32,000 nt of DNA from Schaalia meyeri (GCF_900105015.1 NZ_FNLK01000005.1:427461-459460); one strand, 5' to 3'. Positions 1-32,000 are shown, numbered from the stretch's first letter. Numbers and translations are program-made. The notes: a model not told the origin generated them from the letters alone.

Positions 1-1285
1 CGGCGACAAAGATGGGCACCCGGCGTCCGTTGACGGGGTCGATGCCGAAGAGCCCAGTGAATACGCCGGTCTTGGCGCGCTCGTCGTCGGTTCGCTCGGC
101 CTCAGATTTCGCCGAGGCCTGGGCACGGTAGGCGCTCACCGCGGCCTTCGGGGTAGCGGCACCGCCCGTCCACGCGGCCTTCGTTCCCTCGGGCCACGCC
201 TCGGGCAGGGTGAGGGCGGCTTCGTCATTCGCGTCGCCGCCGAGGATCGGATGCTCGGGGGCCACGACCATGAAGGTCGCGCCGAAGAGGGTGTCGGGGC
301 GCGTCGTGTAGACCTCCAGCTCGGACAGGGAGGCCCCCGCCTCGCGCACGCCGGGCACGTCGAAGCGGACCGTGGCGCCCTCGGATCGGCTGATCCAGTT
401 GCGCTGCATCGCGCGCACCTTTTCCGGCCAGTCGATCGCCTCCAGGTCATCCTCGAGGCGCTTGCCGTAGGCGGTGATGCGCATCATCCACTGGCGCAAC
501 TTGCGCTGAAAGACGGGGTAGTTGCCGCGTTCGGAGCGCCCGTCCGCCGTGACTTCTTCGTTCGCCAGGACCGTGCCCAGGCCGGGGCACCAGTTCACGG
601 GCGCCTCGGACACGTAGGCCAGCCGACGTGAGTCGACCTCGGCGGCACGCTCCTTCTTCGACAGCTCCGCCCACGGGCGACCGTCGTGTGTTTTCACGCG
701 CCCGTCGGCCAGTTGCTCCTCCAGTTCGGCGATGGGCCGCGCGGCGCCCATCGACCCGTCCGGGGCCGTGGCGGCGGGGTCGAACCACGAGTTGAAGATC
801 TGCAGGAAGATCCACTGCGTCCAGTGCACGTACTGGATGTCGGTCGTCGCGAGCGAGCGGCGAGAGTCATGAGACAGACCCATACGGCGCAGCTGACGGC
901 GCATGTTCGCGATGTTCTGGTTCGTGGTGACCGCCGGGTGTTGGCCGGTCTGCACGGCGTATTGTTCGGCCGGCAACCCGAAGGCGTCGTAGCCCATCGT
1001 GTATAGGACGTTGTCGCCCAACATGCGGCGGAAGCGCGCCAGCGTGTCCGTCGCGATGTAGCCCAGCGGGTGCCCCACGTGCAGTCCCTTGCCCGACGGG
1101 TAGGGGAACATATCGAGAATGAAGTAGGGGTCGCGGGACGCCAGGGGTCCGGCCAGCGAGCCGGTCGGATTATCCGCGTGGAACGTGCCCAGCTCCTCCC
1201 AACGGTCCTGCCACTTCGTCTCGATCTGACCGGCGAGCTCGGCGGTGTAGCGCTGGGCCGGGGCACCGTGCGGATTTTCGCTCAT
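1..1285 (-). CDS. leuS: leucine--tRNA ligase, N-terminal ~428 codons (the rest of the gene lies beyond the window start)
   Basis: Not in the ORF track because there is no stop in the window. My translation of the minus strand from ATG 1285..1283 gives [40 protein letters not shown]...[22 protein letters not shown]...[22 protein letters not shown]...[12 protein letters not shown]. This has a class-I HIGH-type motif and LeuS-typical blocks. The frame stays open to position 1. Confidence 0.9.
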
Positions 1286-1467
1286 CTGTGCGTTCCTCTG
1301 CTTGGATGGGTCACGTAACATTGCTCCCAACAAGGGTAATTCACCGCCGCCCGAGCCGCTTCGCGCGCCCGCCTGCCGCTGCGCGCGAATAGGTGTGGAG
1401 CCCGCCATCGTTCACGTCATACCGCCAACGGCTACCGCAGCGCACCCGGATAGGTGACAATAGTCGC

Positions 1468-1914
1468 ATGAGCACAGTCTTTGAAAACATCATCTCGGGC
1501 GCCTGGGCGGGACGCTTCGTGTGGGCTGACGACCTGTGCGTCGCTTTCGCAACGATCGAACCTACCTCACCCGGGCATGTCCTCGTCGTGCCCCGCACCC
1601 CCTACGAGGCGTGGACGGACGCCCCCGCCGATGTGGCCGCCCACCTCATGACGGTGGCCCGCACGATCGGCCTCGCCCAGAAAGCGGCCTTCGACGTCCC
1701 GCGCGCCGGCCTGGCCATCGCTGGTTTCGAGGTCCCCCACACGCACCTGCACGTCATCCCTCTGCGCGACGAGACGGACCTCGCCCTGTCCAAGGCCGCT
1801 CCCGCATCCGATGAGGAGCTCGATTCCACGATGACGGCCCTGCGCGGCGCTCTTTGCGCGGCCGGGCACACCGCTCACGTGCCGACCGACATGAGCTCCG
1901 CGGCGCTCGCCTGA
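1468..1914 (+). CDS. HIT (histidine triad) family protein
   Basis: ORF 1393..1914. The internal ATG at 1468 (MSTVFENIISGAW...) is the more natural start. The histidine-triad signature HTHLHVIP is present. Confidence 0.85.
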   Translation: MSTVFENIISGAWAGRFVWADDLCVAFATIEPTSPGHVLVVPRTPYEAWTDAPADVAAHLMTVARTIGLAQKAAFDVPRAGLAIAGFEVPHTHLHVIPLRDETDLALSKAAPASDEELDSTMTALRGALCAAGHTAHVPTDMSSAALA

Positions 1915-2026
1915 CCCTCATCACGCCACGCCGCGACCTCCCGGGGTTCTCCCAGCTCGACCACGGAAGTCAGGGGTCGGGGCGGCCAGCCTCGTTTCCG
2001 GTCGGTCGTGCCAGTGGCCCACCGTG

Positions 2027-2692
2027 TCAGTCGCGCACGATAATTTCCGAGGCCTGGGAAGGCTCCAAGCGCACCGTCTGTCCGTCGCTGAGGGCGACCG
2101 TGATCTCCAGGCCGCTTGCGACGACACTCACGCGCGCTCCGAGGATCAGTCCCGACCGTTCCCAGGCGCGCAACGCACACGGGTCACGGTCCGGCAGGCG
2201 CTCAATCTCCCCGCCACTTCCGACGGGGAGGGAGGCCAGGGGCACACCGGGCACGCTCTCGCTCGACCCGTCGGCGCGCGGAATCGGATCCCCGTGCGGG
2301 TCGCGCGTTGGATAGCCGAGCACCCGGTCTAGACGGTCGAGCAGGCGCTGCGAGACCGCGTGTTCGAGGATCTCCGCTTCCTCGTGCACTTCATCCCACG
2401 AGAAACCGAGCGCCTCGTGGAGATACGTCTCCAGCAGCCTGTGGCGTCGAACCATTCCGAGCGCAACCGTTCGCCCCTGCTCGGTCAGCCGCACGCGCCC
2501 GTAGCGCTCATGAACCACCATGCCCCGACGCGTCAGGCGCTGCACGTTCTCCGTCGCCGTCGACGGAACAACGCCCATGTGTTTGGCTATGTCCTTCGGT
2601 TTGACGCCGTCGCGTCCGGCTTCCTCCGCGCTCCACACGAGTTTCAAGATGTCCTCGGCGACCGCGGAATGCGCGCTCGATGCTTCCGCCAT
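2027..2692 (-). CDS. DtxR/IdeR/MntR-family metal-dependent transcriptional regulator
   Basis: ORF 2027..2833, but the tRNA-Lys gene (2827..2899) runs into its 5' end, so that upstream start is implausible. The ATG at 2692 (MAEASSAHSAVAEDILKLVW...) is preferred. It has an N-terminal winged-helix region, the RRHRLLETYL dimerisation/metal-site region typical of DtxR, and a C-terminal SH3-like tail. Confidence 0.85.
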   Translation of the reverse strand: MAEASSAHSAVAEDILKLVWSAEEAGRDGVKPKDIAKHMGVVPSTATENVQRLTRRGMVVHERYGRVRLTEQGRTVALGMVRRHRLLETYLHEALGFSWDEVHEEAEILEHAVSQRLLDRLDRVLGYPTRDPHGDPIPRADGSSESVPGVPLASLPVGSGGEIERLPDRDPCALRAWERSGLILGARVSVVASGLEITVALSDGQTVRLEPSQASEIIVRD

Positions 2693-2774
2693 GGCAGCCC
2701 CTTCCGTCTCCAGTCTCATTGTAGGCCCGGGCCCTCCCCCGCCTGCGACATATGACACGAGCAGGGACGGTGAC

Positions 2775-2803
2775 TTGCAGACAAGCCCCCACCCATGTAC
2801 ATT
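2775..2803 (+). promoter_or_regulatory. candidate sigma-70-type promoter for the tRNA-Lys pair (TTGCAG-17 nt-TACATT)
   Basis: TTGCAG at 2775..2780 and TACATT at 2798..2803 have 17-nt spacing and sit about 24 nt upstream of the first tRNA. This is sequence inspection only. Confidence 0.3.
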
Positions 2804-2826
2804 TATCTCTTGGTTGCAAAACCCCC

Positions 2827-2899
<73 letters not shown>

Positions 2900-2933
2900 C
2901 AGCTTTCCCGGCCCGACGGCCGGCGAAAGTCCC

Positions 2934-3006
<73 letters not shown>

Positions 3007-3014
3007 CAGCGAAT

Positions 3015-3044
3015 AACCGGCGGCTCGTGGGTCGCCGGTTTTTT
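3015..3044 (+). terminator. intrinsic terminator after the tRNA-Lys pair
   Basis: Stem AACCGGCG(GC)/(GT)CGCCGGTT with a short loop, followed directly by T6 (3039..3044). Confidence 0.7.
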
Positions 3045-3270
3045 ACTGTGGTGCCCCCGCGGCTTTGATGCCCCGTCCCTACCACGCACAATACCCGGGG
3101 AGCCCCACACCCACGTTTTGTGATAGCCCACCAATCGCACGCGAACCCGCCAGGTTGCACGCTGGCCCCCTTGGCCACGCGTGGGCGGGGCCGCTCACGC
3201 GCATCTCAGCGCGTTAACGCGCGCCCCAGCCAGGGGACTAACGCGAGCGGGGCAATAGCAGCTCGCACGC

Positions 3271-3304
3271 CAGGCCGGGGCGCCCTCTCGAGCGACCCGG
3301 CCTG
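3271..3304 (-). terminator. GC-rich hairpin downstream of the ABC permease gene (no U-tract)
   Basis: CAGGCCGGG (3271..3279) pairs with CCCGGCCTG (3296..3304). It lies 22 nt beyond the permease stop at 3326. Confidence 0.3.
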
Positions 3305-3325
3305 ACCCGTTCGGACCGGCACCGC

Positions 3326-5017
3326 TTAGTGCCCCGGCCAGCTGCGGATCGTCGTAAGCGCAGCCACGCAATAGCGGTCCCATGTGCGGCCGCCGATGCG
3401 CACTGCCGTTTCTAGGACGACGACAGACCACGCGAGGGCGACGATGAAGGCCACCCACTGCGGGACGACGCCAAAGCTCGCCAGGACCAGCAGCACGTAA
3501 GAGGGAAGCTGCAGCACCGCGGTGCCGACAAAACCGATGAGCTGCAGCAACATCGTCATCAGGAACGACCCCGTGCCCTTGGTCGCCAGGGGCGACGTAC
3601 CCGGAGGCTGAACCGGGTAGACCCAGCGCGCGTTCACGACCAGAGTCGTGGCGGCCGCCCCGGAGAAGAACACGATACCCATCACCTGGTGGTACACAAA
3701 GTCAGCGGCGCTCGCGTGTACCACCGTGTCGTGGATCAGGTAGCCGACAACCTGGGGAAGCAGGACCGGCAGGGAACCAACGAGGCGGCCCCGACGTTCC
3801 TCGCACCCGCTCATGCCCGATGAAACGACGATCCAGGCGCCCGTTGAGTCGTACTGCATGAGCGAGCCGGTGGCCAGGCCAGTCGTGATCGGCACCAGAT
3901 ACAAGAAGACACCCGAGAACACCATGGTCTGTCCGCCGATGTCGATTCGTCCCATGAGGATCGCCATGATCGGGAAAAGAAGGGCGAGAACGAGGTTCAT
4001 GTTCAGGCGCGGGTCCACGATCCAGTAGCGCAGGGTGCGTGCTGCGAGCGACGCGCTGCGGGGGCCGAGGCCGAGCCGGGTGAACCAATCGACGCTGTGC
4101 AGCCCCGCGGAGCGGGCTTGTGCGACGCGCTGAGTGCGCTGGGCAACGTCGATGGAGTCATCGATCAGGTGACGTCCCTCGTCCATGGCTCGCTGTGCGT
4201 CGGCCGAGATGTGACCGGCGTACCCGGTCATGACGGGGCCCAGGACCGTCAGCCACGCGCGCCATCCCAGGTAAGCGGTGACGACGCTAATGGCTGCGCG
4301 GATCGCTGCCTCCACCCAGACTCCCTCGACGAGGGAAGCGACGACGCCGAAGGGGGCACCGAAGGGGGTCCACAGGGCGATCACCACCCCGGCCTCGAAA
4401 GTGTCGAACGAGAAGTTGTGGGCAAGGACGCTGAGCCAGTAGCCCATCGGCGTGAGGACCACCATGAAGACGGTGACGCCGATGAGCGTGATCAGGTCTT
4501 TCTTACCCGAGGTGTTAAGTCGCACGGCGAACCATGTTCCGGCCGCGCGAGCCCACAGGACCGCGATGCCGAGGGTCACGACGGAAGCGACCAGCCAGCC
4601 GAGGGCCTCAACCCACTGCGCGCGCCACAGGGCGAACCAGGTGGGCAGGAAGAGCAGGACAGCGGAGACGACGCCTCCCGGGCCGACGGCGGTCGCCACC
4701 CCCAGGGCCGCTGCCAATCGTTTGCTCGGTCCGACGTAGGGCGAGAGGCGCACCGGGTCCACCGAGTTATCCATCGACGCAAACAGAATCGGGAACACGA
4801 GCCACGCGGCGGCGACGAGAGGGCCGACGAAGGCGAAGAGCGGAGCCATGCTCGCTGCCTCGTCTGAGCGCGCCAGGAAGGCGACACCCGCAAAGGCGCT
4901 CACCCCCAAGAAGGCCATATAGAGCGTCCCAATGATCGACAGGACGAGGATGGCGGTCTGGCGACGGATCGTGTTCCAGATGAGCTGGAACTTCAGGCGG
5001 ATCAGCTGCCCAACCAC
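3326..5017 (-). CDS. ABC transporter permease, large polytopic (about 563 aa)
   Basis: ORF 3326..5551 has an Arg/Pro-rich first ~178 codons that are the out-of-frame shadow of the upstream ATPase gene. The GTG at 5017 (VVGQLIRLKFQLIWNTIRRQTAILVLSIIG...) overlaps the ATPase stop by 16 nt. There are many hydrophobic segments throughout. Confidence 0.75.
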   Translation of the reverse strand: MVGQLIRLKFQLIWNTIRRQTAILVLSIIGTLYMAFLGVSAFAGVAFLARSDEAASMAPLFAFVGPLVAAAWLVFPILFASMDNSVDPVRLSPYVGPSKRLAAALGVATAVGPGGVVSAVLLFLPTWFALWRAQWVEALGWLVASVVTLGIAVLWARAAGTWFAVRLNTSGKKDLITLIGVTVFMVVLTPMGYWLSVLAHNFSFDTFEAGVVIALWTPFGAPFGVVASLVEGVWVEAAIRAAISVVTAYLGWRAWLTVLGPVMTGYAGHISADAQRAMDEGRHLIDDSIDVAQRTQRVAQARSAGLHSVDWFTRLGLGPRSASLAARTLRYWIVDPRLNMNLVLALLFPIMAILMGRIDIGGQTMVFSGVFLYLVPITTGLATGSLMQYDSTGAWIVVSSGMSGCEERRGRLVGSLPVLLPQVVGYLIHDTVVHASAADFVYHQVMGIVFFSGAAATTLVVNARWVYPVQPPGTSPLATKGTGSFLMTMLLQLIGFVGTAVLQLPSYVLLVLASFGVVPQWVAFIVALAWSVVVLETAVRIGGRTWDRYCVAALTTIRSWPGH

Positions 5018-5787
5018 GACAGGCCCTCCTCCTCGTGAACGCCACCAACCAGGGAGGTGAAGCGTTCGCCCAAGTCTTTGCCCTGCGCGACCTCGTCGGT
5101 CGTTCCCGCCACAAGCACCCGCCCCTTGTCGATGATCGCGACGTGGGTGCACAGCTGCTGAACGGTGGCCATGACGTGGGAGGACAGAATCACGGTCCCG
5201 CCGCGCTTCGTGTACTCCGTGAGGATCTGGCGAATATTCGTGGCGGAGACGGGGTCCACCGCCTCGAAGGGTTCGTCTAGGACGAGGATGCGCGGAGAGT
5301 GAATGAGTGCGGCGGCCAGCGCGATCTTCTTTGTCATGCCGGCCGAGTAGTCGGCGATGAGTTTCTTCCCGGCCTCGGTCAGATCCAGGGCGGCCAGCAG
5401 CTCCTGGGAGCGCACTCGAGCCGTGTCCGCGTCCAGGCCGCGGAGCATGGCGACGTGAACGAGGAAGTCGGGACCGGAGAGTCGGTCGAGCAGGCGCATC
5501 CCGTCGGGCATGACACCGAGAAGGGAGCGGGCCCGATTGACGTCTTTCCACACGTCAACCCCGTGCACGAGCGCTGTGCCGCGATCGGGGGTAAGCAGGC
5601 CGGTGACCATGGTCAGGGTCGTGGTCTTGCCCGCGCCGTTAGGGCCGACGATCCCGTAGAAAGAGCCGGTGGGGATATCGAGCGAGAGGTCGGCGACGGC
5701 GATGAGGTTGCCGTAGATCTTGACGAGGCCTCGGATCGCCAGGGCGATATCGTCCCCAACGGGAGCGGCGGACGGTGATTCGGACAC
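5002..5787 (-). CDS. ABC transporter ATP-binding protein (ABC-2/DrrA-like)
   Basis: Walker A GPNGAGKTT, signature YSAGMTKK, Walker B ILVLDEP. GTG start at 5787 with GAAGGAG 7 nt upstream. Confidence 0.9.
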   Translation of the reverse strand: MSESPSAAPVGDDIALAIRGLVKIYGNLIAVADLSLDIPTGSFYGIVGPNGAGKTTTLTMVTGLLTPDRGTALVHGVDVWKDVNRARSLLGVMPDGMRLLDRLSGPDFLVHVAMLRGLDADTARVRSQELLAALDLTEAGKKLIADYSAGMTKKIALAAALIHSPRILVLDEPFEAVDPVSATNIRQILTEYTKRGGTVILSSHVMATVQQLCTHVAIIDKGRVLVAGTTDEVAQGKDLGERFTSLVGGVHEEEGLSWLGS

Positions 5788-5929
5788 GAGATACTCCTTC
5801 GCTGATCGAAATACCTCTGAAATCTTACGGGGAAAACTTCGGCGTCCATAAGGAATTCTCGGGGAACGGACACCAACCCCTGATCCGCTCAGGCTGCGTG
5901 GCGCCGCGTCTAGAGGCCACGAAATACCG

Positions 5930-6403
5930 TTAGTCGATGCCCAGCTCCCGACGCAGGCGCTGGACGTGGCCGGTCGCCTTCACGTTGTACTGGGCCAGGG
6001 CAACCGTGCCGTCCGGCGCCACGACAACGGTCGATCGAATGATGCCGACGTAGGTGTACCCGTAGTTTTTCTTCTCTCCCCACGCGCCGTAGGCCTCGAG
6101 AACACGATGCTCGGGGTCGGAGGCCAGCGGGAAGGTCAGGGAGCGCTTCTCAGCGAAGCGCGTCAGGGCGACCATAGAATCGGCGGACACGCCGATGACC
6201 GAGTAGCCAGCGGCCTGCAGGGAGGCCAGGGAGTCGCGGAAGTCGCAAGCCTGCTTCGTGCAGCCGGGGGTCGATGCCTTCGGGTAGAAATAGATGATGA
6301 CGCCACGCGAGGATGACGCTAGTTCACGGGACAGGGTGACCGTCCCCTGCGTGGTTTCGAGAGTGAAATCTGGGGCCTTCTGGCCGATCTGCACAGCGCT
6401 CAT
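5930..6403 (-). CDS. bcp: thioredoxin-dependent thiol peroxidase (peroxiredoxin Bcp/PrxQ type)
   Basis: 157 aa with APDFTL...YFYPKASTPGCTKQAC, the Bcp-type CxxxxC peroxidatic/resolving cysteine pair. Confidence 0.9.
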   Translation of the reverse strand: MSAVQIGQKAPDFTLETTQGTVTLSRELASSSRGVIIYFYPKASTPGCTKQACDFRDSLASLQAAGYSVIGVSADSMVALTRFAEKRSLTFPLASDPEHRVLEAYGAWGEKKNYGYTYVGIIRSTVVVAPDGTVALAQYNVKATGHVQRLRRELGID

Positions 6404-6455
6404 GCAAGCCAGTCTATCGGGGCACCCTCACCCGGTGCGACCGGGGTGGAGCCGG

Positions 6456-6536
<81 letters not shown>

Positions 6537-6631
6537 GCGCCCCTAAGTGTAACCGATGGGTGCGGCCGCGTCGCCGTACCTCCGGTGAACGGATCGCTCG
6601 GGACATGGAGCACCGCGCGCCCGGTGAACAG

Positions 6632-6670
6632 GGCACCTGGGGCGTGGATCGACGCCCCCTGGGGGGTGCC
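6632..6670 (-). terminator. GC-rich hairpin 10 nt beyond the mnmA stop (no U-tract)
   Basis: GGCACC/GGTGCC outer stem and GGGGCG/CGCCCC inner stem. Confidence 0.3.
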
Positions 6671-6679
6671 AAGCGCCCC

Positions 6680-7771
6680 TCAGCGATCGGCGCGCTCGAT
6701 CGTGCCCTCGCCCAGCACGCGACTTCCCCGATAGACAACCATGGACTGCCCACGGGCGACGCCGCGCGCGCTGCCCTCGAGGGTGACGCTGATCGTAGCG
6801 GCGTCCTCGTCGCGGGTCAGGGCTGCAACGGGGATGGGCGCGCCGTGTGCGCGCAGCTGGACGAACAGATCCGCCGTCTTTACACCGTCGTCGTCGGCGG
6901 CGAGCCACACTGCATCGGTCGCACGTATTCGCGAGATAGACAGCAGCTCGGAGGCGCCTACGACCACCTGGTTCGTCTCGGGCCTGGTCTGAAGCACGTA
7001 TCGGGGGCGCCCGTCGGGCGCGGGTTCCCCGATCCGCAGGCCCTTGCGCTGGCCGACCGTGTAGTTCCAGTAGCCGCCGTGGTGGCCGAGGACCTGCCCG
7101 TCGGGCGTGACAATCTCGCCCTCAGCGGACCCCAGGTGGGCGCGCAGGAACCCCTGGGTGTCCCCGTCGGGGATGAAGCAAATGTCGTAGGAGTCGGGCT
7201 TGTTGGACACGCCCAGGCCCAGGCGCTCGGCCTCGGAACGCACCCATGCCTTGGAGGGGGCATCCCCGAGGGGCAAGACGACGCGACCGAGCTCGTCCGA
7301 GCCCATGACGGCCAGCACGTAAGACTGGTCCTTCAAGTTATCGGTACCCCGGTGCAGCTCGGGTCCGCTCTCCCCCTCCACGATGGCCGCGTAGTGCCCG
7401 GTGCACACCGCGTCGAAACCGAGGGCCCGCGCCCGGCTCGCCAGCTCGCGAAACTTCACGAACTCGTTGCAGCGCACGCATGGGTTGGGGGTGCGGCCGG
7501 CGCGGTACTGGGCGATAAAGTCGGTGATGACGGTCTGCTCGAACTCCTCGGCCAGGTCCCACACGTAAAAGGGGACGCCGATGATCTGCGCGGCGCGCGC
7601 CGCGTCCGTCGCGTCCTCGACCGAACAGCAGCCGCGCGACCCGATCCGACACTCCTGAGGCTGGGAGGACAGGGCCATGTGAACGCCAACTACGTCGTGA
7701 CCGGCCTCGACGGCCTTTGCGGCGGCGACGGCGGAATCGACGCCGCCGGAGAGCGCTGCCAGAACGCGCAT
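6680..7771 (-). CDS. mnmA: tRNA 2-thiouridine(34) synthase (tRNA-specific 2-thiouridylase)
   Basis: 363 aa. N-terminal PP-loop MRVLAALSGGVDSAV, then RTPNPCVRCN and DQSYVL blocks typical of MnmA/TrmU. Confidence 0.92.
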   Translation of the reverse strand: MRVLAALSGGVDSAVAAAKAVEAGHDVVGVHMALSSQPQECRIGSRGCCSVEDATDAARAAQIIGVPFYVWDLAEEFEQTVITDFIAQYRAGRTPNPCVRCNEFVKFRELASRARALGFDAVCTGHYAAIVEGESGPELHRGTDNLKDQSYVLAVMGSDELGRVVLPLGDAPSKAWVRSEAERLGLGVSNKPDSYDICFIPDGDTQGFLRAHLGSAEGEIVTPDGQVLGHHGGYWNYTVGQRKGLRIGEPAPDGRPRYVLQTRPETNQVVVGASELLSISRIRATDAVWLAADDDGVKTADLFVQLRAHGAPIPVAALTRDEDAATISVTLEGSARGVARGQSMVVYRGSRVLGEGTIERADR

Positions 7772-7773
7772 GC

Positions 7774-8982
7774 TTAGCCCTCCTCGTTTCGCTCGTTGCG
7801 CACGCGGGTGACCCCGTCCAGGGCCGCGCCCGCCCGGATCGCCGCGGGCAGGGCCGACAGAAAGGCGTCAATGTCGGCGCGCGTCGTGTCATGTCCGAGC
7901 GAGACGCGCAGGACGCCCAGAGCAGAATCCTCGCTGTGCCCCATGGCCATCATGATGGCAGAGGGCCGGGTGACGCCCGCGTGACACGCCGATCCCGCGG
8001 ACACCGCGATTCCGGCCATGTCGAAGGCCATGAGGACGGCCTCGGGGCGGGCGGTCGGCAGGGACAGGTGGATGATTGCACTGGACGAGGCCAAAGCCCC
8101 CACCGTCGGCTCAACGCCGTGGGGCAAATGGTTCAGCAGGTGCGCCCGCAGGTCGCGGGACCGTCGCGCGAAGGCTGCGCGCTCGGCGACAACTTCGGTG
8201 AGCGCCGCCGCGAGGGCGCATGCCCCCGCCACGTCGGGGGTGCCCGACCGAATCGAACGCTCGTGGCCGCCGCCCGGCCTGTCGGTGACCATCGGTATGC
8301 CGCGCTTGGCCAGCAGAACGCCGATTCCGACGGGTGCACCGACTTTGTGGCCACCGACGCTCATGAGGTCCACGCCCAATCGGGCAAATGACACGTCCAT
8401 CGTGGCCACGGCCTGCGCCGCATCGCTGTGCGTCAGCCCGCCGGCCGTGCGCACACGCGAGGCGAAGCCCTCAACGGGCTGGATCGTGCCGATTTCGGAG
8501 GAGACGAGGGTCATGGAACCGAGCGCCAGGCGCCCGCCGAATAGCGGCTGATAATCGCCGTGATCGGTTGCGTCCGGCAGGACGCTGATCCCCTCCCGGT
8601 TAACGCCGAGCTCGATCCAGCTAAAGGACTCGCGCTGCGCGACCTCGCGCTGGTGGGCGACGGCGTCGTGTTCGACGCTGGAGACCGCGATGAGGTTGCG
8701 CCGCGCATCGCGAGAACGCATCCCGCGGGCGCCGGCCATGATCCCCAGCGCGTCCGACTCGGTGGCGCCCGAAGTAAAGATGACCTCGTGAATATCGGCG
8801 CCCAGGGCGTCTCCGACTTCCTCACGGGCGTCTTCAAGCATGCGACGGGTCCGCCGCCCCCCAAAGTGGAGGGCGGCGGGGTTGCCGGGAGAGGCGGCCA
8901 GGTCGCGCTGTGCACGAGTCCACGCCTCGAGGGCGCACGCGCGCAACGGGGTCGTGGCCGCGTGATCGAGGTAGACGCTCAC
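7774..8982 (-). CDS. cysteine desulfurase (NifS/IscS family, PLP-dependent)
   Basis: ORF 7774..9330, but its 5' part overlaps etfA out of frame. The GTG at 8982 forms a GTGA overlap with the etfA stop (8979..8981). The product starts VSVYLDHAATTPL and contains SVGGHKVGAPVGIG (PLP lysine) and SAGSACHAG (active-site Cys). Confidence 0.85.
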   Translation of the reverse strand: MSVYLDHAATTPLRACALEAWTRAQRDLAASPGNPAALHFGGRRTRRMLEDAREEVGDALGADIHEVIFTSGATESDALGIMAGARGMRSRDARRNLIAVSSVEHDAVAHQREVAQRESFSWIELGVNREGISVLPDATDHGDYQPLFGGRLALGSMTLVSSEIGTIQPVEGFASRVRTAGGLTHSDAAQAVATMDVSFARLGVDLMSVGGHKVGAPVGIGVLLAKRGIPMVTDRPGGGHERSIRSGTPDVAGACALAAALTEVVAERAAFARRSRDLRAHLLNHLPHGVEPTVGALASSSAIIHLSLPTARPEAVLMAFDMAGIAVSAGSACHAGVTRPSAIMMAMGHSEDSALGVLRVSLGHDTTRADIDAFLSALPAAIRAGAALDGVTRVRNERNEEG

Positions 8983-9956
8983 GCCTGGGCGCGCGCCTCC
9001 TCGATCGCGGCCAGCGCAGCGGGCACGACCTTCGCGACGTCTCCGACCACGCCGAAGTCCGCGATGTCGAAGATCGGTGCGTCCGGGTCGTCGCACACGG
9101 CCACGATGTGGGCGGCGGACTGCATGCCCACCGTATGGTGGATGGCCCCGGACACGCCCAGGCCGATGTACAGGTTCGGGGTCAGCGTCAATCCGGTCTG
9201 GCCGATCTGTTCGCCGCGCGGCGCCCAACCCTCGTCGCACGCGACGCGGGTAGCCCCAACGGCGCCGCCGAGGGCGCTGGCCAGAGAACGGACCAGCTCG
9301 AAGTCGCCGTCCACGCCGCGCCCGCCACAAACGACGGTCGACGCGTCCTGAAGAGACACGCCATCGGCGTCGTCCGGCACACAGGACACGACCTCAATCG
9401 AGGAGGCCTCCGCGCTTAGCGGGACGGGCAGCTCCTGCGGGGTCAGGGCGACGGGCGAGGGAACCACGGCCTCGTCGATGACGCCCGAGGAGACACCCAC
9501 GATCGGGGTTATCCCGTCGAGGACGACGCGCATCGACCAGGAACCCCCCAGGGCGGTCTTGCCGACCTGCAGGATCCCGCCGTCGAAGGAGACGGACGAC
9601 GCGCCGGAGACCACGCCGGCCTCGGTGATCGCGCCGACACGACCGGCGATCTCACGGCCCCGGTAATCCGAACCCAGCAGCACCAGGCCAAAGGAGTCGG
9701 TCTCCAGGGCGGCGATAATCGCGTCGGAGGCGACGACCGAGGAACGCGCCGCATCACCCATGCACGCGTGCAGCACGCGGGTCGCACCCAGCTCGGACAG
9801 GGAGCGCTTGTCGGGCGCGGCCGCGACGGACAGGGCGACGACGTCGCCAGACGTCAGGGAAGCGGCCAGGGTGACCGCCTGGCGAGCCAGGGGCGTCAGG
9901 CGGTCACCCGCCTGATCGGCCAGGACCAGGATGGGGGAGGTCATCTGCTGTGTCAT
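8979..9956 (-). CDS. etfA: electron transfer flavoprotein subunit alpha
   Basis: 325 aa. The C-terminal FAD-binding block reads GGRGV...VGATRVACDEGWAPRGEQIGQTGLTLTPNLYIGLGVSGAIHH. Confidence 0.9.
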   Translation of the reverse strand: MTQQMTSPILVLADQAGDRLTPLARQAVTLAASLTSGDVVALSVAAAPDKRSLSELGATRVLHACMGDAARSSVVASDAIIAALETDSFGLVLLGSDYRGREIAGRVGAITEAGVVSGASSVSFDGGILQVGKTALGGSWSMRVVLDGITPIVGVSSGVIDEAVVPSPVALTPQELPVPLSAEASSIEVVSCVPDDADGVSLQDASTVVCGGRGVDGDFELVRSLASALGGAVGATRVACDEGWAPRGEQIGQTGLTLTPNLYIGLGVSGAIHHTVGMQSAAHIVAVCDDPDAPIFDIADFGVVGDVAKVVPAALAAIEEARAQA

Positions 9957-9957
9957 G

Positions 9958-10761
9958 TCACTTCACCACCGTGAGAATGTAGTCGGCCAGCGCGCGCCCG
10001 CCTTCGCCGGAGTCCTGAATGATCGTGCCGGAGCCATCGCGCGTGTTCTCTTCGCCGTGGGTGACGGCGGTCAGCGCGCGGCGCAGCGTCAGCGCCTGTC
10101 CGCCAGGAACCTCCACGAGGTCGTCGATCCCCCACTGCTCCATCGGCTTCTTTCGGGCGGCCTTCATGGCGGCGAAAGCCGGATAGCGGGGCTCGTTGAT
10201 CTGGTCGGTGACGGAGACAACAGCGGGCAGGGGTGCGCGCAGCGTCTCTGTGTAGCCGTCCACGGCGCGCTCGATCGTGACGGTGCCGTCTTGAATGCGC
10301 AGGGTGCGCGCCAGCCCCAGCATCGGCAGGTGGGCTTTGGCTGCGAGGGCCGCGGGCAGCATGGAGGTCATCGCATCCAGCGAGGCCATGCCGGTGATCA
10401 CCAGATCGATAGGCCCGTCTTCGTCAGCAATCTTGGCAATCGCGACGGAAAGCACGGAGGCCGTCGTGATGACGTCGGATCCCTCAAGGAAATCATCGGA
10501 GACCAGGTAGGCGCGGTCGGCACCCATCTGCAGGGCGCGCATGAGCGCATCCTCGGCGTCCTCGGGCCCCATCGTCAGGGCGATGACCTCGGCCTCGCGC
10601 CCCGCTTCCTCTTCCGCTTCCTTCAAGCCGACGGCGGCCTCGACAGCGTTCTCGTCCAGCTCGTTCAAAACATCGTCCTCACCGCGCACCAGGCGGCCGC
10701 CCTCAAAGCGGCGTTCGGACTGCACATCCGGGACATGCTTCACACACACGACAATTCTCAT
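9958..10761 (-). CDS. etfB: electron transfer flavoprotein subunit beta
   Basis: 267 aa starting MRIVVCVKHVPD...NELDENAVEAA, a typical EtfB N-terminus. Only 1 nt separates it from etfA. Confidence 0.9.
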   Translation of the reverse strand: MRIVVCVKHVPDVQSERRFEGGRLVRGEDDVLNELDENAVEAAVGLKEAEEEAGREAEVIALTMGPEDAEDALMRALQMGADRAYLVSDDFLEGSDVITTASVLSVAIAKIADEDGPIDLVITGMASLDAMTSMLPAALAAKAHLPMLGLARTLRIQDGTVTIERAVDGYTETLRAPLPAVVSVTDQINEPRYPAFAAMKAARKKPMEQWGIDDLVEVPGGQALTLRRALTAVTHGEENTRDGSGTIIQDSGEGGRALADYILTVVK

Positions 10762-10948
10762 GCCTTCTAGCGTGCCACATTCCGCGCCCCGCGCCCATAT
10801 GAGGGTTCCCTCACCGGCCCGTTCCGCCCGTCACGGATGCGCGGCCCCCTCCGATCCGCCCACCCAGTTAACGGTCACGTATGATGGGGGCGCCTGTGCC
10901 CATCAGGCTAGGGCACGGCCAGTCGTTCGTCAGGAGGAGGCACGTTTT

Positions 10949-13237
10949 ATGTCCGAGCGCTCAGGCTCGTCCCGCGTCCCCACCGTGCGCGTCACCGCAC
11001 CCAATCCGGTGCCCACCCGCCTGGGCGTCTACCCATCGGGGGACGGGCTTGACGTCGCCGTGGTCGCGCGGGAGGCCCACGGCGTGGACATGTGCATCTT
11101 CGACCAGGCGGGGGCTGAGACGCGTTTTTCTCTGCTCGGCCCGCACGCGGGCGTGTGGCACGGGCATATCCCCGGCTTCGGTCCGGGTACTCGCTACGGA
11201 TTCCGCGCGCACGGGCCGTGGGACCCGGACGGCGGCTTGTTCTTTAACTCCCACAAGCTGCTGCTGGATCCGTACGGCAGAGGCCTCGAGGGGGTCGTGG
11301 ACCTCAGGCCCGCGGTGTACGCACACTGCGTGGACGAGGAACTGTACCCCTTGGAGTACCCGATGCGCCGCTCCCCCCTCGACTCGGCCCCGCACATGCC
11401 GCGCTCGGTCGTCGTCGATCCGTCCTTCCCCATCGCGCCCAATCCTCGCACGCCGTGGGAGACGACGGTCATCTACGAAATCCACGTTAAGGGTTTCACC
11501 AAGAACATGCCCGGCGTGCCCCCCCAGCTGCGCGGCACCTACGCCGGCCTGGCCCACCCGGCCTCCGTGTCCTACCTCAAGGACCTGGGCATCACGGCCG
11601 TCGAGCTGCTGCCCGTGCACGCCAAGTGCGATGAGCCCTTCCTCACGGAACGAGGCCTGACGAACTACTGGGGATACTCCACCCTGTCCTTCTTCGCCCC
11701 GGAGCCCTCCTACGCGACCGCCGACTCGCGCGCCCGCGGCGCGCAGGCCATAGTTGACGAGTTCCGCGGCATGGTGTCCCTGCTGCATCAGGCCGGCATC
11801 GAGGTCATTCTGGACGTCGTCTACAACCACACCTGCGAGGGCGGTGACGCGGGGCCCTCCCTGTCGTGGCGCGGCCTGGACTCCGACATGTACTACCGCC
11901 ACACGTCCACGCGACCGGTGCAGACCATCGACGTGACCGGCACGGGCAACACGGTGAACGTGGATCACCCGAAGACCATCCAGATGGTGCTGGACTCCCT
12001 GCGCTACTGGGCCCGCGACATGGGTGTGGACGGCTTCCGTTTCGACCTGGCCGCCACGCTGGGGCGTTTCGCGACCGGCTTCAGCCCCATGCATCCACTC
12101 CTCATCGCCATGGCCACCGACGACGTGCTGGCCCATGCGAAACTGATCGCAGAGCCGTGGGACGTGGGTCCCGGCGGCTGGCAGACGGGCAATTTCCCCG
12201 TGCCCTTCTCTGAGTGGAACGACCACTACCGGGGTGCCCTGCGTAACTTCTGGCTCGCGGACGTGCGCGCCCAGGCCTCGGGACACGTCGTTTCGGGCCC
12301 CAACGATCTGGCGACCCGCTTGTCAGGCTCCCAGGATGTTTTCGAGCACGGGCTCGGGCGTCTTCGGGGGCCGCGCGCCTCCGTCAACTTCGTGACCGCC
12401 CACGACGGCTTCACGCTGGCGGATCTGAGCGCCTACGACCATAAGCACAACACGGCGAACCTGGAAAACAATCGCGACGGGTCCAACGACAATCGCTCGT
12501 GGAACCACGGCGTCGAAGGAACGCTGGCGTCAAATGGCACTCCCCCGAACGCGCTCACGCCCTATGCGATCCTCTCGGACATGACGATCGCCGACCTGCG
12601 CGCCCGCTCCCAACGCAACATCCTGGCCACGATGTTCGTCTCCTCTGGCACGCCGATGTTGCTGGGTGGCGACGAATTCGGGCGCACCCAGTACGGCAAC
12701 AACAACGCCTACTGTCAGGACGACCCGATTTCGTGGATCGACTGGGACCTGGCCGAGGGGCAGCAGGCACAGATCGACGCCGTGTCCTGGCTGATCGCTC
12801 TGCGCAAGGCCCACCCGGTGCTGCGACCCGACCGTTTCGCCACGGGTCAGCCTTTCGGCGGGGACACGATCCCCGACCTCTCGTGGTACACGGCCCAGGG
12901 CACGCCAATGCCGGACTACGGGTGGACGGACTCTCGTCACCGAACGTTCCAGATGCTGCGCTCGGGCCTGAAGTGGGGAGACCGCGACGCCTTGATCATC
13001 ATTAACGCGAACCTGGACGACGCGGAGGTGACACTCCCGGCGGGCCACGACCTGGATTGGTTGATCGCCTATTCAACCGTGTGGGATTCCCCCGCGCAGG
13101 GGGGCGTCGGTTCCTCGCGCAACCCGGGCGAGCTCTCACTCGAGGTTGAGCACGTCACCCCACGCTCCACGCTCACAGTCGAGGCGCTCTCCGTGTCCAT
13201 CCTGCTCTCGGATGTCTCCTTCCGGCCAGAGAACTGA
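10949..13237 (+). CDS. glgX: glycogen debranching enzyme (GH13, GlgX type)
   Basis: ORF 10541..13237, but its first 136 codons run antisense through etfB. The ATG at 10949 follows AGGAGGAGG (10932..10940). Contains KLLLDPYG, VILDVVYNHT, GFRFDLA and EPWD GH13 blocks. Confidence 0.9.
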   Translation: MSERSGSSRVPTVRVTAPNPVPTRLGVYPSGDGLDVAVVAREAHGVDMCIFDQAGAETRFSLLGPHAGVWHGHIPGFGPGTRYGFRAHGPWDPDGGLFFNSHKLLLDPYGRGLEGVVDLRPAVYAHCVDEELYPLEYPMRRSPLDSAPHMPRSVVVDPSFPIAPNPRTPWETTVIYEIHVKGFTKNMPGVPPQLRGTYAGLAHPASVSYLKDLGITAVELLPVHAKCDEPFLTERGLTNYWGYSTLSFFAPEPSYATADSRARGAQAIVDEFRGMVSLLHQAGIEVILDVVYNHTCEGGDAGPSLSWRGLDSDMYYRHTSTRPVQTIDVTGTGNTVNVDHPKTIQMVLDSLRYWARDMGVDGFRFDLAATLGRFATGFSPMHPLLIAMATDDVLAHAKLIAEPWDVGPGGWQTGNFPVPFSEWNDHYRGALRNFWLADVRAQASGHVVSGPNDLATRLSGSQDVFEHGLGRLRGPRASVNFVTAHDGFTLADLSAYDHKHNTANLENNRDGSNDNRSWNHGVEGTLASNGTPPNALTPYAILSDMTIADLRARSQRNILATMFVSSGTPMLLGGDEFGRTQYGNNNAYCQDDPISWIDWDLAEGQQAQIDAVSWLIALRKAHPVLRPDRFATGQPFGGDTIPDLSWYTAQGTPMPDYGWTDSRHRTFQMLRSGLKWGDRDALIIINANLDDAEVTLPAGHDLDWLIAYSTVWDSPAQGGVGSSRNPGELSLEVEHVTPRSTLTVEALSVSILLSDVSFRPEN

Positions 13238-13291
13238 TCGCCCGCACCCCACCGTTTCGCTTTCGCCCCACTCACTGGTTAGGATCGAGGC

Positions 13292-14392
13292 ATGACTCGC
13301 AGTGAAGATGCCCTGGAAACAGCCACCTCCGATGCTTCCCTGGCCCGCTCGAAAGCTCGCAGCGCCGAGATCGACCTGGCCATCGACCGTGATCCCTCGC
13401 GTTTCCGTATCCTGACGGGCGACCGCCCCACGGGACACCTGCATCTGGGCCACTACTTCGGCACCCTGCGGAACCGCGTTCTCCTCCAGGACCGCGGCGT
13501 CGAGACCTGGGTGTTGGTCGCCGACTACCAGGTCATCACGGACCGCGACGGCATGGGCCCCATTCGCGAGCGGGTTCTCGGCCTGGTTGCCGACTACCTC
13601 GCCGCGGGGATTGACCCGGGACGCTCGACGATCTTCAATCACTCGGCGGTGCCGGCGCTCAACCAGCTGATGCTGCCCTTCCTCTCGCTCGTCACCGAGT
13701 CGGAACTGCACCGCAATCCCACTGTGAAGGCGGAACTGGAGGCGGTCGAGGGGCGAGCGATGACCGGCCTCATGCTGACCTACCCCGTTCACCAGGCGGC
13801 GGACATCCTGTTTTGCAAGGCGAACATCGTTCCCGTGGGCCAGGACCAGCTGCCCCACCTGGAGCAGGCTCGCCTGATCGCGCAGCGTTTCGACAAGCGC
13901 TACGGTCGCGCAACGCCCGAGCGCCCCGTGTTCCCCCGTCCCGAGGCCCTCCTGTCCAAGGTGCCGCTGCTGCTGGGCACGGACGGACAGAAAATGTCCA
14001 AGTCTCGCGGAAACACGATCGAGCTGCGTATGAGCGCGGACGAGACCGCGAAGATCCTGAAGAAGGCAAAGACGGACGCCGAGCGTCGCATCACCTTCGA
14101 CCCCGAGGGGCGCCCCGAGGTCTCCAACCTGCTCATGCTCGCCTCCCTGGCGACGGACGAAGATCCGGCGGCCATCGCCGAGCGCGTCGGCGACGCCGGC
14201 GCGGGCGCGCTGAAGTCCCTCGTCACCGAATCCCTTAACGAGATGCTCGCCCCCCTGCGAGCGCGCCGCGCCGAGCTGATCGCTCACGAAGATTACCTGC
14301 TGTCCGTCCTGCATGAGGGCAACGACCGCGCCAACGAGCAGGCGAATCAGACGCTGTCTGACGTTCGTACGGCCATGCGGATGAACTACTAA
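13292..14392 (+). CDS. trpS: tryptophan--tRNA ligase
   Basis: 366 aa. Class-I motifs TGHLHLGH (HIGH) and KMSKS, with TrpRS-like length and blocks. Confidence 0.92.
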   Translation: MTRSEDALETATSDASLARSKARSAEIDLAIDRDPSRFRILTGDRPTGHLHLGHYFGTLRNRVLLQDRGVETWVLVADYQVITDRDGMGPIRERVLGLVADYLAAGIDPGRSTIFNHSAVPALNQLMLPFLSLVTESELHRNPTVKAELEAVEGRAMTGLMLTYPVHQAADILFCKANIVPVGQDQLPHLEQARLIAQRFDKRYGRATPERPVFPRPEALLSKVPLLLGTDGQKMSKSRGNTIELRMSADETAKILKKAKTDAERRITFDPEGRPEVSNLLMLASLATDEDPAAIAERVGDAGAGALKSLVTESLNEMLAPLRARRAELIAHEDYLLSVLHEGNDRANEQANQTLSDVRTAMRMNY

Positions 14393-14417
14393 TCCCTCAC
14401 ACACGATTGGAGGCCTC

Positions 14418-14675
14418 ATGGCTTACGGAAACTTCCCCGAGCATCCGGACGACAGCGTCGGCGGGTGGATGCTCACCCTCTTCATCACAACCATCCCGCT
14501 GGTCGGTTTCATCTACCTGCTGGTGTTGGCCTTCTCCTCCGGCGGTTCCCCCTCCAAGAGAAACTTTGCCCGGGCCCTGTTTATCTGGCAGATCATCGGT
14601 GCCGTCGTCACGATCATCTTGTTCGTTCTTTTCGGAACCGCAATCTGGGCCGCCCTGCAAAACGGCGTGCACTAG
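14418..14675 (+). CDS. small hypothetical membrane protein (2 predicted TM helices)
   Basis: 85 aa. GGAGG sits 5 nt upstream of the ATG. There are two hydrophobic helices (WMLTLFITTIPLVGFIYLLVLAF and LFIWQIIGAVVTIILFVLFGTAIWAAL). A strong terminator follows. Confidence 0.6.
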   Translation: MAYGNFPEHPDDSVGGWMLTLFITTIPLVGFIYLLVLAFSSGGSPSKRNFARALFIWQIIGAVVTIILFVLFGTAIWAALQNGVH

Positions 14676-14691
14676 AGCGCCGCAGGATCTC

Positions 14692-14730
14692 GCGGGGTGG
14701 CACCCATATGGGTGCCACCCCGCACCTTTT
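14692..14730 (+). terminator. intrinsic terminator after trpS and the small membrane gene
   Basis: Perfect 14-bp stem GCGGGGTGGCACCC/GGGTGCCACCCCGC with loop ATAT, then ACCTTTT. Confidence 0.7.
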
Positions 14731-14845
14731 GAGCGGGACGGTGGGCAGCCCCGCTCCGCCGCACGCCTACTTTCACGTCGAGGAGGAACCGGCTGAAATT
14801 TCATGGCCAACCAGCACTTTCGCCTGGGCGTACCCATAGGCTAGT

Positions 14846-16897
14846 GTGAGAAGCGTGAGCGAGAACCTGCTGCCCCGTATCCCGATCATTGAGGTGTTTC
14901 CCGTCGTCGAAGACGGCACACTTGCCGCCAAGGCGACCGAAGGCGAGCCTTTCCCCATTCGCGCGACCGTTTTCCGCGAAGGGCACGACGCTTTCGCCGC
15001 CGAGGCCGTCCTGTTGCGTCCTGACGGGGGTGAGCACTCCCGTACGCGCATGGTCGACATTGCGCCCGGCCTGGACCGTTACGAGGCATGGGTGGCCGCC
15101 GACGCCCCCGGCGCCTGGTCGTTCCGCGTGGACTCGTGGGCGGACCCCTACGCGACGTGGCGCCAGAGCGCAACCGTCAAGGTGGGCGCGGGCGTCGACG
15201 TGGAGCTCATGCTGGAAGAGGGCGCCCGCCTCATGGAACGCGCGGCCGCGGGCAGCGCCCACGCAAACGCATCCCAGGAGCGCCCGTCCCCCTCGGACAT
15301 TGATATCTTGAACGATGCTGCGCGCCGGTTGCGCGACACCACGCACTCCGCGCAGCAGCGCCTCTCCGCGGGCATCTCCTCTCGCGTTCGCCTCACCTTC
15401 CGTGACCACCCGCTGCGAGACCTCATCGGTTCCTCGCGGATCTACCGGCTGGATGTCGCCCGCACGAAGGCCCTGGCGGGAGCGTGGTACGAGATTTTCC
15501 CGCGCTCCGCTGGCGCTTTCCAGCGCCCCGACGGTTCCTGGGTGTCCGGCACCCTGGAGCATGCGGCCGAGGATCTCCCGCGCATCGCGGACATGGGCTT
15601 CGACGTGGTGTACCTGACCCCGATTCACCCGATCGGTACCACTTATCGAAAGGGCAAGAACAACTCGCTGACCGCCGCACCCGGCGATCCCGGTTCCCCC
15701 TACGGCATCGGCTCCCCCGAGGGCGGGCACGACGCCATTCACCCGGACCTGGGTGACTTCGGCGACTTCGACCGCTTTGTCGCGCGCGCCCGCCACCTGG
15801 GCCTGGAGGTCGCCCTGGACCTGGCCCTCCAGTGTTCGCCCGACCACCCGTGGGTGACCGACCACCCCGAATGGTTTACCACGCGCGCCGACGGCACCAT
15901 CGCGTACGCGGAGAACCCCCCGAAGAAGTACCAGGATATCTACCCGCTGAATTTCGACAACGACCCGGAGGGCATCTACAACGCCATCCGAGACGTCATT
16001 GAGGTGTGGATCCGCCACGGCGTGACGATTTTCCGCGTGGACAACCCGCACACGAAGCCCATCCCTTTCTGGGAGCGCATGCTCGCCGACGTTAAGGGTG
16101 CCCACCCGGGCACGCTCTTCCTGGCCGAGGCATTCACCCGCCCCGCGATGATGCGCACTCTCGGAGCGGTCGGCTTCGACCAGTCCTACACCTACTTTGC
16201 GTGGCGGACTGCCAAGCGGGAGATCGAGGAGTACCTGCTTGAGGTCTCCCAGGACACCGCGCACCTTATGCGACCCGCGTTCTGGCCGACCACGCACGAC
16301 ATTCTCACCCCGCAGATGTGGGATGGCGGTACCGCGATCTTTGCGATCCGCGCGATGCTCGCCGCGCTGGGGTCGCCCACCTGGGGAATCTATTCGGGCT
16401 ACGAGTTTGTCGAGAACGAGCCGCGCGGCGCCTTCCAGGAGCCGAATGACAACGAAAAGTACGAGTTCCGCCCCCGCCGGTGGGAGCTGGCCGACGACAT
16501 CGGCATCTCGCGCCTATTCACCCTGCTCAATGCGGCGCGCGCCAAGCACCCCGCGCTGCGCCAGCTCCACCAGATCCGCATCCACCCCACCTCCTCGGAT
16601 CGCCTGATCGCGTTCTCTCGTCAGGTGTCGGGCAAGTTCACGGACGACGGCACACCCGATACCGTCATCTGCGTGATCTCCCTGGATCCGCACAACGGCG
16701 TGGATGGCTCGGTCGAGCTCGACTTGGAGGCCATGGGCCTGGCCACGCCCGGCGGACACATCACGGTCGTCGATGAGCTGGATGGGCGCTCCTACGTGTG
16801 GGGGTCCTCTAACTGGGTGTCGTTGTCCCCCGTGACCCGCATCGGCCACGTATTCAAGGTGGAGCCCGCCCACTCATCGCCCTGGGCGCAGGCCTGA
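14846..16897 (+). CDS. glgE: alpha-1,4-glucan:maltose-1-phosphate maltosyltransferase
   Basis: 683 aa. The N-terminus (IPIIEVFPVVEDG...FPIRATVFREGHD) and the GH13_3 core (FRVDNPHTKP, FLAEAFT) are GlgE-typical. GTG start at 14846, with an alternative GTG at 14855. Confidence 0.9.
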   Translation: MRSVSENLLPRIPIIEVFPVVEDGTLAAKATEGEPFPIRATVFREGHDAFAAEAVLLRPDGGEHSRTRMVDIAPGLDRYEAWVAADAPGAWSFRVDSWADPYATWRQSATVKVGAGVDVELMLEEGARLMERAAAGSAHANASQERPSPSDIDILNDAARRLRDTTHSAQQRLSAGISSRVRLTFRDHPLRDLIGSSRIYRLDVARTKALAGAWYEIFPRSAGAFQRPDGSWVSGTLEHAAEDLPRIADMGFDVVYLTPIHPIGTTYRKGKNNSLTAAPGDPGSPYGIGSPEGGHDAIHPDLGDFGDFDRFVARARHLGLEVALDLALQCSPDHPWVTDHPEWFTTRADGTIAYAENPPKKYQDIYPLNFDNDPEGIYNAIRDVIEVWIRHGVTIFRVDNPHTKPIPFWERMLADVKGAHPGTLFLAEAFTRPAMMRTLGAVGFDQSYTYFAWRTAKREIEEYLLEVSQDTAHLMRPAFWPTTHDILTPQMWDGGTAIFAIRAMLAALGSPTWGIYSGYEFVENEPRGAFQEPNDNEKYEFRPRRWELADDIGISRLFTLLNAARAKHPALRQLHQIRIHPTSSDRLIAFSRQVSGKFTDDGTPDTVICVISLDPHNGVDGSVELDLEAMGLATPGGHITVVDELDGRSYVWGSSNWVSLSPVTRIGHVFKVEPAHSSPWAQA

Positions 16898-16907
16898 CGC
16901 CCGCGCG

Positions 16908-16927
16908 GTGTACGGCGCGCCGTACAC
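16908..16927. repeat. perfect 20-bp palindrome GTGTACGGCGCGCCGTACAC just after the glgE stop
   Basis: Self-complementary by inspection and 11 nt past the stop at 16897. No T-tract follows. Confidence 0.6.
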
Positions 16928-17040
16928 TGCGCCCTATTCGCCCATCGATCTGAGACCGGCTCCCGATTTCGCCGGCCAGACGTTAGACTACAGACACCAG
17001 TGAACTGAGCGGTTCACACCACCTGGAGTAAGGAAAATCC

Positions 17041-19236
17041 ATGAGCTGCGAACTTACGCCGATCCCGGTCAATGACGACATCCTCGACGCCGTTGCCTCA
17101 GGCTCCTACTACTCGCCGCACTCCGTGCTCGGCGCGCACCTTGGCGACACGGGGGTCACGATTCGCACGGTCGCCCACCTGGCTGACGCCGTCGACATCA
17201 TCACGCCCACCGGGGCCTACGCCGCCTCCCACGAATACGGAGGCGTGTGGGTTGCAGCCCTGCCCGGCAAGGAGGTTCCCGCCTACCGCGTGTCCGTCAC
17301 CTACGGGGAGGACACTACTGTCCGCGACGACCCCTACCGCTATCTGCCCACCCTGGGCGAGATGGACACTTACCTGATCTCCGAGGGACGCCACGAGAAC
17401 CTCTGGAAGGTCTTGGGCGCGCACGTGAAGACCTACACCGACGAGCTGGGCGAGACCACCGGCACGGCGTTTGCCGTGTGGGCGCCCAACGCGCGCGCCG
17501 TGCGCGTCGTCGGAGAGTTTAACTACTGGGATGGCACAGCCACCTCCATGCGTTCGCTCGGTTCCTCCGGCGTGTGGGAGATCTTCGTCCCCGAGGTCGG
17601 CGTGGGCGCTCGCTACAAGTTCGAGCTCCAAGGTCCCGGCGGCAACTGGTTCCAAAAGGCCGATCCTTTGGCCCGCGCCACGGAGATTCCCCCGGCCACG
17701 GCCTCGGTCGTAACCGACTATTTCCACACGTGGACCGACCAGGAATGGATGGATTCCAGGAAGGATGGCAACGTCCACGGCGGCCCCATGTCCGTCTACG
17801 AGGTGCACGCCGGTTCGTGGCGTCAGGGACTGGGCTATCGCGAGCTGGCCGACGAGCTGGTCCCCTACGTCAAGCAGATGGGATTCACGCACGTAGAGTT
17901 CATGCCGCTGGCCGAGCACCCCTTCGGCGGCTCGTGGGGATACCAGGTGACCTCGTATTTTGCTCCCACGTCGCGCTACGGAACGCCGGACGACTTCCGT
18001 TACCTGGTTGATGCCTTCCACCGCGAGGGCATCGGCGTCATCCTCGACTGGGTGCCCGCACACTTCCCGAAGGACGATTTCGCGCTGGCCCGCTTCGACG
18101 GCACCCCGCTGTACGAGGACCCCGACCCGCTGCGTGGCGAGCACCCGGACTGGGGCACCTACGTGTTCAATTTCGGCCGCCGCGAGGTGCGCAACTTCCT
18201 GGTCGCGAACGCCCTGTACTGGCTGGAAGACTTCCACATTGATGGCCTGCGCGTCGACGCGGTCGCCTCGATGCTCTACCTGGACTACTCGCGCAAGGAC
18301 GGCCAGTGGCGTCCGAACCAGTACGGCGGGCGCGAGAACCTGGAGGCCATCGATTTCATCCAGGAGGCGAACGCGACCGCGTACCGCCGCCACCCAGGCA
18401 TCGTGATGATCGCCGAGGAGTCCACGGCGTGGCCGGGCGTGACCGCTCCGACCAGCGGCGGTGGCCTAGGTTACGGCATGAAGTGGAACATGGGGTGGAT
18501 GAACGACACCCTGCGTTACCTGAGCGAGGATCCGGTGAATCGTCGGTGGCATCACGGCGAGCTGACCTTCTCGCTGGTGTACGCGTTCTCCGAGAACTAC
18601 GTGCTGCCGCTGTCGCACGACGAGGTCGTGCACGGCAAGGGATCGCTCATCTCGAAGATGCCGGGCGATAAGTGGCAGCGTCTCGCCGGCCTGCGTTCCC
18701 TCTACGCCTACCAGTGGAGCCACCCGGGCAAGCAGCTCATCTTCATGGGCCAGGAGATCGGCCAGGAACAGGAGTGGAACGAATCCTACTCCCTGGACTG
18801 GTGGCTCATGGATCAGGAGGGGCACGCGGGGGTGGCGCACCTGGTTGAGCGCCTCAACCGGATCTACACCTCCTCCCCCGCCATGTGGGACGACGACTAC
18901 ACGGGATTCGAGTGGATCGACGCCTCCGACGGCGACCACAACCTGATCTCTTACCTGCGTAAGGGGTCGGACGCCGACGGCAACCGCGAGGTCGTGGTGT
19001 GCGTGTCCAACTTTGCGGGTAATCCGCACGAGGGCTACCGGGTCGGCCTGCCTTTCGGCGGCGAATGGGTGGAGATTATGAACACCGATGCCGAAGAGTT
19101 CGGCGGTTCGGGAGTGGTCAACGTCGGTACGATTATCGCCGAGGACACCCCGTGGAACGGCCGCCCGGTGTCCGCTCAGCTGCGCGTCCCGCCACTGGGT
19201 GCCGTATGGCTGGCGCCCGCCTCGCAGGTGCGCTGA
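17041..19236 (+). CDS. glgB: 1,4-alpha-glucan branching enzyme
   Basis: 731 aa. The ATG is preceded by GGAGTAAGGAAA. Contains the GH13 branching-enzyme blocks [32 protein letters not shown] and [10 protein letters not shown]. Confidence 0.93.
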
Positions 19237-19258
19237 CCGCTTCCTTCCGTTATCAGGG

Positions 19259-19294
19259 ACGAGGCCGGGGCTGGGAAAACAGCTCCGGCCTCGT
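19259..19294. terminator. hairpin between the convergent glgB and thioredoxin-like genes
   Basis: 10-bp stem ACGAGGCCGG/CCGGCCTCGT with a 16-nt loop. There is no clear U-tract on either strand. Confidence 0.4.
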
Positions 19295-19433
19295 TCGCGA
19301 TCATCGCGTGTCGTGCGCGGGTAAACGCCGTCGGGCTTGCAAGAAATCCGCTCGTCCCCGGTCTGTTAGACCGTTCCGATGGTAGCACTTGCGACCCGAT
19401 GAGTTCGCGTCGGGGCCCCTCGCGGCTGCATTC

Positions 19434-20342
19434 TCACATGAGCAGCATCGCCAGGCGCGTGCGCGCTTTTGTCACCTCGGGGGTCGATCCGGCGACGCGG
19501 AAGAGGTCGAGCAGGCGCAGGCGCAGAGCGTCGCGTTCCCGGTCGTCGGTGGCCGATCCGATCAGGTTGAGCAGCGCATCGAAGGCTACGGCGGCGTCGC
19601 CCGCCGCGAAGAGGGCGTCGGCGCGCGCGGCGGGATCCGAGCGGTCGGCGTCGGCGCTGCGCGCCGCGAGGCGCACGCGAGACAGGTGCGCCTTGGCGGC
19701 TTCGTCACGCGGGTTCAGCTCGATGACCTTCTCCCAGCCCGCGATCGCTTCGTCCAGGCGTCCCTCGGCCTCGGCGGAGAGCGGTGCCTCGTGTTCGGGA
19801 GGGATCGGGGCCACCGTATCCGCCGCGGCAACGGCGATGCGCGCCGTTACGCCCATCTGAGCGGCGGCCTCGAGAACCTGTGCAATAACGGGAAGCACCT
19901 GTTCCTTCGCCGCGCTCCCCTGGAAGAGCGGAACGGGGCGTCCACCCACCAGGGCGACGACCGTGGGAACGGCCTGGATTTGGAAGGCCTGTGCGATCTG
20001 CGGGGCCTGGTCGATGTCGATCTCGACCAGCTGGAACGCGCCCGCCTGCTCGCGCGTTATCGCCTCCAGCATGGCCAGGGTCGGCTTCGACTCCAGGGAT
20101 CGGGAGGACCACATGACGAGGACGACCGGGACGGTCTGCGACGTTGACAGGACTCCCTCAAAATCGGCCTCGCCTATAGATGTGATGAGTGGCAGGTGCA
20201 ACCCCTCTCCGGCCGGAGGTGCCGTGGGCGTGTCCTCCCGGGTGAGCGCGGTCGCGCGCGCCGACAGATCGATAGCTCCGTGCGAATCGGCGGGAGTCGG
20301 GGCCGCCTCGGGCGCTGCGGAACGTGAATCTGACGTGTTCAT
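19434..20342 (-). CDS. thioredoxin-fold plus TPR-like co-chaperone-type protein (YbbN/CnoX-like, no CxxC)
   Basis: 302 aa. The thioredoxin-like segment VPVVLVMWSSRSLES has WSSRS in place of WCGPC. The C-terminal half is helical and TPR-like. Confidence 0.8.
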   Translation of the reverse strand: MNTSDSRSAAPEAAPTPADSHGAIDLSARATALTREDTPTAPPAGEGLHLPLITSIGEADFEGVLSTSQTVPVVLVMWSSRSLESKPTLAMLEAITREQAGAFQLVEIDIDQAPQIAQAFQIQAVPTVVALVGGRPVPLFQGSAAKEQVLPVIAQVLEAAAQMGVTARIAVAAADTVAPIPPEHEAPLSAEAEGRLDEAIAGWEKVIELNPRDEAAKAHLSRVRLAARSADADRSDPAARADALFAAGDAAVAFDALLNLIGSATDDRERDALRLRLLDLFRVAGSTPEVTKARTRLAMLLM

Positions 20343-20390
20343 CGTGGTCCTATCTAACTTAAGTTTTCTTCCTACTCGATGATAGGCGTA

Positions 20391-20417
20391 GTCCCCGCGC
20401 CACTTGGTCGCGGGGAC
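20391..20417 (-). terminator. hairpin downstream of the lipoprotein gene
   Basis: GTCCCCGCG/CGCGGGGAC 9-bp stem, 24 nt beyond the stop at 20441. It is mirrored in the right arm at about 31899..31925. Confidence 0.4.
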
Positions 20418-20440
20418 GAGCTCTGCGCTGAGGGTGAAAC

Positions 20441-21439
20441 TCAGCCCGGGCTGCTGGAGGAATCCAGGCTGACCGAGACGATGGTTCGTTCTCCCCCGAC
20501 GACCTGGATGGTTCCGCCGGCGCTCTGCGACGGGATGCGCATGAGGACGGTCGCCAGGTAGTCCACTGTCGCTGATCCCTCCACGCTCGTGCCTGAGGAG
20601 CTGAGCGCCGCCGTATTCCCGGCGAGGCTCATGGTCGCCCCCGCGACTGTCCTCTGGTAGGTGAGGGTGTACTTGAAGTTGGCGGCCACCAGTGCCGATC
20701 CATCCTGCAAGACCAGGCCCGAGATCGGGTAGTCCGACGCTGTCGCGGCAGCCGTCACGGTGCCGGCCGCGCTGACGGACGAATTAATGTCCGCCACGTT
20801 CGACAGGTACAACTTCGTGAACTCATCCGCGACGAATTGAGTGGTGTCTTGGCTGCCGGAGTTCAGCATCGTAATGTACTGCGCCAGAGCCGTGTCGGGG
20901 CTCACGGTGAAGCCGTCGGAGGTGCCGGTGACGTACGCCGATCCGGTGCCGACGGGCGGCAGCGTCAGCTGGGTGCCGCCCAGGAGGCGAGCGTAGTTGG
21001 TCAGCTGATAGTCGGAACGAGCCGAGTCCTGCACGTACACCTGCAGGACCGGCAGGGCTGTAGAGGACGATCCAGAGATGTTGAAGATCGCACGGGGCCA
21101 CGATTCAGAGTTCGTGATCGCCAGCGAGGTGGGGGTGAAGTCGAGGGTCTGCGGAGTCTGCCCCGTCGCACTCGCGAGCGCGTACTGCGCGGTCCGGGTC
21201 GCCAGGGCGCCCTGCGAAACACGCCCAGACAGGTCGGAGGCGTTCAGTGAGCCGTCCGCCTTCGTCATAGCCGTACCGGCCTCACCAAGCACGGAAGAGA
21301 TGCGCTCCAGGTCAAGGTTCGCCGCGCTCTGGGCGTCAGCCTCCGACTGGGCGACAATCTCGCCCGAGCACGCGCTGATCCCGAGGGTAGAGGCCAAGAG
21401 CAGGGTGGCGGTTGCCGTCGCCAGTGTCCGTCGTTTCAT
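20441..21439 (-). CDS. hypothetical lipoprotein (Ser/Thr/Ala-rich, secreted)
   Basis: 332 aa. Signal peptide plus lipobox MKRRTLATATATLLLASTLGISAC. The start overlaps the upstream stop (ATGA at 21436..21439). Confidence 0.8.
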   Translation of the reverse strand: MKRRTLATATATLLLASTLGISACSGEIVAQSEADAQSAANLDLERISSVLGEAGTAMTKADGSLNASDLSGRVSQGALATRTAQYALASATGQTPQTLDFTPTSLAITNSESWPRAIFNISGSSSTALPVLQVYVQDSARSDYQLTNYARLLGGTQLTLPPVGTGSAYVTGTSDGFTVSPDTALAQYITMLNSGSQDTTQFVADEFTKLYLSNVADINSSVSAAGTVTAAATASDYPISGLVLQDGSALVAANFKYTLTYQRTVAGATMSLAGNTAALSSSGTSVEGSATVDYLATVLMRIPSQSAGGTIQVVGGERTIVSVSLDSSSSPG

Positions 21440-22965
21440 CGCCTATCCTCTTCGCCCTCTGTGAGCCAGCCGGACATGATCGACGTCCAGCCTCCGGTCG
21501 CCGAAGCGTCATCGTCGGGGGCCGAGGTCGGTGCGGGTGTCTGCTCGGAGTTTTGGGGACGGGTCACGGGGATCAATCCAGTGTTGAATTCCTGGCCGTC
21601 CACCACGACAATGTGCTCGCCGTTATTGCGGGCTTCGCGCAGTGCGCGACGCGACGGCAGGGTGCGCCCACCCCGAATACCAGACAGATCGATGACGCCG
21701 GTGTCCGTCGTGGCGCGCTCGGGCGGATCCTGATCGATCGGCCCCTGCTCCAGGCCGTGACGACCGCGACGCTTCAGGGTGTCCGTTAACGGATCGGGGA
21801 CGTAATCGTCTTGGCCGCGCTCGGCGACGTCCGGATCGATCGCGCGCTCCGGGTCGTGATGGCCGCGACGCTTCACGGTGTCCCTCAATGGATCGGGAAC
21901 GTAGGCGTCCTGACCGACGGCCTCGGTGCCCGGATCGGGGGTCGCTAACCGCTCGGCCGCTTCCCTCCTGTCCTGATACGAGGCCGGGGGAACGTCGCGA
22001 ATTGCCGTGTCTTCTATGGAAGGCTCCAGGGGTACCACATCCTCGGGGGACGCCGCTAAGCCAGCGGCTGCCCACTCATCACTTTGTTCGGTCTTGTGCT
22101 GCGCGCCCGACGGGCCGCTCATATTTTCTCGCTCCGCTGCCCCGTCGGTATCGGGGGCGGGAGATGATCCACGGTCGGCGGCGACGCGCTCGGCGACTGC
22201 CGCGGAGTTGATCGAGGCGGTTTCAAGGGAATCGGCCTTACGGCGTTCCTCGATGCGCGCGGCACGAATCCTGCGCAAGCGCAGCAGCTGCCAACGCGTC
22301 AGGAACAGCGCGAGCGCGATCAGGGCAAACACGCAGGCGGCAAGGAAGGCGATGATCGCCAGCGTGTTCGTCTGCTCAACCTTCCACGTGAGCGTGAGCG
22401 TCAGGTCGCCCGCGCCGGCCGCGGACACCGCCAGGGCGGACTTTCCGGCCGACACGTTCTCCAGGTCCAAGCTCACGGTTCCCTCGCCGCTGGCCTTCTT
22501 GAACCACATGTCGGAGGAGGCCAGCTGCGACACCAGATCCGCGGACGTGGGTTCCTTCAGGGGCTGGGCGCCCGACTGCACGCCGGACTGCGACGGCCCG
22601 GTCGGTGTCGTATTTCCCGACGAAACGGCCTCGTGTGACTCGGCTTTCAGCTTCTTGCGATCCGACTCCACGCCGATGACCTCGGTGTAGGCCGCGTCGC
22701 CGATCCACCCCTTGACGTCCTGCGTCGTACCGATGCCCAGCGTCACGGCTGCACCCGACTTCGACGTCGCAGTGACTGTCACGTCATCCTTCACGATCGA
22801 CAGCACGTTGCCGCGCGTCATGATCAGATCCGTCGCCGATTCGACCGACGAGACCTGTTGCGTCGGGGGTCGGAGTACGGTCACGCCGAGCAGCCCGACG
22901 AGGACGCATACGAGAGAGACAACGCCCATCGACGCTGCCACCACGTATCGCTTAAGAAATTCCAC
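21436..22965 (-). CDS. hypothetical bitopic membrane protein with an acidic/Arg-rich repeat-containing tail
   Basis: 509 aa. GTG start with GAGGAG 6 nt upstream. TM1 is VVAASMGVVSLVCVLVGLLGV and TM2 is LAIIAFLAACVFALIALALFL. The long low-complexity C-terminal half contains a tandem 33/34-aa repeat. Confidence 0.8.
   Translation of the reverse strand: MEFLKRYVVAASMGVVSLVCVLVGLLGVTVLRPPTQQVSSVESATDLIMTRGNVLSIVKDDVTVTATSKSGAAVTLGIGTTQDVKGWIGDAAYTEVIGVESDRKKLKAESHEAVSSGNTTPTGPSQSGVQSGAQPLKEPTSADLVSQLASSDMWFKKASGEGTVSLDLENVSAGKSALAVSAAGAGDLTLTLTWKVEQTNTLAIIAFLAACVFALIALALFLTRWQLLRLRRIRAARIEERRKADSLETASINSAAVAERVAADRGSSPAPDTDGAAERENMSGPSGAQHKTEQSDEWAAAGLAASPEDVVPLEPSIEDTAIRDVPPASYQDRREAAERLATPDPGTEAVGQDAYVPDPLRDTVKRRGHHDPERAIDPDVAERGQDDYVPDPLTDTLKRRGRHGLEQGPIDQDPPERATTDTGVIDLSGIRGGRTLPSRRALREARNNGEHIVVVDGQEFNTGLIPVTRPQNSEQTPAPTSAPDDDASATGGWTSIMSGWLTEGEEDRR
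21715..21915 (-). repeat. in-frame tandem duplication (99 + 102 nt) inside the membrane-protein gene
   Basis: GQDAYVPDPLRDTVKRRGHHDPERAIDPDVAER (21817..21915) is followed by GQDDYVPDPLTDTLKRRGRHGLEQGPIDQDPPER (21715..21816). Confidence 0.8.
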
Positions 22966-23079
22966 GGTTGCTCCTCATCTCCATGCCCACGCTGAGGGCA
23001 TTATTCAGTCCCCACTCTACGTGCTAACCACAGCAACGACCGTGTTCGCACGCGAGGCAGTGATACATCACATCCATAG

Positions 23080-23376
23080 CTACACCGGTCGAAGCCCGCG
23101 CCGCCAGCATTCGGAGTGCCAGTGGCGGCGCCCATTCACCCCCTGAGGCAGCCCGAAGGGGGTCTCCTCCGGCCATGCCACCACGTGAGCGGTACCCTTC
23201 AGGATCGGGCGCAGGCAGGCCGGACACGTGTACTCCTTGGAGGCACTGGGCAAATGGCGCACTTGGTAGTCCCCGCCGTCGGGACCGCGTTCCGTGCGCG
23301 CCGCAGAGGCGAGGCGGTCCATCTGCAGGGGGCGCGCCTCACCCCACGGTCGCTTCTTGCTGCGTTTACCTCTCAC
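23080..23376 (-). CDS. small conserved Cys/His protein (CPAC ... HWHSEC), function unknown
   Basis: ORF 23080..23400. The GTG at 23376 forms a GTGA overlap with the nagA stop (23373..23375), giving VRGKRSKKRPWGEARP.... I recall similar small actinobacterial proteins being labelled ATP/GTP-binding protein, but I cannot verify this. Confidence 0.6.
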   Translation of the reverse strand: MRGKRSKKRPWGEARPLQMDRLASAARTERGPDGGDYQVRHLPSASKEYTCPACLRPILKGTAHVVAWPEETPFGLPQGVNGRRHWHSECWRRGLRPV

Positions 23377-24581
23377 GCGACTACAGTGCCACGGCGCCAC
23401 ACGCGGTGCACGTTCAGCTGCGCGTCAACCTCGACGACGTCCGCCTTCTTACCGGCGGCGAGCGAACCGATCGTGTCGTCGCCCAGTATGGTGGCACCCT
23501 GGGCGGACGCCATGTAGACGGCATCCACCAGAGGGATGCCGCCGCGGGTGACGGCGACGCGCACGCAGTCCAGCAGGTGCGCAGTGCCTCCAGCGATCGC
23601 GTTGCCCTGGGCGAGGCGCGCAACGCCGTCCCTGACGACGACGTCCTGAGGCCCCAGCGTGTACTCGCCGTCGGGCATGCCCGCGGCGGCCATCGCGTCG
23701 GTAACGAACACGACGTGCTCGCGCCCCACCATCTCGTACACGTCACGCACCAGCGTCGGGTCGACGTGGATCGAATCGCAGATCAGCTCGACGACCGCGC
23801 CGCCGCGCGCCGCGTCCGACAAAAACTCGGCGACCGGACCCGTGTCACGGTGGTGCAGGGGCCGCATGCCATTGAACAGGTGCGTGATCGTTGCCCGAGG
23901 GCCACGCTTTGTCTTCACCTCCGCGAATCGCTCGCGGGAGTATTCCAGCGCCTGGCGCGCCATGACCGAATTGGAGTCCGTGTGGCCCCACGAGGGCAGC
24001 GCTCCCCCATCGATGAGCGCTTCGGCCACAGAACCCGGGCCGTACGCTCCGGGTTTTTCCGGGGCGAGCGTCATCGACAGCGCGTGTCCCTGGCAGTCCT
24101 TGAGCAGTGTCAGCGTTAGGGAAGGATCGGGGTCGATGATGTAGGTCGGATCCTGTGCTCCGCAGCGCTCGTGGGAGACGAAGGGGCCCTCAAAGTGGAT
24201 GCCCGCAATCTCGGAATCGTTCGCCAGCTGGGCCAGCGTCGCGGCACGTCTGCGCAGCACGTCCGCCGAAGCGGTCACGCAGGAGGCAACCAGGGAAGTC
24301 GTCCCGTGGCGGCGATGCTCCATGACGGCCACGAGGGCGGCCTCGGCAGTCTCGGCGTTCGGGAAGGATTCACCGCCTCCGCCGTGGCAGTGAACGTCCA
24401 CCAGGCCGGGCAGGAAGGTCGAATCCGATGCCTCGGGCAGCGCAGCGTCGTAGTTTGACACGGGGCAGATGCGGGTAATGGTAGAGCCGTCGATCTCAAT
24501 AATTCCGTCGTCGACAACGGAATCTTCCAGCACCAGGCGGCCACGCAGCACACAATCAGTCATGTCCTCATTGTGGCACAC
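23373..24581 (-). CDS. nagA: N-acetylglucosamine-6-phosphate deacetylase-type amidohydrolase
   Basis: 402 aa. Metal-binding DVHCHGGGG, plus THLFNGM and VTDAMAAAG blocks typical of NagA. GTG start at 24581, with an alternative ATG at 24563 (MTDCVLRG...). Confidence 0.85.
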   Translation of the reverse strand: MCHNEDMTDCVLRGRLVLEDSVVDDGIIEIDGSTITRICPVSNYDAALPEASDSTFLPGLVDVHCHGGGGESFPNAETAEAALVAVMEHRRHGTTSLVASCVTASADVLRRRAATLAQLANDSEIAGIHFEGPFVSHERCGAQDPTYIIDPDPSLTLTLLKDCQGHALSMTLAPEKPGAYGPGSVAEALIDGGALPSWGHTDSNSVMARQALEYSRERFAEVKTKRGPRATITHLFNGMRPLHHRDTGPVAEFLSDAARGGAVVELICDSIHVDPTLVRDVYEMVGREHVVFVTDAMAAAGMPDGEYTLGPQDVVVRDGVARLAQGNAIAGGTAHLLDCVRVAVTRGGIPLVDAVYMASAQGATILGDDTIGSLAAGKKADVVEVDAQLNVHRVWRRGTVVA

Positions 24582-24589
24582 CTGACAGT

Positions 24590-25692
24590 TCAGCGCCGCT
24601 TCTCAAACAACCAATCTCCCCAGCGCGCCATTTCACGCTGAGCTTCTTCCGCATAGGAGGAGCCTCCCTCGGTGAAGGTAAGGTCACCGCCGGGAGAACG
24701 CGCCGCAACGACCCGTCCGTTCGCAACGACGATGGGGCGGAACATCCCATTCGCCCCAGGACAGATGAGGGCCTCACCAGCCCGGTCGGTCAGGCACGAA
24801 CGGTCACGATACCCAACATGCAGCTCGTCGAAGGAGGGCAGCGCAAACACTGCCCGGGCCTCGTCGCGGCTACGTTCGACAAGGTCATCAATATCGGCCC
24901 GCGCGACGCGCCCCTCACGCGAGATGAGCGGCCGACCGATACTCTCGCCGATCTGGGCCGAACCCGCCAGCGCACGACGCGCCTCGGTGAGCGTCAGCCC
25001 CGCCCACCGAGCAAGGTCCGCAGCATCCACGGGGCCGTGTCCCCACGCGTAGCGGGCGGCCAGGAGCGCGAGCGCCTCCTCGTGCCCGGACTCCCCCTTC
25101 GCGACGCCCGGAGCGCCCGGCAGCTGCCGGGCATCAACGATCAGGTGCTCCCCGCCCCGGAGCGGACCAGAGACGAGCACGCCGTCGAGGAAAAGCCTCT
25201 TGACCAGATGACGTTGCCGCACCCCGCCTACAGCTCCCGAGGTGACGGTTGCGATACCAGCCTCATCCCAGGCGCGGATGACCTCGCTGCGGCTCACACC
25301 CGAGGGTTCTCTCCCAGCAGCTCGAACACCGCCGCCGCGGCGTTCTCGACGAGAGCATCGCTGAGCCCCAACCCCGTCGATTGACGAATCCACGAAGCGT
25401 ATCGGTGGCGCAGCAACCGACGCAGCCAGTGATGATCGCGCGCGCTTGTCACATGCAACGTGTCGCGCATCGGCCAGGATCGGACGAGCTCACCCGAATG
25501 GAAGGACTCGGCGACCTGAGCGCGCGTGACCGCGGTGCAGCGCGCGCCGATCGCCCACGGGATCGCACGCACCATCTGGCCTTGGACAGCGAGCAGCAAC
25601 TCGACGGCGGCCACGGGATCGCTGCCGCGTGTGAGCGGCACCAGCCCCTGGGCGACGATGCGCGCCAGGCTGGTATCGGCCACCGCCACCAT
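24590..25692 (-). pseudogene. AlkZ/YcaQ-like winged-helix DNA glycosylase (DUF1006-type), frameshifted in this copy
   Basis: Split into ORFs 25294..25692 and 24590..25393. The mirror copy at 26633..27736 is one intact 367-aa ORF. The only difference is GGG (25304..25306) here against CCCC (27019..27022) there. Confidence 0.8.
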
Positions 25693-26191
25693 CAGAACAG
25701 CCTGGAGGATGGATCGTCAAAACCGCGCATCGCGTCGTAGTCCAGCACCACGCAGCGAATCCCACGGTCCTCGGCCAGCGTGCGCGCCTGCTTCGTGATC
25801 TCCTGCGCCGCAAAGATCCCCGTCACGTCCCCTAAAAGCGCGTCTCGCCCCAGCAGGGACAGGTAGCGCGTCAGCTGCTCGACGCCGTCGATGCCGCCCC
25901 GACGCTTCACCTCGATCGCCACGTGCCCTCCTTGAGCATCGCGCACCATCAGGTCTACCGGTCCGACCGGCGTCGGGTACTCACGGCGCACCAGCTCCCA
26001 CCCCTCGCCGAGGACCTGAGGAACCTGCTCCGCCAGCAGCTCCTGTAGGTGGGCCTCCACGCCGTCCTTGATCAGCCCCGGATCCACGCCCAGGTTCTCC
26101 GACACGTCAGCGATCACGTCGTGGATGCGGATCACGCAGGCGGTCTGTGACCTGCTTGTCAAGCGTGAACAAGACACGACGACACAAGCTG
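25692..26191 (-). pseudogene. nucS: endonuclease NucS (EndoMS), C-terminal nuclease domain only; the 5' end is cut off at the palindrome centre
   Basis: ...[94 protein letters not shown]...[15 protein letters not shown] matches the NucS C-terminal RecB-like domain as I recall it from Mycobacterium/Corynebacterium NucS. About 75-85 N-terminal residues expected for a ~220-aa NucS are absent. The ORF-track extension to 26276 reads into the opposite arm and is spurious. Confidence 0.8.
26136..26191. other. 56-nt non-palindromic centre of the fold-back
   Basis: GCAGGCGGTCTGTGACCTGCTTGTCAAGCGTGAACAAGACACGACGACACAAGCTG. Only CTTGT (26155..26159) and ACAAG (26169..26173) are cleanly complementary. 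Read on the minus strand it continues the nucS frame. Confidence 0.9.
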
Positions 26192-26633
26192 GTGATCCGC
26201 ATCCACGACGTGATCGCTGACGTGTCGGAGAACCTGGGCGTGGATCCGGGCTGATCAAGGACGGCGTGGAGGCCACCTACAGGAGCTGCTGGCGGAGCAG
26301 GTTCCTCAGGTCCTCGGCGAGGGGTGGGAGCTGGTGCGCCGTGAGTACCCGACGCCGGTCGGACCGGTAGACCTGATGGTGCGCGATGCTCAAGGAGGGC
26401 ACGTGGCGATCGAGGTGAAGCGTCGGGGCGGCATCGACGGCGTCGAGCAGCTGACGCGCTACCTGTCCCTGCTGGGGCGAGACGCGCTTTTAGGGGACGT
26501 GACGGGGATCTTTGCGGCGCAGGAGATCACGAAGCAGGCGCGCACGCTGGCCGAGGACCGTGGGATTCGCTGCGTGGTGCTGGACTACGACGCGATGCGC
26601 GGTTTTGACGATCCATCCTCCAGGCTGTTCTGA
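26192..26633 (+). pseudogene. nucS: nucS fragment, mirror copy with two 1-nt deletions
   Basis: GGG at 26248..26250 (left arm CCCC at 26076..26079) and CC at 26273..26274 (left arm GGG at 26051..26053) break the frame. Only the last 99 codons (26334..26633) remain as an ORF. Confidence 0.8.
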
Positions 26634-27736
26634 TGGTGGCGGTGGCCGATACCAGCCTGGCGCGCATCGTCGCCCAGGGGCTGGTGCCGCTCACACGCGG
26701 CAGCGATCCCGTGGCCGCCGTCGAGTTGCTGCTCGCTGTCCAAGGCCAGATGGTGCGTGCGATCCCGTGGGCGATCGGCGCGCGCTGCACCGCGGTCACG
26801 CGCGCTCAGGTCGCCGAGTCCTTCCATTCGGGTGAGCTCGTCCGATCCTGGCCGATGCGCGACACGTTGCATGTGACAAGCGCGCGCGATCATCACTGGC
26901 TGCGTCGGTTGCTGCGCCACCGATACGCTTCGTGGATTCGTCAATCGACGGGGTTGGGGCTCAGCGATGCTCTCGTCGAGAACGCCGCGGCGGCGGTGTT
27001 CGAGCTGCTGGGAGAGAACCCCTCGGGTGTGAGCCGCAGCGAGGTCATCCGCGCCTGGGATGAGGCTGGTATCGCAACCGTCACCTCGGGAGCTGTAGGC
27101 GGGGTGCGGCAACGTCATCTGGTCAAGAGGCTTTTCCTCGACGGCGTGCTCGTCTCTGGTCCGCTCCGGGGCGGGGAGCACCTGATCGTTGATGCCCGGC
27201 AGCTGCCGGGCGCTCCGGGCGTCGCGAAGGGGGAGTCCGGGCACGAGGAGGCGCTCGCGCTCCTGGCCGCCCGCTACGCGTGGGGACACGGCCCCGTGGA
27301 TGCTGCGGACCTTGCTCGGTGGGCGGGGCTGACGCTCACCGAGGCGCGTCGTGCGCTGGCGGGTTCGGCCCAGATCGGCGAGAGTATCGGTCGGCCGCTC
27401 ATCTCGCGTGAGGGGCGCGTCGCGCGGGCCGATATTGATGACCTTGTCGAACGTAGCCGCGACGAGGCCCGGGCAGTGTTTGCGCTGCCCTCCTTCGACG
27501 AGCTGCATGTTGGGTATCGTGACCGTTCGTGCCTGACCGACCGGGCTGGTGAGGCCCTCATCTGTCCTGGGGCGAATGGGATGTTCCGCCCCATCGTCGT
27601 TGCGAACGGACGGGTCGTTGCGGCGCGTTCTCCCGGCGGTGACCTTACCTTCACCGAGGGAGGCTCCTCCTATGCGGAAGAAGCTCAGCGTGAAATGGCG
27701 CGCTGGGGAGATTGGTTGTTTGAGAAGCGGCGCTGA
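26633..27736 (+). CDS. AlkZ/YcaQ-like winged-helix DNA glycosylase (intact copy)
   Basis: 367 aa. The ATG overlaps the nucS stop (TGATG). The N-terminal AVQGQM resembles the Q-x-Q catalytic motif I recall for AlkZ-like enzymes. The C-terminal part ends LPSFDELHVGYRDRS. Confidence 0.8.
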   Translation: MVAVADTSLARIVAQGLVPLTRGSDPVAAVELLLAVQGQMVRAIPWAIGARCTAVTRAQVAESFHSGELVRSWPMRDTLHVTSARDHHWLRRLLRHRYASWIRQSTGLGLSDALVENAAAAVFELLGENPSGVSRSEVIRAWDEAGIATVTSGAVGGVRQRHLVKRLFLDGVLVSGPLRGGEHLIVDARQLPGAPGVAKGESGHEEALALLAARYAWGHGPVDAADLARWAGLTLTEARRALAGSAQIGESIGRPLISREGRVARADIDDLVERSRDEARAVFALPSFDELHVGYRDRSCLTDRAGEALICPGANGMFRPIVVANGRVVAARSPGGDLTFTEGGSSYAEEAQREMARWGDWLFEKRR

Positions 27737-27744
27737 ACTGTCAG

Positions 27745-28953
27745 GTGTGCCACAATGAGGACATGACTGATTGTGTGCTGCGTGGCCGCCTGGTGCTGGA
27801 AGATTCCGTTGTCGACGACGGAATTATTGAGATCGACGGCTCTACCATTACCCGCATCTGCCCCGTGTCAAACTACGACGCTGCGCTGCCCGAGGCATCG
27901 GATTCGACCTTCCTGCCCGGCCTGGTGGACGTTCACTGCCACGGCGGAGGCGGTGAATCCTTCCCGAACGCCGAGACTGCCGAGGCCGCCCTCGTGGCCG
28001 TCATGGAGCATCGCCGCCACGGGACGACTTCCCTGGTTGCCTCCTGCGTGACCGCTTCGGCGGACGTGCTGCGCAGACGTGCCGCGACGCTGGCCCAGCT
28101 GGCGAACGATTCCGAGATTGCGGGCATCCACTTTGAGGGCCCCTTCGTCTCCCACGAGCGCTGCGGAGCACAGGATCCGACCTACATCATCGACCCCGAT
28201 CCTTCCCTAACGCTGACACTGCTCAAGGACTGCCAGGGACACGCGCTGTCGATGACGCTCGCCCCGGAAAAACCCGGAGCGTACGGCCCGGGTTCTGTGG
28301 CCGAAGCGCTCATCGATGGGGGAGCGCTGCCCTCGTGGGGCCACACGGACTCCAATTCGGTCATGGCGCGCCAGGCGCTGGAATACTCCCGCGAGCGATT
28401 CGCGGAGGTGAAGACAAAGCGTGGCCCTCGGGCAACGATCACGCACCTGTTCAATGGCATGCGGCCCCTGCACCACCGTGACACGGGTCCGGTCGCCGAG
28501 TTTTTGTCGGACGCGGCGCGCGGCGGCGCGGTCGTCGAGCTGATCTGCGATTCGATCCACGTCGACCCGACGCTGGTGCGTGACGTGTACGAGATGGTGG
28601 GGCGCGAGCACGTCGTGTTCGTTACCGACGCGATGGCCGCCGCGGGCATGCCCGACGGCGAGTACACGCTGGGGCCTCAGGACGTCGTCGTCAGGGACGG
28701 CGTTGCGCGCCTCGCCCAGGGCAACGCGATCGCTGGAGGCACTGCGCACCTGCTGGACTGCGTGCGCGTCGCCGTCACCCGCGGCGGCATCCCTCTGGTG
28801 GATGCCGTCTACATGGCGTCCGCCCAGGGTGCCACCATACTGGGCGACGACACGATCGGTTCGCTCGCCGCCGGTAAGAAGGCGGACGTCGTCGAGGTTG
28901 ACGCGCAGCTGAACGTGCACCGCGTGTGGCGCCGTGGCACTGTAGTCGCGTGA
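27745..28953 (+). CDS. nagA: NagA-type amidohydrolase, mirror copy
   Basis: 402 aa, identical to the product of 23373..24581. Confidence 0.85.
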   Translation: MCHNEDMTDCVLRGRLVLEDSVVDDGIIEIDGSTITRICPVSNYDAALPEASDSTFLPGLVDVHCHGGGGESFPNAETAEAALVAVMEHRRHGTTSLVASCVTASADVLRRRAATLAQLANDSEIAGIHFEGPFVSHERCGAQDPTYIIDPDPSLTLTLLKDCQGHALSMTLAPEKPGAYGPGSVAEALIDGGALPSWGHTDSNSVMARQALEYSRERFAEVKTKRGPRATITHLFNGMRPLHHRDTGPVAEFLSDAARGGAVVELICDSIHVDPTLVRDVYEMVGREHVVFVTDAMAAAGMPDGEYTLGPQDVVVRDGVARLAQGNAIAGGTAHLLDCVRVAVTRGGIPLVDAVYMASAQGATILGDDTIGSLAAGKKADVVEVDAQLNVHRVWRRGTVVA

Positions 28954-29245
28954 GAGGTAAACGCAGCAAGAAGCGACCGTGGGGTGAGGCGCGCCCCCTG
29001 CAGATGGACCGCCTCGCCTCTGCGGCGCGCACGGAACGCGGTCCCGACGGCGGGGACTACCAAGTGCGCCATTTGCCCAGTGCCTCCAAGGAGTACACGT
29101 GTCCGGCCTGCCTGCGCCCGATCCTGAAGGGTACCGCTCACGTGGTGGCATGGCCGGAGGAGACCCCCTTCGGGCTGCCTCAGGGGTGAATGGGCGCCGC
29201 CACTGGCACTCCGAATGCTGGCGGCGCGGGCTTCGACCGGTGTAG
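28950..29245 (+). pseudogene. small Cys/His protein, mirror copy, frameshifted
   Basis: GGGG at 29183..29186 against CCCCC at 23139..23143 in the left arm. The ORF stops prematurely at 29189. Confidence 0.7.
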
Positions 29246-29359
29246 CTATGGATGTGATGTATCACTGCCTCGCGTGCGAACACGGTCGTTGCTGTGGTTA
29301 GCACGTAGAGTGGGGACTGAATAATGCCCTCAGCGTGGGCATGGAGATGAGGAGCAACC

Positions 29360-30884
29360 GTGGAATTTCTTAAGCGATACGTGGTGGCAGCGTCGATGGG
29401 CGTTGTCTCTCTCGTATGCGTCCTCGTCGGGCTGCTCGGCGTGACCGTACTCCGACCCCCGACGCAACAGGTCTCGTCGGTCGAATCGGCGACGGATCTG
29501 ATCATGACGCGCGGCAACGTGCTGTCGATCGTGAAGGATGACGTGACAGTCACTGCGACGTCGAAGTCGGGTGCAGCCGTGACGCTGGGCATCGGTACGA
29601 CGCAGGACGTCAAGGGTGGATCGGCGACGCGGCCTACACCGAGGTCATCGGCGTGGAGTCGGATCGCAAGAAGCTGAAAGCCGAGTCACACGAGGCCGTT
29701 TCGTCGGGAAATACGACACCGACCGGGCCGTCGCAGTCCGGCGTGCAGTCGGGCGCCCAGCCCTGAAGGAACCCACGTCCGCGGATCTGGTGTCGCAGCT
29801 GGCCTCCTCCGACATGTGGTTCAAGAAGGCCAGCGGCGAGGAACCGTGAGCTTGGACCTGGAGAACGTGTCGGCCGGAAAGTCCGCCCTGGCGGTGTCCG
29901 CGGCCGGCGCGGGCGACCTGACGCTCACGCTCACGTGGAAGGTTGAGCAGACGAACCGCTGGCGATCATCGCCTTCCTTGCCGCCTGCGTGTTTGCCCTG
30001 ATCGCGCTCGCGCTGTTCCTGACGCGTTGGCAGCTGCTGCGCTTGCGCAGGATTCGTGCCGCGCGCATCGAGGAACGCCGTAAGGCCGATTCCCTTGAAA
30101 CCGCCTCGATCAACTCCGCGGCAGTCGCCGAGCGCGTCGCCGCCGACCGTGGATCATCTCCCGCCCCCGATACCGACGGGGCAGCGGAGCGAGAAAATAT
30201 GAGCGGCCCGTCGGGCGCGCAGCACAAGACCGAACAAAGTGATGAGTGGGCAGCCGCTGGCTTAGCGGCGTCCCCGAGGATGTGGTACCCCTGGAGCCTT
30301 CCATAGAAGACACGGCAATTCGCGACGTTCCCCCGGCCTCGTATCAGGACAGGAGGGAAGCGGCCGAGCGGTTAGCGACCCCCGATCCGGGCACCGAGGC
30401 CGTCGGTCAGGACGCCTACGTTCCCGATCCATTGAGGGACACCGTGAAGCGTCGCGGCCATCACGACCCGGAGCGCGCGATCGATCCGGACGTCGCCGAG
30501 CGCGGCCAAGACGATTACGTCCCCGATCCGTTAACGGACACCCTGAAGCGTCGCGGTCGTCACGGCCTGGAGCAGGGGCCGATCGATCAGGATCCGCCCG
30601 AGCGCGCCACGACGGACACCGGCGTCATCGATCTGTCTGGTATTCGGGGTGGGCGCACCCTGCCGTCGCGTCGCGCACTGCGCGAAGCCCGCAATAACGG
30701 CGAGCACATTGTCGTGGTGGACGGCCAGGAATTCAACACTGGATTGATCCCCGTGACCCGTCCCCAAAACTCCGAGCAGACACCCGCACCGACCTCGGCC
30801 CCCGACGATGACGCTTCGGCGACCGGAGGCTGGACGTCGATCATGTCCGGCTGGCTCACAGAGGGCGAAGAGGATAGGCGATGA
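29360..30884 (+). pseudogene. membrane protein, mirror copy broken by five 1-nt deletions
   Basis: Fragmented into ORFs 29360..29677, 29616..29849, 29816..30001, 29989..30306 and 30246..30884. The deletions are at 29614-16, 29761-63, 29840-41, 29956/57 and 30272-75. Confidence 0.8.
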
Positions 30885-31875
30885 AACGACGGACACTGGC
30901 GACGGCAACCGCCACCCTGCTCTTGGCCTCTACCCTCGGGATCAGCGCGTGCTCGGCGAGATTGTCGCCCAGTCGGAGGCTGACGCCCAGAGCGCGGCGA
31001 ACCTTGACCTGGAGCGCATCTCTTCCGTGCTTGGTGAGGCCGGTACGGCTATGACGAAGGCGGACGGCTCACTGAACGCCTCCGACCTGTCTGGGCGTGT
31101 TTCGCAGGGCGCCCTGGCGACCCGGACCGCGCAGTACGCGCTCGCGAGTGCGACGGGGCAGACTCCGCAGACCCTCGACTTCACCCCCACCTCGCTGGCG
31201 ATCACGAACTCTGAATCGTGGCCCCGTGCGATCTTCAACATCTCTGGATCGTCCTCTACAGCCCTGCCGGTCCTGCAGGTGTACGTGCAGGACTCGGCTC
31301 GTTCCGACTATCAGCTGACCAACTACGCTCGCCTCCTGGGCGGCACCCAGCTGACGCTGCCGCCCGTCGGCACCGGATCGGCGTACGTCACCGGCACCTC
31401 CGACGGCTTCACCGTGAGCCCCGACACGGCTCTGGCGCAGTACATTACGATGCTGAACTCCGGCAGCCAAGACACCACTCAATTCGTCGCGGATGAGTTC
31501 ACGAAGTTGTACCTGTCGAACGTGGCGGACATTAATTCGTCCGTCAGCGCGGCCGGCACCGTGACGGCTGCCGCGACAGCGTCGGACTACCCGATCTCGG
31601 GCCTGGTCTTGCAGGATGGATCGGCACTGGTGGCCGCCAACTTCAAGTACACCCTCACCTACCAGAGGACAGTCGCGGGGGCGACCATGAGCCTCGCCGG
31701 GAATACGGCGGCGCTCAGCTCCTCAGCACGAGCGTGGAGGGATCAGCGACAGTGGACTACCTGGCGACCGTCCTCATGCGCATCCGTCGCAGAGCGCCGG
31801 CGGAACCATCCAGTCGTCGGGGGAGAACGAACCATCGTCTCGGTCAGCCTGGATTCCTCCAGCAGCCCGGGCTGA
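30881..31875 (+). pseudogene. lipoprotein, mirror copy broken by four 1-nt deletions
   Basis: The ATG at 30881 goes out of frame after ISACS (GG at 30955-56 against CCC at 21363-65). Three further deletions at 31726, 31784-85 and 31813 restore the frame near the C-terminus. Confidence 0.8.
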
Positions 31876-31973
31876 GTTTCACCCTCAGCGCAGAGCTCGT
31901 CCCCGCGACCAAGTGGCGCGGGGACTACGCCTATCATCGAGTAGGAAGAAAACTTAAGTTAGATAGGACCACG

Positions 31974-32000
31974 ATGAACACGTCAGATTCACGTTCCGCA
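31974..32000 (+). CDS. first 9 codons of the thioredoxin-like/TPR gene, mirror copy (partial, runs off the window)
   Basis: ATGAACACGTCAGATTCACGTTCCGCA encodes MNTSDSRSA, identical to the start of 19434..20342. Confidence 0.7.

Follow-up and report, generated by a model that had tools for sequence, protein, structure and literature searches.

A long inverted repeat in a draft contig of Schaalia meyeri is very probably a fold-back read built into the assembly

Does the chromosome of Schaalia meyeri carry a near-perfect palindrome, or did this structure arise when the genome was sequenced and assembled? The question is raised by a stretch of 32,000 nt from a draft assembly (BioSample SAMN04489715), hereafter the window, which turns back on itself inside nucS, the gene encoding the actinobacterial mismatch-repair nuclease. 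In bacteria, a long palindrome whose arms are separated by a short spacer is unstable, being subject to SbcCD-type processing. An earlier, sequence-only reading of the window had described the palindrome and favored a technical origin, and the analysis presented here bears on both claims.

When the window was compared with itself by blastn, positions 20316-32000 aligned with 32000-20316 at 99.59% identity over 11,704 columns (E = 0), and a repeat search of the window resolved the palindrome into nine blocks of 117-2,167 nt, each of them 100% complementary. The left arm (20316..26135, minus strand) is the reverse complement of the right arm (26192..32000, plus strand), with a centre of 56 nt between them (26136..26191, plus strand), and the match extends to the final base of the window. 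The arms are distinguished by 13 single-base indels and 0 substitutions, the right arm being the shorter at 12 of the 13, and the sum of paired positions, which is 52,327 at the centre, has dropped to 52,316 by the edge. These results bear out the geometry proposed from the sequence, i.e., a palindrome of about 11.7 kb at 20316-32000 in which position x pairs with about 52326-x, with a drift of a few nucleotides. The identities listed in support of it also hold: both nagA ORFs, said to give identical 402-aa products, lie inside the perfect block of 2,167 nt; the off-frame ORF pair 25490-25813 and 26512-26835 lies inside a perfect block of 749 nt; and the intergenic stretch 20341..20460, described as mirrored base for base, belongs to a segment (20316-20503) that is the exact mirror of 31813-32000, a perfect block reaching the last base of the window. 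The last 27 nt (31974..32000, plus strand) encode MNTSDSRSA, the first nine codons of the thioredoxin-like gene at 20342-20316, confirming that this gene restarts there facing the other way. The window does not show where the palindrome ends on its outer side, and the right arm, which runs off the window, probably stops at the contig end.

Up to the turn, the window is ordinary S. meyeri chromosome. The unique flank (1..20315) carries two tRNA-Lys genes, a tRNA-Leu gene, mnmA, ETF genes, a trpS-like gene, glgE, glgB, and a thioredoxin/TPR gene. The left arm contains the 5' end of the thioredoxin-like gene, genes for a 332-aa lipoprotein-like protein and a 509-aa membrane protein, an Rv1322-like gene, nagA (23373-24563, minus strand, in its 396-aa GenBank form), an AlkZ-like gene, and 444 nt from the 3' end of nucS. 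Window positions 1-17771 are 100.000% identical to the closed genome CP066065.1 (2.03 Mb); positions 7041-26135 contain one difference in 19,095 nt, and the whole of 1-26135 shows 0 substitutions and one single-base difference. Since the first 26,135 bases differ at a single base, the window and CP066065.1 are, as judged by their sequences, the same strain of S. meyeri. The left arm, which follows CP066065.1 collinearly with one base different and, as far as about 26132, is collinear with 11 related genomes as well, is a genuine single-copy chromosome segment. At its inner end, nucS is represented by its C-terminal 147 codons (25692..26135, minus strand), which hold the Pfam domain NucS_C only, without NucS_N; the native gene would go on for about 250 nt further, whereas the window turns back at 26135/26136.

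The conserved ORFs of the left arm are intact, with the exception of the AlkZ-like gene. The sole difference between window 1-26135 and CP066065.1 is a one-base deletion at 25304 (minus strand), a G4 run read as G3, which breaks this gene up into two ORFs (132 and 267 aa). The gene is intact in the right arm (26633..27736, plus strand; 367 aa, identical to QQC44266.1), in CP066065.1, and in a native copy within the same draft (SDR80228.1). The difference between the arms at this position is the reverse of what is expected, with a frameshift in the left and an intact right; either the left arm carries an error in the G run or the culture or read set was heterogeneous there.

The right arm is an inverted copy of the left arm with a low consensus quality. 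Compared with CP066065.1, it contains 12 single-base deletions in 5,809 nt and 0 substitutions, and 11 of these deletions fall in G/C homopolymer runs of 2-5. The remaining 26,135 nt contain one deletion (Poisson p = 2.5e-17; Fisher p = 1.4e-8), so that the indel density is 2.1 per kb in the right arm vs. 0.04 elsewhere, an error rate about 50 times that of the rest of the window, and it climbs toward the centre. The frameshifts of conserved genes come solely from these indels: in the left arm, they affect AlkZ, and in the right arm, the 3' part of nucS, the 509-aa gene, and the 332-aa gene. The right-arm copy of the 509-aa gene (29351..30884, plus strand) has been split up by deletions, its pieces lying in three frames, as revealed by the frame changes in tblastn, and one of its ORFs (30246-30884) matches exactly the deposited protein SDR65374.1 (locus tag SAMN04489715_0581). 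The right-arm nagA copy (27763..28953, plus strand) is annotated in GenBank with 396 aa.

The position and the length of the 56-nt centre stand as first described, but it is not an unrelated spacer. Aligned with the native nucS of the same strain, it gives 44 matches, 2 mismatches, 10 insertions, and 2 deletions (z = 7.0), and in the opposite orientation z drops to 1.9; contig L081 yields the same native-nucS pattern. The centre thus corresponds to the 44-48 nt of native nucS that immediately precede the left-arm end in the gene, read in the direction of the right arm, plus about 10-12 inserted bases, with an indel noise of about 25% relative to native nucS. A search for adapters in the centre (ONT top, bottom, and rapid; SMRTbell; Nextera; TruSeq) gave scores of 4-11, i.e., background, vs. 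23 for the native sequence. From these alignments, the centre is native nucS, and neither foreign DNA nor an adapter. On the reference, the left part ends at L082:19095 and the right arm sets in on the opposite strand 44-48 nt further on, at about 19139-19143, and a 3-nt CAG/CTG is all the microhomology visible at the noisy junction. The centre of a real palindrome should be polished like unique sequence because the reads that cross it align uniquely.

The sequence-only reading had pointed to related genomes as the place to look for a full-length nucS. In CP066065.1, the gene is complete (230 aa), and the chromosome is continuous through it into DUF2550 and the atp operon, in the order glgB, trx-like, 332 aa, 497/509 aa, Rv1322-like, nagA, AlkZ, nucS, DUF2550, atpCDGA, without a palindrome. 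The native order was found in 11 related genomes, which run past the turn point. It also holds in six independent metagenome or SRA contigs that include nucS, a portion of the arm region, or both. In L081 and L084, nucS is linked to the atp genes; L085 extends from AlkZ across the junction into the native nucS sequence; and in L089-L091, the arm genes keep their native arrangement. L084 and L085, both from SRA runs, are native across the junction. None of CP066065.1, the 11 relatives, and the metagenome or SRA contigs spanning the nucS junction contains the fold-back junction.

The source draft itself also contains the region in native form, NucS being complete there (SDR80259.1). The neighboring accessions follow the native order, with the 332-aa protein (SDR80085.1), the 509-aa protein (SDR80126.1; _1082), nagA (SDR80201.1), and AlkZ (SDR80228.1) on one side and DUF2550 (SDR80299.1), AtpC (SDR80369.1), and AtpD (SDR80396.1) on the other. 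The contig of the window, 459,460 nt long, carries SDR65252-65374 and includes nagA twice (SDR65324.1 and SDR65342.1) and the broken right-arm ORFs _0580 and _0581. The spacing of locus tags suggests that the native copy sits on another contig, and the draft layout, as rebuilt from accession order and locus tags, points to a region that is present three times.

We consider it very probable that the palindrome is a sequencing/assembly artefact, namely a fold-back chimeric read with a native loop that was built into the contig, because the closed genome of the same strain lacks it and the same draft contains the native junction, and because errors, all of them indels, are about 50 times as frequent in the right arm and the centre as in the rest of the window. 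The palindrome is not a biological feature of S. meyeri. The technical origin favored earlier is therefore supported by the closed genome, by the native junction in the draft, and by the asymmetry of errors, and among the candidates then proposed, the fold-back chimeric long read fits the native nucS loop. In such a scenario, one or very few DNA molecules would have been fold-back chimeras. A strand over nagA-AlkZ-nucS would have stopped about 44-48 nt past the present window position 26135, looped onto itself, and been copied or ligated back along its own length, perhaps by a snap-back or template-switch event during library preparation or at the polymerase. A single long read, on what was presumably a long-read platform, would then contain the native sequence, a short native loop, and the same sequence inverted. 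The assembler would have used this read to extend the contig off its true path, placing the nucS-DUF2550-atp operon continuation elsewhere in the assembly. With few reads behind them, the inverted arm and the loop would have kept indels of the raw-read type, whereas polishing brought the genuine arm to reference quality; the consensus quality indeed suggests a low read support for the junction and the inverted arm.

A missed SMRTbell adapter, or a nanopore read of template and complement that was not split, would give the same overall palindromic read structure, with the adapter later erased or garbled by the consensus. Reads of this kind are known from the literature (PMC6218980; PMC12338684 and PMC13141652 discuss them), and the centre is adapter-sized and very noisy. 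However, 44 of its 46 aligned native bases match the nucS of the same strain in order, the adapters score at background level, and the start of the right arm lies 44-48 nt past the point where the left arm ends, whereas the arms of such a read should share one fragment end. Neither an adapter between the arms nor a common fragment end was found, and the missed hairpin adapter proposed by the sequence-only reading is unlikely. Alternatively, in a few cells, a break within nucS could have been capped by a hairpin, or a replication fork could have switched templates there; the rare molecule formed in vivo would then have been caught by a long read and propagated by the assembler. The opposite strand, the short native loop, and the minimal microhomology of the junction are shared with chimeras formed in vitro, from which the sequence alone gives no way to tell it, and the coexistence of the native junction in the same read set is as expected for a minority species. 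Nevertheless, fold-back reads formed in vitro amount to 0.2-7% of reads (PMC12338684, PMC13141652), so that every long-read data set should contain one per locus by chance; the junction appears in no independent data set, those covering the nucS junction being native, and a folded-back circular chromosome is not viable or stable and would be at best a dead-end molecule. We regard this origin as highly unlikely; if true, it would show a palindrome caught while forming spontaneously in an actinobacterium.

The presence of the palindrome in a deposited assembly, with nearly identical arms, might also be taken as a genuine clonal inverted duplication of 11.7 kb or longer truncating nucS, as the sequence-only reading had envisaged in case the structure was real. 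This is extremely unlikely, given that the closed genome of the same strain lacks it, that a full-length nucS persists in its native context within the same draft, that the centre is garbled, and that palindromes of this kind are unstable. Moreover, rearranged neighbors were found in none of the independent assemblies, CP066065.1, the 11 relatives, and the junction-covering contigs all being native, and the arms show, in place of mutation-like differences and an ordinary consensus quality, 0 substitutions and frameshifting homopolymer deletions distributed 12 to 1 between them. Covalently closed hairpin telomeres, as in Borrelia, give mirrored contig ends when long reads traverse them in long-read assemblies, and the turn could in principle mark the end of a linear replicon. 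In this case, the probability is negligible: the turn falls within nucS, in conserved coding sequence, and the closed 2.03-Mb genome and all the relatives continue straight into the atp operon, a collinearity that refutes a replicon end at this site.

As a fold-back artefact, the palindrome tells nothing about the organism, and its importance is one of data hygiene. It provides a worked example of a fold-back contig artefact that is recognizable without the reads, the signs being indel-only differences concentrated in one arm, a garbled spacer made of the next native bases, the lack of the structure in a same-strain reference, and a native copy, the third of the region, at another place in the assembly. 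Genome scans for long palindromes should apply such a filter first. The artefact has already entered the public protein databases, where SDR65367.1 (105 aa) and SDR65374.1 (212 aa) are listed as two proteins but stem from the single broken gene for the 509-aa protein, and GenBank also holds duplicated nagA and AlkZ entries and one truncated or chimeric NucS ORF as products of it.

Biological fold-back inversions arise by template switching or from hairpin-capped breaks, and long palindromes are SbcCD-sensitive in E. coli. The structure described here has the same junction geometry as such inversions, with a short asymmetric native loop and little or no microhomology, but it differs from them in being missing from the closed genome of the same strain and from the relatives, in the sequencing-type errors of one arm and the loop, and in the native junction that is present alongside in the same assembly. 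Palindromic reads produced by amplification or by missed SMRTbell adapters cause inverted duplications in assemblies (PMC6218980, Pacasus), and our case shares with them the arm-loop-inverted-arm structure, the spurious inverted duplication, and an assembly fragmented at the site; unlike them, its centre is free of adapter and nothing points to amplified DNA. Our case also resembles the fold-back chimeric reads described by Heinz, Meyerson and Li (Breakinator; PMC12338684), whose share of ONT genomic-DNA reads is about 0.55-0.6%; inverted-repeat chimeras make up 0.18-7.33% of ligation-library reads, microbial standards included (PMC13141652). As in these reads, the second half is the same locus on the opposite strand, with a breakpoint offset within the approximately 200 bp that defines the class (PMC12338684), no adapter lies at the junction, the source is bacterial genomic DNA, and independent sequence of the same genome (CP066065.1, SDR80259.1, L084, and L085) lacks the junction. 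The difference is that the fold-back is seen here after assembly, in a deposited contig, rather than in raw reads.

The segment 20316-32000 of the window can be aligned to its reverse complement over 11,704 columns with 99.59% identity (E = 0), which bears out the near-perfect palindrome described in the sequence-only reading. A repeat search of the window resolves it into nine 100% complementary blocks of 117-2,167 nt with single-base slips in between. The outermost perfect block (20316-20503 / 31813-32000) extends to the final base of the window, and therefore the outer boundary of the palindrome is not visible. The finer claims of that reading also held: according to the repeat blocks and the ORF listing, the nagA ORFs (402 aa each) and the off-frame ORF pairs are identical between the arms, the intergenic stretch that was said to equal its mirror lies in a perfect repeat block, and the thioredoxin-like gene restarts within the last 27 nt of the window. 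In a base-level alignment, the two arms differ at 13 sites outside the centre, all of them single-base indels with no substitution, and at 12 of these it is the right arm that lacks a base.

The left arm (20316-26135) carries, on the - strand, the start of a thioredoxin/TPR gene, a 332-aa lipoprotein-like gene, a 509-aa gene, nagA, an AlkZ-like DNA glycosylase gene, and the part of nucS that encodes the C-terminal domain. The frameshifts are arm-specific, so that different genes are broken in each arm: AlkZ falls into two pieces (132 and 267 aa) in the left arm and is unbroken (367 aa) in the right one (26192-32000), whereas the left arm keeps the 3' part of nucS, the 509-aa gene, and the 332-aa gene whole and the right one has them in fragments. 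The 402-aa nagA ORF had no exact-protein match, the annotated nagA being 396 aa long with another start codon, and neither had the ORF 6446-7777, which overlaps an ordinary tRNA-Leu(TAG) gene (6454-6536, - strand). The 509-aa gene has no family match in Pfam or NCBIfam and is labeled "transmembrane protein" in UniRef; it contains internal repeats, around 100 nt in length and diverged to about 78-79% identity (21706-21937; mirror 30383-30614), which were not reported by Tandem Repeats Finder. It is annotated as 497 aa in the closed Schaalia meyeri genome CP066065.1, owing to a different choice of start codon.

A scan of species-representative genomes placed the window in the Schaalia/Pauljensenia group. 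The window is collinear with all 11 relatives compared from about 13.5 kb to about 26,132, and beyond this point every one of them runs into the N-terminal half of nucS, while the window folds back instead. The whole nucS gene, which the sequence-only reading had proposed to look for in related genomes together with its neighbors, is present in a metagenome contig with 99.4% identity (L081), where the atp operon is followed by DUF2550 and full-length nucS, and in CP066065.1 (2,033,037 bp), which was reached through exact-protein matches. Window positions 1-17771 (17,771 nt) show no difference from this closed genome (100.000% identity), and positions 7041-26135 (19,095 nt) show a single one, a G missing from a G4 run at 25304. 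The absence of substitutions over 26 kb indicates that both sequences come from the same strain. The gene order in CP066065.1 is glgB, trx-like, 332 aa, 497/509 aa, Rv1322-like, nagA, AlkZ, nucS (230 aa), DUF2550, atpC, and atpD onwards, and no inverted copy of the arm genes was found there. The native order is also present in five more contigs from independent SRA or metagenome data (L084, L085, and L089-L091), and a 30-mer adjoining the junction gave no match in one scan of metagenome contigs. A literature search on CP066065, GCA_016127995, SRR4180832, and SRR4180835 returned no papers.

The two arms differ sharply in quality. Over its 5,809 nt, the right arm lacks 12 single bases relative to CP066065.1 and carries no substitutions; 11 of these deletions fall within G or C runs of 2-5 bases. 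The other 26,135 nt of the window contain one difference, so that the contrast amounts to about 50-fold (Poisson p = 2.5e-17; Fisher p = 1.4e-8). The error density climbs toward the junction, with deletions at 26274 and 26250 and then the loop. The 56-nt centre (26136-26191) corresponds, on the + strand, to the stretch of native nucS located directly before the stopping point of the left arm, with 44 matches, 2 mismatches, 10 inserted bases, and 2 deleted bases (z = 7.0 against shuffles), while the opposite orientation gives a background-level score (z = 1.9); the same orientation and pattern were obtained against L081. The centre is the worst-quality stretch of the window, although the centre of a real palindrome should be polished like unique sequence, because reads crossing it align uniquely. 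Its similarity to six ONT, SMRTbell, Nextera, and TruSeq adapter sequences was no greater than background. The only microhomology seen at the junction, a 3-nt CAG/CTG, is too short and noisy to carry weight. We also considered a perfectly symmetric palindrome built on the native 8-nt palindrome CAGATCTG, with its centre collapsed by the consensus, but this reading is less parsimonious and was rejected because 44 of 46 native bases are accounted for by the centre in a single orientation only. A thin consensus with deletions in its G/C homopolymers, plus a loop left unpolished and rich in insertions, would presumably fit PacBio CLR data, nanopore being also possible.

The source draft (SAMN04489715) holds a third copy of the region. 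SDR65374.1 (SAMN04489715_0581, Schaalia meyeri, 459,460-nt contig) is the deposited entry for the broken ORF 30246-30884 of the right arm, and SDR65367.1 (_0580, 105 aa, a cluster member) is taken to be the neighboring fragment. In the layout of the draft, reconstructed from the GenBank accession series and locus tags, the contig of the window encodes MnmA (SDR65252), GlgB (SDR65301), the only trx-like copy (SDR65305), the 332-aa (SDR65310) and 509-aa (SDR65314; _0569) proteins, nagA (SDR65324 and SDR65342), the 367-aa AlkZ (SDR65336), and the broken fragments of the 509-aa gene (SDR65367 and SDR65374). A second accession series (SDR80085-SDR80396) follows the native gene order: 332 aa (SDR80085), 509 aa (SDR80126; _1082), nagA (SDR80201), AlkZ (SDR80228), full-length NucS of 230 aa (SDR80259), DUF2550 (SDR80299), AtpC (SDR80369), and AtpD (SDR80396). 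Since the 513 genes between _0569 and _1082 exceed the capacity of a 459-kb contig, the native copy would sit on a different contig. Thus, the draft has three copies of a region that occurs once in the closed genome: the left arm, which is genuine, its noisy inverted counterpart, and a native copy running into the atp operon. This is the expected outcome of a chimeric read creating a false branch at which the assembly breaks.

Proteins derived from the artefact have entered public databases. SDR65374.1 (212 aa) matches exactly a right-arm piece of the 509-aa gene (29351-30884), SDR65367.1 appears to be the adjoining piece, and nagA and AlkZ are deposited twice, once per arm. The chimeric 194-aa NucS ORF (25692-26276) was absent from the protein collection, possibly with another start called.

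At 25304 (mirror 27022), it is the left arm, and not the right one, that departs from the reference, with G3 versus G4 and a frameshifted AlkZ. The G4 form and an intact 367-aa AlkZ are found in the right arm, CP066065.1, the native copy of the draft (SDR80228.1), and SRR4180832 (L084), while G3 is seen again in L085, a short contig from SRR4180835. RefSeq carries the G3-derived AlkZ fragments WP_278246121.1 and WP_278246122.1. The Logan contigs L084, L085, L087, and L088 (1-5 kb), from the consecutive runs SRR4180832, SRR4180833, and SRR4180835, show no substitutions against the window, and these runs may belong to the same strain or project. If they are the same strain, 25304 may be a homopolymer-calling hot spot; it could also reflect real heterogeneity. 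Either way, the artefact verdict is unaffected.

Elsewhere in the window, an 80-nt perfect direct repeat corresponds to two identical, ordinary tandem tRNA-Lys(CTT) genes (2827-2900 and 2934-3007). A 32-nt perfect palindrome, GCGGGGTGGCACCCATATGGGTGCCACCCCGC (14692-14723), followed by ACCTTTT, lies upstream of glgE, just past the stop codon of an 85-aa ORF. It looks like a strong hairpin terminator; a simple terminator scan at 14.7 kb made no call there. It is also present in CP066065.1, because this part of the window is 100% identical. Outside the window, two NucS relatives from metagenomes carry a foreign N-terminus on NucS_C: P0002, with a MerR-type HTH joined at ...EAVWTVQADKTDDKL, nearly the same nucS point as the fold-back of the window, and P0010, with a UPF0102 fusion. 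Both are probably assembly chimeras on short contigs.

Taken as a real and clonal feature of the strain, the palindrome is effectively excluded by the native arrangement of the closed genome, the low quality of the right arm and centre, and the native junction within the draft itself. A hairpin telomere of a linear replicon is excluded, since the closed genome reads straight through the turn site. It is improbable that a read captured a rare fold-back molecule that had arisen in vivo, in view of how often fold-backs are known to form in vitro, and such a molecule would be a dead end anyway. The technical origin favored by the sequence-only reading is therefore supported by a palindrome without counterpart in the same-strain genome, a native junction in the same draft, and an error-laden right arm, and we conclude that the palindrome is not a real genomic feature. 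Among the candidate origins named there, a fold-back chimera fits, while a missed adapter is disfavored, given that the centre consists of native sequence and that there is an offset between the arms.

The evidence best supports a fold-back chimeric long read whose short loop is native sequence and which an assembler took up and built into the assembly. In structure, the native sequence extends to position 19095 of the reference (L082:19095), switches to the opposite strand at a point 44-48 nt beyond, and returns through a noisy loop into a second copy of these 5.8 kb that is riddled with deletions. Snap-back, which we infer as a detail, template switching, or strand ligation, in library preparation or sequencing, could produce such a fold-back. 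The palindrome is of low interest save as a data-quality flag. Artefacts of this kind are on record: inverted duplications in assemblies have been traced to palindromic reads arising from amplification or missed SMRTbell adapters (PMC6218980), and inverted-repeat chimeras account for 0.18-7.33% of reads in ligation libraries, microbial standards included (PMC13141652). Among ONT reads of genomic DNA, about 0.55-0.6% are fold-backs, the criterion being breakpoints on opposite strands no more than 200 bp apart, and these often lack a retained adapter (PMC12338684).
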